Assembly (NCBI GenBank): GCA_963665665.1
Contig: OY762428.1
Coordinates: forward strand, 4,224,001 to 4,288,000
Reading direction: 5' to 3'
Source: Candidatus Kapaibacterium sp.
GTDB lineage: Bacteria; Bacteroidota; Ignavibacteria; Kapaibacteriales; UBA2268
DNA length: 64,000 bases
Shown: piece after piece, positions 1 to 64,000 of the stretch
Layout of the letters: the number at the start of each line of letters is the position of its first letter
Position numbering within the stretch: position 1 is the stretch's first letter
Program-made: the position numbers and the translations under genes
The notes under the pieces: model-generated
Told to the model about the DNA's origin: nothing
Databases searched by the model: none
The model's input: only the letters and a program-made list of their open reading frames with translations

Positions 1-1
1 T

Positions 2-1081
2 ATTGCAACCGCAAATAACGGCGTGAAAATTGTGGATGGCGGAAGAACACTAATTGCCGACAGGGGAAAATATTCAACCGAAACACTAATTGCTGATTTC
101 TTCGGTGATGTGTATATAACTGATGATTCTGCTGATATTTTTTCAGACAAAATCAGGCACTTTCGCGAAAACCAGAACAGCTTTGCTTATGGCAACGTAG
201 TGGTAAAGGGTAAATTTACAGACGTAATTCTTACCGGCGACAGCGTAGAACATTATCCAACAATGAATTATACATTGGCAAGAGGTAATCCCGTTTTGTT
301 CAAGATTGATACCCTTGATGAATCAGGCCCGGAAAATAATGCCTTAAAAGATACGATGAGTATCAGCTGCCTGAAGATGGAAGCATTCCGGGGAATTGAC
401 TTTGAATACTATGAATTCACTGACAGTGTGGAAATAGTGGGTAAAAATATCACTGCGAAATGCTCCCAGGCTGTATATGATAAATACAACGGAATGATAA
501 TTTTAAAAAAATTCCCGGTAGTATGGTATGATTCTACGCAACTTTTCGGCGATTCAACTGTTGTATTAATTGAAGATGAAAAAATAAACAAGATTGTTTC
601 ATTTAATAATGCCTTCGCGGCTTCAAAGGATGATACAATTGATATCCGGAGGATTAACCAGATAGCAGGGGACATCATTGAAATTGATATTGATAACAAC
701 AAGCTTACAGGGTTTGCAGGTTATGGAAATACCAAAAGTTTATACTATATGTCTGATGAGGAAACGTCGGACGGAGCGGATCAAAAAGTAGCGGACACAA
801 TTAAAATTAGTTTTGGCGGCGGCCAGCCTGAAGAGATAATATGGCTTGGCGGGGTTGTAGGGAAATATTATCCTGAGAATATTGTGAGTAAATCCCCGGA
901 GGAATACTATCTTCCTGATTTTAGAATTGAGAAATTCAGGCCGTCGAGAAAGATTTTCAAGGGAATAAAGAATAAAAGAATTATAAATGAGAAAGAGCTT
1001 CTAACACCTAAAACAGAAAAAATTGAAAAAAAATCGCAAAAATTGAAAAAAGATGTTGAAATTGATGAAAATATAAAGTAA
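2..1081 (+). CDS. OstA/LptA-LptD_N-like beta-jellyroll LPS transport family protein (5' truncated by window)
   Basis: Frame is open from base 2 (IATANNGVKIVDGG...). Repeated OstA-like segments (ADFFGDVYITD, FAYGNVVV, LARGNPVL, GYGNTKSLYY). Confidence 0.6.
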   Translation: MATANNGVKIVDGGRTLIADRGKYSTETLIADFFGDVYITDDSADIFSDKIRHFRENQNSFAYGNVVVKGKFTDVILTGDSVEHYPTMNYTLARGNPVLFKIDTLDESGPENNALKDTMSISCLKMEAFRGIDFEYYEFTDSVEIVGKNITAKCSQAVYDKYNGMIILKKFPVVWYDSTQLFGDSTVVLIEDEKINKIVSFNNAFAASKDDTIDIRRINQIAGDIIEIDIDNNKLTGFAGYGNTKSLYYMSDEETSDGADQKVADTIKISFGGGQPEEIIWLGGVVGKYYPENIVSKSPEEYYLPDFRIEKFRPSRKIFKGIKNKRIINEKELLTPKTEKIEKKSQKLKKDVEIDENIK

Positions 1082-1110
1082 CTTTTTCCCGATGTAAATG
1101 AAACCGGGAC

Positions 1111-4100
1111 ATGACAATGAAAACTACTACTACAATACTGACCTTATTACTATTTTTTAGCCTTCTCAGGGCTGACGAGCTTCCTGTTGATAACAACTCG
1201 GCTTTTGCCGGGAGGCATTTCTACGTCGGTTTTATGGAGAATGAAATTGTAATTCAGGATTTTTTGGATCTGAGCATCTATATCACAGTCTCGGATGATG
1301 CAAATATTACAGTTTTTCATCGCGGGGCTATGTCGCTTAGATATGAATATACTGTCCAAAAAGATTCTGTCCTGAAAGTGGAAGTTCCGGCTGTAAACGA
1401 GGTCAGGGATTCTGAAATTATTCTGAATTCCTTAACTGAAATTACTTCTGATGTACCGGTTACAGTTTATGCATTTTCCAGCCAGATTACAACCAGCGAC
1501 AGCTATGCTGTTCTTCCTGTTTCGCGTTGGGGCACGGAATACCTGACTGTAAATATGCCAAACGACCAATATTATATAGAAGGTGCTGTCGAGCCGGAAG
1601 ATTCTTTATATTTTCATTACCCGCGTTCAGGTGAGTTTATGGTAATGGCAGCGTATGATTCCACTGTTGTTGAAATTATTCCTTCAACAACAACCTGGCA
1701 AAGAAAACAGGCCGGAAGCGTTTACACTGAAGTTCTGAACAAAGGCGACTGTTATCTTGTTAAGTCCTATCCTGCCTCCCGTGGAACTTTCGACCTGACA
1801 GGGTCTTTCGTAAGGGCCAATAAGCCTGTGGGAGTGCTTTCGGGGCATGTAAGAACGGCAGTACCACAGGAGTTAGGGCCTCCATGGGACAGCAAAGACC
1901 ACCTTTGCGAACAGCTGATGCCAACAGAAATGTGGGGGCGCACTTTTGTTTCGGTTCCATTCGGCTTCAGTTCTCACGGAGATTACATAAAGTTTGTATC
2001 CCTGCATGGCGGTACTTTGATAGAAATGTTGAACGAGGATGTTCTTCAGGATATTCATATCAGCAAGTCTGGTGGAACCGAGCTGATCACCGGGGTAAAC
2101 AAGCCAACCGTATGGAAGTCTAATTATCCTGTACAGGTAGCACAGTTCATGGCTCATTCAGGCTGGATAAACGACAGCAGATATTACGACCCCTCTATGG
2201 TTATTCTGCCACCTGTTGAACAATTTGTAGACAGAATATTATTTCATACACCCGGCGATTCAAGGTATAACCCGGGTCAGTATATGAATCATTACATAAC
2301 ATTGGTTATGGATAAAAACGCTTACCAGTCTATTAAACTTGATTATAAACCGCTTGCTACATATTACAATGGTGAACCTGAGATAATTGTCGGGAGTAAT
2401 TTATATTGGAGCAGGATAGAAATTGATAAAGGCAAGCACATTATTGAATGCGATTCCGGAGCCTTTTCGGGTGTTATATATGGCAAGGGCCAGGCGGATT
2501 CTTATGCAATGATACTTGGTTCTTCCCTCAGGAATCCCTATTCAAATGATTCAATACCTCCGGTAGTTGATGTTAACGAACGCTGTGGCTATTTGAATGG
2601 TACTATCCGGGAATATATTGATGAGGCCAGCACAGGAATTGATTTTGTCCACGTGGTTGTGGATAGTACTGATAACTATGAGTGGGATATTGATTTTATT
2701 TCTGATACAGCTACTTACATTACTTTCCGTGCATGGCCTAAAGATATTTATACAGACGCGCAATTTATGATCGAAATCCGTGATAAGAATGGAAACGGCA
2801 GGGCTTATAAGCATAAATATTATGGAATAAGAACTTTTTATCCTAAAGGAATTTATATTCCGAATGTTGACGTAGGAGAGGTGGCCTGTTCTGAGTTTTT
2901 TATACAGAATGTAAATGACGGGCCATTGAACATTGTTTCTGCGGAATTTGCACTTGATGCCAGGCTGACTTTTGAGTCAGTGCCTGCTCTTCCTGCTACT
3001 TTGCAGCAGTATGATTCATTGAAATGTAAGGTATGTTTTGATCCCGGAACAGATACAACCACACTTTATGCGAAATTGATCCTTAATTATGATTGCGACC
3101 GCAAGCAGGAAATTCCCGTAAGAGGAGCTGTTGACGCTCCGTCGCTTTTGGCTTTGGACTACGACTTCGGAGATGTTTTGATAGGGCAAAAGCCTTGCGC
3201 TGAAACGTATATTATTAATACAGGCAATATGGTGGTAAGCATTGATAGTTTAACCTGGCCTGACGGCTCTGTGTTCGAAATAGACGATAGCAATGTCCCT
3301 AAAATACTTAACCCCGGTGATACCGTGCTTGTACCGTTGTGCTTCGAGCCAGCATCCAGGCAGCATTACGAAATTGGAGTTCTGGTGCATAATGATTTGA
3401 ACATTCAGGATGTTACTTTCAAGGTTAGTGGCAATGGTATTGCCCCGGAATTTGATTCAATTGTTCTTGACTGGGAAAACCGTAGGGTAGGAACGGTCAA
3501 TGATAGTTCTGTATGGGTTAAGAATACGGGTAATTCAATTGGGAGGTTATCTTTCGATACTATGATTGAAGGTGATAGTTATAACGACCAGAATACTAAC
3601 TTCATAAAGAGTATTGATATTGATATTAATCCCGCTGACAGCTCGCTATTTGATTTTTCTTATTCTCCTGCTGATACAGGCCGATATTATGTAAATGCAG
3701 AATTAGATGTTGACTGGACTCTTCACGAGTCTGTGTCATTAGAACTTATAGGTTACGGTACACTTCCGGAAATTGAGACTTATGATATTGAGTTCGATAC
3801 GACTGTTGTGTATAACCAGAGAAGCCTGATTGAGAAAGCTATAGCATCTTTCGGAAACGAGATTCTTACCGTTGATGAGATATATGTATCCTCAGGCGAT
3901 GAAGACGAGTTTGAAATTGATTATGATGCCTTCAAAAACTTGCTTATTCCATACTCCGGTACAGACAGTTTATTCAACATGCCGGTTATTTACAAACCAA
4001 CAACAATCGGAGACCACGAATTAATTCTTTCAGTGGTTCACGATGCCAACCCGAATTACGAACGATCAGAAAAGCAAATTCGTATAACCGGTGTAGCAAT

Positions 4101-5151
4101 CCCGGCAGATACATTCAAAATTGATATGACCGTTGATGAACCGGATGTTGTTCTTCCCTGCCATGATAATCCATATATCATTAAATATGAAAATGACGGA
4201 GATATCAATGCAAGGCTTGATACGGTAATTATTACAGGAGAAGGCGTAATTATCGAGCCTGACCAGACAATAACCTACCCTATAGATTTCGCAGTGGGCG
4301 AAGAAATAGATATTCCATTGAACGTTATTCCGGAATCTAAAGCAGAAGCAAAATTTACAGCGGAGGCCGAGTTTTATATTCCGGATAGCCTTAGTAGTTA
4401 TTTTCTTTCAAGGGAAATTGAAGTCCTTCCTTCCCCCGAGAAAGTCATTATTAATGCCATACCGCTTGTAGAATCTTACCCCGGGGATACTGTAAAATTA
4501 GATATAAGCGGAAAATTACCCTACATACCTGAAATAGGTTCAGATTTTTCTTTTAGTCTGAATATCAGGATGGAAGATTTTTATTTGTTAAACAAACAGA
4601 GCGAATTAATTCTCTCTAACGATGAAGGCGATAAGCAAAAAATTCAAATTCAGCTTGTCCAAAGCCTGAATAATGTGCAGTTTAGTTTGCCTGCCAATAG
4701 CATTCCGGGCGGGAAATTCGATAATTGGAGTTTGTCGATTACATTCCTGACACTGCTTGGCACTACAGAACAACAAATAGTAACATTACAGGCATTTTCC
4801 GAACCGTGTTACGACGGCGGAAACATTGATTTGGATATGCTAATTGAAGAAGTTTGCATTTTTAGCTTGCGTAGTGTGGAATTAATTACTAACTTGCCGG
4901 GAGTGGAGGTTTATCCTAATCCTGCTAATGCAGTGATTAAAGCAAATGTGTTTTTACCGGAATCAACAGAGGCGAACATTGTTATTTATAGTGCAGAAGG
5001 TAAGAAAATTAGGGAAGAAACGAATTTATATTTGGAAAAAGGTTCACATTCCCTTATATTCGACGTTAGCTTTTTGCAAAATGGAGTTTACGTGTTTTCG
5101 GTTCAGACAGTTGATTACATAAAGAATTATATGTTTATTATTTCAAAGTAG
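1111..5151 (+). CDS. Secreted protein: IgGFc-binding-like N-terminal domain, Ig-like ASH/choice-of-anchor D repeats, T9SS type A C-terminal domain
   Basis: Signal peptide; GRHFYVGFMEN, SDSYAVLPVSRWGTEY, DHLCEQLMP, DPSMVILPP motifs; DFGDV/NTGN Ig repeats; C-terminal YPNP...NGVY...MFIISK. Confidence 0.8.
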   Translation: MTMKTTTTILTLLLFFSLLRADELPVDNNSAFAGRHFYVGFMENEIVIQDFLDLSIYITVSDDANITVFHRGAMSLRYEYTVQKDSVLKVEVPAVNEVRDSEIILNSLTEITSDVPVTVYAFSSQITTSDSYAVLPVSRWGTEYLTVNMPNDQYYIEGAVEPEDSLYFHYPRSGEFMVMAAYDSTVVEIIPSTTTWQRKQAGSVYTEVLNKGDCYLVKSYPASRGTFDLTGSFVRANKPVGVLSGHVRTAVPQELGPPWDSKDHLCEQLMPTEMWGRTFVSVPFGFSSHGDYIKFVSLHGGTLIEMLNEDVLQDIHISKSGGTELITGVNKPTVWKSNYPVQVAQFMAHSGWINDSRYYDPSMVILPPVEQFVDRILFHTPGDSRYNPGQYMNHYITLVMDKNAYQSIKLDYKPLATYYNGEPEIIVGSNLYWSRIEIDKGKHIIECDSGAFSGVIYGKGQADSYAMILGSSLRNPYSNDSIPPVVDVNERCGYLNGTIREYIDEASTGIDFVHVVVDSTDNYEWDIDFISDTATYITFRAWPKDIYTDAQFMIEIRDKNGNGRAYKHKYYGIRTFYPKGIYIPNVDVGEVACSEFFIQNVNDGPLNIVSAEFALDARLTFESVPALPATLQQYDSLKCKVCFDPGTDTTTLYAKLILNYDCDRKQEIPVRGAVDAPSLLALDYDFGDVLIGQKPCAETYIINTGNMVVSIDSLTWPDGSVFEIDDSNVPKILNPGDTVLVPLCFEPASRQHYEIGVLVHNDLNIQDVTFKVSGNGIAPEFDSIVLDWENRRVGTVNDSSVWVKNTGNSIGRLSFDTMIEGDSYNDQNTNFIKSIDIDINPADSSLFDFSYSPADTGRYYVNAELDVDWTLHESVSLELIGYGTLPEIETYDIEFDTTVVYNQRSLIEKAIASFGNEILTVDEIYVSSGDEDEFEIDYDAFKNLLIPYSGTDSLFNMPVIYKPTTIGDHELILSVVHDANPNYERSEKQIRITGVAIPADTFKIDMTVDEPDVVLPCHDNPYIIKYENDGDINARLDTVIITGEGVIIEPDQTITYPIDFAVGEEIDIPLNVIPESKAEAKFTAEAEFYIPDSLSSYFLSREIEVLPSPEKVIINAIPLVESYPGDTVKLDISGKLPYIPEIGSDFSFSLNIRMEDFYLLNKQSELILSNDEGDKQKIQIQLVQSLNNVQFSLPANSIPGGKFDNWSLSITFLTLLGTTEQQIVTLQAFSEPCYDGGNIDLDMLIEEVCIFSLRSVELITNLPGVEVYPNPANAVIKANVFLPESTEANIVIYSAEGKKIREETNLYLEKGSHSLIFDVSFLQNGVYVFSVQTVDYIKNYMFIISK

Positions 5152-5155
5152 ATAG

Positions 5156-6016
5156 GTGCAAACTATGAAAGTCCGTTTTCTACCTTTAGCAATTCTTGCA
5201 CTGATATGGATGTTCCCGACCGATATTCTGGCTCAGGATGATGCCACGGATAACCCTCTTATGCCTCAAACAAGGCGTAAGCCCATCTATATTGGCCCTA
5301 CAGTCGGTTTTAACAGGTCGATCCATAGTGTGGAACTTGCTTCGTTCGTTGACGATCCCCTGTGTCCCTTCTTCCCTAATGGAACTGCAAATGGTTTCTG
5401 GGTTGGATTAACAGGTGAGTATTTGCTCGGTAATGTAAAGAACTCAAATTCCTCGATAATTGCAAGGGTTCTGTATAACCGCCTTCCTGCATCTTTTGAT
5501 AAAGAAGGTAGTATCTATCCTTCCATGGTTTCGCAAATCGTGGGGCCGGATACAAACACAGTGATAATGGAATCTGCAACATCTCATGGTATTTCTGTTA
5601 CTTATGACCTGATAACTGCAGAAGTATGTTACAAATTGAATCTGTTCAATACCAATTTTGGTATTACGATTGGCCCGACATTCGATTTTGCAATGTCAAA
5701 AAATATTGAGCAAACTTTTGAACTCACGTATCCGATGAACGCTAAGTTCGTTTATAATCAGGAAGCCATCGACAACGGAACTATTGTAAGATATGAAAAT
5801 AATCAGCGCAAGATTGTAGTTAAAGATGGTGATATTGAAGGGTCAAGCTCTTTCAGGCTTGGTATCAAAGCCGGTGTACAATATGAAATACTCATGGGCA
5901 GGATGTATATTGTTCCCGCAGCATATTACAACTATGGTATTCTTAAACTTACCGACATGGAAGACTGGTATGTACACGCGTTGCAAATCGGTGTTGATGT
6001 CAGGTTCGCACTCTAA
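5156..6016 (+). CDS. Outer-membrane beta-barrel protein
   Basis: Signal peptide, alternating beta-strand pattern, C-terminal GVDVRFAL; 4 nt after the T9SS gene. ATG at 5165 is an alternative start. Confidence 0.7.
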   Translation: MQTMKVRFLPLAILALIWMFPTDILAQDDATDNPLMPQTRRKPIYIGPTVGFNRSIHSVELASFVDDPLCPFFPNGTANGFWVGLTGEYLLGNVKNSNSSIIARVLYNRLPASFDKEGSIYPSMVSQIVGPDTNTVIMESATSHGISVTYDLITAEVCYKLNLFNTNFGITIGPTFDFAMSKNIEQTFELTYPMNAKFVYNQEAIDNGTIVRYENNQRKIVVKDGDIEGSSSFRLGIKAGVQYEILMGRMYIVPAAYYNYGILKLTDMEDWYVHALQIGVDVRFAL

Positions 6017-6071
6017 AATTCAAATCTGATTTTTGAATTAGAGATTTTTTAGAATAAAATTCGTATTTTAG

Positions 6072-6103
6072 AGCGCTTGCTAAAACAGCAGGCGCTTTTT
6101 TTT
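6072..6103 (+). terminator. Intrinsic terminator
   Basis: agcgcttgct-aaaac-agcaggcgct hairpin followed by a T run. Confidence 0.75.
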
Positions 6104-6126
6104 GTTTCAGCTGTAAGAAAGTGATT

Positions 6127-6645
6127 ATGGATGTATTATGGGCTCCGTGGCGATCAGAATATATTGAAACATTCAAAGATGAAGCCAAAAAGAAAAAAGA
6201 GGATTGTTTCTTTTGCGAAGCAATTGAAAGGCCCGAAGAAGATGTGAAAAGGTTTGTTGTTGCAAGAAGAGAACACACGATTGTAATATTGAACAAGTTT
6301 CCTTATAACAACGGGCATACTCTTGTAGCACCGCTCAGGCATATCGGGGAACAGGATGAACTCAGCGATGAAGAATATATTGAACTTATGCTGCTTCTAA
6401 GGCAAACCAAGAAGGTGCTTGAGGAAATATATCATCCTCACGGGTTCAATGTGGGTGCCAACCTGGGAAGAACAGCAGGAGCAGGAGTCCCCGGGCACAT
6501 GCATTATCATATCGTACCCCGCTGGAATGGTGACAGCAGTTTTATGACGGTTTTTGCAGGTATAAATGTTGTATCCGAGGCTATGCACAAAACAAGAGAT
6601 ATGATGGAGAAAATATTTACAGAAAAATATCCGGTTGTTGAATAA
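6127..6645 (+). CDS. HIT family nucleotide hydrolase (Ap4A hydrolase/phosphorylase-like)
   Basis: LWAPWR, CFFC, NKFPYNNGH and HMHYHIVPRW histidine triad. Confidence 0.9.
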   Translation: MDVLWAPWRSEYIETFKDEAKKKKEDCFFCEAIERPEEDVKRFVVARREHTIVILNKFPYNNGHTLVAPLRHIGEQDELSDEEYIELMLLLRQTKKVLEEIYHPHGFNVGANLGRTAGAGVPGHMHYHIVPRWNGDSSFMTVFAGINVVSEAMHKTRDMMEKIFTEKYPVVE

Positions 6646-7475
6646 TGGCAATTAAGCCCAAAAAATCACTGGGGCAGAACTTCCTGAAGGACAGGAATAT
6701 TATTTTAAAAATTGCGGCCCTTGCCAATCCGGATCTGCCTGTTATAGAGATTGGCCCCGGCACAGGTGCGCTAACCGAAGAATTACTAAAAAAATTTCCG
6801 GGCTTGAAAGCAATAGAAATTGATAGCAGGGCCATTGAAGTTCTAAAGGAAAAATTCCCTTACGGAGAATACCCCGATTTTGAAATTATTCATTCCGATA
6901 TTTTAAAAACAGATATTAGCGCTATATATAAAAAGGACTTCCAGGTGATGGGAAATATACCGTATTATATTTCCAGCCAGATATTCTTTCAATTATATGA
7001 TGCAACCGGTTATTTGAAACAGGCGGTTTTAATGATCCAAAAAGATCTTGCCAAAAGGCTGATAGCACCTGTAGGCAGAAAAGATTACGGCATTCTTACT
7101 ATTGCAATGGCTTTGAAAGGAAAGTGTACGATAGAATTTGATGTGTCCCCTCATTGCTTCTACCCTCAGCCGAAAGTAACTTCATCAGTTATAAAAATGG
7201 TTTTTAATCCTGTTGTCAACGATTCTGATTTTAAGTCGATTATGAGGATTGTTCGTATAGCTTTCAGCCAGAGAAGAAAAGTTCTCGGAAATTGCCTGAA
7301 ACCGATTATTAACGCGTTACCTGACGGTAAAGAGGAGTTTATTGGCAGATTGAATAAGGTTGGTATGGATGCAGAAAAAACTCTTAGGCAAAGAGCCGAA
7401 CAACTGACAATAGATGAGTATATTCTGCTTAACAAATGTTTAAACCAAAATATTATTGATAACAGTAGCAGGTGA
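6645..7475 (+). CDS. rsmA: 16S rRNA m6(2)A1518/1519 dimethyltransferase
   Basis: PKKSLGQNFL, IEIGPGTGALT, GNIPYYIS, FYPQPKVTS, FSQRRK motifs. Confidence 0.95.
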   Translation: MAIKPKKSLGQNFLKDRNIILKIAALANPDLPVIEIGPGTGALTEELLKKFPGLKAIEIDSRAIEVLKEKFPYGEYPDFEIIHSDILKTDISAIYKKDFQVMGNIPYYISSQIFFQLYDATGYLKQAVLMIQKDLAKRLIAPVGRKDYGILTIAMALKGKCTIEFDVSPHCFYPQPKVTSSVIKMVFNPVVNDSDFKSIMRIVRIAFSQRRKVLGNCLKPIINALPDGKEEFIGRLNKVGMDAEKTLRQRAEQLTIDEYILLNKCLNQNIIDNSSR

Positions 7476-8413
7476 AATTGAAAAACTCATTAAAGAAAAT
7501 ACCTGTCCTTACAGCATCGGATCTTTATATTCTGGTGATGCTGATCATATATACATGCTTCGCTGTTATTTATAGCAATACTCTTGATAATGCTCCCGAG
7601 TTAATAATATTGAATTTATCATGTTCGGCAATATTTGTCGGAATAGCTTTTATTGGCAAAAAATTTGCAGGCCAAAGGTGGTTTTTCCTGCTCCGCAGAT
7701 TATATATATTTCCCTTTCTATTTCTGGTATATAGCCAGATACAATTTTATATCAGGGAAATTAATCCCCTGCTGTATGATGATATACTAATAAGTTGGGA
7801 TAAATGGCTGCTTGGTGTGAATCCTACACAATGGCTTATGAATATTTCAAATCCTGTTTTAACCGAGTACCTGCAATTTTCATATATAACATATTTTTTT
7901 CTTCCATTATTCCTGGGCATTGAAATTCATTTCAGAAAATCGCGCCAGGCATTCAATGATTTTGCCGGTTTGATAGTCTTTTCATTATTTTTCTCTTACC
8001 TGCTTTATCTAATTATGCCGGCAGTGGGGCCCCGTTTTTTCCTTCATGATTTTGCAACTACTGATTTGGAATTGCCGGGGATTTTCCTTGCTGAACATTT
8101 TCGTGCTTTTGTCAATTGGGGAGGGGGGCTTTCACCGGGGGATATTAATCCGCATTTAATTGTAAACAGGGATTGCATGCCCAGCGGGCATACCTGGATA
8201 TCACTTATGACGATAGTTCTGGCATTCAGAAATAATTCAAGAATTAAATACCTGATACTTGTGATTGGAAGCAGCCTGATATTTTCTACTGTTTACCTGA
8301 GATATCACTATGTGGTAGATGTTATTGCCGGTATTACGCTTTGCCTGGTCACTCTCAGGCTTGAACCGTCAATCAGGAAGTTCCTGCAAAATAAAAAATT
8401 AATAAGCGGGTAG
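7472..8413 (+). CDS. Membrane PAP2-superfamily protein (AUR1/IPC-synthase-like)
   Basis: Multiple TM helices; PAVGPR, CMPSGH and STVYLRYHYVVD motifs. Confidence 0.8.
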   Translation: MKLKNSLKKIPVLTASDLYILVMLIIYTCFAVIYSNTLDNAPELIILNLSCSAIFVGIAFIGKKFAGQRWFFLLRRLYIFPFLFLVYSQIQFYIREINPLLYDDILISWDKWLLGVNPTQWLMNISNPVLTEYLQFSYITYFFLPLFLGIEIHFRKSRQAFNDFAGLIVFSLFFSYLLYLIMPAVGPRFFLHDFATTDLELPGIFLAEHFRAFVNWGGGLSPGDINPHLIVNRDCMPSGHTWISLMTIVLAFRNNSRIKYLILVIGSSLIFSTVYLRYHYVVDVIAGITLCLVTLRLEPSIRKFLQNKKLISG

Positions 8414-8427
8414 CATTTAAGGATATT

Positions 8428-8461
8428 AATAAACAACTGATCCCGTAATTGAGATCAGTTG
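8428..8461 (-). terminator. Hairpin between convergent genes; likely terminator for the minus-strand gene
   Basis: caactgatc...gatcagttg stem followed by TTTATT on the minus strand. Confidence 0.55.
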
Positions 8462-8484
8462 CCGAATCAGTGGAAAAAAATTGC

Positions 8485-8781
8485 TTACATCTCTTCTATC
8501 AGTTCAAGGAAACGTTTGTAAGGAATTGCCACTATGCTTTTGGCTTCAAGAGCCCCGTTCTCAAGACTAATCATTGATACTTTTGCTGCCGATTCTTCGT
8601 CCGGAGCTTCATAAATATCAATAAAATCATATTGTCCGAAAATTGCATAATGAGCAAGGAACTTAATTTCAGGACATTTTTCTTTCACCTGATCCAGCCA
8701 GGCCCTGCCGATTTTGGCCCTTTCTTTTAAATGCTGGGCTATTTCGGGGGTTAATTTGGTCATTAATATAAATGTTTTCAT
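8485..8781 (-). CDS. GYD domain-containing protein
   Basis: YAIFGQYDFIDIYEAPD motif; ATG at 8781 preceded by GGAG. Confidence 0.85.
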   Translation of the reverse strand: MKTFILMTKLTPEIAQHLKERAKIGRAWLDQVKEKCPEIKFLAHYAIFGQYDFIDIYEAPDEESAAKVSMISLENGALEAKSIVAIPYKRFLELIEEM

Positions 8782-8876
8782 AGCTTGGCTCCCGAAGAAA
8801 TTATACAAAATCCGGGATTAGCAAACTGCTAAATCCTATTATAAGATAAGCTATTTTTTGATAAAATCAAGAAAAA

Positions 8877-11800
8877 TTATTTATAAATTTCCATTTTTCC
8901 ACGTATCATTTTGCAATTTTCGAAACCCAAATTGGTTTTCAGGTGGTAAATGTAAATACCGATAGGCAGCCCGGCAGGATTGAAAGAAACCGAATATTCT
9001 CCTTTGGGCCTGAACCCCTTGTCTATTGTCAGGACTTTTTCGCTGCGGACATTATAAAGAATCAGCTCAATTTCGGCATCTTCCCTAAGGATATATTCTA
9101 TTGTAGTTGTTTTGCTTGCCGGGTTGGGGAAATTTTGAAATAGTGTTACTGCAGAGCAGCTGTTGGCAGTATATCGTATAGGATTACCGCAGGCAAGTTC
9201 AAATTCTCCATTCTCGATAGTGAAAACAATAGTGCCAATATCAGGTTTTGGGGTGGTCAGCTCGATAGTGCTTATGTCCCTGAAAGAACGCAGAACCACA
9301 AAATCAAAAACAGCTGCATATCCGGAATCATCAGGAATCCTGCTTAATAGTATATCTTCAATAATCATTTCATCATCAATTATCGAGCCTGCAGGAGTTT
9401 CATTTATTGGCCGGAGAATACCGGCTGGCATTGTTAAGTCTGCGCTGATATATTTAAAATCAGAATATTCAAAATTTGTGGTATCTGATAATCTGATTTT
9501 TACCTGTACGCTGTCATCAGGATAGCCACAAAAATCTTCCAAAATGATTTTAGCAGATTTTACAGGTTCGATATTGGTGGTGAGAATGATATTTTCAATA
9601 TTTCCACACTGATCATAAATTTCAATTGAAGAAGTGAATATTCCCGGAGTTGCCGATTCGAAATTAACAGTGGCGGTGGATTTGTTTCCGGGTATGGTTT
9701 GTTCAGGGCTGATTTCAATGTAAAATCCGTCTTTTATCAAAGGCGTTTCCCAGCTGATGTTTCTTGTGCCGGTGTTAGTAATTTCAAATGTTGATGATGT
9801 CTGTGTGTTTATTTCTGCTATGCCTAAATCTACAGTATTGGTTGATACAAAATAAGATATATGTTCTGTTTTCGCTGTTAAAGTAATTAAATTTCTACTA
9901 TTATCAGCATTAACGGCATTAGAAAAGATTATTAGCTCAGCATTTCTCAATCCGGTTTTTTGAGGTTCAGGAACGAATCTGATCTCAATTTCCAATGTTG
10001 CTGAAGGTTCTATCAGTACATCATCAATTATATTAAGAAGTTCAAATTCCTCGTCATCATCACCGTTCAGCTTTAGCGAATCAATAAGAAGCCTGCTGCT
10101 GCCGGTATTGGTAATAACTATTGTTGTGTCCATAGAATAAGGAGGGCAAACTGCATCCGGTAAAACGATCTCATCAATTGATGTTAAAATTGATTCGTTT
10201 TGTTTTGTTTTCCCTGTAATAGTAATAATTTCCTGATTATTACAACTGTCCTTTAATTCAAAATGAACGTTCAGGTCATGCCCGGATTTTTTCCCGGAGT
10301 ATAAAAAATTGATATATGCGCTGTCATTTGGCTGAATATTTAATGGTATCTGGTGACTAATTATTAAATGTTCATCAGGTGATATTATATCTTCGAAAGT
10401 TACCGGCATAGTTCCTTTGTTATAAATAATCATTGAATCTCTGCTGCTGCTGCCGATGTCAATTGTTCCCAGGTCAATATGATTTTTTGAAACTTCAAAT
10501 TTATACATCTGGAAGGAGCCGCTAAGCAGTACCTGGGATGATTTGCTGACATCGCCTGTAAATGAAGACTCAATAATCAGTTTGGCTGTGAAATTTCCGG
10601 CATTGCCGGGTGCAAAACGAATTGCAATTTCTCCTGTAGTTCCGGCAGCTATATCAAATTCTTCAAAAGGTTCGGGATCAAGAATCTCGAAACTGCCGAA
10701 ATTATCATCAGTAATTGATATACTCTTAATTGTAACAGGTTCAGAACCAAGGTTTTTAAGAACAATTAATGAATCGTGAGGAGTTGAATTGCAGATTTGC
10801 GCCGGGTATTGTAATAGTTCCGGAACGTCCAGTTGATAATCAATCCCTTTACCTAAAAGGCGTACCCGGGCTGGCGATCCGTTCCCATCGAAATAGAAAT
10901 TTATCAGTCCGCTGACTTTTCCCGGATATTCAGGTTCAAAAATTATTTTGAATTCGGCGCTTTTCTTAGAACCAATATTGAAAATATCAGGTTTTGGTTC
11001 CATTCTGAATGGGGTGCCCCGGTAATTTATCAGTTCTGTTCCGGTAATTGTTACGGGAAAGCCTGTTTCGTTATAGATCAGGACTATAGTAGTATCTGCC
11101 TTAGTGCCAAGCGATACTTTACCAAAATCCACATCCTGATTAATTATACTTATAATCGGTGAAACAACCTGGGCTTCAAGTGTTTGGGGAAGCATTCCAT
11201 TCTGATGGTGAATTAAAATATCTGAAGATATTTTGCCAATATCTGTTCCGGCAGTAACCCGGAAAATAAGTGATTTAATTTCTCCGGGCTTCATGATAAG
11301 CGGAACAAAGCCTGAGACCAATTTGAAATTATCCGTATTGGAAATTGATATGGAATCAATCCTGATAGGAACCGATCCATTATTATAAATAAAGTTCCTG
11401 ACAGTGCTGTCCCTGAATGTGGATACAAGAATTTGTCCGAAATCAACATCTAAGCTTTTTAATTTAGGGCTGACAATTTGCCAGATATTATCAGATTCGT
11501 CCGAAAGTATGTCCGGTTCTTCAAGCGGGATATCATAAGGCGACCAAATTTCGATGTATGAATCCAGGCTTCCGCTTGCGAGTTTGGTACCGTTCCTGTT
11601 CCATCGAAGTGTTTTTACTTCTTCTGTATGCCCGGTGAATTCATAAATTTTTTCAAAATTAATACCATCGAAAATAATTACCGATTCATTTGATGTTCCA
11701 CATGCTATGTATGCTCCGTCGGGGCTCCAGCTTACCACAGGAACTTTATCGGCACCGGTTTCAAGTGTGTCTGCCGGAGAATAATTCCTGAGGTCATAAA

Positions 11801-13946
11801 TAATTATTTTTCCGGATCTGCCGGAAATTGCTGCATATTTGTCATCAGGGCTTGAGCTAACTGAATAAATTTCAAACTCTTGATTAATACTTGAAAATTC
11901 TTCGTCGAGGCCGGGAACTGAGAATACTTTAAATTTATTGTCCCAGCTTACGGTTAGTAATCGGTCGGAAGCAGTGCTCCAGGCAATTGAACTAAGGGCT
12001 GCATTGTGCGCAGAAACTGACTTTACCTGGTTAAAATTATCTGCATTGCGCAGAATTAGTTCCCCTCCGTAATCTCCGCCAGCCAAATATCTATTATCCG
12101 GACTGATTTCAATGTCAAGAATATTCGATTCATGTCCTGCATAATCTCTTTCATGAGAATATGTTTCGGCATTCCAGACACGGATCATTTCATTTCGGGT
12201 TGTAATTATTTTTTTTCCATCCCGAGACCATAGCACACTTGCCACCAAACCTTCGGAATTAGAAACAATGGTATCGATATTATTATTAATTAAATCCCAA
12301 ACAATGATCCAGCCGTCATTGGAACCACTGACAATTTTTCTGGAATCCGGCTTCCAGGATATGCCATAAACACTATTTTCATGTCCGCTTAAAATTGTAA
12401 CTTTGCTATCCTTGCTGTCGGTTTTTCTAATTCTCATCAGACCTTCATTTGTCGGCAAATCCGGAACTTTCCAGGAATATTCAAGTCCGATTGCACCTTC
12501 ATCAGCTTTAATCCAGTTTGCTCCGTCGTTCGTGCTGTATTCAATAATAACTTCGTTTTCAGGAAGAATACCTTCCCACTTGATTGTTGTATCAGAACCG
12601 GATACGAGTTTTTCACCTCCGTTTGGAAATACAACTTTAAGGGTGTCGGCAGGGGTAGTTCCCCTTATATTTGCGGCAATGTATAGAGTTTTTTCCAGGC
12701 AGGCATCGGTGTCGAATTCAATTCTACCAAAACCGAGAGTGTTGGTTGAAATCTGAAAAAAAATTTCAATTTCAGCTGAATCGCCAGGTGGAATATTTAT
12801 TGTTTCCTGGTCAAGAATTGGTATTGATATGTCCTGATTAGTACTTGTGTAAGAGTTAATGGAAATTGGCTCGCGGCCAGAAAATAGTTTTATTATTGTA
12901 TCAAGAATTATTCCCGGGTCCACAGCTCCGAAATTAATGGAAGTGGAGGAAGAATATTGTAGTTTCGATAAATATCTTTGATTGATTTCGTAATCAAAAC
13001 TACTAAAGAAATCTTCGCCGAGGTAATTAATCCGAAAAGATAAATTTCTATGTGTTTGGCAACCGTTTGATTCCCATAAAATTTTGTAAGGCGGAATACC
13101 GGAAACAGCGAAATATATTTTTTTGAAAGCGTCCTCCAAGCTGCCAGGGTCTGTGATATTATCATAAAAACTGCCCCCGGTTTTAAGTGCAAGATCAGAT
13201 AAAGTTTTGCCGGCAGGCCCGGCTAAGACTACCGGAAATACTTTTATTCCGTAGTTATCAGCCAGAATCACAATATCTGATATATCAGTTTCAACTATAC
13301 CATCGGTTATCAGAATGATAGATTTATCCCATTTTCCAGCTGCTGCTATATTGATAGCTCCGGCTGCCTGGTCGGAAAAAGCATTTTTAAAATTTGCATT
13401 TCCCGAAGTAGCAATATTTTGAAAAGCTGATATAATATCATCGGCATTATCCGTGAAGTCCTGGTTGATAAAGGCTTTTTCGTTGAAAGTGCACAAAGCT
13501 GTTTCATTATAGTTTGGGTCGGACAGAATTTTCCACTTAAGCATTGCACTTCTGACTATATCCATTTTGAAACCGTTCATGGATGATGATATATCGACTG
13601 AAAAAACAACGGAAGTTGCCCTTTGATCGTAGGGGCCGGGTTCTATAAGGCTGAATCCTAGAGGATCGGAATTCTGAAGAAGATCAATATCTGCTTTTTC
13701 AAGATCCTGAACAGATATATCATCATTAGCGGTAAAATAAAACTCGGAAGTAATATTCGGATAGTTTGATGTTTCTACTGAATTGAGCAGTACTTGTGCA
13801 TTAAGCGAATACTGAAATAAAAAAATCAATCCCGCGATAACGACATTTGAAGTTAAATAGTTTGCAAATAATATTTTTAACACGTTTCTATAATCAATAT
13901 CATATTTAACAAAAAAGCGAACATTAAATATAAAAATTAATATCAT
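8877..13946 (-). CDS. Large secreted protein: VWA, WD40 propeller, multiple ASH/choice-of-anchor D Ig domains, T9SS type A CTD
   Basis: MIDAS VDISSS and ITDG; about 7 GH...WD-type repeats; repeated DFG/NTG Ig domains; LFQNFPNP...GIYIY C-terminus. Exact start uncertain. Confidence 0.8.
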   Translation of the reverse strand: MILIFIFNVRFFVKYDIDYRNVLKILFANYLTSNVVIAGLIFLFQYSLNAQVLLNSVETSNYPNITSEFYFTANDDISVQDLEKADIDLLQNSDPLGFSLIEPGPYDQRATSVVFSVDISSSMNGFKMDIVRSAMLKWKILSDPNYNETALCTFNEKAFINQDFTDNADDIISAFQNIATSGNANFKNAFSDQAAGAINIAAAGKWDKSIILITDGIVETDISDIVILADNYGIKVFPVVLAGPAGKTLSDLALKTGGSFYDNITDPGSLEDAFKKIYFAVSGIPPYKILWESNGCQTHRNLSFRINYLGEDFFSSFDYEINQRYLSKLQYSSSTSINFGAVDPGIILDTIIKLFSGREPISINSYTSTNQDISIPILDQETINIPPGDSAEIEIFFQISTNTLGFGRIEFDTDACLEKTLYIAANIRGTTPADTLKVVFPNGGEKLVSGSDTTIKWEGILPENEVIIEYSTNDGANWIKADEGAIGLEYSWKVPDLPTNEGLMRIRKTDSKDSKVTILSGHENSVYGISWKPDSRKIVSGSNDGWIIVWDLINNNIDTIVSNSEGLVASVLWSRDGKKIITTRNEMIRVWNAETYSHERDYAGHESNILDIEISPDNRYLAGGDYGGELILRNADNFNQVKSVSAHNAALSSIAWSTASDRLLTVSWDNKFKVFSVPGLDEEFSSINQEFEIYSVSSSPDDKYAAISGRSGKIIIYDLRNYSPADTLETGADKVPVVSWSPDGAYIACGTSNESVIIFDGINFEKIYEFTGHTEEVKTLRWNRNGTKLASGSLDSYIEIWSPYDIPLEEPDILSDESDNIWQIVSPKLKSLDVDFGQILVSTFRDSTVRNFIYNNGSVPIRIDSISISNTDNFKLVSGFVPLIMKPGEIKSLIFRVTAGTDIGKISSDILIHHQNGMLPQTLEAQVVSPIISIINQDVDFGKVSLGTKADTTIVLIYNETGFPVTITGTELINYRGTPFRMEPKPDIFNIGSKKSAEFKIIFEPEYPGKVSGLINFYFDGNGSPARVRLLGKGIDYQLDVPELLQYPAQICNSTPHDSLIVLKNLGSEPVTIKSISITDDNFGSFEILDPEPFEEFDIAAGTTGEIAIRFAPGNAGNFTAKLIIESSFTGDVSKSSQVLLSGSFQMYKFEVSKNHIDLGTIDIGSSSRDSMIIYNKGTMPVTFEDIISPDEHLIISHQIPLNIQPNDSAYINFLYSGKKSGHDLNVHFELKDSCNNQEIITITGKTKQNESILTSIDEIVLPDAVCPPYSMDTTIVITNTGSSRLLIDSLKLNGDDDEEFELLNIIDDVLIEPSATLEIEIRFVPEPQKTGLRNAELIIFSNAVNADNSRNLITLTAKTEHISYFVSTNTVDLGIAEINTQTSSTFEITNTGTRNISWETPLIKDGFYIEISPEQTIPGNKSTATVNFESATPGIFTSSIEIYDQCGNIENIILTTNIEPVKSAKIILEDFCGYPDDSVQVKIRLSDTTNFEYSDFKYISADLTMPAGILRPINETPAGSIIDDEMIIEDILLSRIPDDSGYAAVFDFVVLRSFRDISTIELTTPKPDIGTIVFTIENGEFELACGNPIRYTANSCSAVTLFQNFPNPASKTTTIEYILREDAEIELILYNVRSEKVLTIDKGFRPKGEYSVSFNPAGLPIGIYIYHLKTNLGFENCKMIRGKMEIYK

Positions 13947-14057
13947 AATATTAAATTTTATCTCTTATAATAACCCCTGTCAATTGGGTTTGTTACTTAT
14001 TTTTATTATTTTCTCGTTTGATTTTTGTGTTTATTATTTTCGAACGGGATTAAAATT

Positions 14058-15815
14058 ATGTTTTTACCGATGACAAAATTTGAAATGGACAGGCTTGGAT
14101 GGAATCAGGCTGATGTTATACTTGTTAGCGGTGATGCATATATCGACTCTCCGTATGACGGAATAGCCATTATTGGCAAATACCTTCAAAAATCCGGGTT
14201 CAGGGTTGCGGTTATCTCTCAGCCTGATATTAAAAATCCGGATGAAATAACTGCATTGGGAGAGCCAGCGCTATTCTGGGGGGTAAGTTCCGGCGCCGTT
14301 GATTCTATGGTTGCAAATTATACTTCCCTAATGAAACCAAGGCGAAACGACGACCTGACTCCCGGCGGGATAAATAACCGAAGGCCCGACAGGGCAGTTA
14401 TAAAATATGTAAATTGTATACGGGCAAATTTTAAAAACACAGTTTCGGTAGTTATCGGAGGTATTGAGGCCAGCCTTAGAAGAATAGCTCATTACGATTA
14501 CTGGTCTGATAAAGTACGGCGCTCCATACTCTTTGATTCAAAAGCTGACTATCTTGTTTACGGAATGGGTGAAAGAACGATTCTTGAAATAGCCAATGCG
14601 TTTAAAAAAGAACAGGATATCAGGAATATCAGGGGAATTTGTTATAAATCCTCAGATTTTCCCAGGGACTATATTTCACTTGACAGTTATGAAGAAGTTG
14701 CTGCCGATAAAAGGAAGTTTTCTGATTCTTTTATGGAATTTTATAAAAATACGGATCCACTCAATGCTTTCGGCCTTGTTCAGAAGCATGGCGACAGATA
14801 CCTGGTTCAAAATCCGCCAAACTATTATCTTGAACAGGCAGAACTGGATTCTGTTTATGAAATGGATTTTGAATATGATGCCCATCCTGTACTGAAGAAA
14901 AAAGGAAAGATAAAAGCCCTTGATACGACACGTTTTTCGATAAATTCACACAGGGGATGCTTCGGAGAGTGCAATTTTTGCGCTATTACAATGCACCAGG
15001 GGCGTAGAATAAGGAGCAGGAGTGTGAAATCAATAATTAGAGAAGTAAAAAACTACACCGGGCGTAAAGATTTTAAGGGGAATATTAATGATGTTGGCGG
15101 CCCAACAGCAAATATGTTCGGTATGAGTTGCAAAAAAATGGATAAAAAAGGTGCCTGCAAGGATAAAAAGTGTCTGAGCCCCGGAAAATGTAAAGCCCTG
15201 GCAAATACCCATCAGCTAAATATAAGCCTTCTACGTGAACTACGAAAAATTAATGGTGTGAAGAAAATATTTATCTCCTCGGGCATAAGATATGATTTGA
15301 TAAGTGCCGACAAGGAAAATGGAAGAAAATATCTTGAAGAGATATTGGAATATCACATACCGGGGCAGATGAAAATTGCGCCTGAGCATACCTCTCCTGA
15401 AATTCTAAGAATTATGGGCAAGCCGGATCAAAGATCGTTGTCGATATTCAAGGCCATGTTCGAGGAAATAAAAAGAAAAAAGAAACTGAAAAAATTCCTG
15501 ACATACTATCTGATAGCTGCCCATCCTGGATGTAATAACGTAAATATGAAAGATATGGCAAAATATGTAAGAAATGAACTTAAAATATCTCCCGAACAGA
15601 TTCAGGTTTTTACACCTACGCCATCAACAATTTCAACACTTATTTACTACACTGGAATAAATCCTTTTACAGGTGATGAAGTATTCGTTGAAAAGAAACT
15701 TTCAGAAAAAAGAAAACAAAAGGAAATAATAACAGGAAATCCGGGAAATAAAATGAATAAATTCAGAGGAAAAAATAATAAAAACCGGCCCGGAAGAAGG
15801 ATTATGAAAAAATAA
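14058..15815 (+). CDS. ygiQ: YgiQ family radical SAM protein
   Basis: MFLPMT, DVILVSGDAYIDSP, IGGIEASLRRIAHYDYWSD, HRGCFGECNFCAI, APEH and QVFTPTP motifs. Confidence 0.9.
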   Translation: MFLPMTKFEMDRLGWNQADVILVSGDAYIDSPYDGIAIIGKYLQKSGFRVAVISQPDIKNPDEITALGEPALFWGVSSGAVDSMVANYTSLMKPRRNDDLTPGGINNRRPDRAVIKYVNCIRANFKNTVSVVIGGIEASLRRIAHYDYWSDKVRRSILFDSKADYLVYGMGERTILEIANAFKKEQDIRNIRGICYKSSDFPRDYISLDSYEEVAADKRKFSDSFMEFYKNTDPLNAFGLVQKHGDRYLVQNPPNYYLEQAELDSVYEMDFEYDAHPVLKKKGKIKALDTTRFSINSHRGCFGECNFCAITMHQGRRIRSRSVKSIIREVKNYTGRKDFKGNINDVGGPTANMFGMSCKKMDKKGACKDKKCLSPGKCKALANTHQLNISLLRELRKINGVKKIFISSGIRYDLISADKENGRKYLEEILEYHIPGQMKIAPEHTSPEILRIMGKPDQRSLSIFKAMFEEIKRKKKLKKFLTYYLIAAHPGCNNVNMKDMAKYVRNELKISPEQIQVFTPTPSTISTLIYYTGINPFTGDEVFVEKKLSEKRKQKEIITGNPGNKMNKFRGKNNKNRPGRRIMKK

Positions 15816-15862
15816 CCGGGCCGGTGAAGTGGGTACTAATATTCCGGAATGTTCCGGATATT
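15784..15862. repeat. Two inverted repeats at the 3' end of ygiQ
   Basis: accggcccgg (15784-15793) and ccgggccggt (15816-15825) straddle the stop codon; near-palindrome aatattccggaa-tg-ttccggatatt at 15838-15862. Confidence 0.55.
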
Positions 15863-16067
15863 GTTTACTCGTTTGACAATAAATAAATTATTCTGATGTG
15901 ACGTGAATAATTTTTATTATTTATCATAACACTTATTGAGAATGACCTCAACAAGATTTACCCTGCTTAATTAACATCTGAAATGGAAAAAAGTCTCATA
16001 AATTCCAAAATTTTTTTTATCTTTATTTTAACAGATTTAATTAAAGTTAATGTTCTTTTTGGAGAAA

Positions 16068-16424
16068 ATGATGCAATTAACGTGGTATAAGTGTGTGGGC
16101 GATGTATGGTGCAACCTATTTAGATTAGATCTTGATCATCGCTATCTTGATGATATTGAGGGATGTTTCATACTTTGGAGCGGTATAGATCCAAAAGTGC
16201 CTCTGGCGGTTGGATACGGTGATATCAGATCAGAACTTAAGGCTTTGAAGAGTGATATAGCTATTCGTGCTTTCGAAGGCAGGGGATTATTTGTTACCTG
16301 GGCAGAATTACCGGAAAAAAAGAGGGGAGCTGTAATATCATTTCTTATTAGCAAGTTAAAACCAAAGATTGCTGCAAAAGGCGGGGCTATTGATAAAAAA
16401 ATTGAAGTTAATCTTCCGTTTTAA
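16068..16424 (+). CDS. Small conserved-looking protein, possibly a degenerate GIY-YIG fold
   Basis: GGAG before ATG; W-x-K-C-x-G-D-V-W-C N-terminus; GCFILW...LAVGYG spacing resembles GIY...YIG; ends IEVNLPF. Confidence 0.55.
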   Translation: MMQLTWYKCVGDVWCNLFRLDLDHRYLDDIEGCFILWSGIDPKVPLAVGYGDIRSELKALKSDIAIRAFEGRGLFVTWAELPEKKRGAVISFLISKLKPKIAAKGGAIDKKIEVNLPF

Positions 16425-17410
16425 AGCGGCCATTCTTCCATTAAAAACGAGATACGGAAACAAAGTTTGTGTTGTTTCCATATCTCGTCTTTTATTACGC
16501 TTGTTAACGGATAGGAGTACATCATAGCGAAATTAAGCCCAAATCCGTCTGCATCCATCATAAATCCAAGTTCCAGATCGAGATATAACCTGTGTGAATT
16601 TAATGTGCTTAGTTTCTTTTCATGGAACAGGCTGAGAGTATCTCTTCCATTATCATACCTGATCTTATCTTTTGGGTAACCAATTTGCATATATTGATTT
16701 GATTCACTTGTTAATATATGATCGTAAGACAAACCGCCATAGAGATAATAAATCGAAAAACTATATGTATCTGCCGATTTCAAAAAACCGCCATACCATG
16801 GAATTAGTAGTCCTCCTCGAAGTGTTATTTTCATTTCGTCAAGGGTTAAAATTCCGGCTTCTTTCATTTTTATTTTTTCACCCTTTGCATTTATAAAATG
16901 CTTTACTTTTGTTCTTGTGAAAAGAAGACCCTTGGAAAATTCCCAATTTGCTTCTGCCCGAACAAAGCTGTTAATGAAGGCCAGTGAATGAATACCACCA
17001 ATACCAAAATTGATTAAACTCGATGCCGGGCCGTTGTCCTCTTCTTCATCTCTTTTGTTTTTTTCCATAATATTCATCTGGTCAGCACTCATTGTTCTTT
17101 TTGAAGAAAACGGGTATAATGTAGGAACAAAAGATGAAGACCTTATATTGTCGGCTTTATCAATTACAGAACCAAAATTCCAATTAAATGTGTAGGATCG
17201 AAAATTATCGAATATTCCGGGAAAATAACCACTTGATATAAAAATATTTTCCATGTAATCTTCTTCGAAATCTTTGTGCAGTGTAGTGTCCTGCAGTATT
17301 TTTGCCAGGTCGTTAAAAGTGTATGTACTGTCAGATTTATCCTCGTTTTGAGCCAATGCTGATTGGTATAGAAACACAATAGCAAATATAATAATGAGAT
17401 ATTTCATCAT
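16421..17410 (-). CDS. Outer-membrane beta-barrel protein
   Basis: Signal peptide and beta-strand pattern ending CFRISFLMEEWPL; overlaps the upstream stop by 4 nt. Confidence 0.6.
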   Translation of the reverse strand: MMKYLIIIFAIVFLYQSALAQNEDKSDSTYTFNDLAKILQDTTLHKDFEEDYMENIFISSGYFPGIFDNFRSYTFNWNFGSVIDKADNIRSSSFVPTLYPFSSKRTMSADQMNIMEKNKRDEEEDNGPASSLINFGIGGIHSLAFINSFVRAEANWEFSKGLLFTRTKVKHFINAKGEKIKMKEAGILTLDEMKITLRGGLLIPWYGGFLKSADTYSFSIYYLYGGLSYDHILTSESNQYMQIGYPKDKIRYDNGRDTLSLFHEKKLSTLNSHRLYLDLELGFMMDADGFGLNFAMMYSYPLTSVIKDEIWKQHKLCFRISFLMEEWPL

Positions 17411-18174
17411 TTAGCCACCATGAATTTCTTGTAAGCACTGCCTGTGTTTGCTTCAATAATTATATAATACATACCTGCCGCCATTTCTTCGGGAATATCA
17501 TAAGAATATCTTTGGGTTCCTTTTCTAACATCCTTAATATTTTCTACCAGCCTGGCTTTGCCTTCAGTATTATAAATAAAAACCTTCATGTCGCTGTTTT
17601 TGTCTATGAAAAAATCAAAATACAGGGTTTCTCCGGCATTAACCGGATTGGGGAAAATATTATAAACATTTGGAAAACGTACATAATTATCTATTGGCGA
17701 TATATTGAATGTTGTTAAAGTTGCTAATTTGTCATTTTGTAATGAATCATTAATAATAATATTTCTGAATAATATATTAGTAATAGTATCCGAGCCGGCA
17801 AGGCATTCACCGTTTAGTAATATTTGAACATTTTCATTTTGATTGTTTATCTTCAGATTAAGCTCAAACTTGTACAAAGAATCATTAACGCCGGGAGAGT
17901 TTTGATATTCAACCCGTGAAATTGAAGAACTTATTATACTACAATTGGAGTATTCTGTGAAGTATTCCGGAAGAAATATTGTAGGATTCTTTAATAGTAA
18001 TTCCCCGCTAATGATCAGATAATCTGACCCGATATCAGCAAATTCTATTCTAAGGTTTGTGTATTCGCCTTTTATTCCGCTTGTGTCATTTAGAAAATAA
18101 TCAAAAGCCAAAGTTGATATTTGACTGGTAAAAAAAAATATTATAAAAACAATACTATTTCTTAATAATAACAA
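17407..18174 (-). CDS. T9SS type A sorting domain-containing protein
   Basis: Signal peptide; IFPNP...AGMYYI...KKFMVAK C-terminus. Confidence 0.8.
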   Translation of the reverse strand: MLLLRNSIVFIIFFFTSQISTLAFDYFLNDTSGIKGEYTNLRIEFADIGSDYLIISGELLLKNPTIFLPEYFTEYSNCSIISSSISRVEYQNSPGVNDSLYKFELNLKINNQNENVQILLNGECLAGSDTITNILFRNIIINDSLQNDKLATLTTFNISPIDNYVRFPNVYNIFPNPVNAGETLYFDFFIDKNSDMKVFIYNTEGKARLVENIKDVRKGTQRYSYDIPEEMAAGMYYIIIEANTGSAYKKFMVAK

Positions 18175-19723
18175 ATTCCGTTCTCCTGTTCAGTTTTCTG
18201 TTTTCCTCGTTTGTATTCGGAACGAGCGGAGAGTTCTCTCCGAGTCCCTCAATTTCAATCCTGCCTTTGTCAATTCCTGACTGAACAAGATACTTTTTAA
18301 CCGAAAAAGCCCTTCTTTCGGAAAGTTCCATATTATAGTCTTCGGATCCGATATCATCAGTATGCCCCCTGACGAGAATTTCTATACCCTGGTATTTTTT
18401 CATTGATGAAGCTACTTCTTCAAGCAGGGGAATAGATTCTTTATTGATTTTATCCGAATTGTATTCAAATTGTATATTTAGCATTTTCATCGTCCCGACA
18501 GGGTCATGTGTTGAAATCAGAGTTTCATCGTACCAACCCCATTTTCTGAGGCTTTCAAACCCGCTCCCTGGAATGTTCAATCCAACGCTCACATCATGGT
18601 AGTCAGCACAATCGGGTGGGGTATAAGTTATAAGGTAATGGTTGTTCAGGCTGATATAAATGCTGGCAAATACATAAGCAAATTCTTTACTGCTGATCAG
18701 GTAATAGAAATTACCTCCTGTTGTTTCGGCAATATCAAGAAGAATTTCCGAATCTCCGAAACCATAAGCTATCGTGTATATTGTAATATTCTTTTCGCGG
18801 CACATTAATTGAATAGAATCCAGTTTGTCTTTCGAAGCTTCATCAAAACCATCGCTAAATAGTATCATAATGCGTTTTTTGTTACTGTCGGCTTTGGCGA
18901 GTTCCGTAATACCGGTTTTAACAGCGCCGAAGATGTTCGTTCCTGCAGTTTCCATACCCCTGAGCCCGTCTTCCCTGATTCTTTTGAAATCATTTTTCGA
19001 GTCAGTCAATGGAATTTCTACCTGGGATTGAGATGCGAATTTGATAACGCTTACCATATCGCCGGGTTTTATTGCCGGGAGTATCTTATTTAACGCTTGC
19101 TGGAGCTTTATCGCTTTGATATCACCCATTGATCCTGAATGATCAAGTACAAATGCCAATGCCTGAGGGCCGGCATCAACGGATCTGATTTCTTTTACCT
19201 CGTAATCACTAATATCGTGAATCCGTCCGTTACAGGAATCTGTGACTGAAAACCAGTATTTTTTATAGCTGTCAGTTCCTTTGTAATACGGAGGAGCTAA
19301 ATCCCGGATAACATTATCTTCGAGGTCGCCAACATGAGCAATAATACTAATCTTATGGGGATATTTACTTGAATTGACAGGCAGTAAGTTCAGATTATAG
19401 AAGCTTATGGAACTGTCCGATAATATTTTTTGAAAGGAAACGGAGTTAAGGGAATCTGCCGGGATGTTATATCTCTTCATCAAAATTTTTGAACGATAAG
19501 AACTGTCGTTTTTAAATTTGGCAGTCATTTTTTGTATATTTGTTTCTGACACCTGGCTGTTAATGAAAACCGGCCTGTGCTGCCTGATATTATTAAGAGA
19601 GTCCGGGAACATTATTTCAAGCTGGCTAACGAATTGGTGGGGGCAGGCACTGAGGATTAATGCTGCCGTGATAACGGATGCTGTTAAAATAATCCTGTTA
19701 TATGTTTTATTCCATCCCTCCAT
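18155..19723 (-). CDS. Lipoprotein with VWA and OmpA-like peptidoglycan-binding domains
   Basis: Lipobox LSAC; LDHSGSM MIDAS, FSDG; GHTDDIG...NMELSERRA...NRRTEF. Confidence 0.88.
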   Translation of the reverse strand: MEGWNKTYNRIILTASVITAALILSACPHQFVSQLEIMFPDSLNNIRQHRPVFINSQVSETNIQKMTAKFKNDSSYRSKILMKRYNIPADSLNSVSFQKILSDSSISFYNLNLLPVNSSKYPHKISIIAHVGDLEDNVIRDLAPPYYKGTDSYKKYWFSVTDSCNGRIHDISDYEVKEIRSVDAGPQALAFVLDHSGSMGDIKAIKLQQALNKILPAIKPGDMVSVIKFASQSQVEIPLTDSKNDFKRIREDGLRGMETAGTNIFGAVKTGITELAKADSNKKRIMILFSDGFDEASKDKLDSIQLMCREKNITIYTIAYGFGDSEILLDIAETTGGNFYYLISSKEFAYVFASIYISLNNHYLITYTPPDCADYHDVSVGLNIPGSGFESLRKWGWYDETLISTHDPVGTMKMLNIQFEYNSDKINKESIPLLEEVASSMKKYQGIEILVRGHTDDIGSEDYNMELSERRAFSVKKYLVQSGIDKGRIEIEGLGENSPLVPNTNEENRKLNRRTEFVIIKK

Positions 19724-19757
19724 AAGTCAATATACAGATTAAATAAAAAAATGTTAC

Positions 19758-19784
19758 AAAAAAAGCACCCTGACGGGTGCTTTT
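19758..19784 (-). terminator. Intrinsic terminator of hpf
   Basis: aaaagcaccc-tgac-gggtgctttt; T run on the minus strand. Confidence 0.8.
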
Positions 19785-19807
19785 GATATGAAATATTTTA
19801 AAAATGA

Positions 19808-20092
19808 TTAAACTTTGTTTCTTTTTGTTTTCCATTTTCTTAACTGACGTACCATTTTATCGCCTGCTTCATTCAAACTTTTCTGGAAGCTCTCGGACCC
19901 TTCCCTGGCTACCAGAGTTGAACCCTGAACTCTTACTGTGAATTCAACCATTTTGTCCTGATCTTTCCAGAATACTACATCTGTACTAATGATCTGATCT
20001 AAGAACTTGTCGAAACTTTCAGCTACGTCTATGGCCTTTTGATGAAGCTCGGGATGAGACTTTAGATGTCTGAATGTTACGTTTGTTTTCAT
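19808..20092 (-). CDS. hpf: Ribosome hibernation promoting factor / RaiA (short form)
   Basis: MKTNVTFRH...DKMVRQLRKWK signature; GAGG ribosome-binding site. Confidence 0.85.
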   Translation of the reverse strand: MKTNVTFRHLKSHPELHQKAIDVAESFDKFLDQIISTDVVFWKDQDKMVEFTVRVQGSTLVAREGSESFQKSLNEAGDKMVRQLRKWKTKRNKV

Positions 20093-20216
20093 ATATACCT
20101 CTCAAAAAAATTCAAGACAAAAATTAGTTAATTTAAAATATCGTGATAAAGTCTCTTTATCCTCCTATCTATTTTCACGGAATAAGGAAAAATTTGTTTT
20201 AAAAAAATTGAATTCT

Positions 20217-21029
20217 TTAATTAAAATTTAGATAAAATCCCAGATTCAATGATAAACTGCCCGGTATAAGCTCTATGTTATCATCAATATAATCAGGGGC
20301 TTGGTATAACTGCTTTCCGATACCCGAAAAAATCTCAGGGTAGCGAAAAATATGTGTATAACTGCTGGTGAAAATTACACCCCAGTATATGTTGCCTGCA
20401 AGTGCGTGGTCGAAACCAAGTTCAAGGCCGCTGCTGATTCTCAGCACGGGTAGTAAGGTCTCTTTATCATAAAGACGGCCTCCTGTTCTTAATAAATCCG
20501 GATTATTGGCAGGGATGTTTTCCTGCCAGGAAATTTTATTGTACGACAGGCCGGCTCCTAACCCAACAAAAGTTCTGAACTGGCCGTTGGTAGGAATATA
20601 TTCTAAATTGGTTATAAAAGGAATTGATTTGATTTCAAAGTTTTCATTTATATCTGAAGAAATTCCGGGAGCAATATCTGAAACGAAGTATTCTTCAAAA
20701 TTTGCCTGGAAATAATTTATTGAGAAATTTAGCTTGAATTTTTTCGAAATGTTGAATCCCAAAGCAGCATTGATATCCGGTTGAACACGGAAATAATTTA
20801 CGTTTCCTCCGCTAATTTCCCTGTATTTTTCGAAAAATTCCGAGGAATTCAATATGAAGTGCGCCCCACTGGATAATGACAGGGTTATGTCATGTTTTTT
20901 ATAGAATGAAAAAGGTTGTGTAGTTCTATCTGCTGCGGTTTTCTCCGGTGTAAATAATATCAGAAAAAAAATCAGGGTTACGAAAAAATTTCGTGACAGT
21001 TCAGGATAATATACCTCTGATTTTACCAT
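20217..21029 (-). CDS. Outer-membrane beta-barrel protein
   Basis: GGAGG RBS; signal peptide; RTFVGLGAG strand; C-terminal LGFYLNFN. Confidence 0.7.
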   Translation of the reverse strand: MVKSEVYYPELSRNFFVTLIFFLILFTPEKTAADRTTQPFSFYKKHDITLSLSSGAHFILNSSEFFEKYREISGGNVNYFRVQPDINAALGFNISKKFKLNFSINYFQANFEEYFVSDIAPGISSDINENFEIKSIPFITNLEYIPTNGQFRTFVGLGAGLSYNKISWQENIPANNPDLLRTGGRLYDKETLLPVLRISSGLELGFDHALAGNIYWGVIFTSSYTHIFRYPEIFSGIGKQLYQAPDYIDDNIELIPGSLSLNLGFYLNFN

Positions 21030-21167
21030 AAACCTCCGACGTGGGGTTGATCAATTATCAATTTCATTACTTATGTCAAATATAAAAGTATTTATGAGAA
21101 AGTCAAGTATTATCTGTTTTAGATAGTAATAATATTTTTTTTCTGATAACCGTTGGTTAAAAAAAAT

Positions 21168-21198
21168 TGTGACTTTTTGGAAACCAAATCACACCTAC
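21168..21198 (+). promoter_or_regulatory. Possible ECF-type autoregulatory promoter
   Basis: TGTGAC-N18-CACCTA about 70-95 nt upstream of the ECF gene; pattern resemblance only. Confidence 0.25.
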
Positions 21199-21263
21199 AA
21201 GAAAGTGCATTCGGGAAAAAAATATTTATTACTTTTGAATATTATAAACAAAAAAGAAATTAA

Positions 21264-21797
21264 ATGAGTGATAAAGATAAACAGGAGAGATTCCTGCAGC
21301 TATTAAAAACTAACATGGAAAAGCTGGAAAGATACACGCTGGCATTATGCAGGAACAGGCAGGATGCCAAAGACCTTGCAGCCGATACTATCCTGACTGC
21401 TTACGAAAATTTTGAAAAACTAAGGGACGAGAAAGCTTTTCTGAGTTATATTTTCACCATCGCGTCAAGAATTTATTCATCTGGAAGGAAAAAGCTCCGA
21501 CCGATGGTTGAACTTGAAGATGCGGGACAACTCTATTGCAACAGGATAAGCCCTGAAACAGCTACTGATATTCAATTACTGTACGAAGCCCTGTGGAAAT
21601 TGTCTGAAGAAAGAAGAGAAGCCATAATTCTGTCGGAAATATTCGGATTTAAACATAAAGAGATTGCTGAAATACAAAATACCGGAATATCTTCTGTAAA
21701 AATGAGGATACTTCGGGGGAAAAGAGAACTAAGGAAAATTCTCGGCATTGATAAAAAACAGGATATAATAAAATCAGGTGCTGCAGCCCTGATATAA
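21264..21797 (+). CDS. ECF RNA polymerase sigma-70 factor
   Basis: Region 2 (DAKDLAADT...FLSYIFTIA) and region 4 (REAIIL...KHKEIAEI...SVKMRILRGK). Confidence 0.92.
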   Translation: MSDKDKQERFLQLLKTNMEKLERYTLALCRNRQDAKDLAADTILTAYENFEKLRDEKAFLSYIFTIASRIYSSGRKKLRPMVELEDAGQLYCNRISPETATDIQLLYEALWKLSEERREAIILSEIFGFKHKEIAEIQNTGISSVKMRILRGKRELRKILGIDKKQDIIKSGAAALI

Positions 21798-21848
21798 TGA
21801 TAATATGAGATCTCGTTGAAATTTTTTTAACTTTATTAATGAATAACA

Positions 21849-23837
21849 ATGAAAAAGAAACTAAATAAAATTTTTGATAAAACAAGAAACGTTCGTAACC
21901 CAGAACCTTTTTTCGATGATAATCAGCTCCGGAGCCTTGTGGAAAAAAGTAATGGCGCTTCTAATATTAATACCCGGAATCTTCCGGGAAGCCAGACATT
22001 TTTTAAAACTTTCATAAGGAAATTTGCAATGACAGCAGGAATAACGTCAATGATTATGATCATGTCTTTTGTGGCATGGATGTACACTGGAACTATGGAA
22101 TTAAACAACGGTTTGAATGAACTTTCCGCAGGCCTCAGCGAACTTTCGGCAGGTTTGAACTCGATTCTTGCGGGCAGCTCTGATGCTGAAGACTCCTCGG
22201 AGGGCAAAGTAGATAAAGAAAAACCGGATGGGGCGGAAAAAGAAACAATAATAACAGCCAACAATCAAGTTGTAGAGAAAGTAAATATTAAAACAGGTGA
22301 TCTTTTTGAAGTGATGATGAAAAATCAGGATGCAGTATGGAAAAAACTGACAATAGACCTTAAAACCAATAAAGTTTATGGTGAGTTGATGCATGAAGGC
22401 AAACCGAAACAATACAATGAACAGAAAGATGATGAAACTGATGTAAAATCTGAAAAATTCTCCGAGGCAAAGAATGAATATGAGAAGCGGAGAATGGATA
22501 CCAAGGTTATGGAGCTGCTTTCTCCGGAAGACCTGAGAAAAGTTGCAGATCAGATACTGGATGAATTCCCTGACGGGAACAGGGTAGGGTATAGTTTGTG
22601 GAGAATGAGAAGATACGCGCATGAAAAAAGAACATCCGAGTTTGACAGATGTTACAACAATGCTGTCAAACAGGCAAAAGGTATGGATGACTTTCAGAAT
22701 GTAAAAGCAAAGATAGGCTTGTTTAAATATATTATGACATTGATTGCAAGGGATATACAGGGATTAAAAGTTATTGAACTGAATCAGGAAGAACTTGCAA
22801 AATTGAATATCAGCCCTATTGTTCCCTTCAACGATAGCAGACTAAACAACATGGAATTCAGAAATAATAACCTTGGCTATAAGTTAATGACCGAAACAAC
22901 GGAGCTCGATGGTGATCAGAAGGAAAATCCTGCAAAATTTAACTATCCGTCCGGTTTATCTGAAATTCTATACAAGAACATTGTTGAACTATTCATGAGT
23001 AAACCAAGAAGCAATCAGATTGAGCTGGAATTAAAAAAATACACCGGCTGGGCAATGGATGAATTCGATCCGCTGGCGCCTGTAGCTATCACCTCTAATC
23101 TGTATATTGGCGATTACATGCGCCTTATGGTTGAATATGTTGTAAAGGGAGCTCCAAATGCAAGAGATATTGAAAATTTCAACCCCGATAGTTTTTCAAA
23201 AATGATAGAATCAAGAAACAGTATTATTAAAGATGACATAAGCGCTGACTATAATAAACTTATACCGGTTCTTTTAAAAATTGGCGATCAGAAGTCGGAA
23301 GCCTTCCCACCCGAAACTATGGAAGATGAAATTACATCCGAAGGAGTTTATATCAGGAAAAATTATGACTTTACCTATGCTGAATATCGTGTATGGTACT
23401 ATCCCAACGAGGCATTCCTGAAAGCTATTCCTAAGAAGTATTCTGATGTTATACGTAAAGAACTGGATGTGATTGCAAAGGTTGCCGAGGGTGAAATGAA
23501 TCACGAAGATGCCTGCGAAGCAGTAAAAGGAGACGGTTCTTTCCTCGGTGTATGCAGAATGACTTCAGCCGGGATCAGCAATGTGAAAATCTATCCCAAT
23601 CCGATGCAAAACAGAATACTTAACGTTGAATTCAGGCTTGAAAACCCTGCAAAACTTACTTTTGCACTACATAATCTTGCTGGCCATTTTATCGCCGACT
23701 TGAAATCCGGAGAGCATCAGGGAGGCCTTCAGAAAATAACACTTGAGCTTGACAAAACAGTCCAACCGGGTATCTACCTGTTTTCAATTACTTCAGACAA
23801 GGGTGACAATGTGGTGCATAAACTGATAGTACAATAA
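21849..23837 (+). CDS. Single-pass membrane protein (putative anti-sigma) with xxxLxxG heptads and C-terminal T9SS type A domain
   Basis: About 58-aa hydrophilic N-terminus, TM at about aa 59-79, LNNG-LNELSAG-LSELSAG-LNSILAG, C-terminal IYPNP...PGIYL...KLIVQ. Confidence 0.75.
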   Translation: MKKKLNKIFDKTRNVRNPEPFFDDNQLRSLVEKSNGASNINTRNLPGSQTFFKTFIRKFAMTAGITSMIMIMSFVAWMYTGTMELNNGLNELSAGLSELSAGLNSILAGSSDAEDSSEGKVDKEKPDGAEKETIITANNQVVEKVNIKTGDLFEVMMKNQDAVWKKLTIDLKTNKVYGELMHEGKPKQYNEQKDDETDVKSEKFSEAKNEYEKRRMDTKVMELLSPEDLRKVADQILDEFPDGNRVGYSLWRMRRYAHEKRTSEFDRCYNNAVKQAKGMDDFQNVKAKIGLFKYIMTLIARDIQGLKVIELNQEELAKLNISPIVPFNDSRLNNMEFRNNNLGYKLMTETTELDGDQKENPAKFNYPSGLSEILYKNIVELFMSKPRSNQIELELKKYTGWAMDEFDPLAPVAITSNLYIGDYMRLMVEYVVKGAPNARDIENFNPDSFSKMIESRNSIIKDDISADYNKLIPVLLKIGDQKSEAFPPETMEDEITSEGVYIRKNYDFTYAEYRVWYYPNEAFLKAIPKKYSDVIRKELDVIAKVAEGEMNHEDACEAVKGDGSFLGVCRMTSAGISNVKIYPNPMQNRILNVEFRLENPAKLTFALHNLAGHFIADLKSGEHQGGLQKITLELDKTVQPGIYLFSITSDKGDNVVHKLIVQ

Positions 23838-23855
23838 AAACTTAAAGATATTTTC

Positions 23856-23892
23856 AAAAAGAGTTCGTTTTGTAAGCGGGCTCTTTTTTTTT
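23856..23892 (+). terminator. Intrinsic terminator of the ECF operon
   Basis: aagagttcgttt-tgt-aagcgggctctt hairpin with a long T run. Confidence 0.75.
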
Positions 23893-24321
23893 GGTTCACA
23901 TCCAAAACCAGGGACTAAACAAAAAGTTTCATTATTCTTAATAAGAAGAGATCACTGTCGGCAACACATCTATTGTTAGTACCGGATAAAGCCAACAAAT
24001 GTCACTCCCCGACAAGCCGAGGGTAGGCTGAACAAAGTGAAGAGTCTATTCTTCATGATTTTATCATAGATACAAGTGTATTCTTTAGTCTCGATCCTGC
24101 CCTGCCGGGGAATTTATATGCATGCCCCGAGCTTTTTTACCGGTTAATTAGTAGAAATGATCCCCTGAATGTAATTGAATTATACTGAACCCGATCATCT
24201 TCCTGACGAATTTTTACTTATTTCCTGTCCGTCCATGTAATTTCCTGATATTATTGGTGTTAACACCTCTGGTGCATCCTCCGGTAACGATTTTTCGCGC
24301 CGGAAACCCCTTGTTTTGTGG

Positions 24322-24552
24322 TATTATAGCGTTGGTTCGTGCCATCATAGCGTTGGTTCGTGCCATCATAGCGTTGGTTCGTGCCATCATAGCGTTGGTG
24401 CGTGTCATCATAGCGTTGGTGCGTGTCATCATAGCCTTGGCTCGTGCCATCATAGCCTTGGTGCGTGTTATCATAGCGTTGGTTCGTGCCATCATAGCCT
24501 TGGTACGTGTCATCTTAGCCTTGGCTCGTGCCATCTTAACCTTGGTGCGTGC
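24322..24552. repeat. Tandem array of 11 x 21-bp units (consensus CATCATAGCSTTGGTNCGTGY)
   Basis: Units start at 24322, 24343, 24364, 24385, 24406, 24427, 24448, 24469, 24490, 24511 and 24532; no spacers. Confidence 0.97.
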
Positions 24553-25050
24553 TTTCAAAAACATTTTTTGAGATAATATTTTACTCAGAAAACAAAGAAT
24601 TTCACTCTTTTGATATGGAATTTCATTCATTCTGTCCGGTCGATCCCTTTGATCAATGGATGTTTTGATCCGTAAATGTCTCTGCTTGTTTTTGCCCGAT
24701 AAATATTTAGTTCAAAAATATAGGAGTTTGCTATGCCCGGCTATGTTGATCATTCATCAGCACATAATTTCCAAGGGATGTTGGATGAAATTCCTGAGGT
24801 GCGATATTGTAACAGCTCTTCTAGGAGTATCTATATTGCAATTTAGCATTTAATCCCTAACTCTTGATACTGACCCTTTTTTTTTCGCTGCAATGATCAT
24901 CCAGATTATGGTATTTGTAATCATACCAAATTAAAATAATCTTTAAAATTTTGTGCTTTTTATCTTAGCATATATGCTTTATATTGCATTATAAGAAAAT
25001 TTATCAGGCATTAATGCTACAATATTTTATTGTTTTAAATATTTATAATT

Positions 25051-26016
25051 ATGGAAATAACCGAAAAGAAACTGAAATTTGAAGAAACTGACCTCCTGCC
25101 AATTCTTGGTTCGAATGATTTATTCCTAAACATGATAGAAAACCGTTTCAATGCGGCCATAATTGTTCGCGGAGAAAAAATTGTAATAAAAGGTAACAGT
25201 TTTGAAGTAAAGAAAATCGAGGAAGTATTCAAAGAGCTGATATATATCTTAACTAAAAACGGATCGCTTGAAGAAAGGGATGTTAGTACTGTTCTCGATC
25301 TTGTTGAAGCAAACCGTACAGGAGATGTGGTTGCTATCTCCGATCCTGATTCGGTTATTTATCATGGTTATCGTGACTTGATCAGGACACGTACCCCAAG
25401 GCAGCTTGAGTATTGCCAAAAGGTCAGGAACAACGACCTGGTTTTTTCTATTGGGCCTGCGGGAACAGGTAAAACCTTCCTTGCTGTAGCAATGGCGCTA
25501 GCCGCGATGAGACGGAATGAGGTAAGTAAGATAATTCTTTCCAGGCCTGCTGTCGAGGCCGGGGAGTCTCTTGGTTTTCTGCCTGGCGACCTGAATGAAA
25601 AGCTTGACCCATATATTCGTCCCTTGACTGATGCGCTATTTTATATGCTAAATCCCGATAAACTTAAAAGCCTGATGGAAAAACAAATAATCGAGATAAC
25701 GCCCCTGGCCTACATGCGCGGGCGCACATTGAGCAATGCTTTTATTATTCTGGATGAGGCTCAGAATGCTACCGTAACCCAGATGAAGATGTTCCTTACA
25801 AGGCTTGGAGCTAATTCCAGGGCTATTGTTACAGGAGATATTACACAGATAGACCTGAAAGAGAAAACAAATTCCGGACTGGTTGATGCAAAAAATGTTC
25901 TTAGCAAAATTGACGGCATAGAATTTGTTTACTTTTCGAATAAGGATGTTGTAAGGCATAAACTCGTGGCAAAAATAATCAAAGCCTACGAGAAAAGGGA
26001 AAAGAAAGAAAAATAA
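25051..26016 (+). CDS. phoH: PhoH family ATPase (YbeZ-like)
   Basis: GPAGTGKT, RPAVEAGESLGFLPGD, LAYMRGRTL, ILDEAQN and GDITQID motifs. Confidence 0.95.
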   Translation: MEITEKKLKFEETDLLPILGSNDLFLNMIENRFNAAIIVRGEKIVIKGNSFEVKKIEEVFKELIYILTKNGSLEERDVSTVLDLVEANRTGDVVAISDPDSVIYHGYRDLIRTRTPRQLEYCQKVRNNDLVFSIGPAGTGKTFLAVAMALAAMRRNEVSKIILSRPAVEAGESLGFLPGDLNEKLDPYIRPLTDALFYMLNPDKLKSLMEKQIIEITPLAYMRGRTLSNAFIILDEAQNATVTQMKMFLTRLGANSRAIVTGDITQIDLKEKTNSGLVDAKNVLSKIDGIEFVYFSNKDVVRHKLVAKIIKAYEKREKKEK

Positions 26017-26784
26017 ATGAAACTGTTCGAAATAGGATTCCTTACTTTTACCATTATCGACTTGTTCGATATTATGCTTGTTTCTGCCATGTTCTTTTGG
26101 CTGTACAAAGCTCTGAAGGATACTATTGCCGTGCAAATTCTGTTTGGGCTGGTAATTATTATCGGATTATCTTTTATTACAGAGGCCCTTAATTTTAAAT
26201 CAATAAACTGGATATTGAGAACTATTTCAGATATCTGGCTGTTGGCTTTTATTATACTTTTTCAACCGGAACTTCGAAAGCTTATGTTATTGATTACACG
26301 AAGTCCGATATTTAAATTGTTTATTACCACAAAGATAGCCGAAACAATAGATGAGGTTATCGATGCTGTGATAGAAATGAGCGAGGCTCATACAGGTGCT
26401 TTGATCGTATTCCCAAGAACACAGAACGTACAGATGACTATTGATACAGGGCAGCCCATACAAGCGGCTGTATCCAAGGATCTTTTGATTTCAATTTTCA
26501 ACACAAAGTCACCTTTACACGACGGTGCAGTTATTATTGACAACCAGATGATACTGGCTGCTAAATGTCTTCTGCCATTAACATCATCGAAGAAGTATAA
26601 GGAAAGAAACATAGGAACCCGGCACAGAGCGGCGTTGGGATTATCTGAGCAAGTTGATTCAGTTGTACTGGTTGTATCAGAGGAAACCGGAGGTATTTCA
26701 ATAGCCGAAGCAGGTGACTTTACATTTGATATATCGAAAGATAAGCTTGCAACTGTTCTTGGTTCCCGCCTTGCTGATACTTAA
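26017..26784 (+). CDS. cdaA: Membrane-bound diadenylate cyclase CdaA
   Basis: Three N-terminal TMs, FQPELR, PLHDGAVII and GTRHRAA catalytic motifs. Confidence 0.93.
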   Translation: MKLFEIGFLTFTIIDLFDIMLVSAMFFWLYKALKDTIAVQILFGLVIIIGLSFITEALNFKSINWILRTISDIWLLAFIILFQPELRKLMLLITRSPIFKLFITTKIAETIDEVIDAVIEMSEAHTGALIVFPRTQNVQMTIDTGQPIQAAVSKDLLISIFNTKSPLHDGAVIIDNQMILAAKCLLPLTSSKKYKERNIGTRHRAALGLSEQVDSVVLVVSEETGGISIAEAGDFTFDISKDKLATVLGSRLADT

Positions 26785-26875
26785 ATCAAATAATACTCTT
26801 TGGTAATTTTCCCATTGTTTAAACTTTTTCTTATTTTTGCTTCATTGATTTATTAATGAAAGAAAACAATATTAT

Positions 26876-28489
26876 ATGAATTTCAGAATATTTACTATTA
26901 AAGCCCTGATGCTATTGTTTATTGCTTCAAGTAACCTTGTTCAGGCAAAAAATGCAAAAGAAAAAGAAAATCAGATTCCGATAATCACGAAATCGGATTC
27001 AGCCAAATCAATAAAAACACTTGAAAATGATATTGAACATATTTTAAACCATAAACATCTTCATAAAACCAAAGTTGGATTGGCCGTCTATTCTCTTGAC
27101 AACAACAAATATCTTTATAAAAAAAATATTGATAAAATGTTTACACCTGCCTCCAACACAAAAATCGTAACTGTTTTTACGGCTTTGTCGGTTCTTGGCA
27201 AAGACTTTAAAATTAATACGGATATATATACTGACGGTAAATTATTAAACGACAGTACTTTGAAAGGTAACCTGTATATTGTTGGCCGGGGTGATGCTCT
27301 TTTTACAGAGGAAGACCTGGAAAAACTTGTTTTGCAGCTTCTTGACAAAGGAATAAAAGCAGTTCAGGGAAATATCTATGCCGACGGGTCTTTTTTTGAT
27401 GATAAAACAGACCGCAAAGTTTATAGCGGAGACAGGGACCGTGTAGAAAATCTCCCGCCTATAACCGGATTAAGTATTGAAAATAATACTGCAACAGTTG
27501 TAGTCAGCGCCGGTTCGAAAAAAGGAGCTCCATTAAATGTAAGAATTATACCTGACTCTGAAGCTTTTGAAACAAGTTGCACGGCCAAAGTAAGCGCAAT
27601 ATTAAATGAAGAAAATATTATAAATTATGAAGGAATAATTCCTCAGGATGAAATTGTTATCCAAAAATACGGAGATGCCGATCCTGATCCGGCTCGCAGA
27701 AGAAAAAGCGGGGTGAGAATAAAAACTTCAGTTCTTGAAAACGGACGACAGAAATTCTCAGTATCCGGCAGGTTGAATAGGAACAAGATATATTCTTACA
27801 GGTATTATATCAAAGATCCTCTTACTGCTGTTGCCGGTGCTTTGAAGAGACGTATGGAATTGCTGGGTATAGTTGTTAAAGGCAGTTATGGAAATAAAAT
27901 TTTACCAGAAAATGATTCGGTTAGGACGAAAATGCTTGCCACATTTTCCAGGCCTCTGTCAGATATGCTCGAGCCAATAAATAAAAATAGTAATAATTAT
28001 TATGCCGAAAATCTTTACAAAATTCTCGGAGCATATAGTGGATATACACGGGACAATGCTCTTGGAGCTCGGGAGATTGAAGAAAAAAATATGATGAACA
28101 TGGGTATACCCTGCCCTGATTGTGCGCTTTATGACGGATCAGGATTGTCGAGGAGAAATAAAATATCGGCATCAGCCCTAATGAATATGCTGATAATATC
28201 ATCCGGAATGAATTTTTCTGAAATTCTCGAAAACACCCTTTCAATTGCCGGAATTGACGGTACGCTGGAAAAAAGAATGAGAGCAACAGTTTCTGAAGCC
28301 AATCTTAGGGGGAAAACAGGAACATTAAGGAATGTCTCGGCCTTGAGTGGATATGTAAATACGCTGGACAATGAGAAACTTGCCTTTGTTATGCTTTTTA
28401 ACGGACCGAATGTTGGATCATATAAAGACATCGAGGATCAGCTTGGGATTCTTTTGTCACAATTTTTCTATTTTAACGAAGAATATTGA
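26876..28489 (+). CDS. dacB: D-alanyl-D-alanine carboxypeptidase/endopeptidase PBP4 (peptidase S13)
   Basis: PASNTK (SxxK), SNN (SxN), DGSGLSR and KTGTL motifs; signal peptide. Confidence 0.93.
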   Translation: MNFRIFTIKALMLLFIASSNLVQAKNAKEKENQIPIITKSDSAKSIKTLENDIEHILNHKHLHKTKVGLAVYSLDNNKYLYKKNIDKMFTPASNTKIVTVFTALSVLGKDFKINTDIYTDGKLLNDSTLKGNLYIVGRGDALFTEEDLEKLVLQLLDKGIKAVQGNIYADGSFFDDKTDRKVYSGDRDRVENLPPITGLSIENNTATVVVSAGSKKGAPLNVRIIPDSEAFETSCTAKVSAILNEENIINYEGIIPQDEIVIQKYGDADPDPARRRKSGVRIKTSVLENGRQKFSVSGRLNRNKIYSYRYYIKDPLTAVAGALKRRMELLGIVVKGSYGNKILPENDSVRTKMLATFSRPLSDMLEPINKNSNNYYAENLYKILGAYSGYTRDNALGAREIEEKNMMNMGIPCPDCALYDGSGLSRRNKISASALMNMLIISSGMNFSEILENTLSIAGIDGTLEKRMRATVSEANLRGKTGTLRNVSALSGYVNTLDNEKLAFVMLFNGPNVGSYKDIEDQLGILLSQFFYFNEEY

Positions 28490-28650
28490 TATAATTTTTT
28501 CATTATTAAAAAAAATTTCGAATATTCAATTTATTTTTGAATTTTTCGTTTTATAATGTGAAAAAATTATTTAACTTTCTGAAGAAATGTTTTTCAGGGA
28601 TAATAATTCCACTAAAGATTCCCTGATTTATCTACTACGGGGTAACATAT

Positions 28651-29601
28651 ATGCCAAAAAAAATTAAAGTACTACTTGTTGACGACCAGGCAATAATTTT
28701 AGATATTCTGGAAAAAGGACTAAAACAGGATCCTGCGATAGAGATAGTTGGGAAGGCAACTGACGGATATCTTGCCCTGAATATGGTAAGGCGGGTGCGG
28801 CCTGACGTAATTCTGCTTGATATGGAAATGCCCAGGATGAATGGTATCCAGTTCCTGCATAACCTAATGCCTGTTAACCCGATACCTACCATTGTTCTTT
28901 CAGCATTGACTGCTAAGAATTCAAAAATAACAAATGATGCTTTTGAAGCAGGAGCCGTTGACTTTGAGCCTAAGCCGAGCGGTGCAAGAGGGCTAAATGA
29001 TATGCTTGAGCAGCTTTGGACTAAGATTAAAATGGCTGCTACCCAGGATGTTAATCACTTAAAGAAGAAAAAGAAAAGTTATACTCTTCCCAGTTCTCAT
29101 CTGGACAGGGCTGCAAAAACAGATAAAGTAATACTTGGCATGGGAGCCCTGGATGTGTCCAATAATCCAGGACAACATCTGAAAATTTATGCTCTTGGTT
29201 CCTGTATCGGGTTGGCACTTTTTTGTCAGACAGGCGGTATTGTAGGATTGGCACATGTAGTACTACCTCAGTCAACAACCGATATCGAGAAATCCAAAAA
29301 AATGCCCGGCTATTTTGCTGATACAGCAGTTCCGGAATTAATCAGCAAAATGCGTGATCTCGGATGTAATACGAAGATATTTGCAAAAATTGCAGGTGGT
29401 GCCAAAACAAACGTTGATATTGGGGATTTTTTCGGGGTTGGCCAAAGAAATGCTGTTTCGGTAAAAGCAAGCCTGCTAAAAAACGGTGTGAAAATTCTTT
29501 CTCAGGATGTTGGTGATACTTACTCGCGTACAATGACTGTAACAGCCGGAAAAGCAAAAGTTGAACTGTACTATCCTGATAAGGGGTCATGGATGATATA
29601 G
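28651..29601 (+). CDS. Fusion of CheB-type receiver domain and CheD-family glutamine deamidase
   Basis: REC: LLVDD, LDMEMPRMNG, LSALT, PKP. CheD: ALGSC, LAHVVLP, YFADTAV, KIAGGA, GQRN, DVG..SR. Confidence 0.88.
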   Translation: MPKKIKVLLVDDQAIILDILEKGLKQDPAIEIVGKATDGYLALNMVRRVRPDVILLDMEMPRMNGIQFLHNLMPVNPIPTIVLSALTAKNSKITNDAFEAGAVDFEPKPSGARGLNDMLEQLWTKIKMAATQDVNHLKKKKKSYTLPSSHLDRAAKTDKVILGMGALDVSNNPGQHLKIYALGSCIGLALFCQTGGIVGLAHVVLPQSTTDIEKSKKMPGYFADTAVPELISKMRDLGCNTKIFAKIAGGAKTNVDIGDFFGVGQRNAVSVKASLLKNGVKILSQDVGDTYSRTMTVTAGKAKVELYYPDKGSWMI

Positions 29602-29614
29602 AAAGGAGACAAAA

Positions 29615-29956
29615 TTGACAAAAGAGGAAATGAAAGAATTTGCAAAAATTCTTGTTCAAACAATAGAAGAAGAGCATTCTGCTGAACTCGCACCGAAATG
29701 GGAGGGAGGCTCAGTTTTTATTATGCCCGGAGAACCGGGTACGAAAGAACACGAGATAACAATTGACAGGTTAATGCACAAAATTGTAATGATTAGAAAT
29801 AACCTGAGGGTTCTTGAGCAGAATATTAATTCTTCTGAATCATTAAGCGAGGGAGAGAAAGTAAAAATGCAAAATTATATAACTAAATGTTATGGTTCAT
29901 TAACTTCTTTTAATTTTATGTTTTATAACGATGCAGATAAGTTTACATCTAAATAA
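29615..29956 (+). CDS. Conserved hypothetical protein
   Basis: AAGGAG RBS before TTG; KWEGG...HKIVMIRNNLRVLEQNINS...YITKCYGSLTSFN; 13 nt after REC-CheD. Confidence 0.75.
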   Translation: MTKEEMKEFAKILVQTIEEEHSAELAPKWEGGSVFIMPGEPGTKEHEITIDRLMHKIVMIRNNLRVLEQNINSSESLSEGEKVKMQNYITKCYGSLTSFNFMFYNDADKFTSK

Positions 29957-30172
29957 ATGATACTGATTTGCTTGGGCATTGTTATTAGCATTTAAAAATA
30001 TATTTCATTATTCTGCAATTAAATTAAAAACAATATCGATATTTAGCTGGGGCTAATTTGGTAAGTATATTGGCCTAATAGATTTAAAAAATATTCTTCT
30101 TGGGCAATATTAAAAAAAGTGCTATATTGAAACAGATGGATTCTGGGTTGTTTGTTTATTTGGAGAATTTAT

Positions 30173-31861
30173 ATGAGAGTAATTTACAAAAACTTCTCAT
30201 TCGCTATCGCTTCATTCATTTTGTTATTCGGGGTTGTTGCTCTTATTGCTTCCGGCAGTGGAATAAAGCAAGAGTATGAATCTCCGGATAAGCATTTGGA
30301 TGACAGTAAGAAGAAGAAGAAGGAGAAACTTACTACTGCCGATCACAGTACTTACGAGATTCTGCAGAAGGAATTTAAAACTCCCGAAGAGGTTACCGAA
30401 GCATGTCTGACTTGCCACGTGGAAGCTGCAAAACAGATAATGGGTACCATTCACTGGACCTGGGTATGCCCAAAGTCCAAGAATAAAACTATCGGGAAGT
30501 CAACAGTTATTAATAATTTCTGCATGGCTTTGCCGTCCAACGAACCGAGATGTACCAGCTGCCACTCGGGGTATGGCTGGAAAGATAAGAATTTCGATTT
30601 TAATGCTGAAAATAAGGTGGATTGCCTGGTGTGCCATGACCAGACAAAGACTTATAAGAAGTTTCCTACAGGTGCTGGCTATCCTGTAAAGGATACTACT
30701 GTTTTCAAAGGGAACGGCAAAACTTACCTGCCACCCGACTATAATTATGTGGCACAGAATATTGGCAAACCGACAAGGTACAACTGCGGTACCTGTCACT
30801 ATTTTGGTGGTGGCGGTAATAAAGTAAAGCATGGCGACCTGGATGTTGCGCTGAATGCCTGCTCGGTTGATATTGATGTTCACATGGCAAAAGATTCGCT
30901 CAATTTTGAATGTATTACATGCCATACAACTGAAAATCACAGAATTTCCGGCCGTTGCTATGCAACTCCCGCAGCCAAGGAAAAGGCTCTTCACTTTCCT
31001 ATGAAACCTGATGAATCTACAAGGATTTTCTGCGAATCTTGTCACGGCAATCATCCGCATGATTATCAGAAAATTAATGACCATGCAGATAAAGTTGCAT
31101 GCCAGACTTGCCATATTCCTGTTATGGCCAAAGCTAATCCTACCAAAATGTGGTGGGACTGGTCCAAAGCCGGACAGAAGAACGAAAAAGGCAAGCCCAT
31201 GAAGAAAAAAGAAATGCTTGATGCCGATCATGAAGTAGTTGTTTATGACGGTAAAAAAGGAGAGTTTAAGTGGGCAAGGAATTTAGAGCCTGAGTATTTC
31301 TGGTATAATGGATCGATCTCGGCTACTACTGTTTCTGATAAGATAAATCCCGACACAATTGTTCAGGTGAACAAGGTGCATGGGGATTATAATGATCCTG
31401 ATGCAAGGATATTTCCGTTCAAAGTCCACCGGGGTAAGCAGCCTTACGATGCAGTAAATAATACTTTTGTGGTTCCAAAATTATTTGGCAAAAAAGGAAG
31501 CGGAGCATATTGGGCTCATTTCGACTGGGGCAAAGCTATTGAAGTTGGAATGGAATATACGGGTGCTCCTTACAGCGGCAAGTATGACTTCGTTGAAACC
31601 GAGATGTACTGGCTTGTTTCCCACATGGTTTCTCCTAAAGAACAATCTTTGAAATGTGAGGATTGCCATTCATCAACTGACAGCCGCCTGAAAAATCTTG
31701 CAGGGTTTTATATGCCTGCCCGGGATAATAGTTCGGTTATTGACTGGATGGGTATAATTTTAATTATTCTTGCATTTGGCGGTGTTGTTATTCATGGTGG
31801 TTTCCGTCTGGCTTTCAAATCTAAAAATGGTTCACACGCAAAAGGAGGCGATAATGAGTAA
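30173..31861 (+). CDS. otr: Octaheme c-type cytochrome, tetrathionate reductase (OTR) family
   Basis: Eight CxxCH motifs (CLTCH, CTSCH, CLVCH, CGTCH, CITCH, CESCH, CQTCH, CEDCH); TADHS, INNFC, GGGNKVKHGDLD; N-terminal signal and C-terminal TM. Confidence 0.9.
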   Translation: MRVIYKNFSFAIASFILLFGVVALIASGSGIKQEYESPDKHLDDSKKKKKEKLTTADHSTYEILQKEFKTPEEVTEACLTCHVEAAKQIMGTIHWTWVCPKSKNKTIGKSTVINNFCMALPSNEPRCTSCHSGYGWKDKNFDFNAENKVDCLVCHDQTKTYKKFPTGAGYPVKDTTVFKGNGKTYLPPDYNYVAQNIGKPTRYNCGTCHYFGGGGNKVKHGDLDVALNACSVDIDVHMAKDSLNFECITCHTTENHRISGRCYATPAAKEKALHFPMKPDESTRIFCESCHGNHPHDYQKINDHADKVACQTCHIPVMAKANPTKMWWDWSKAGQKNEKGKPMKKKEMLDADHEVVVYDGKKGEFKWARNLEPEYFWYNGSISATTVSDKINPDTIVQVNKVHGDYNDPDARIFPFKVHRGKQPYDAVNNTFVVPKLFGKKGSGAYWAHFDWGKAIEVGMEYTGAPYSGKYDFVETEMYWLVSHMVSPKEQSLKCEDCHSSTDSRLKNLAGFYMPARDNSSVIDWMGIILIILAFGGVVIHGGFRLAFKSKNGSHAKGGDNE

Positions 31862-32453
31862 AGTAAAAATTTATAAGAGATTTGAAAGATTTTGGCACTG
31901 GATGCAGGCTTTACTTGTTATTCTGCTTGTTGTTACCGGATTTGAAATACATGGAACATGGACTGTTTTCGGTTTTGAACAGGCCGTTAATATGCATAAT
32001 TATCTTGCATATACGCTAATCGTGCTTGTTGCTTTTGCAATTTTCTGGCATTTTACTACCGGAGAATGGAGACAATACCTGCCAACAAGAAAGTATATGA
32101 AAGAAATGGTCAGGTTCTATGTATCAGGTATTTTCAAAGGAGAGAACCATCCGGGAAGGAAGACTGAGATATCGAAGTTGAATCCACTTCAAAGAGTAAC
32201 ATACCTTATGCTAAAAATATTTCTTTTTCCGGTTCAGATAACTACAGGTTTAATATACCTTTACTATAATGATCTGGATATAAGCCTTGCCACGGTTGCA
32301 ATCCTGCATACAATAGGTGCTTTTGTATTTATTGCATTTGTTATAGTGCATATTTATCTTACAACTACAGGGCATACTCCTTCTTCAAATATCAAAGCTA
32401 TGATCAGTGGCTGGGAAGACCTTGATGAAGGCCATCTGCTGGAAAAGAAATAA
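31854..32453 (+). CDS. Membrane cytochrome b subunit (Ni-hydrogenase/FdnI-type)
   Basis: AGGAGG RBS; FERFWHW, NMHN, NPLQR, LHT and VHIYL heme-ligand His residues; 4 TMs; overlaps the otr stop. Confidence 0.9.
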   Translation: MSKVKIYKRFERFWHWMQALLVILLVVTGFEIHGTWTVFGFEQAVNMHNYLAYTLIVLVAFAIFWHFTTGEWRQYLPTRKYMKEMVRFYVSGIFKGENHPGRKTEISKLNPLQRVTYLMLKIFLFPVQITTGLIYLYYNDLDISLATVAILHTIGAFVFIAFVIVHIYLTTTGHTPSSNIKAMISGWEDLDEGHLLEKK

Positions 32454-32475
32454 TTCAATTGAAATCTTCTAATTT

Positions 32476-32501
32476 GCCCCGTCAATTTGGCGGGGTTTTT
32501 T
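32476..32501 (+). terminator. Intrinsic terminator
   Basis: gccccgtc...ggcggggt GC-rich stem plus T run. Confidence 0.75.
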
Positions 32502-32621
32502 ATTTTTTCGGGGACAAAATATTATCATTTCACAATTTTTCTATAATCGAACTTGAGTTTGATATTAATTATTTGTATCTTATCCTTAGTATAATTTATC
32601 TAATAAGATACATGGCTTAAT

Positions 32622-33818
32622 ATGAAAGATTTTCCGGTAATAGTAATACAAGATGAAGGGAACGAAGATAGCTCCCTCAGAAATGTTGTCAGGAAAATGT
32701 TTTCGGGCCATGATATTAAATTTTTCAGCGACCTTATCAAAGGGTTTCAGCATATAAAGAATAAACCCCAGAGCTGCTTGTTTGTGAGCGATGCAATAGT
32801 TAACGGGCTGGATGCTGTTCGCTTCCTGATAAAGATACGTTCTATGCCGGTATTCCGGGGTTTGTATTTTATTATTATGAATAACACCGGTAAGCCGGAT
32901 GCCAACCTTAAGGCACTGAAAGCGGATGTTGACGATATTATTATGAAACCGGCCTCGATAGACAGGTATATTCTTCGGTTTAGGACTGCATCAAAAATAT
33001 TGAATCTTAAATCAGACAGTATGGATAAGACTATCAGTGTGCAACTGCTGATGAAAAAGCTTGATGAGGATGCTGAACGTGAATTAAAATTGCTCAAGAT
33101 GTTTCAAAAATCTAAATTGCCTGAATTTTATAAATATATGCCTCAGATTCTTGAAGCTGTTCAATTCATCGCAAGATTTTATAATGAAGATTCAAAACCT
33201 GATAAAGATTTACTAATTAAAGCTGCGGAATTTAGTTTTTCCGGAAGGATGAAACTGCCCGGAGCAATAAAATATCAGACTGTTTACGAACACGGCATGA
33301 TACGGGGAGATGAGTTTCGACAGATACCGCACCAGGCTAAAAGGTTTTTTGATGAAATCCATGGCGCTGAAGATATTGGAAATATCCTATTCCAGGTTTA
33401 TGAAAACTGGGACGGAACCGGGATACCCAAGAAATTGAGAGCCAACCAGATTGCACTTGAAGCAAGAATAATCAGAGTTGTTACCGATTATTGTGAATTT
33501 TATCGCAGATTTAACAAGAAAGAACAACTTGCAAGGGAAGAACTTTTTAATAATTCAAAGAAATTGTACGACTTTAAAATAGTTGCTTTACTGGATCAAT
33601 ATCTTGCTTATTTATCAAGCAGGAAAAAGCCCGCTCCGGAGAAACGTATTGAGCTTTTTGCACTGGATCCCGGTATGGTTTTGACAAGATCAATAATCAG
33701 CGAATGTGGCAATACTTTGATAGGAGCAGGCGCAAAGCTTGATGAGAAAAGTATTGACAGGCTTATCGCAATGAGTAATAAAGAAAAAATCATCGGGCAC
33801 ATTTACATTAAAAAGTAA
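32622..33818 (+). CDS. Receiver domain plus degenerate HD-GYP domain protein
   Basis: Atypical REC (VSD...MKP); YENWDGTGIP..L..NQIALEARIIRV resembles HD-GYP but lacks HD; C-terminal LDPGMVL..SI...G..LI..G tail. Confidence 0.75.
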   Translation: MKDFPVIVIQDEGNEDSSLRNVVRKMFSGHDIKFFSDLIKGFQHIKNKPQSCLFVSDAIVNGLDAVRFLIKIRSMPVFRGLYFIIMNNTGKPDANLKALKADVDDIIMKPASIDRYILRFRTASKILNLKSDSMDKTISVQLLMKKLDEDAERELKLLKMFQKSKLPEFYKYMPQILEAVQFIARFYNEDSKPDKDLLIKAAEFSFSGRMKLPGAIKYQTVYEHGMIRGDEFRQIPHQAKRFFDEIHGAEDIGNILFQVYENWDGTGIPKKLRANQIALEARIIRVVTDYCEFYRRFNKKEQLAREELFNNSKKLYDFKIVALLDQYLAYLSSRKKPAPEKRIELFALDPGMVLTRSIISECGNTLIGAGAKLDEKSIDRLIAMSNKEKIIGHIYIKK

Positions 33819-33888
33819 GTACTTTTTTGATTCAATTTATATCCTTATTTTTACAATTACTAAAAATTAAAAAATCGGGGAATTGTAT

Positions 33889-34593
33889 ATGAATTACGAA
33901 GCACTTTTCAAACTTTCTTACGGTTTATATATAGTTTCTGCAAAGCACGGCGATATTAAAAACGGATATATCGCAAATACCGTATTCCAGGTTACAGCTG
34001 AACCGCCTCAGCTGGCTATATCATGCAGCAAGGATAATTTTTCTGAAAAACTGATTCGGGATAGTGGAAAATTCTCAGTCTCGATTTTGAGAGAGAATGC
34101 TGACTCTTCCCTAATTGGTAATTTCGGGTATAAAAGCGGGAGAGAAATTAATAAGTTTATCGGCATTGACTACTTTGTATCATCGGAGGATATTCCGGTT
34201 GTAATGGATAATTGTGTGGCCTGGTTTACCTGTGAAATAACTCAGATTGTTGATGTTGATACTCATACACTTTTTATCGGGCGTATTATCAATAATGATC
34301 TTCTTTCAGCCAAAAAACCTTTGACTTATGATTATTACCGGAATGTGAAGAAAGCAAAATCCCCGAAAAATGCCCCGACTTATATTGATGAATCAAAGTT
34401 AAGCAAAAATATTGATGTTAAGACATCTGATTCTCTGAGATATGAATGCCCGGCTTGTGGGTATGTATATAATTCCGTTTTGGGAAATCCGGATGGAGGT
34501 ATAGCTCCCGGAACAAAATTTGAAGACATTCCTGACGATTGGGAATGCCCGATATGCGGTATAGGAAAAGAAGATTTTGAACAAGTTTTATAA
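33889..34593 (+). CDS. Flavin reductase-rubredoxin fusion (high-molecular-weight rubredoxin-like)
   Basis: [30 protein letters not shown]; C-terminal CPACGYVY...WECPICG. Confidence 0.9.
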
Positions 34594-34620
34594 ATTATTT
34601 TAGTAACATGAGGTGAAGAT

Positions 34621-35196
34621 ATGGCTTCTTTGAAAGGAACAAAAACAGAACAGAATCTGCTTAAAGCTTTTGCCGGTGAATCACAGGCAAGAATGCGTTA
34701 CGACTATTTTGCAAAAAAGGCTAAAAAGGAAGGCCTTGAACAGATAGCGGCAATATTTGAAGAAACTGCACTAAATGAAATGCAGCATGCTAAAACATTC
34801 TTCCGTTTCCTTGAAGGTGGGATGGTTGAAATTACAGCTGCTTATCCTGCAGGAGTTATCGGAACAACAATGGAAAACCTGAAAGCTTCGGCTGACGGCG
34901 AAAATGAAGAATGGACTGAACTTTATCCTGAGTTTGCAAAAATTGCTGAAGAAGAAGGTTTCAAAGAAGTGGCTACTGCTTTCAAACTTATTGCAAAAGT
35001 TGAAAAAGCTCACGAAGAACGCTATCGTACTCTTTACGATAATCTTGAATCTGGCAAAATTTTCAAACGTGAAGATAAATATATCTGGAAATGCCGTAAG
35101 TGCGGATATATTCACGAAGGTAAGAGCGCTCCTAAGATGTGCCCGTGCTGTCAGCATCCCCAGGGATATTTCGAGATCAAAGAGTCAAATTATTAA
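34621..35196 (+). CDS. rbr: Rubrerythrin
   Basis: [26 protein letters not shown]; C-terminal CRKCG...CPCC. Confidence 0.95.
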
Positions 35197-35212
35197 TCGT
35201 TATTAAGCTTGG

Positions 35213-35250
35213 TACTGCTTCCTGTTTCAGGAACGGGAAGCAGTATTTTT
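35213..35250 (+). terminator. Intrinsic terminator
   Basis: tactgcttcctgtt...aacgggaagcagta long stem plus T run. Confidence 0.8.
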
Positions 35251-35302
35251 GTTTCATGAAAAGGACAATCAATTCTGAAATAATTATTTGCATTCGATAG
35301 TT

Positions 35303-36358
35303 ATGAAAAATATCATCAATATGTATTTCGCTACCCACAAAACCTGCAACCTGAGGTGCAGATATTGTTATGTGCCGGAATATAATAAAAATACTGAAAA
35401 AATTATCGATGATGATATTATTAGCGCCCTGAAAGATTTTATTTATAAAGCTGAATCGGAAAATTATAGAATTGGCAGTTTTTGCCTACACGGTGCCGAA
35501 CCAAGCCTGATGAAGGCCGAAACAATGGCTGAATGTCAGCAGTTGATAGCTGCTCACAGGACGGGGCAGGGGATAGGCAACTATCAGATTGCAGTTCAAA
35601 GTAATGGTGTGAACTTTACTCCGGAATACTTAAAAAAATTGGAGGACATTACCGGAAAGATAGATGCTGTAAAACTTGGATTTTCTATTGATCCGCCTAA
35701 AGAAAATCATGATTATTATAGAAATAATAGCTACGACAAAGTATTTTCGAATTACCTTTATGCTCATGAAAAAGGTTTTCCGGTTTCGGTACTTAGTGTG
35801 GTCAGCAGAAAAACAATGAAATATCTCAATGAATTTAAAATATGGATGAAAGAGCAACTCCGCAGAAAAGAAAAGTATGGAAATCCCTACAAGGTAAAGC
35901 TAAAACTTGCAACTGGTGCGGAAGCCCTTAATGAAAGTGAAATTGAAAGATTTGCAGATTTCCTGATAGAGAATGATCTGACCAAGCTAATGCAGATACT
36001 AAGCCCGGGATATTGCCTGCAGAGCGGAAACGAATGCGAGTGGTTCGAATTTGGAATTGACGGTGCTGCGTACTCCTGCAATAAAAGCTATTTCGATGAA
36101 GGAATTTTTGCAAACTGGAAGGAGCAATGCTTTGATGAAATTTTCCAGAAAAGGAGAATCCTTTTCGAAGATTACCCAGTGCATGAAGATTGTTCGAAAT
36201 GTATGTATGAATTCCTGTGCAATAGCGGCTGCCCCATTGACCGTTACAAGAAGGGAATAATGAAAGGAAAGGCTCACGAATGTACGATAATCCGGAAGGT
36301 TTACAATGAAATTGATAAAAGGGGAATCCATATTGTAGATTATTTTGAAGATGAATAG
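35303..36358 (+). CDS. Radical SAM/SPASM protein (anaerobic sulfatase maturase-like)
   Basis: CNLRCRYC, HGAEP, QSNG, FSIDPP..NHDYYR; SPASM cysteines C-x5-C...G-x4-C...CxxC-x5-CxxxC...C. Confidence 0.88.
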   Translation: MKNIINMYFATHKTCNLRCRYCYVPEYNKNTEKIIDDDIISALKDFIYKAESENYRIGSFCLHGAEPSLMKAETMAECQQLIAAHRTGQGIGNYQIAVQSNGVNFTPEYLKKLEDITGKIDAVKLGFSIDPPKENHDYYRNNSYDKVFSNYLYAHEKGFPVSVLSVVSRKTMKYLNEFKIWMKEQLRRKEKYGNPYKVKLKLATGAEALNESEIERFADFLIENDLTKLMQILSPGYCLQSGNECEWFEFGIDGAAYSCNKSYFDEGIFANWKEQCFDEIFQKRRILFEDYPVHEDCSKCMYEFLCNSGCPIDRYKKGIMKGKAHECTIIRKVYNEIDKRGIHIVDYFEDE

Positions 36359-36434
36359 GTGGTTTTTCTTTTTAAAATGCAGGAATTTATTTATTTTATA
36401 AAAAAATTGTTGAACAATACAAATTTTATCTGAT

Positions 36435-37169
36435 ATGAAAAAATTATTGATGATACCCCTGCTTTTGATTATTTCCTTGTCTGATTCCTACTCCATTGAT
36501 CTGAAAAAACTGCAACTTGGAATTTCAATGGGCTATACACCCGGCATTAACGATGTTTTTATACATGACAATTCCTCGTGCCATGACTATTGTCCTGCCA
36601 GGGACTATGTGGATGAAACATTTCATGGAATTTATTTTGGAGCTACCATCAGGTATAATCTTTACGAAGGTGAAAAAACGAGTCATAATTTGATTATAAG
36701 GCCGGTTTACGAATCTTACAGTTCCGACAAGCAAAAAGTCAATCCTCAAATGGTTATTTTAAACGGCGAAACATTCCAGGCGAATTTCTATCGAGATTTA
36801 GAGCTTAATTTAAGTTACATTAATTTGGATCTACTTTATAGTTTTGATTTCGCTAATAAGCATATTGGAATTTTCACAGGCGTTTCCTTTGCTTATATTT
36901 TAGACCATGATTATTTTCTTACAGAAGAAAGAGCAAATGCATACGGAAATGTTTTTGTTGGTGCAGGTGCCCAGGCAGGGGATTTAGATGATACTGAAAA
37001 ATTTTCGCCTACTTTTGTATTCGGTTTTGAATTCCCGTTCGATTATTGGAAAATCCATATTATACCAAACGCTTTGCTGCGCTATCCTCACCGAATTATT
37101 AACAGGGAACTTGAATGGGATTTCATGTCCTACAGGCTGGGCGTTGACCTTATGTTTTATTTGAAATAA
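36435..37169 (+). CDS. Outer-membrane beta-barrel protein
   Basis: Signal peptide; beta-strand pattern; C-terminal LGVDLMFYLK. Confidence 0.65.
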   Translation: MKKLLMIPLLLIISLSDSYSIDLKKLQLGISMGYTPGINDVFIHDNSSCHDYCPARDYVDETFHGIYFGATIRYNLYEGEKTSHNLIIRPVYESYSSDKQKVNPQMVILNGETFQANFYRDLELNLSYINLDLLYSFDFANKHIGIFTGVSFAYILDHDYFLTEERANAYGNVFVGAGAQAGDLDDTEKFSPTFVFGFEFPFDYWKIHIIPNALLRYPHRIINRELEWDFMSYRLGVDLMFYLK

Positions 37170-37424
37170 TTTTACAATTAGTAAAATATTTGAAATTATG
37201 TTACAACTCAGCTAAGATGATATTTTTTTGTATTAAATTGAATAATTGCAAAATTGTCGCTTTGATGTGTGAAGCGACTGAAAAATCCACTTGTTTTTTA
37301 TTATTTTTTAAAACATCTAACATATTTTTATCTTTATGCAGAGTAGTTACGAAAATTTCATATATTTGTTCAGAAATTTAAATCTATTTTTTATTAGAAT
37401 TAATCATATTTTAAGAGTTTATTT

Positions 37425-38330
37425 ATGGTACGCTTAAATCAAAAAACATTGATCTCAATACTGTCTTTTATGCTAATTGTTCTTACATCGTGCGATGACT
37501 CAGGAACTTCTAATGAAACACCAGACCCGGTAGTTCCCGATCCTGTTTCTAACTTGCAGGCTACCTCTGACCATAGGAGTATCCTCGTAAAATGGGATGC
37601 ATCACCTTCTGAAACTAATGATCTGTTTAAGGAGTATCTTGTTACAATTATGCCTGGAGATATAACGTATTCATTCAACGAATCAAATGTTAGTCATAAA
37701 TTAGGCGGATTAGTTGGAGGTAAGGTTTATACTATTAAAGTAAAAACTATATATACAAATAATGAAGAAAGTACAGAAACTCTTGTTCAATGGTCACCGG
37801 CAACACGTGAATTCTTTGACGATAATTTGTCTGATATAAAACTTCATGAATATCAATCCCAATTGGGTAGTGGCCTTGATTTTCACTATACTGATGATGG
37901 ATACACCAGCCCGAAAATATGCAATACTACTGAATGGGAATTGTGGGATCTCGGTTTAAATACTGCTGACGGAAAATTTGTTATTGCCTCTCCGACGTTG
38001 ATAGGCTGGCAGTCCCTTGAAGGTAAAGACATGAAAAGTGTTGAAATAGCAGAACAGGTTATACTGGCGGAATCACTTGACGAAGTATTTCATTCAAAAG
38101 CTTTGGACCAAACTTATTCATTCGACACGAGGGAGATTGATTTGAATGCTTACAATAGCAGCATTGTAATAATTTGCAGAGTTATGGAACCTGGTGAGAC
38201 CGAATTTACCTATGTAAAATTATTGATCAAATACGTAGATGGAAGTTTTTTTCAGGGTGAAGCCCCGGACAGATATGTTGAAGTAGAAGAAATTTCATAT
38301 CAAGATAAACCTGGAGTACCTTACGCGTGA
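37425..38330 (+). CDS. Lipoprotein with fibronectin type III domain
   Basis: Lipobox LTSC; PDPVSNLQATS...VKWDASP...GL.GG..YTIKV FN3 pattern. Confidence 0.75.
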   Translation: MVRLNQKTLISILSFMLIVLTSCDDSGTSNETPDPVVPDPVSNLQATSDHRSILVKWDASPSETNDLFKEYLVTIMPGDITYSFNESNVSHKLGGLVGGKVYTIKVKTIYTNNEESTETLVQWSPATREFFDDNLSDIKLHEYQSQLGSGLDFHYTDDGYTSPKICNTTEWELWDLGLNTADGKFVIASPTLIGWQSLEGKDMKSVEIAEQVILAESLDEVFHSKALDQTYSFDTREIDLNAYNSSIVIICRVMEPGETEFTYVKLLIKYVDGSFFQGEAPDRYVEVEEISYQDKPGVPYA

Positions 38331-38835
38331 ATTGATAATCAGCCATATACAAAAAGCGATGTAAGTGAAATATTTGCTGTAGCATTCTAACCTTACTCGG
38401 AGTTAAAACTTACTGTTATATTGAATTTTACTATATTCCGTGTATTGATACCCAAGGAAACCCGGATATTGATTTCGATTCATGAATTTAATCTTTTCTT
38501 GTAATTATTGTTGTTATGTTTTATTCCAAAAAATTAAACTATCCGGGTTTAACTATTTCATTAATATTTATTGTACTTTTATAAAATATACCAATGGCCT
38601 CCAGCCTATTTGAATTTTTTCTACCCAATATATGAATCTGTTATCAAAGTTTGTTTTGTGGCATTATCTTGTGCTTTATAATAGGATTGTCAGAGTATTA
38701 ATTTAAAAGTTTGATGCCCTGCTACAGAATATTTAGGGTGATTTTACAATTTCAAAAATATTTTCTATAAATTTGTAATCTTTTCAGGCTACAGAGTGTC
38801 TATATCCTGAAGGAAACATAATAAAAGGGAATACC

Positions 38836-39735
38836 ATGAAAAAAATATTATACTTACTGCTATGCATATTTCTCTTTCAGCAGTCGAATTTATTTACTCA
38901 GGATTACAATCTGACAACGGATAAACTCTTGTTGAAATTAAATTTTTCAAGATCTCAGGCATCTACAATTTATGATAATGATGCTAATCAGCAAACATAT
39001 TTCCTTGGATATGTTGAAACTCTGGAAGACGATTATGACTACACCTGTACTCTAACCAACTATGAATTTGTACTTAACGCAGAGTATAAATTTGATTCTT
39101 CATTCGGCGTAGCAGCGGAGTTTCCTTTCAGAACAGCTGACCTTAGAGAAAAGTACTGGATGTACGATGAGGGTGTTGAAACCAGTATCGGTAGTTTAAA
39201 CTTTGATAACCAGTGGTTCAATGTTAATTTAAAAGCATATTATACTTTTTTCAGAAAAAAAACATTCGGAGCGTTTTCTCTTGAAGCCAGAATCCCGACA
39301 AGCTACAATAGTGTTGAGGAAAATATCGCAGATAGTGTATTTCTTGGCGACGGATGTGTTGAATTTGTTCCGGGATTTGATTTCGGAATAGATTTTGAAA
39401 AAACCAGACTTCTGACGAATATCAAATACAGATATAGAACAGAGGATTATTCTGATATGCTTTCCATTAGGATGAACCTTGGACTAACAACTATAAAACC
39501 GGTTGTTATGAACATTTTTGCAGAATATGGTTATAGTTTTGAATCTTTTAAAAATGTTCCTGAATTTGTACCCCGTCACGAAGTATTATATGAGAATTAC
39601 CTTAGCGTCGGTGGGGAAGTGATTATTAATGTATCTGATAAATACAGGGCTGAATTTGGTTACCTCGTTGATTTCTGGGGTAAACATCATTGGAAGACAG
39701 GTAAATTCTATCTTGGAGCTGGTATTTTGTTGTAA
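38836..39735 (+). CDS. Outer-membrane beta-barrel protein (possible transporter)
   Basis: Signal peptide; ARIPTSY...FLGDG motif; C-terminal FYLGAGILL. Confidence 0.65.
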   Translation: MKKILYLLLCIFLFQQSNLFTQDYNLTTDKLLLKLNFSRSQASTIYDNDANQQTYFLGYVETLEDDYDYTCTLTNYEFVLNAEYKFDSSFGVAAEFPFRTADLREKYWMYDEGVETSIGSLNFDNQWFNVNLKAYYTFFRKKTFGAFSLEARIPTSYNSVEENIADSVFLGDGCVEFVPGFDFGIDFEKTRLLTNIKYRYRTEDYSDMLSIRMNLGLTTIKPVVMNIFAEYGYSFESFKNVPEFVPRHEVLYENYLSVGGEVIINVSDKYRAEFGYLVDFWGKHHWKTGKFYLGAGILL

Positions 39736-39823
39736 GATATTTTGATTATAATTGTCTGAATTGTATTAATTTAACCAGATTATTCAGTCGAAATATATTG
39801 AAATATATTTTCCTTAAATTCAA

Positions 39824-40432
39824 TTAATAAGTTAAATAATAACTAATACCGATTTGAGGAGAAATGATATAATCCTGTTTTTCTGCTATGCTATAAAACT
39901 TAATCAGGCCCAAAGCATATAGATTGCTGATAAGCCGGTATTTGTAGGAGCAAGCCATTGAAAATCCCATATCCCATTCCCAACTGGACTGAGAAAGGCC
40001 GTATTTATCAGACTCAATATCTGCAACAACATAATAAGCGCCGATACCGGCAGATATTTCAAAATTCCATCTTGTCATGCCAAGAACAAGCAATACGGGA
40101 ATTGCTCTTAATGTAGCTTTTGTATTAACCAGGCCATATTCTGTTTCCAGTTTGGCCCTGTTGTATGATGAAACTTTTATCAGTCCAGTTTCAATACCAA
40201 TATTCAGCAAGTGTTCCGGCTGCCACACAGTCCTGAAACTAATAGGAAAGCCATTGGGTGAATAACTTGCACTATCTGAAAGATCAGAATATATTTTTCT
40301 TGACCAACCGCCAGTAATTTCGAACACAAAGCCACGGTCCGGAGAATCAACATTATCTTCAGCATTAAGTGATATTGCTGCTGAAATAATAACTATCAAT
40401 ATCGCTATTGCTTTATTTAGTATAATATTCAT
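39824..40432 (-). CDS. Small outer-membrane beta-barrel protein
   Basis: Signal peptide; about 8 amphipathic strands; ends IGISYYLTY. Confidence 0.6.
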   Translation of the reverse strand: MNIILNKAIAILIVIISAAISLNAEDNVDSPDRGFVFEITGGWSRKIYSDLSDSASYSPNGFPISFRTVWQPEHLLNIGIETGLIKVSSYNRAKLETEYGLVNTKATLRAIPVLLVLGMTRWNFEISAGIGAYYVVADIESDKYGLSQSSWEWDMGFSMACSYKYRLISNLYALGLIKFYSIAEKQDYIISPQIGISYYLTY

Positions 40433-41639
40433 AAGCTGCCATTGCGGGAAAATTAGTTACCATACCGTCGAAATTGCTTTCACGAATGAATTCTCTCATA
40501 ATATTAACATCGTCAACTGTCCATACAACAGCCTTTTTGTCCTGAGAATGTATATGGTTAATTTTTTCAACCTGTAATCCCAGGGTCCATCTCGGAGCCC
40601 ATACTGCCGCGTTTACATCAGCGGCATCATCCGTACTCAATTCACATATACTTGGGTAAGCTCTGAAATTTTCATTTTCCCTGAAAGCTGCAAGAATATC
40701 ATCGGTTGGAATACCGGGATAAAAAAGTACGGAGCGGCCAAGAAATTCAGACTTTTCTTTATATTTGTCAATAAGTGGAAAAATATGATCCAATGCTGAT
40801 ACTGATTTAATATCAAGCCACACAAGTGAAATGTTTGTTTCGCTGACAATAGTTTCCAAAGCCTCTTCGAGTGTTGGCATTTGCTCACCATTTTTTAAAG
40901 TACAGAAGTTTCTTAGTTGATAAAGGTAGTAGTTTTTTACAGGCCCAACCATATATTCTCCGTTTATCAGCCTTGTATTCAGGTTTTTATCATGGTAAAG
41001 CACCGGTACATTGTCTTTAGTCATTTGTACATCAATTTCAACAGCATTTGCGCCCAGGCTTTCTGCCATTCTAATCAGTTCAAGGCTGTTTTCCGAATGT
41101 GGCAAAAGGTCGGCGTTTCTGCCGCCTCCTCTGTGAGCAATTATCCAATAATCATTATTTTCTTTTAGTTTAACAGAATACTCCAGGGAAATTTCTTTTT
41201 TTGTTGATATCGCTTCGTCTGCATAATAACCTTCAATCTTGATGTTCGAATTTACATTTCCGGATAGAATGTCTCCGGCTTCTCCTGATGAATCAATTTC
41301 CAGATGAATAAGCCCGGTTTCATCACTTTCAGCAAAACGCCAATAGCCTTCCAAAATTATCCTGCCCTCTGAATGGCCACCTTCAAGAATCATGTAGGCG
41401 GAATTTTTTCCGCAAAATACTGAGAGCCTGTCAGCATTCCATTTTAACACCAGGCTGTCACCGAATTTCCTGTTATTAATATTAACTGTGTAAATGCCGT
41501 TGATAACTCCTTTTTGCAGATTTGTAAGTTCGCTGGTATATTCTTTTACTTTAGTATCAAATACCGGTATATTCAGGCTTGTATCCTGTTCGCAGGCTAT
41601 TAGGATCATCAGGATAATAATATATTGAATAGTTTTCAT
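40413..41639 (-). CDS. Lipoprotein glycerophosphodiester phosphodiesterase with extra N-terminal domain
   Basis: Lipobox LIAC; IAHRGG, ENSL, EIDVQMTKD..VLYHD, VWTVD and DGMVTNFP motifs. Confidence 0.9.
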   Translation of the reverse strand: MKTIQYIIILMILIACEQDTSLNIPVFDTKVKEYTSELTNLQKGVINGIYTVNINNRKFGDSLVLKWNADRLSVFCGKNSAYMILEGGHSEGRIILEGYWRFAESDETGLIHLEIDSSGEAGDILSGNVNSNIKIEGYYADEAISTKKEISLEYSVKLKENNDYWIIAHRGGGRNADLLPHSENSLELIRMAESLGANAVEIDVQMTKDNVPVLYHDKNLNTRLINGEYMVGPVKNYYLYQLRNFCTLKNGEQMPTLEEALETIVSETNISLVWLDIKSVSALDHIFPLIDKYKEKSEFLGRSVLFYPGIPTDDILAAFRENENFRAYPSICELSTDDAADVNAAVWAPRWTLGLQVEKINHIHSQDKKAVVWTVDDVNIMREFIRESNFDGMVTNFPAMAAYEYYTK

Positions 41640-42358
41640 AACAGAAATCCAACTGAAAATTCAGGATAAAGCATCAGTTTATCGAAAGTTGTAAAAGTAA
41701 GCCAGGACTGATACAGAGAGCGGGCAAAGTTTAGCTTACCCGATATCAGGAAATCGTTATTACCCCAGAATGGCTGTTCGATAGCCAGCGCAATCGCAAA
41801 GCCGCTGAACTCGTTCTTTTGGTTATTGATAGTTGTTCCGCCGAAAATTGTTTCTCGTGATGTAATGATTATCAATTCAGAGCTCAGTGTAAGAAACAGA
41901 TCATCAAATTTAATACCGGCGGCAAATTTTGGATAAAGTATCCATCCGAAAGCTTCGGTATCAAATCCGTCAAGCCGGGCAAACCCATACCAATATGCGA
42001 TATCAGTGCCAAGGCTGAAAGATGTATTTCTGTATGAATAATTGAATGCTATTCCAGCTCTGGCCTGATTGGCAATATATACAGAACTTATCTCTATATT
42101 GGCAGAAAAGTTACAGGGAAGCCATAAACGCGACCTGATATCAATAACCGGAACCTGGCGTATTTCGTCATCAACAATAGCACGGGGTAATATCGTCATT
42201 GATACGCCAACAAATAAATCGTTATCAGGGAATTGAGATATTCCCGGAAAGATAATATTATCAATATCCTTGTCCGATGCGAAAGCCGGTGAAGATATCA
42301 ACCGGATTGCAATAAGGAAAAAAATTACTTTAGAAATATTACCAACTATTTTCTTCAT
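41636..42358 (-). CDS. Outer-membrane beta-barrel protein
   Basis: Signal peptide; beta-strand pattern; C-terminal FSVGFLL; 4-nt overlap with the GDPD start. Confidence 0.6.
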   Translation of the reverse strand: MKKIVGNISKVIFFLIAIRLISSPAFASDKDIDNIIFPGISQFPDNDLFVGVSMTILPRAIVDDEIRQVPVIDIRSRLWLPCNFSANIEISSVYIANQARAGIAFNYSYRNTSFSLGTDIAYWYGFARLDGFDTEAFGWILYPKFAAGIKFDDLFLTLSSELIIITSRETIFGGTTINNQKNEFSGFAIALAIEQPFWGNNDFLISGKLNFARSLYQSWLTFTTFDKLMLYPEFSVGFLL

Positions 42359-42426
42359 TAAGATTTCTATTAATGAATATAACTCCCGGTTAATATAGTT
42401 ATTATACTTTAAATAAGCAAACTGAT

Positions 42427-42452
42427 AAAAAAAGCCCGCCGAATAGGCGGGC
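42427..42452 (-). terminator. Intrinsic terminator
   Basis: gcccgcc-gaata-ggcgggc with a T run on the minus strand. Confidence 0.8.
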
Positions 42453-42480
42453 CATTATAATTTTATATTTTTATGATGAT

Positions 42481-45400
42481 TTAATCAACTTTAACAACTT
42501 TGAAGTTCCAGTTTTCAATTCCATTGCTGATATTTATAAAATATGTTCCTGATGCATTAGCGTTTAGATTAATTGTTTCGTTAAAATCAGAACTTGATAT
42601 CTGTTTTGAGAGAATGCTGATTCCTCTTAAATCACTAATGTTTATTGTAAGAACTGAATTTTCCCAACCTCGCCCTGTAAGGATAAATTCCGCATCGCTA
42701 ACAAATTTGTTAATTCTTATATTAGCGTTTTCGAAGTTGATTTCCTCCACACTGCTGATAACGTTGAAAGGATCTGACATTGTGGAACATCCGGCTTCGT
42801 TGAAAATATCAACAGAGTAATTACCCGTTTCGTCAATTTCAAGGCGTTTTTCATCTTCGCCACTCATTTTTTCTCCGTCTTTATACCACTGATAGTCAGG
42901 TGCTAACTGGTCGCAAGTTAATTCAGTACCGCTAAGCCTTGTTATTGTAGGTTTATCCGGGTTCTGTTCAACTTTTACTGTCAGTGTGTCGGATTTGAAT
43001 TCACATCCCTCGGCAGACCATGCTCTGAACCAGTAATCACCAAGTTCTGTAACTGTGATTCTTCTATCGGCATCACCAGTGGACCATTCGTATGTTTCGA
43101 AACCAATGGGTGCTGAAAGATCGAATTCAATATCTGTATATCCTTCGCAAACAGGATAATCGCCAAGTGTTTTGATCTGAGTGTCCCTGTCGGGTAAAAT
43201 TGTTACTCTGATCCCTTCAGAACTTGCTTTACATCCCTGGCCGTCATCAATTGTCAGGGAGTATAAACCGCCTTCTTTAACAATGATTCTCTTTGTTGTT
43301 TCGCCGTTGGACCATTCATAGGACGGGAAATCTGCTGCAGATTCAAGAAAAACACTGTCGCCCGGACAAACTGTCGGATTACCAATTATATTTACTACCG
43401 GAGTAGGCAGGTTGCATGTATTCAGGTCAGTTACCCAGGTTCCGCGGCCATAAGTGCCGGCGTAGAGTTTGCTGTCTTTTTCCATAATTGCAAGATCAGG
43501 AATCATAAGGTTCGGCAGTCCGTTGCCAAATAATTCCCAACTTCCGGAATTATAATCAGACATGAAAACGCCAATATCTGTTCCAATATATATCCTGTCA
43601 GGAGAATTTTTCTGATAGATAATGCTGTAAACAGCAATGTTCGGAAGATTACCTGTCAGGTTTGTCCAGTCATTTCCATCGTAATAATAAACTTTTGAAG
43701 ATTGGTTATATCCGCCGTTAGTAACCCAAAGTCTGTTAGGGTTGTTCGGGTCAACAGTAATTCCGGTAATATAATTCGTAAGGCTGCCCATATCCTCCCA
43801 GCTGTTTCCTCCGTCGGTTGTTCTGATCAATGCGCCGCCAGACGATCCATAGACATAATCAGGATTGGAAGGAGCTATTGCAACTTCAAGGAACTGCCTG
43901 TTTGTATACTCAGTCATTTTAGTCCAGTTGTTACCATAATTTGTGGATTTCCACATATTCTGAAATCCGGCCCATAAAATATTCGGAGAGGAGGGTGCTA
44001 TCATGTAGGGTGTAACCCATGCTCCGCTTTCTCCGGTTTTATCATCATTAATCATCGGACTGAAGGATTTTCCTCCGTTTGATGATTTACTAATCCCGCC
44101 ATAGTAAATTGAGGCATACATGTTATTATCGTTTAAGGGATCGATCAGGCATTTCATACCGTCACTGGCCATTACCTTGTTCCAATCTCCGTTTTTGAGC
44201 AGGCTTGTTCCATTGTCCTGGGCTCCGCCGATCACCATCTGTGAAGTTTGCTGAGAAACAGAAATATGATAGAGCTGTGTAATATCCATATTATCGGAAC
44301 CTTCAATCCAGGTACGGCCGGAATTAACACTATAATCAATACCACCGTCGTGAGCAGCATAAATTGTTCCGGTTTCAGGGTCCATCACTATGTCGTGCTG
44401 GTCTGCATGAACGTATTCTTTGTCGTAACCGCCATACCAGTGTGTTTTAAGTTCCCAGTTATTACCACCATTTTGTGTGTACCATATATTGATTCCGCCT
44501 ACCCAGATTTCTCTGTCACTCCATGGGGCTACAGCAAATGCAAGATCGTATTCTCCCTGTCCGCGGAATCACCACCATTATTGTAACCAAGAATATTGGG
44601 TGTATCCTGGTAAGTACCGATTGCATCCCAATTTTCACCTGTGTCTTCAGACTTCCAGATAGAATGGAAGTTCCTGCTCCTTGATGCTGCCAGTGCAAAA
44701 ATAGCATCAGGGTTCGAAAGAGTAGTTGAAAGAGCTATTCGGGCAGTAGAACCAATTGTATGAACTGTTTCCCAGTTTTCACCGCCGTCATAAGTTGCGT
44801 AAATCGCATTTGTTCCCCAGGTGCGTGTTGATGCATAAAGGATATCGGGGTTTTCAGGATGCATTTCCATATCGGAAAGGCTGCTTTTGTTTAAAACCTG
44901 TTCCCATGTGTCTCCGCCGTCAATAGTTTTATAAACACCATTCCAGCCGGAAACAAAGATTGTATTATCATCATCGGGGTGGATAATTACTTTCGATAAA
45001 ACCTTATTCTCATTTAGATAATAGCTAAGGCCGGTTATTTTCCAAGTGTTTCCGCCGTCTGTTGATTTAATAAGCCCTATGCTGTTAGGGGCCATACCGG
45101 ATTGAGACCCGTCCGCGTCACCGGTTGCAACAAAAACAAGGTTTTCATTGTTTGCCGAGATTGCTATATCGGAAACCCCAAGAGACAGAAATGAAGTAAA
45201 AGGTAGGTTTCTCCATGTATCGCACTGATCGTCTGAAACCCATACTCCGCCGCCGGCTGTTCCGGCCCATATTTGTTGCGGATTAGCAGGGTTTATCCTA
45301 ACGATATTCACTCTGCCAAGGCCTGAGGATTTGTATCCGCCCATTGGCGGGTCGGAAAATGGGCCGATATTGGTCCAGTCATAGGCAAGCATACTTTCAT

Positions 45401-45731
45401 TGAAATTCTGCTTGTCCATGTAATTTTTTATTCCGCGATAGATATTGATCATATCAGGATAATCTCCGTTTGGCTCTACTCTCTGCTGCCAAAGCCACTC
45501 CCACCTTTTGAATTGTTTCCAGCCACTTTTTTTATCGGCAGGCAGCTGGTCAAAAAATTTATTATATGAATCTACAGTTTCGTAGAAATTAGCATTCTTC
45601 GGTATCTGAGGTATAACAACATCGTTTTGTGCCGATGCCGGGTAAGTTAAACTGATGGTAATTATCAGAACCGCTAAAGTCAAATTGATCAAATGGATTG
45701 ATCCCGCGCGCAAATAGTTCAATTTTTCCAT
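42481..45731 (-). pseudogene. Secreted BNR/Asp-box (VPS10/GH74-like) beta-propeller protein with Ig domains and T9SS-like CTD, split by a 1-nt frameshift near 44564
   Basis: ORFs 44529..45731 and 42481..44388 join (...GGDS/GQGEYDLAFAV...HADQH...) if one base is added; many S/T-x-D-G-G-x-T-W Asp boxes; KQFKRWEW N-terminus. May be an assembly error. Confidence 0.8.
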
Positions 45732-46011
45732 GATTCCATAAAATATGTTAAAAATACATCCTTCTCAAAAAAACGGCGATATAAGAATTTTCGCTATTAA
45801 GTCCTTAGACGAAATACACTTTCTTTTCTTATTTGTTAAAGACAATTTAAAGTATTAAAAAGTTACTGATTTTTTCAAAATATTCCCCTTATTCAGTGTT
45901 TTTAATTTTCGGATTATTTCATTTCAATAAGGCATGCAATTTTTCGTCAAAATGTATTATTTTTGGAGAATCATAAACAAATTATTTGGATAATGCTAAG
46001 GAGAGATTATA

Positions 46012-47862
46012 ATGAGTGAACAAAACGTTAAGACTTTTGAGTACAAGGCAGAGATGAAACAATTGCTGCACCTGATAGTGCACTCGCTTTACAAAAACCC
46101 GGAAGTTTTTCTCAGGGAACTTGTTTCAAATGCCTCGGATGCACTTAACAAAGTACGTTTTCTCAGGTTAACTAATTCTGACATTGTCGATTCGGACGCA
46201 GAACTGAAAATCAAAATTGAAATCGATAAAGAAAAGGGCACATTTTCAATTGAAGATACCGGTATTGGCATGACCGAAGATGAGCTTGTCAATCAGATAG
46301 GTACAATAGCCAGTTCAGGAACACTTGAATTTATTCAGAAGATGAATGAAGCAAAGCAATCAATAGACGGCTCTATGATCGGCCAGTTTGGTGTCGGGTT
46401 TTATTCAGTGTTCATGGTAACTGATGAAGTTACTGTGGAAACAAGGCATGCCGAAGCCGGATCCACAGCGTTAAAGTGGACTTCAAAAGGGGAAAATTCA
46501 TTTTCAATTGAAGAATCCGACCGTACAGCACGTGGTACAAAAATTTCTTTCACTCTTAATGACGAACACAAACAGTTTGCTGAAGATTACAATGTTAAAT
46601 CAATTTTAACAAAGTATTCTAATTTCGTTGATTTTCCGCTGTTCATTGGCGATGATAAAGTAAATACTGTTCAGGCGCTCTGGCACAAAAAGAAAGACGA
46701 CCTGAAAAAAGAAGAAGTAGATGAATTCTATAAATTTATTTCAAATGATTTCCAGGAACCGCTGGACTACCTGCACCTGGCTATTGAAGGTAATATTAAC
46801 TTCAAAGCCCTTCTTTTTATTCCTCAGGTTGCCCCGCCCAACCTGTTCATGGATACACGTGAGAAAACTCTCCAGTTGTATTCCAGCAAAGTTTTTATCC
46901 AGGATGATGCGCCCGAGCTTCTGCCTGATTACCTGCGTTTTGTGAAAGGTGTTGTTGATACCGAGGACCTTCCGCTGAATGTTTCCAGGGAAGTTACCCA
47001 GTCCAGCCCGGTTATGACAAAGATCAAGAATGTAATTACAGGGAAACTCCTTACTATGTTCGAAGATTGGGCAAAGGATGATAAAGATAAATTCATGAAG
47101 TTCTACAACAATTTTGGCGCGATGTTCAAAACAGGCCTGAATTCTGACTTTACCAATAAAGAAAGGCTTACCGAGCTGCTTCGCTTTGAAACAACTAAAA
47201 CAGAAAAGGGTGATATGATTTCGCTCAGCGCTTATGTTTCCAACATGAAGTCCGGACAGGAAGAAATTTATTATCTTTCAGGCGACAGCCGTGAATCTAT
47301 TGAACGCAATCCTAACCTGGAATATTTCCGCAAAAATGATATTGAAGTTCTTCTATTATCAGATCCGGTGGATGTTTTTACAATTCCATACTTGTTTGAG
47401 TACGATAAAAAACAGTTCAAATCCATAGATAAAGCTGATATCAAACTTGATGATGACAAGGATGAAACAGATAAACTTGGCGAAGATACAAAGAAATCTC
47501 TGATTGAAGTATTCAAGGAAACTCTCGGGGATAAAGTAGAAGATGTTGTTGAATCTAAACGCCTTGTTGAATCGCCCGTTACTCTTGTTGTCGGCAAGGA
47601 AGGAATGGATCCTCAGCTTGAAAAAATGATGAGAATGATGGATCAGAAACATGCCGGATCGAAACGTATCTTAGAGATAAATACCGGCCATAAACTGATC
47701 AGAAACCTGTCCAGAATTCATATTGCTGACAGTAGCGACCCGGTTCTGAGGAAAACAATTCTTCAGCTTTTCGAGGGTGCTATGCTTATGGAAGGTCACC
47801 TTCATTCACCTAACGAATTTGTGGCAAGAATGAATGAATTGCTTGAGAAAGCAACTGATTAA
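46012..47862 (+). CDS. htpG: Molecular chaperone HtpG (Hsp90)
   Basis: SLYKNPEVFLRELVSNASDA, DTGIGM, IGQFGVGFYS, DLPLNVSRE and LEINTGH motifs. Confidence 0.97.
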   Translation: MSEQNVKTFEYKAEMKQLLHLIVHSLYKNPEVFLRELVSNASDALNKVRFLRLTNSDIVDSDAELKIKIEIDKEKGTFSIEDTGIGMTEDELVNQIGTIASSGTLEFIQKMNEAKQSIDGSMIGQFGVGFYSVFMVTDEVTVETRHAEAGSTALKWTSKGENSFSIEESDRTARGTKISFTLNDEHKQFAEDYNVKSILTKYSNFVDFPLFIGDDKVNTVQALWHKKKDDLKKEEVDEFYKFISNDFQEPLDYLHLAIEGNINFKALLFIPQVAPPNLFMDTREKTLQLYSSKVFIQDDAPELLPDYLRFVKGVVDTEDLPLNVSREVTQSSPVMTKIKNVITGKLLTMFEDWAKDDKDKFMKFYNNFGAMFKTGLNSDFTNKERLTELLRFETTKTEKGDMISLSAYVSNMKSGQEEIYYLSGDSRESIERNPNLEYFRKNDIEVLLLSDPVDVFTIPYLFEYDKKQFKSIDKADIKLDDDKDETDKLGEDTKKSLIEVFKETLGDKVEDVVESKRLVESPVTLVVGKEGMDPQLEKMMRMMDQKHAGSKRILEINTGHKLIRNLSRIHIADSSDPVLRKTILQLFEGAMLMEGHLHSPNEFVARMNELLEKATD

Positions 47863-47886
47863 TCAATGTACTTATATCTTTATTTT

Positions 47887-47917
47887 ATACATCCGATGAC
47901 TTAAAGTCATCGGATGT
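47887..47917. repeat. REP-like palindrome, copy 1
   Basis: atacatccgatgac-ttaaa-gtcatcggatgt; 12-bp perfect stem about 25 nt after the htpG stop. Confidence 0.8.
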
Positions 47918-48388
47918 TTAGTTTTTGGGAAAGATAAGCTGTTAATCTTTTTGTTTCTGTTTAGCTTATTTCAGAACTCCTGAATCCATGAATTTTAAAG
48001 TCCCGGTTTATGAATGTCCAGTTCATTACCCGATACCTTGCCACCATCCGCAGCGTGAAATAAATGCAGTTATTAACCCGCCCAAGGGGCAGCAACTCGA
48101 AAATTCAGAAATGGGAGTGTTTTGTATTTTGCCAATTCTTGAATAAGTGCAGGATTGCCAATCATGAAAATATTTCCTTGATCAGATATGTTCATCTGAA
48201 ATGAGTAGTTTATAGAATCGACATATAAATTTTAGTCTTTGTTTTTCAGATTCGTTTATCTTTTCTGATTAAGCGTGCATTACTGTGGTAAGTACATATA
48301 AAAAAAAGCTATTGCAACATTTAGTACCATAATGTTTGCCGGTTTCTGTTTCTTATCACAGAAACAGCTTTGATTTATCTGAAATATC

Positions 48389-49552
48389 CTATCCCTTATT
48401 AAAGAAATCGCAGACCTTTTTAAAAACTGATTCCATTTCCTCCCTAACCTGGCCTTCCCGGTCGGTATCCTCAGGGAAAGGATTTTCGTGTTTGTACTCC
48501 CTGTCGAAATCAATTTCATCAACCCTGATATTAATATCTCTGTAGGCGCCTTTCTGCGTGTTGATCACTTCGTATGAAGGAATAACACTATCCTTGCCAA
48601 GCGTAATGGCGTAGATATGATCCTCGTTTTCCTTCAGCAGTTTTTCCCTGAAAGCACGTTCCTTCTGGTAATCAAGCATTGAATAGAACACCCTGCCCTC
48701 CTGGTGCCCTTCGTTAATATAGTGGTTCAGCATCCTGTCCTTTTCAAGCATCTTATCGAAATGCTCCACAAGGAAAGAATACAGGGCGACGTTTGCTTCG
48801 CTGTCGAGTATGAACTTCGACACGGGCGAAAGGCGGTTGAAAGCGGCGCCACTGCAAAACAGGCAGACCCTGGTGTCGGTAAAATAGTGTTCCGGATTGG
48901 TCAGTTTCAGAATTTGCGCCAGGAATCCGCCAATAGAATATGCAAATATGTTAAATGTGAAATCTGCTTCGATATGTGGGTGATTGCCGTGCTTGCAATC
49001 ACTTATAAATGCAGTTACATCGTAAAAGGTTTGCAAACCCGACCATATAAAACGCTGGGGCATGGAATGCAGCCTCATGCTTATAGCGACGTTCGATAGA
49101 GTGGAATTAACAATATTTGGGAAGCGTTCCTTTCGCCTGGTGCTCAGTTTGAACATTTCGCGTTTGCTGCTCCAGTATTTGGGTGCTCGCTGCATATGAA
49201 AAGCAATTGGGAATAAAACAACCGAGGCCCCGGTTCCAAGGCACATCAACTCGGCCCAGGGCATATATTTTTTCCAGTCTTTCTCGTTAAATCCGTGAAA
49301 AAGGAAGATTACCCTCCTGTTCTTTTCAATACCCCCGGGGCTTAATACCCTGTATTTAAAGAACCTGTTTTCTTCCACGGCAATATCTTTTACCTGGACA
49401 TTGTCCTTTATCGTTCCAACGTCGGTATAGAAATGCGAGCCGTCAGAAAATTCACGATCATGAGTTTCGCAATAATATTCAGCCGCTCCGGGGAGAATTT
49501 TATATGCCTTCGACTCAAAATCGTAATCATTTATTTCAATTTTGCTATTCAT
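48389..49552 (-). CDS. DUF6051-like alpha/beta-hydrolase-fold protein
   Basis: FLFHGFNEKDWKKY.PWA, LFPIAFHMQRAP, FAYSIGG nucleophile elbow and HENPFP. Confidence 0.75.
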   Translation of the reverse strand: MNSKIEINDYDFESKAYKILPGAAEYYCETHDREFSDGSHFYTDVGTIKDNVQVKDIAVEENRFFKYRVLSPGGIEKNRRVIFLFHGFNEKDWKKYMPWAELMCLGTGASVVLFPIAFHMQRAPKYWSSKREMFKLSTRRKERFPNIVNSTLSNVAISMRLHSMPQRFIWSGLQTFYDVTAFISDCKHGNHPHIEADFTFNIFAYSIGGFLAQILKLTNPEHYFTDTRVCLFCSGAAFNRLSPVSKFILDSEANVALYSFLVEHFDKMLEKDRMLNHYINEGHQEGRVFYSMLDYQKERAFREKLLKENEDHIYAITLGKDSVIPSYEVINTQKGAYRDINIRVDEIDFDREYKHENPFPEDTDREGQVREEMESVFKKVCDFFNKG

Positions 49553-50037
49553 TTCTCTTTGAAAATAAATTTAACATCATAAACCAATGGCTAAATTTGC
49601 AAAAAATTAATTCAATTTTCAAATTATATATTTTTGAAATAATCTAAGAATTTGAAGACAAATGGACATTCGCAAATTGTTATAATTATTTGAAAAAACA
49701 ATACTATTTCCCTAATGTGTCGAATCTTATAAAGAAGTTCTCATGTAAAAAAATTACTTCGGTATTTCAAAGCACAGCTTTAATGGGTGATGAAAAAGCA
49801 TGTATAACTTCGCTATGATGGGATGGATCCCTTAATGTTTATTTTTGCCATAATTACTTTTCATACTTATTGCCAATATATAAAAAATATTTTCAACCGG
49901 GCTTATACAAAGACTGTGGCTCACTTTATTGAAGAAATTTTATATAAAAGTCAGGTCAATTTTGTTCATAATCATTGGCTTTTGAAAAATTTAGCTTAAT
50001 TTTGAAAAAAATAATTCATCACTTTACTGGAATTAAA

Positions 50038-51210
50038 TTGTCTGAAAAATTTAACATGACCGCCAAAACATTTTTCGGCCTTGAAGAAATACTGGCTGAA
50101 GAACTGAAACAACTTGGCGCGGACGATATAGAAATACTTACAAGAGCTGTGTCATTCCGCGGGAATAAAGAATTAATGTATAAGGCAAATTTGTACTGCC
50201 GCACAGCACTGCGAATACTTAAACCGGTTCACAAATTCAGGGTCAGGAATGAAAAGGACCTGTATAAAAGAACAAAAGACAAGGACTGGTCTGAGTTTTT
50301 GACGAATGATATGACTTTCGCCGTCGACAGTGCAGTTTATTCAGAACACTTCAACCATGAAAATTACGTGGCACTGAAAGTAAAAGACGCTATCGTTGAT
50401 CAGTTCCGCGCCCGTACCGGAAAAAGGCCGTCGGTAAACACTATCGAACCGGACCTGAGAATAAATGTACATATCTCGCGTGAAGATTGCATGATATCCC
50501 TGGACAGTTCCGGGTATTCTCTTCATAAACGCGGCTGGCGCGACGCTCAGGACAAAGCCCCCATTAATGAAGTTCTGGCGGCCGGAATGATAATTCTTTC
50601 CGGTTGGGACGGCAAAGCCCCATTTGTTGATCCGATGTGCGGATCGGGTACGATACTGATGGAAGCAGCGGCAATAGCTAATAGCATAGCTCCGGGAAAA
50701 ATGCGGGACTTCGGGTTCGCAAGCTGGGTCGATTTTGACGAAAAGCTTTGGAGAGATCTACAGAATGAAGCCTCCGATGCTGAAATCATTACAGACAGGA
50801 AAATTGTTGGAAGGGATAGATCCAAAAAGGCAATAAGTATTGCTAAAAACAATATTAATAACTGCGGATTTGATAAATACATCGACCTTGGCAACTGCGA
50901 GATGGAAAAGCTTGACCCACCGAGGCCGGCTGACGATGAAACCGGCATTGTTATTATGAATCCCCCTTACGGCGAAAGACTTGAAGAAAAAGATATAATT
51001 GAACTATACAAAAATATCGGCGACAACCTGAAAAAATCATTCGCAGGATATAACGCCTGGATTATCAGCTCGAACATTCCGGCGCTGAAACGCGTGGGGC
51101 TGAAAGCATCCCGAAGGATTCCGCTGTTCAACGGCCCGCTGGAATGCAGGTTTTATAAATTCGAGCTGTACAAGGGTACAAGAAAAATTAAAAAAGAAGA
51201 CAGAAAATGA
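50038..51210 (+). CDS. rlmL: THUMP-domain rRNA methyltransferase (RlmL/YpsC-like)
   Basis: AKTFFGLEE, KDAIVDQFR, SLHKRGWR, DPMCGSGT and NPPYGERL motifs; start probably TTG at 50038. Confidence 0.85.
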   Translation: MSEKFNMTAKTFFGLEEILAEELKQLGADDIEILTRAVSFRGNKELMYKANLYCRTALRILKPVHKFRVRNEKDLYKRTKDKDWSEFLTNDMTFAVDSAVYSEHFNHENYVALKVKDAIVDQFRARTGKRPSVNTIEPDLRINVHISREDCMISLDSSGYSLHKRGWRDAQDKAPINEVLAAGMIILSGWDGKAPFVDPMCGSGTILMEAAAIANSIAPGKMRDFGFASWVDFDEKLWRDLQNEASDAEIITDRKIVGRDRSKKAISIAKNNINNCGFDKYIDLGNCEMEKLDPPRPADDETGIVIMNPPYGERLEEKDIIELYKNIGDNLKKSFAGYNAWIISSNIPALKRVGLKASRRIPLFNGPLECRFYKFELYKGTRKIKKEDRK

Positions 51211-51222
51211 TATAAAACTAAT

Positions 51223-51252
51223 CATCCGATGGCTGCAGGTCATCGGATGTAT
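51223..51252. repeat. REP-like palindrome, copy 2 (inverted relative to copy 1)
   Basis: catccgatggc-tgcag-gtcatcggatgtat between convergent rlmL-like and lplA genes. Confidence 0.8.
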
Positions 51253-51265
51253 TATTCAAAATCTG

Positions 51266-52249
51266 TTAAAACATACCTTTAATAAACTCATCTTTCGGTA
51301 TATTACTGAAATAATCGTCAAATTCAAATTCGGATAGTTTTTCTTCAATTGCTTTGCTGTCATGCTTTGTACCGGTTAAGGCGTTTTCAATTTCGGTTAT
51401 ATCTTTTTTATTAAAGAAATCTCCGAAAATTTTGATCTTTTCAATTACTCCGGAATGAACATCCATATTGAATTCAACGTGGCCGCCGGGTGTTTTAATC
51501 TCGTGGTTGAAATTGTATTTCGGAGAGTATCCGAAATTCCAGTCCCACGTTGTATATTTTTCATCGCGAAGTTTGTTGATCTCATTTATATCAGCAGCAT
51601 TCAGTTCGTACTGTTCAGAATCATCGTACATTGCCATTATATGATCCATTATCATTTCTGTAAATTTCTCAATGCTGATCTGCTCTTTAAGGTGGCTGCT
51701 GATATTTGTTACGCGGCTTCGGACTGACTTTACAGCCTTATCCTTGAACTTAGACTCTTTTACTTTAAGGGATTGTGTCAGGTCCTTCATTTCGGATGCA
51801 AAAAGCAAAGTACCGTGATGCAGTACCCTGTTCCGGACAACGTGCTCTGCATTCCCTGAAAACTTCCTGCCGTCAATTGTCAGGTCGTTCCTGCCTTCAA
51901 ATTTCGATTCAATTTCCAATTTGGTCAGAACATCCTGAATAGGCAGAGTATATTTTTTAAAATCAACAAGCTTTCCTTCTTTTCCATTCATAATAAATGT
52001 AAAGTTCAGGTTGCCGAGATCATGGAAAACAGCTCCGCCTCCCGAAAGCCTTCTTACTACGGGAATTTCATTTTCCTGAACATAGTCCAGATTGATTTCC
52101 GAAAGAGTATTTTGGTGCTTGCCAACAATTACGGCAGATTTATTACGCCAAAGCATGAAAATATTTCTATCTGCAAAATTTTTAAAGAAGTATTCCTCAG
52201 TTGCCATATTGAAATATGGTTCAGTACTTTTGTTATAAATACAAAGCAT
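51266..52249 (-). CDS. lplA: Lipoate-protein ligase A
   Basis: PYFNMATEE, VGKHQN, VRRLSGGGAVFHD, GRKFSGNA, LHHGTLL and KSVRSRVTN motifs. Confidence 0.95.
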   Translation of the reverse strand: MLCIYNKSTEPYFNMATEEYFFKNFADRNIFMLWRNKSAVIVGKHQNTLSEINLDYVQENEIPVVRRLSGGGAVFHDLGNLNFTFIMNGKEGKLVDFKKYTLPIQDVLTKLEIESKFEGRNDLTIDGRKFSGNAEHVVRNRVLHHGTLLFASEMKDLTQSLKVKESKFKDKAVKSVRSRVTNISSHLKEQISIEKFTEMIMDHIMAMYDDSEQYELNAADINEINKLRDEKYTTWDWNFGYSPKYNFNHEIKTPGGHVEFNMDVHSGVIEKIKIFGDFFNKKDITEIENALTGTKHDSKAIEEKLSEFEFDDYFSNIPKDEFIKGMF

Positions 52250-52312
52250 AATATTCCTGATTAATTAATTTCAAATTTACTATTTCCTTTGACGTTTTAT
52301 GTCCTTACTTTA

Positions 52313-54136
52313 TTATCTGTACATCTTGTCAATGAAATCAGCGTAATTTTTCTCTACTACGTGCCTGCGAATACTCATTTTAGGGCTAAGTTCACCATTT
52401 TCTATTGAAAAAGATTTCGAAAGCATGGCAAATTTCCTAACCCTTTCAAATTTTGCCAGGTCTTTTTGCAGATAATCAATTTCTTTTTTCATGTGGCGAA
52501 TTACTTTATCATTTGATATCAACTCGGACTCGTTGCTGAACTCGATTCCGAGTTCTTCGGCCAGCGATACAAGCTGCGTAAAATCAGGGGTGATTAATGC
52601 CGTGCAATACTCACGTCTGTCCCCAATAAGCATAACCTGCTCAATAAACCTGCATTGGGCCAAAAGGTTCTCTATTGGCTGCGGGGCAATATTCTTACCG
52701 CCCGAATTTACAAAAATATTCTTCTTACGATCGGTGATCTTAATGTTTTTCTTTTTTGTAATTTGTCCTATATCACCTGTGTAAAGCCAGCCTTCAGAAT
52801 CAATTGTGCCTTCGGTAGCAAGTTTGTCATCCCAGTACCCCTTCATAATGTTTGGCCCGCGAGCGAGTATCTCACCATCCTCAGCAATTTTTACCTCAAT
52901 ATTTGGCAGGGGCATACCAACTGTACCAATTTCAATATTGTCAGGTTGGTTTACAGCAATTACCGGAGATGACTCTGTTAGTCCGTAACCTTCTAAAACA
53001 ATTATATCCATTGCGAGGAAAAACTCGGCAACTTCGGGAGCAAGGGCTGCCCCGCCGGAAATGAAATATCTTAATTTACCGCCTGTCTTTTCTTTTATCT
53101 TCGAAAAAACAAGTTTATCGGCAAGGCTGAACTGAGTTCTTAAGAATAAAGGATTTTTTCCTTTATTTTTTGCTTCAAGATATTTTTTTCCCGTATCAAG
53201 AGCCCAGTTGAAAACTTTCTTTTTGGCAGCGCTTTCTTTTTCAATACTTATAAGGATTTTTTTCCTGATTGTTTCAAGGAGTTTTGGAACTGTAGTTAAT
53301 ATTGTAGGCTTTATCTCGATGATATTGGATGCAACGGTTTCCACAGCCTCGGCTATTGCAATTGTAGAACCCTGAGACATCCCGCCATAGTAAGCGCTGG
53401 TTCTTTCATAAGAATGGCAAAGCGGAAGGAATGACAGAAAAGTATCTGAGGTATTAAAATGAATTACCTGAATAAAACCGTCAATATTCGAGACAACATT
53501 CTTATGGGTGAGAACCACACCTTTGGGATCGCCTGTTGTGCCCGATGTATAAATTATTGTTAAAACATCATTTTCAGTTATCTTGCTGTATTGTTTTTTA
53601 AGTATCTTACGCCGCTCTTCAATATTCTTCAACGATTTTCCACGGTCAATTATCTCTTTCATAGACTTAACAGAAACATCCTGATGATCGTACTCATCAT
53701 TCATGACGATTACATGCCTTAGTGCAGGAAGGTTTTCTTTAAATTCCATTACTTTTGACAACTGAAAGTTATTTGAAACAATAATTGCAGTAACAGCCGA
53801 ATTAGAAAATATATATTCCTCCTGCTTTGAGGTATGAGTAGGGAAAATCGGAACATCAATAGCTCCGAGCGTAATACATCCAAGGTCGGCTATCATCCAT
53901 TCAAGCCTGTTTTCAGAAACAATGCCGATGCGGTCATTCCTGCGAATTCCGAGTTCCATAAGCCCTAAAGCAAAGCACTCCACCAAATTCCTTAATTCAT
54001 CGTGAGTAAGGCTGATGAAAGCTTCAGAACCGGCAGGTTTGTGTTTCAAAGCAACTTGGGATGTCCCTTTGTGCTTATCAGCAACGGTATAGAACATTTC
54101 AGCAATGGTAGAAAAATCAACTTTTACATTCTTCAT
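52313..54136 (-). CDS. Long-chain fatty acid-CoA ligase (AMP-binding)
   Basis: IYTSGTTGDPKG, FLPLCH, EGYGLTE, TGDIG and DRKK..GGKNIAPQ motifs. Confidence 0.93.
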   Translation of the reverse strand: MKNVKVDFSTIAEMFYTVADKHKGTSQVALKHKPAGSEAFISLTHDELRNLVECFALGLMELGIRRNDRIGIVSENRLEWMIADLGCITLGAIDVPIFPTHTSKQEEYIFSNSAVTAIIVSNNFQLSKVMEFKENLPALRHVIVMNDEYDHQDVSVKSMKEIIDRGKSLKNIEERRKILKKQYSKITENDVLTIIYTSGTTGDPKGVVLTHKNVVSNIDGFIQVIHFNTSDTFLSFLPLCHSYERTSAYYGGMSQGSTIAIAEAVETVASNIIEIKPTILTTVPKLLETIRKKILISIEKESAAKKKVFNWALDTGKKYLEAKNKGKNPLFLRTQFSLADKLVFSKIKEKTGGKLRYFISGGAALAPEVAEFFLAMDIIVLEGYGLTESSPVIAVNQPDNIEIGTVGMPLPNIEVKIAEDGEILARGPNIMKGYWDDKLATEGTIDSEGWLYTGDIGQITKKKNIKITDRKKNIFVNSGGKNIAPQPIENLLAQCRFIEQVMLIGDRREYCTALITPDFTQLVSLAEELGIEFSNESELISNDKVIRHMKKEIDYLQKDLAKFERVRKFAMLSKSFSIENGELSPKMSIRRHVVEKNYADFIDKMYR

Positions 54137-54678
54137 TACAGGCTCATATTTTGATTAAAAAAATGTGAATTATTAAATCAATACAACAATTATCATGGAT
54201 TAACAATGAATAACTGATACAATTTAATTAATTTTTTCATAAAAGAAAAATCTGCTATTCGGTGAATATGAAGAATAGCAGTAGTTCTATAACAGGCGTT
54301 ATTTTCTGGAGTATATTCCGATCAATTTCCCGTGCTTTATCGAATACTGTTTAATCCTGAGCAGATGCTTCTCTTTTGGGGCCGAACATTATTGAAAAAC
54401 AGGAGGGCAAGTATCATGAATCAACCTGCCCTGAATCTTCCTATTGTTTTAGGAGCTATCCGATAAAATAATATTTTATACGATTTTGTATATGTCAATA
54501 ACGAAAAAAATAAACTCCATCCCGGGAATCTGCCCGGAATGGAATATTTTAGCAAATATCCATACTTTGCAAAATCTTTCTATGTTGCCCGAAAGATATT
54601 AACCTTTTTAAAATACATGCAAATTAGCCCGGATATTATTAAGAATACTAAACACCCATGGGAATCTGTCTAATGAAG

Positions 54679-55683
54679 TTATTCAGGAAAATTATTTACA
54701 ATTACTTTTCCTGCCTGCCCTCCTCGAAGAATAATATCAATTTCCTCGCTGAGATTATCAAGTGTAACTTCTTTCACGTACTTTTCAAAATTGTCAATTT
54801 TCCAGTCGCCTGCAATATTATTCCATAGTTTTAATCTCAAGTCCATCGGCCTGGATGCTGAATCAATACCGGTAATTGTAACACCCCTGAGCAAAAACGG
54901 GTAAACAGATGTTTCCAGCTTATCCGATTCAACATTTCCCAAACAGCAGACGCATCCGTGCTGTTCCAATGACCTTACAACTGTTGATAAAGTATTACCG
55001 CCCACTGTGTCAATTGCTCCGGCCCATCTCCCTGACAGAAGGGGCCTTCCGCTTGTATCATATACACTTTCCCGGCCAAGTATTTCTGCAGCTCCGATTT
55101 CTTTTAGCATTTCTGATTTTTCAGGCTTACCTGTTGTTGCCGTTACTTCATATCCAATTTTGGAAAGCATCCCGACTGCAAGACTGCCAACACCTCCTGT
55201 TGCGCCTGTAACCAGAATTTTACCCTTATCAGTAGTAATATTATGCCTGATTAACTCATGAATACATGTAGCAGCCGTGAATCCCGCAGTACCGTAAATC
55301 ATGCTTTCTCTCAGGCCAAGCCCGTCCGGAAGTGGTACTATCCAGTCTGCCGGTACACGAATATACTGTCCGAAACCGCCACTTGTGTTCATCCCAAGGT
55401 CATATCCTGTTACAAGAACCTTCTGCCCCGAAGTAAACTTACTACTTTCGGAAGCTTCAACAATTCCGGCTGCGTCTATTCCAGGTGTATGGGGATAGTA
55501 TCTGCTTATACCTTTATGACCCCTTGCAGACAGGGCATCCTTATAATTAAGGGCAGACCAAAGAACTTTAATCAGAACATTATTTTCAGGAAGTTCTGAA
55601 ATTTTCTTCGTTCCGATAAATCTTTTGAATTTTCCTTTTTCAAATTCCTCAACTATCATTGATTTATATTCGAAGTCCGTCAT
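54679..55683 (-). CDS. yhdH: YhdH/AcuI family NADPH quinone oxidoreductase (MDR)
   Basis: ALNYKDAL, TPGID, YGTAGFTA, VTGATGGVG and PFLLRGV..GIDS motifs. Confidence 0.88.
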   Translation of the reverse strand: MTDFEYKSMIVEEFEKGKFKRFIGTKKISELPENNVLIKVLWSALNYKDALSARGHKGISRYYPHTPGIDAAGIVEASESSKFTSGQKVLVTGYDLGMNTSGGFGQYIRVPADWIVPLPDGLGLRESMIYGTAGFTAATCIHELIRHNITTDKGKILVTGATGGVGSLAVGMLSKIGYEVTATTGKPEKSEMLKEIGAAEILGRESVYDTSGRPLLSGRWAGAIDTVGGNTLSTVVRSLEQHGCVCCLGNVESDKLETSVYPFLLRGVTITGIDSASRPMDLRLKLWNNIAGDWKIDNFEKYVKEVTLDNLSEEIDIILRGGQAGKVIVNNFPE

Positions 55684-55862
55684 AATTTCTCCCTTTAATT
55701 GCGTATTAATTTGTTTTTCGAATATGATTAAAATTTTTGAGAATTCCGAATGAGAAAATGGTGAGGAGAAATTTCCAAATTTCTATGTATTATTATCTAT
55801 ATATTCATATTTGTTGGTTTACATGAAATTAGTTATTTTATTTTTTCATTTTGTAAAAATTT

Positions 55863-56254
55863 ATGAATAAACTGCAACATATTGAATTTTGGGAAGGTCT
55901 TCAGAAGAAGATTGGATTTCTGCTAAAAGTCTTTTGAATACCGGGAGATATGTTCATTCTCTTTTTTTTGCTCATTTAACGCTTGAAAAACTTTGTAAAG
56001 CCATTTGGATTCAAGATAATGTTGTTAATATTCCTCCAAAAATCCACAACCATATAAAATTATTATCTGAAACAAATGCCAGTTTAAGTACAGATCAGCT
56101 TGAATATTTATTAGAAATCAACAAGTTTCAAATTGAAGGCCGATATCCGGATTTTGTTAATAATTTTCAAAGAATTTGTACGTTTGATTATACAGTTGAA
56201 AACTTAAATAATATTGAGGTTATAAAAGAATGCTTAATAAATCAACTGCCATAG
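55863..56254 (+). pseudogene. HEPN domain protein with a 1-nt frameshift near codons 11-12
   Basis: ATG at 55863 gives MNKLQHIEFWE; the shifted frame continues SSEEDWISAK...HLTLEKLCKA...PPKIHN...EGRYP. Possibly an assembly error. Confidence 0.75.
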
Positions 56255-56541
56255 AACATGTAAAGAAATTTATTAAAGAAATTGAAAAAAATGGAATTGA
56301 ACTTTCCAGGGTTATACTTTTCGGATCTTCAGTTAGAGATGAAATGCATGAATATTCTGATATTGATCTTTTGCTGGTTTCTGATAAATTTTCTGATAAT
56401 GTTTTTGAAAATATCCGACTATACAGCAAGATTAACATAAAATATCCCGATATTGATACTCACCCCTTTTCGACTAATTATTTTGATAAAAGTGATCCAT
56501 TTATAGATGAAGTCAAAGCAACAGGCCTTATTATTCAATAA
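56230..56541 (+). CDS. Minimal nucleotidyltransferase (MNT antitoxin-like)
   Basis: LFGS-x10-DIDLLLV motif; overlaps the HEPN gene. Confidence 0.9.
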   Translation: MLNKSTAIEHVKKFIKEIEKNGIELSRVILFGSSVRDEMHEYSDIDLLLVSDKFSDNVFENIRLYSKINIKYPDIDTHPFSTNYFDKSDPFIDEVKATGLIIQ

Positions 56542-56841
56542 ATAATACTTTGTATTTTTTGTAAAAAATCAGCCCTTTTTAAAATTTTATATATTCGAGA
56601 AAGAATATTATTTAACATTGCAACATCTATATAATAAACACCGATATAATTTGATATTGAACCTTATTTGAAAAATCAGGATTAATTCAAACTAAATCCA
56701 ATGAAAACTTGTTTTGATGGAAGTTTTTTACGATATTTGAAAATATGTGATTAAAAGGAATTTAATATTCCTGTATTGTGCTTTTTATTTTTATTTTGAA
56801 ATCTATTAACTGTTTAACTTTTATATATTTAAGGAGGCATT

Positions 56842-57168
56842 ATGCAATTTAAGAGCTTAATATCCAAAATTGGTATTGGCTCGGCTATTGTTGCTGTATC
56901 CGTATTATTCATGGATTGTTCCAATAAAATTACGGAAGAGCAACTGGCACAGCTTAAGGAGCTTCGCAAGCAGGAAAGATCGCTAACTGCAAAGATTTCC
57001 GATATCAAGTCCGACAAAGCTGCAGTGGAAAAAGAATTAAATGCCCGTAAGGCTGAAATGAAGAAATGCCAGGAAGATACTGAATTTGTTAAGAAAAAAT
57101 TGTCGCAGTGGCCGAATGTCTGGCCGGATTGGAAACCGGAACAGGAAGCCGCGCCGGAAACAGAATAA
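56842..57168 (+). CDS. Small coiled-coil probable lipoprotein
   Basis: AAGGAGG RBS; hydrophobic signal ending at Cys26 (atypical FMDC lipobox); heptad coiled coil; WPNVWPDWKP tail. Confidence 0.75.
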   Translation: MQFKSLISKIGIGSAIVAVSVLFMDCSNKITEEQLAQLKELRKQERSLTAKISDIKSDKAAVEKELNARKAEMKKCQEDTEFVKKKLSQWPNVWPDWKPEQEAAPETE

Positions 57169-57229
57169 TATTTTGTTCCTCTCAATAATTACTATTTAGA
57201 TGTGAAACAAATTTTTTACACGGTGAAAA

Positions 57230-58018
57230 ATGAAAAAATTTCTTATTTACTTTATATTATTGACGTTTTCCGGTTCAGTAGCTTTCTCGCAAATGCCACC
57301 GGAAAGCAAGCCAGACATGGAACTAACGAAAGACGAAGCCGTTCTTCGTATTCAGGACTGGACTCAGAGAGTTAAAGAACTTGAAAACAAACTCGCTACA
57401 GCCGAACAGGATCTGGCAAAACTCCAGAATGACCTGCAGGAAGCAAAGAACAACCTGAAAGACTGCCAGGAAGCTCTTCTGGCTTTGCTTGAAGCCACTA
57501 ATATGGATATCGAAAAATTCCGCCAGGCTCTTGGTGTTATCGAGGGTAAAGTCAGGCAGATGAAAGGGTATTCGAACGATAAACTCGCAGACATGCGCGA
57601 CGATGTTGTGAAACTTGAAAATGACCTGAACGAACTCAGGAAAAACAAACTTGCTCTTCTTCCTGAATTCTACAACAAGATCCTTGAACTGGCAAGAGAT
57701 ATCAAGGGCCTTTACCGCGAAAAGAAAATCAAATCCTACACAGTTGGTACATGGTCTGAAGACAGAGACTGTCTGTGGAATATTGCCGGTAAGCTTGAAA
57801 TTTACGGCGATCCTTCCCTATGGCCAAAAATCTGGCAGAATAACAAGGATATCATCAGGAATCCTGATATTATCCACCCGGGACAGGTTCTGACATTACC
57901 TCAGAAGGGTCCTAAAGATGCTGCCGAACTGAAAGCCGAAAGGAAATACTGGAGAAAGAAACGCGATGCCATGGAAGCTGAAGCAACAACAACTCCGGAA
58001 CCAAGCAAAGGCGAATAA
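57230..58018 (+). CDS. Secreted coiled-coil protein with LysM domain
   Basis: Signal peptide; long coiled coil; YTV...DCLWNIAG...IYGDP.LWPKIWQNN...NPDIIHPGQVLTLP. Confidence 0.88.
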   Translation: MKKFLIYFILLTFSGSVAFSQMPPESKPDMELTKDEAVLRIQDWTQRVKELENKLATAEQDLAKLQNDLQEAKNNLKDCQEALLALLEATNMDIEKFRQALGVIEGKVRQMKGYSNDKLADMRDDVVKLENDLNELRKNKLALLPEFYNKILELARDIKGLYREKKIKSYTVGTWSEDRDCLWNIAGKLEIYGDPSLWPKIWQNNKDIIRNPDIIHPGQVLTLPQKGPKDAAELKAERKYWRKKRDAMEAEATTTPEPSKGE

Positions 58019-58039
58019 TATAATGCAAAATATTTGCTC

Positions 58040-58071
58040 AAAGCCCCGGTTATTTTACCGGGGTTTTTTTT
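58040..58071 (+). terminator. Intrinsic terminator
   Basis: gccccggt-tatttt-accggggt plus T run. Confidence 0.85.
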
Positions 58072-58152
58072 GATAATTAAGTAATTTCCCTTATATCATT
58101 TCTAATATTTTTGAATTATTTTATATTGAAATTGATTAATTAGGATTTTTAA

Positions 58153-60072
58153 GTGTTAAAGCGTCTATTTTTCAATATTATTATATTTTTAATCCTTTCC
58201 GCAACATTAAATGCCGGCGAAACAGACAGCCTTGATATTCTGATAAAGAAAACTTCTGGGCAGGCAAAATTTGATTTGTTGTTGAAAGCTGCTCAAATTT
58301 CTCTTTCCACTTCTCCAACAAAAACCATTAATTATTCTGAAACTGCTTTGAAAATTGCTGAGCAAAGAAAAGATACACTGGAAATAGTTCAGGTATATAA
58401 TTTAATGGCTGTTGCTAATTATTACCTCGGTGATTTTTCTAAAAGTATAACTTTTTATAAATCTATATCACGATTTTTAAAACATGACCCGCTTGGCCGC
58501 GCAGAAGCTAATGAGATGATAGCTTCAATTTATATGAAATCGGGAAATGATAATAGCGCGGTAAAATACTATGATATAGCTATAAGGGACTTCACCAAAG
58601 TGAAAAATAATATCAAACAGGCTAATTGTTTTATTGGAATTGGTGATGCAAAATTTAATCTCAGATTATTCAACGAATCTCTAAAATATTATAAAAAAGC
58701 GCTGGCTGTATATAACAAAAATAATGATACCAAAGGTAAAGCGCTTGCTCTGTCCAAAATATCCGAAGTTCATTACAAAAACGAAATGAAAACAGGTGAT
58801 TTTTCCGAACAGAAGGAAGAAGACCTGAAGATCAGGGAGGAACTAAGCGTAAAGGAAGGCGTGGCATTTTCACTTAATTTCAAACCAAGCCTGATGGAGG
58901 AAATTCCCGAAGAAGAAGAAAAGTTGAAGTTTGACAAAACACTTGAATATCTTTCCAAAAGCCTTAAACAGGCAAAAAAGAATAATTACAGAGAAATTAT
59001 TCTTAATAATTATAAGAAGTTCTCGGATGTTTATATTGCCGCCGGAGACCATGAAAAAGCTCTTAGATTTTACAGGCTTTATACCGAGATCAGAGACAGT
59101 ATGCATGATGAAAGAATGAACCAGAAAATTGCTGAAATGAGGGTTCGCTTTGAAACTGAAAAAAAAGAAAGAGAAATCGAGTTACTGAAAAAAAATGAAA
59201 TAATTAAAGAAATTGAACTGGAAAAACAAAAAACACAAAACAATCTGCTGATTGTAGTAATTGTTCTTTTAGCAATTATTCTGACCATTCTTACATTATT
59301 GATCATATCAAGAAGAAAAAGTCAGAAGATTCTCGAACAAAAAAATGTTGCCCTAAATGAAACAAATAAAAAGCTGTATGACTCGGAACAAAGCCTTAAA
59401 GACCTGAATAATATAAAGGACAGGCTTTTCAGCGTTATTGCAAACGACCTGAAAAGTCCGATCAATGCTTTCCTTGGAATTTCAAACTTCCTGCGCGGCA
59501 GAATAGACCAAATGGATGCTGATATGCTGAAAGATTCGGTCAGGGACATTGACCTATCTGCAAAAGAGATAGATTCTCAGCTTGAAAACCTTGTGAACTG
59601 GGCAAAAATTCAGATTGGTATGCTGGATATTTATCCTGAAGAAGTAAACATTTCTGAACTTGTGTCTCACATCATCATGACTGGTAAAACTGAACTTGAG
59701 GAAAGAAAAATTGAAACCTCTATTGATATTGATAATTCGATATACGCTTTTGCGGATATGGAAATTACACTCACAGTTATGAAGAATCTTTTTAATATCA
59801 TTGTTAGTAATTCTTCAGAAAATTCGAATATATATCTTGACACCTGGAAGGAAAACGGAACAACGATTGTTTCAATCAGCTCTGACGGAATAATTGATAT
59901 GAACGAAATGGATAAAAACTATTCTGCTAAGGAAAATAAAACAGAAATTTCAGATATAGGCCTGATAGTTTGTATGGAATTCATGGAAAAGAATAACGGC
60001 AATATCAGATCAGAAATTCGGAACAACAATTTTGCATATATTTTCTCGCTTAAAGCTGCCAAAAATTTATAA
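58153..60072 (+). CDS. TPR-repeat membrane sensor with degenerate histidine kinase domain
   Basis: Signal peptide, periplasmic TPRs, FETEKKEREI, TM, then FSVIANDLKSP (H-box His replaced by Asn) and eroded N/G boxes. Confidence 0.85.
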   Translation: MLKRLFFNIIIFLILSATLNAGETDSLDILIKKTSGQAKFDLLLKAAQISLSTSPTKTINYSETALKIAEQRKDTLEIVQVYNLMAVANYYLGDFSKSITFYKSISRFLKHDPLGRAEANEMIASIYMKSGNDNSAVKYYDIAIRDFTKVKNNIKQANCFIGIGDAKFNLRLFNESLKYYKKALAVYNKNNDTKGKALALSKISEVHYKNEMKTGDFSEQKEEDLKIREELSVKEGVAFSLNFKPSLMEEIPEEEEKLKFDKTLEYLSKSLKQAKKNNYREIILNNYKKFSDVYIAAGDHEKALRFYRLYTEIRDSMHDERMNQKIAEMRVRFETEKKEREIELLKKNEIIKEIELEKQKTQNNLLIVVIVLLAIILTILTLLIISRRKSQKILEQKNVALNETNKKLYDSEQSLKDLNNIKDRLFSVIANDLKSPINAFLGISNFLRGRIDQMDADMLKDSVRDIDLSAKEIDSQLENLVNWAKIQIGMLDIYPEEVNISELVSHIIMTGKTELEERKIETSIDIDNSIYAFADMEITLTVMKNLFNIIVSNSSENSNIYLDTWKENGTTIVSISSDGIIDMNEMDKNYSAKENKTEISDIGLIVCMEFMEKNNGNIRSEIRNNNFAYIFSLKAAKNL

Positions 60073-60073
60073 T

Positions 60074-63000
60074 CTATTTCCTGTCATCAATCCTGCATAA
60101 TGACGAAAATTGGCAATATTTGCAGGTATTACTCTTTGCAGGTTTTGCAGGAAAAACTCCTGAATAAATATTCTGCAGATGTTCAAGCCCAAGCTGAACT
60201 GAATTATCAAGGATTTCATTAAGATGACTTCTGTTCTCGGGCATACCTCGTTTTGTTTTAATTACCCGGTGCAGGAAATTATTATAGAACGAACTGTCGA
60301 GAGGTGTCAGAACGTATTTTTCAGATTTAATGTTATCCTGATTTTCCTGGACAGGGTTCAAAGCAATATATACAGCTCCTACAGGCTCTGACTGTATTGA
60401 ATAATACTCTTTCAGGAAAGCAGATGCAGCAAGAATATAATATGGCATCTGGAACGACCTTCCTTCAAGAATATCTGTGTTGCTGGAAATAGTTTCAATA
60501 TTGGTTTTATAATCACAGACAAGAAATTCACTATTTTCTGAACCAAATGAAATATCCAGTCTGTCAATCTTTCCTCTGACTGAAAGCCCTTCAGTAATTT
60601 CAACGGCTTTTATTTGGCTTCCTGCCGCACCATAAGCCTGCTCGAACATAACGGGCAGGGGCCTGTCGGGTACAGAAAATGCCAGTATTTCGGCATCAAG
60701 CCATTTTTCCAATACTCCCTTATTCTTATCATCGCCAATAAAAGACTCAAGTTCGATTTGATTAATATTTTTATTAAGCGGAAATGCCTGATATTCCTTC
60801 AGCGTGATAGCCCTGAGCTTTCCAAGATATTCATCTTTCTTTTCACTTAATAACCTAACCGGTACAAGCGGGGGAAGAGTATCATCGTTTGGAATAATCA
60901 TCACATCTGAATAATCTTTATCAAGAATATCATTTCTGGCCGAAGTATAAAATTCATATACAACCTTATGCAATAATTGGCCTTTTTCCAAGGGTGTAAG
61001 CAAAGAATCCTCTTTTTCATCTTCGGGGATATTCAATATTCTTGAAGCAAAATATTTATACGGGCATGAGGCATATAACTCAAGCTCTGAAATAGAAACA
61101 GCTTTGCCTGATTTGTTTTCCGGGTTATTAGTAATTTCGTCAGGGAAAGAAGATTTATCTAATTTCACGAATTCAGGATTTTTACCATAGCAGCTGTCAA
61201 TTATATATTGTGTTCCCCTGGGATCTATCAGATAATCATCGTTGCTTAGTTCAATATTATTCTTTGCTTTGTGGCCTGCTAATTTATGAAAATCAGCTAA
61301 AGTAACAGTTATATCCTTCCAATCCGGATTAAAATCGATATCATCAATTTCGTTTACTTTTCCGTCTTCATCCAAAGAACTAATTTGCAGAATATTGTTC
61401 ACGAAAGGCGAAAGTAAAAGTTCCCTGTCAGATTCATCAAACTTTGAATAGAAGATATATACTAATTTTTCATTTTTTTTATAATACTCAGCACCGTTTG
61501 TAAGAAACTGATAAAAATCCATTCGTTCAGCACGAATGTGCCTTTCTTCGCTTTTTACAAGTTTTTTACCAAGAAAATTCTCAGGGCGGTAAACAGATGG
61601 AAATATTGAATCGTTTGCACCGCACAGAATAGATACTTTGTAAGGGATACCCCGGGTTTGCTCAATAGCTGTAACTGCCACGCCTCTGCCTGATTTTTCC
61701 TTAACCTGAAATTTTGCACCGGCAACAAGGGTTTCAAGCCGGCTCAGTAATTCATTCAAAGAGTATGTTTTGCCAGGAAAACGTTCATTCAAAACATCGG
61801 ACATTTCATCAATCAGCCTGAAAAATTCGTTCAGGGCGGCAGAATCTTTGTCCGGATAGAATTCCCTTCCTGAATCCCTGTTTAACTGTTCCAATGCCTT
61901 GTTCGTAAGATTATCGTAAACATTCAGGTTATCGACAATATCATTTTTAATAATATCAATAAATTGATTAACCGTAAGTTTTGCAGGCAAATCCGGTAAT
62001 GATTCATTAAGAATTTCAAGTGTGCTGACTGACTCTTTTAAATTTTGATAAAAGCGTTTCTTTGCATATTCTTCCTGACTATCTTCAAATTCTTCATTTT
62101 GAATATAAGAATCAAGTCTTTGTAAAGCGTTTCTCATAGACTTTATCAGTGATTTCAGGCTGCCGCTACTAAATGAATCGAGTCGCAGACGGCTTATCAT
62201 TCTGTTAACAAGGGATGGATTAGCAGGAAAACGGGTAAAATTTTCTGATAATGTGAAATATGAATTATTTAAAAGTTTATTCAAAACCGGTTTACTTATA
62301 TCCCTGTATATTTTAAAAATACTAATAATACTTACAATCAGGGGAGAGGCTGACAGGGCAAAGCGGTCGCTGATATTTACAGGTATGCCCGAGGACCGGA
62401 AAATTTCCCTGAACAGGCCTGTATAAATTTCAGGCGAGCTGGTATTGATACATATTTCAGATGGCTTTATGTTTTTAGCAGCTATCAGATATTTAACAAG
62501 CCTGGAAATATTCCGGACTTCTTCCACTCTGTTCGGAGCCGATATTATATTAATAAATCTGCTCAATTTTGGATAATTCAGATTTCTTTCTGTATTAAAA
62601 AGCCAGCGTCTGATAAAAGTTACGGGCGGAAGGCTGCTGAATTCAGATTTTTCAGGTATCTTCAGGCTGTCATGTTTGTCGAGTGTTTTTAAACTGAAAC
62701 CGGCTGCTTCAAGTTTTATCCACATATCTTCCAGATTTCCAAATAAAGGGCCGTTTATCTTTGAAAAATCAACATGAACAGAGAAAGGAAATATTGATGA
62801 TGAAAATTTTGAAATGAACTCAATTTCCGGCATTTTGAACTCATTGAAGCCATATAATATGATAACAGGTTTATTCGGGAAAATTTCATTCAGAATATTT
62901 TCATTTACATTGCCAGGAATATCAAAATCATCAAACAGCCTCAATTCATCTGATATTCTTTGGCCGGCATTATTATCATCAATAAAAATATTTAAATTAT

Positions 63001-63568
63001 TTAGCATGGCAGGAAAATCCAAAAGTCTGTCGCTCAGATACTCATTATAATTCAAATAGATATTATAAATATCAGTCATTTTTTCAATATCAAAATTATG
63101 GTCCGGGCTGTTTTCAGATTTCCTGATATCATCAAATATCTTTTCAGGGCTAATACCATCTTCCTTTAAGCCATAAATAATTTGAGAAAGCCGGCTTATC
63201 AACGACAATCCTGGCTTTTGCTTAGGAGCAAAATATCTCAGATCAGAATTCTCGATAGCTTCTTCGAACAAAGCAAGCCTGTATGAATCGGAAATAATTC
63301 GATATTTTTTTTCATTAAAGAAATTCTGATAACAATTAGCTATGAATTGCTCCAGGGTAAAGATATTTAATTTCGGGCAGGGACGCGAAGTTATTCTGAA
63401 GAAATCCCTTATCAGATCATTATTGATCTTTCTGACCATTTTCCCCGTGGGGACAATAATTACAAACTGGCCGGGATTATTCTGTTTAAAAAAATATTCC
63501 GCTAAACGGTATGGTTCAGCTGGATATTTGTTGAAATCAAACTGATTATTATGTAATATCTGAGCCAT
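60074..63568 (-). CDS. addB: AddB/RexB-like DNA repair subunit with PD-(D/E)XK nuclease and Fe-S staple
   Basis: IIVPT, SISELELYASCPYKYF, RGKIDRLD...DYKT, Q...Y and C-terminal CKYCQFSSLC. Confidence 0.75.
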   Translation of the reverse strand: MAQILHNNQFDFNKYPAEPYRLAEYFFKQNNPGQFVIIVPTGKMVRKINNDLIRDFFRITSRPCPKLNIFTLEQFIANCYQNFFNEKKYRIISDSYRLALFEEAIENSDLRYFAPKQKPGLSLISRLSQIIYGLKEDGISPEKIFDDIRKSENSPDHNFDIEKMTDIYNIYLNYNEYLSDRLLDFPAMLNNLNIFIDDNNAGQRISDELRLFDDFDIPGNVNENILNEIFPNKPVIILYGFNEFKMPEIEFISKFSSSIFPFSVHVDFSKINGPLFGNLEDMWIKLEAAGFSLKTLDKHDSLKIPEKSEFSSLPPVTFIRRWLFNTERNLNYPKLSRFINIISAPNRVEEVRNISRLVKYLIAAKNIKPSEICINTSSPEIYTGLFREIFRSSGIPVNISDRFALSASPLIVSIISIFKIYRDISKPVLNKLLNNSYFTLSENFTRFPANPSLVNRMISRLRLDSFSSGSLKSLIKSMRNALQRLDSYIQNEEFEDSQEEYAKKRFYQNLKESVSTLEILNESLPDLPAKLTVNQFIDIIKNDIVDNLNVYDNLTNKALEQLNRDSGREFYPDKDSAALNEFFRLIDEMSDVLNERFPGKTYSLNELLSRLETLVAGAKFQVKEKSGRGVAVTAIEQTRGIPYKVSILCGANDSIFPSVYRPENFLGKKLVKSEERHIRAERMDFYQFLTNGAEYYKKNEKLVYIFYSKFDESDRELLLSPFVNNILQISSLDEDGKVNEIDDIDFNPDWKDITVTLADFHKLAGHKAKNNIELSNDDYLIDPRGTQYIIDSCYGKNPEFVKLDKSSFPDEITNNPENKSGKAVSISELELYASCPYKYFASRILNIPEDEKEDSLLTPLEKGQLLHKVVYEFYTSARNDILDKDYSDVMIIPNDDTLPPLVPVRLLSEKKDEYLGKLRAITLKEYQAFPLNKNINQIELESFIGDDKNKGVLEKWLDAEILAFSVPDRPLPVMFEQAYGAAGSQIKAVEITEGLSVRGKIDRLDISFGSENSEFLVCDYKTNIETISSNTDILEGRSFQMPYYILAASAFLKEYYSIQSEPVGAVYIALNPVQENQDNIKSEKYVLTPLDSSFYNNFLHRVIKTKRGMPENRSHLNEILDNSVQLGLEHLQNIYSGVFPAKPAKSNTCKYCQFSSLCRIDDRK

Positions 63569-63587
63569 TATTTTATATCTTAAAAAT

Positions 63588-64000
63588 TTACTTGTTCAGA
63601 ATAAGAAATTCCACTCTGCGGTTAAGGCTTCTGTTTTCGTCATTTGAATTAGGAACAATCGGCCTGGACTGCCCCAAACCTTTGGTCTTTATCCTGGATT
63701 TTCCGATTCCTCCTTTTACAAGATAATCTTTTACCGCAGCTGCACGCTTTTGGGATAAGTTCAGGTTAAATCCTTTTGATCCGACATCATCGGTATGGCC
63801 CTGAATTTCAATTTTTATATCATTATTTGATTTCATGAACACAATAACTCTGTTCAGCTCGGCAAAAGAATCCTCAAGCAAATCGTATTTACCAAAATCA
63901 AAAAATATATTATTCAGCCTTATCTTCTGCCCAACCTTAACGGGAACCATCATCAGGTCACGATTTATTTCGGAATACTCGTCAATTTTAGTCAGGTCAA
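63588..64000 (-). CDS. OmpA family protein (C-terminal part; 5' end outside window)
   Basis: LNNIFFDFGK, IEIQGHTDDVG, NLSQKRA and NRRVEF; frame open to the window edge. Confidence 0.9.
   Translation of the reverse strand, partial: DLTKIDEYSEINRDLMMVPVKVGQKIRLNNIFFDFGKYDLLEDSFAELNRVIVFMKSNNDIKIEIQGHTDDVGSKGFNLNLSQKRAAAVKDYLVKGGIGKSRIKTKGLGQSRPIVPNSNDENRSLNRRVEFLILNK

Follow-up and report, generated by a model that had tools for sequence, protein, structure and literature searches.

We consider, with moderate confidence, that an ECF sigma factor and the product of the gene directly downstream form a sigma/membrane anti-sigma module, in which the anti-sigma factor combines a new two-helix sigma-binding clamp, an ectodomain with no fold match and a C-terminal type IX secretion system (T9SS) sorting tag, and in which the sigma factor would be released by detachment of the ectodomain. 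Both genes lie on the forward strand of the analyzed stretch of DNA, 64 kb in length and referred to below as the window.

The first gene (21264..21797) encodes a protein of 177 amino acids that belongs to the ECF (group 4) sigma-70 factors. It contains regions 2 and 4 only (Pfam Sigma70_r2 at aa 14-69, E = 5.4e-8; Sigma70_r4_2 at aa 104-156, E = 4.4e-13) and scores 51.7 bits with TIGR02937, the model of the ECF superfamily, against a cut-off of 42.9. Among the 25 best NCBIfam matches listed, no equivalog (for example SigW, SigM, RpoE or the GFO_1088/PG0214 family) reaches its cut-off, with the highest equivalog score obtained for PRK12517 (81.1 bits versus a cut-off of 197) and a score of 46.8 bits versus 130 for sigma_PG0214. 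A total of 28 relatives of the sigma factor were found at E<=1e-10; one of them is labelled as a Candidatus Kapabacteria MAG sequence. Exactly 51 nt separate the sigma stop codon from the start of the second gene (21849..23837), which encodes a single-pass membrane protein of 662 amino acids (hereafter the partner), and an intrinsic-terminator-like hairpin followed by a T run (23856..23888, + strand) closes the two-gene unit. The initial annotation had described precisely this arrangement of ECF gene, 51-nt gap, 662-aa ORF and single terminator, and all of its elements were recovered at the positions given here. Neither gene has a paralogue within the window.

From the N-terminus onward, the partner consists of an anti-sigma-like segment, a membrane helix, a linker, an ectodomain and a T9SS type A C-terminal domain (CTD). 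A Kyte-Doolittle scan (19-aa window) gave a single hydrophobic peak at residues 59-79 (22023..22085, + strand; maximum 1.68), in agreement with the one transmembrane helix after about 58 hydrophilic residues that had been noted before, and the AF2 model of the partner places a helix over this region (residues 50-80). The same layout is found in relatives of the protein. A HMMER search with the partner returned 529 representative relatives, and among the best 149 of these other than the protein itself, 106 have, in this order, an N-terminal segment of 20-116 aa, Lys/Arg residues and one transmembrane helix, a recurrence that takes the layout beyond chance. In the 15 residues before the helix, these members carry on average 3.57 Lys and Arg, versus 1.26 after it, with more before than after in 90 of the 106. 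The helix is therefore read as an N-in signal anchor and the protein as N-in, C-out with one helix, which is the anti-sigma layout originally assigned to it from the sequence.

The reading frame of the partner (stop to stop) opens at 21843, so that Met1 is its earliest possible start. The publicly deposited copy (P0001, 595 aa) is annotated with a start at Met68, inside the transmembrane helix; we regard this as the choice of the gene caller, since it is contradicted by the conserved N-terminus. The 58 residues upstream of the helix are conserved across 71 aligned family members, which rules out either Met61 or Met68 as the sole start and removes one objection that the initial annotation had raised against its own proposal, namely that translation truly begins at Met61. 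For the same reason Met1 is taken as the start. Gene callers can evidently mis-start inside a transmembrane helix, as here, and an anti-sigma domain of this kind would thereby be hidden from annotation. Word-indexed protein searches with the partner found only the protein itself, or itself and one match at the level of the CTD.

The pairing of the two genes is not confined to the window. In a second locus (L001), the one confirmed among 186 candidate stretches, a sigma factor 47% identical to that of the window overlaps a 794-aa member of the partner family by 8 nt, and the genes that flank the pair are unrelated to those flanking it in the window. Co-oriented adjacency was present in both loci examined, the window and L001. 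The initial annotation had named the lack of a conserved pairing in other genomes as grounds for rejecting its proposal, and the pair is seen in this one additional locus. L001, like the window, holds no paralogue of either gene.

The part of the partner predicted to contact the sigma factor is very short. AF2 secondary structure places two helices before the transmembrane helix (residues 2-14 and 24-34) and nothing further; together with the NPEPFF loop between them they make up the predicted sigma-binding clamp (residues 2-35; 21852..21953, + strand). The N-terminal motif is kept in all 10 full-length homologues among 12 examined, the other two being an N-terminally truncated fragment (P0009) and a sequence with a diverged motif (P0014), and positions 5, 8, 9, 12, 22, 27, 30 and 31 are hydrophobic in 87-100% of the 71 members. 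The initial annotation had suggested complex prediction for the sigma factor with residues 1-60 of the partner, and the resulting model supports such binding: ipSAE was 0.69 in three of three runs, versus 0.02 for the best of three controls. As a rough benchmark, given that the alignments used here were self-built, 116 of 157 solved complexes attain this value, compared with 2 of 215 mismatched pairs. The predicted interface joins partner residues 4-35 to sigma residues 3-48 and 95-160, the pLDDT of the partner in the complex is at least 61, contacts agree between runs to at least 72%, and F21 and F22 are among the contacts with the lowest predicted error. Within residues 1-48, group conservation is somewhat higher at interface positions than at the remainder (0.63 versus 0.50). 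In the predicted complex, residues 4-35 of the partner thus appear wedged between sigma regions 2 and 4.

Sequence models of domains of comparable function did not account for this segment. For the Class I anti-sigma domains (RseA, RsiW, ChrR, zf-HC2/RskA), neither Pfam nor NCBIfam models matched at E<=1, and the Class I fold, a three-helix bundle with a fourth helix in about 80-90 aa, was rejected on the two helices found as well as on the lack of a model match. Apart from the CTD, no Pfam family matched the partner with a meaningful score at E<=1. The best reading of the predicted structure is that the N-terminus would be a two-helix anti-sigma domain of a new kind.

Beyond the membrane helix, residues 80-140 (22086..22268, + strand) comprise a low-confidence helix with a weak match to an xxxLxxG heptad and an acidic, disordered linker, with AF2 pLDDT below 50 over residues 81-90 and 102-143; TIGR03057 scores 17.8 bits in this region, just under its cut-off of 18.6. 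The ectodomain that follows (residues 141-575; 22269..23573, + strand) is modelled by AF2 in three parts: a small beta unit, a unit of five helices (202-300) and an alpha/beta core (308-560). A two-cysteine element ends the core (C556 at 23514..23516 and C569 at 23553..23555, + strand); each cysteine is conserved in at least 90% of 150 sequences, and such a pair would suit an oxidizing, extracytoplasmic location. No Pfam family was found over residues 141-575. A PDB fold search with the ectodomain model only gave 0 matches at E<=0.001, the full model gave only partial matches (TMq <=0.12), the attributable ones being Ig-like or of the size of the CTD, and a PDB profile search with the partner gave matches at the level of the CTD only. 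Atlas look-alikes all scored below 0.9. One of them, a weak look-alike of the N-terminus with a score of 0.80, is a cluster with RsgI_M in 71% of its members, and we record it only as a lead.

In contrast to the ectodomain, the last 82 residues are readily classified. Residues 581-662 (23589..23834, + strand) pass two curated models of the T9SS type A sorting domain, PF18962 (34.4 bits versus a cut-off of 27) and TIGR04183 (36.6 bits versus 23), in line with the canonical type A CTD that had been proposed from the YPNP, GIY and KLIVQ motifs of the translation. P583, N584, P585, G612, G626, G641 and Y643 are conserved in at least 90% of 150 sequences, and AF2 pLDDT is 91-98 over residues 571-660 and 87 at the last two residues. 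The domain is found in 70 of 71 full-length members of the family, in which the only other Pfam matches were one chance-level match to each of two families. This conservation indicates a domain that is maintained under selection. Its place at the extreme C-terminus is that of T9SS type A cargo. At the other end, the cleavable Sec signal that brings such cargo into the periplasm as a free protein is not apparent, the hydrophobic segment beginning at residue 59 after a conserved hydrophilic stretch (family median, position 52). Three further CTD-bearing ORFs lie within the same 64-kb window, which points to wide use of T9SS tags and suggests that the host has a T9SS; no T9SS core gene was seen among the window ORFs scanned.

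Taken together in the preferred model, a clamp of about 35 residues would hold the sigma factor at the membrane, between regions 2 and 4, and the sigma factor would be set free once the periplasmic part leaves its anchor. Detachment may occur through site-1 cleavage within the linker or close to it, similar to the cutting of RsiV and RsiP by signal peptidase, or through self-cleavage, and the remaining stub would be cleared by a site-2 protease of the RseP type. No site-1 or site-2 protease gene and no cleavage site was identified, protease genes being absent from the window. The T9SS takes periplasmic cargo, and because the sigma-binding part has to remain in the cytoplasm, the periplasmic part is the sole portion of the partner that could be such cargo. 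The CTD would then direct the ectodomain, once detached, to the T9SS. Being engaged or exported by the T9SS may itself be what exposes the stub, and the activity of the sigma factor would in that case reflect type IX secretion or be coordinated with it. Coupling of T9SS export to sigma release, which the initial annotation had also suggested, is what we infer from these elements. No precedent is known to us in which a cargo of the T9SS is anchored in the inner membrane.

A bolder version of the preferred model, which we put forward only tentatively, is a T9SS checkpoint: the T9SS would capture the ectodomain through its CTD, and a pull on the ectodomain, or its removal, would expose the stub to intramembrane cleavage, in a Notch-like manner triggered by force or export, and so release the sigma factor. 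The module would be widespread, judged by the full layout in 106 of the 149 best representative clusters, and Met61 may add a freely secreted isoform. If this were true, transcription by an ECF sigma factor would directly report T9SS activity.

Considerably less probable than the preferred model, in our view, is that the partner is a conventional membrane anti-sigma factor in which the C-terminal beta-sandwich is a periplasmic sensor or structural domain, with no handling by the T9SS and with ordinary envelope-stress proteolysis. Both the layout and the predicted sigma binding hold equally under this explanation. The beta-sandwich of the CTD is a common fold that could have another role, and the fold search with the full model did pair the C-terminal part with generic Ig-like domains; moreover, T9SS cargo normally requires a cleaved Sec signal, according to the available text of PMC7712824. 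Against it, the domain passes models that are curated specifically for the T9SS, and very divergent lineages of the family keep its terminal position and sorting motifs (70 of 71 members), which is hard to square with sorting being irrelevant.

The codon of Met61 (22029..22031, + strand), at the cytoplasmic edge of the transmembrane helix, raises a different explanation, in which the gene has two products: translation from Met1 would give the anchored anti-sigma factor, and a possible internal start at Met61 would give a short form with the hydrophobic stretch at its very N-terminus, where it would act as a Sec signal peptide. The short form would be secreted like any T9SS cargo, and the proportion of the two forms would tie sigma activity to the output of secreted protein. 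Met61 is the most conserved residue among the first 100 aa. It is present in 59 of 70 occupied rows of the 71-member alignment A1, and a Met lies at most 5 aa past the last Lys or Arg in 76 of 106 members, compared with Met frequencies of 3% in the remaining helix and 2% in the background; a role as initiator is the only one that would demand exactly Met. The sequence AAGGAA is found at -13..-8 of the Met61 ATG in the window and in L001 alike, and the annotated start lies in or at the helix in five representatives as well as in the public copy of the window protein. However, a positively charged n-region would be absent from the short form, about 17% of members do without the Met, and gene-caller error may account for annotated starts within the helix. 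AAGGAA, seen in two DNA sequences only, may also be a by-product of Lys and Arg codons, which are purine-rich anyway. The conservation of Met61 hints at a second product, which is superfluous to the preferred model, and we consider the two-product explanation improbable.

Least of all do we credit the explanation that the partner is a plain T9SS cargo, secreted with its 58 N-terminal residues as an extended signal-peptide region, and that the sigma gene is functionally unrelated: extended signal peptides do occur in other secretion pathways and the public annotation begins the protein inside the helix, but the N-terminus has a conserved amphipathic two-helix pattern for which sigma binding is predicted, the controls scoring close to zero, and the pair recurs in L001 with overlapping genes and a 47%-identical sigma factor despite different flanking genes.

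Several known systems share single features with the preferred module. Two predicted helices touching sigma regions 2 and 4 recall the class II anti-sigma factors CnrY and NepR, with the clamp geometry here being that of a model. In the available text of PMC6101532, the class II clamp is a very short two-helix cytoplasmic element that touches both sigma domains and, in CnrY, is followed by one transmembrane helix. No sequence similarity to CnrY or NepR was detected by Pfam. The extracytoplasmic part of CnrY is short, whereas that of the window protein extends over about 580 aa and carries a T9SS tag. An N-in single-pass layout with an extracytoplasmic domain is shared with RsiV and RsiP of Bacillus, in which, in the portions of the literature available, the ectodomain is cut beside the membrane by signal peptidase and a site-2 protease then frees SigV or SigP; unlike here, the hosts are monoderm, the signals are lysozyme or beta-lactams, and there is no T9SS tag. 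RsgI-type anti-sigma-I factors of cellulolytic clostridia likewise combine an N-terminal anti-sigma domain and one transmembrane helix with outward-facing modules typical of secreted proteins. They differ in that their hosts are monoderm, with neither an outer membrane nor a T9SS tag, and the window protein has no Pfam match to them.

FlgM is a soluble protein that the flagellar type III apparatus exports intact from the cytoplasm, which licenses sigma-28. The analogy to FlgM drawn in the initial annotation stands as a concept, the export of an inhibitor licensing a sigma factor, but it does not extend to export of the sigma-binding part, which is N-terminal to the N-in anchor and stays inside; at most the ectodomain is exportable. 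A T9SS-CTD protein that passes information on the secretion system to an ECF sigma factor is known from Porphyromonas gingivalis, where PorA informs SigP through PorXY (available text of PMC7712824). According to the same text, PorA has a cleaved signal peptide of 27 residues, is located at the cell surface and is reported in Porphyromonas only (PMC7712824). In contrast to the window partner, it works through a two-component system and is not encoded as the membrane partner of the sigma factor.

Literature searches turned up no ECF group of such a design, in line with the earlier statement that none was known, and a T9SS-tail term was absent from the searched portion of the supplement to the paper on ECF reclassification. 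As far as these searches show, this would be the first secretion-system sorting tag within an anti-sigma factor. The family would also offer a very short sigma-binding domain not described before and a large, uncharacterized periplasmic domain. ECF sigma/anti-sigma pairs are a main bacterial route for envelope sensing, and the PorXY-SigP/PorA system is the one studied case of how gene expression is matched to secretion in bacteria with a T9SS.

The sigma and partner genes are probably transcribed from a promoter of their own. Rfam gave no family in 20000..25100, and tblastn against plasmids gave no match. Located 91 nt upstream of the sigma start, a 20-nt element with GGAAAC, a -35-like core (21173..21192, + strand), is a candidate autoregulated ECF promoter element, which we treat as a lead only. 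In the comparison of the two loci, 19 of its 20 bases are identical to positions 3083..3102 of L001, 120 nt upstream of the sigma gene there. Within the window the motif occurs once at up to one mismatch, and a single site with two mismatches lies inside a gene at 16669.

The locus comprises an ECF sigma factor gene (21264..21797, + strand) and, starting 51 nt past it, a 662-aa partner ORF (21849..23837, +), followed 3' by a hairpin with a T run (23856..23888, +). The 177-aa sigma contains sigma-70 regions 2 and 4 and passes the ECF superfamily model TIGR02937 with 51.7 bits against a cut-off of 42.9; as it reached no cut-off among the subgroup models, it is an ECF sigma without a named subgroup. 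The two genes form a two-gene unit, and the layout given in the initial annotation (ECF gene, gap, partner ORF, terminator) is correct in every detail. The same annotation had ascribed to the partner a single TM-like stretch and a type A C-terminal sorting domain (CTD) of a type IX secretion system (T9SS), and both were borne out: its sole hydrophobic stretch spans aa 59-79, and the sorting domain covers aa 581-662 with 34.4 bits for PF18962 (cut-off 27) and 36.6 bits for TIGR04183 (cut-off 23). No Rfam family was found in 20000..25100. The 1.2-kb gap between the terminator and a PhoH-like gene holds a 21-bp tandem repeat (24326..24552; 10.8 copies, 88% matches), which yields spurious repeat ORFs on both strands.

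The stop-to-stop frame of the partner begins two codons ahead of Met1, so Met1 is the earliest possible start. The public copy of the protein (P0001, 595 aa) is annotated from Met68, within the helix, which omits the conserved 58-aa N-terminus of 21849..23837; because five further representatives are also annotated to begin in or at the helix, mis-starting of these genes inside the helix may be systematic. A full HMMER search of 1.84 billion cluster representatives returned 529 relatives at E<=0.001, of which 219 reach E<=1e-10 and 16 reach E<=1e-30, with the top non-self match aligning across residues 1-662. Ten of twelve homologues inspected were full length and had a common N-terminal pattern, in which two helices, the first of them short, flank an N-P-x-P-hydrophobic loop and are followed by K/R residues and the hydrophobic helix. 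The two exceptions were P0009, a 449-aa fragment beginning inside the ectodomain, and P0014, in which the motif has diverged and a long insertion precedes the helix. An N-terminal segment with one TM-like stretch after it occurs in 106 of the 149 best non-self representatives (the 19-aa hydrophobic window starts at a median of residue 52); 5 carry the hydrophobic stretch at the extreme N-terminus, and 38 (92-721 aa, 30 of them below 400 aa) have none. In the 106 members, K+R averages 3.57 in the 15 residues ahead of the helix versus 1.26 after it and is higher before the helix in 90, with 12 equal; this bias is the positive-inside signature of a putative N-in anchor. In a 71-sequence alignment, 87-100% of rows have a hydrophobic residue at positions 5, 8, 9, 12, 22, 27, 30 and 31, so the N-terminus is translated and under selection.

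A controlled complex prediction was run for the sigma (29-row alignment) with partner residues 1-60 (71-row alignment), a pairing proposed in the initial annotation. It scored 0.69 in all three runs, against 0.02 for the best of three controls. Solved complexes attain the tool's mark in 116 of 157 cases and mismatched pairs in 2 of 215, counts that are only rough here since the alignments were our own. The pLDDT of the partner did not fall below 61, and no fewer than 72% of contacts recurred across the runs. The predicted interface joins partner residues 4-35 to region 2 (residues 3-48) and region 4 (residues 95-160) of the sigma, and its lowest-error contacts include loop residues F21 and F22. 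The model thereby supports binding of the sigma by the partner N-terminus. The prediction is less likely to have passed by reproducing a solved complex, given that no known family includes the partner, although solved structures are rich in sigma/anti-sigma complexes overall. In an AF2 model of the partner, residues 2-14 and 24-34 are helical, a TM helix spans 50-80 and a low-confidence helix 89-107, and disorder up to about residue 140 gives way to folded domains. The predicted arrangement resembles the class II clamp of CnrY/NepR, described in passages of PMC6101532 as two helices touching both sigma domains, but no sequence kinship between the partner and known anti-sigma families was detected. 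Right after the TM helix, 22098..22169 (aa 84-107) gives a weak xxxLxxG heptad match (TIGR03057, 17.8 bits versus a cut-off of 18.6); inspected homologues have low-complexity linkers in its place.

The T9SS tail is present in 70 of 71 full-length members, among which no other Pfam domain recurs; SAM_1 (E 0.002) and FlgD_ig (E 0.009) matched one member each. Residues conserved in at least 90% of 150 sequences include the CTD motifs (P583, N584, P585, G612, G626, G641, Y643) as well as C556, C569, W516, L527, P528 and E538. The C556/C569 pair suggests a disulfide, which would fit a periplasmic or external location. A model of the ectodomain (residues 200-575, pLDDT 76.3) matched no PDB fold at E<=0.001, and the full partner model gave partial matches only (TMq <=0.12), the attributable ones being Ig-like or CTD-sized domains. 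A PDB profile search recovered CTD-level chains only, and all Atlas look-alikes scored below 0.9. The core module is present twice in some relatives.

The initial annotation had looked to conserved pairing in other genomes, and sigma and partner are paired in both loci examined, a small sample. At the second, on a MAG contig (L001), a 189-aa ECF sigma (3203..3772; 47% identity to the window sigma, E 6e-56) overlaps by 8 nt a 794-aa family member (3765..6149; about 26-28% identity to the window partner), and the neighbouring genes are unrelated to those beside the pair in the window. Both loci carry a 20-nt block with 19 identical positions and a GGAAAC-type core, 91 nt (window) and 120 nt (L001) upstream of the sigma gene, a candidate autoregulated promoter. 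Directly downstream of the L001 pair lies a 153-aa ORF (6387..6848, -) that by eye looks like an IS200/REP-type transposase.

Conservation over the first 100 residues peaks at Met61 (Met in 59 of 70 rows), which lies on the cytoplasmic edge of the helix. A Met lies within 5 aa past the last K/R in 76 of 106 members and, by eye, one or two residues off in about a dozen more; its frequency is 3% in the remaining helix and 2% in the background. If a conserved internal start here gave rise to a second isoform that is secreted freely, the T9SS tag and the lack of a signal peptide would be reconciled. AAGGAA stands at -13..-8 of the Met61 ATG in both loci; K/R codons alone could produce this motif, however, and we consider such an isoform unlikely. 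Met61 as the sole true start, raised in the initial annotation, is rejected because the N-terminus ahead of it is conserved.

The pair thus combines an N-in anchor and a conserved T9SS tail with a conserved two-helix N-terminus predicted to act as a sigma clamp. For this anchored form, the sigma would be freed once the periplasmic part has come away and the stub has been degraded, and the tail would route the detached part to the T9SS; alternatively, engagement by the T9SS itself might trigger detachment. RsiV and RsiP, which reportedly undergo site-1 cleavage by signal peptidase, offer a precedent for a regulated cut beside an anti-sigma TM helix. The likeness to FlgM export drawn in the initial annotation holds as a concept only, since the sigma-binding part here cannot leave the cytoplasm. 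PorA, according to passages of PMC7712824, is a precedent for a CTD protein informing an ECF sigma about the T9SS.

In full-text literature (titles, abstracts and passages; supplements and subscription papers may hold more), we found neither a T9SS-tailed anti-sigma factor nor a described ECF group of this design, which the initial annotation did not know of either. In the available text of the ECF reclassification paper (PMC7826278), type IX secretion appears only within a reference, and the portion of its supplement covered contains no T9SS term. As far as this literature shows, the novelty lies in an ECF sigma whose anti-sigma partner combines a short, hitherto undescribed domain, predicted to bind sigma, with a secretion tag.

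Among the scanned ORFs of the 64-kb window there is no T9SS core gene. Three further ORFs carry T9SS-type sorting domains: a 1346-aa IgGFc-binding/Ig-like protein (1111..5151, +), a 1689-aa WD40 and Ig-like protein (8877..13946, -) and a 255-aa protein (17407..18174, -); the host evidently makes heavy use of the tag. One sigma relative carries the only taxon label encountered, that of a Candidatus Kapabacteria MAG. At 16421..19723 (-), three genes that overlap or abut may form a cell-surface operon; they encode an OmpA-VWA protein, a small protein with a T9SS tail and a 329-aa protein without a Pfam family. A response-regulator receiver fused to CheD (28651..29601, +) points to chemotaxis signalling in this low-GC (37.5%), T9SS-tag-using organism.
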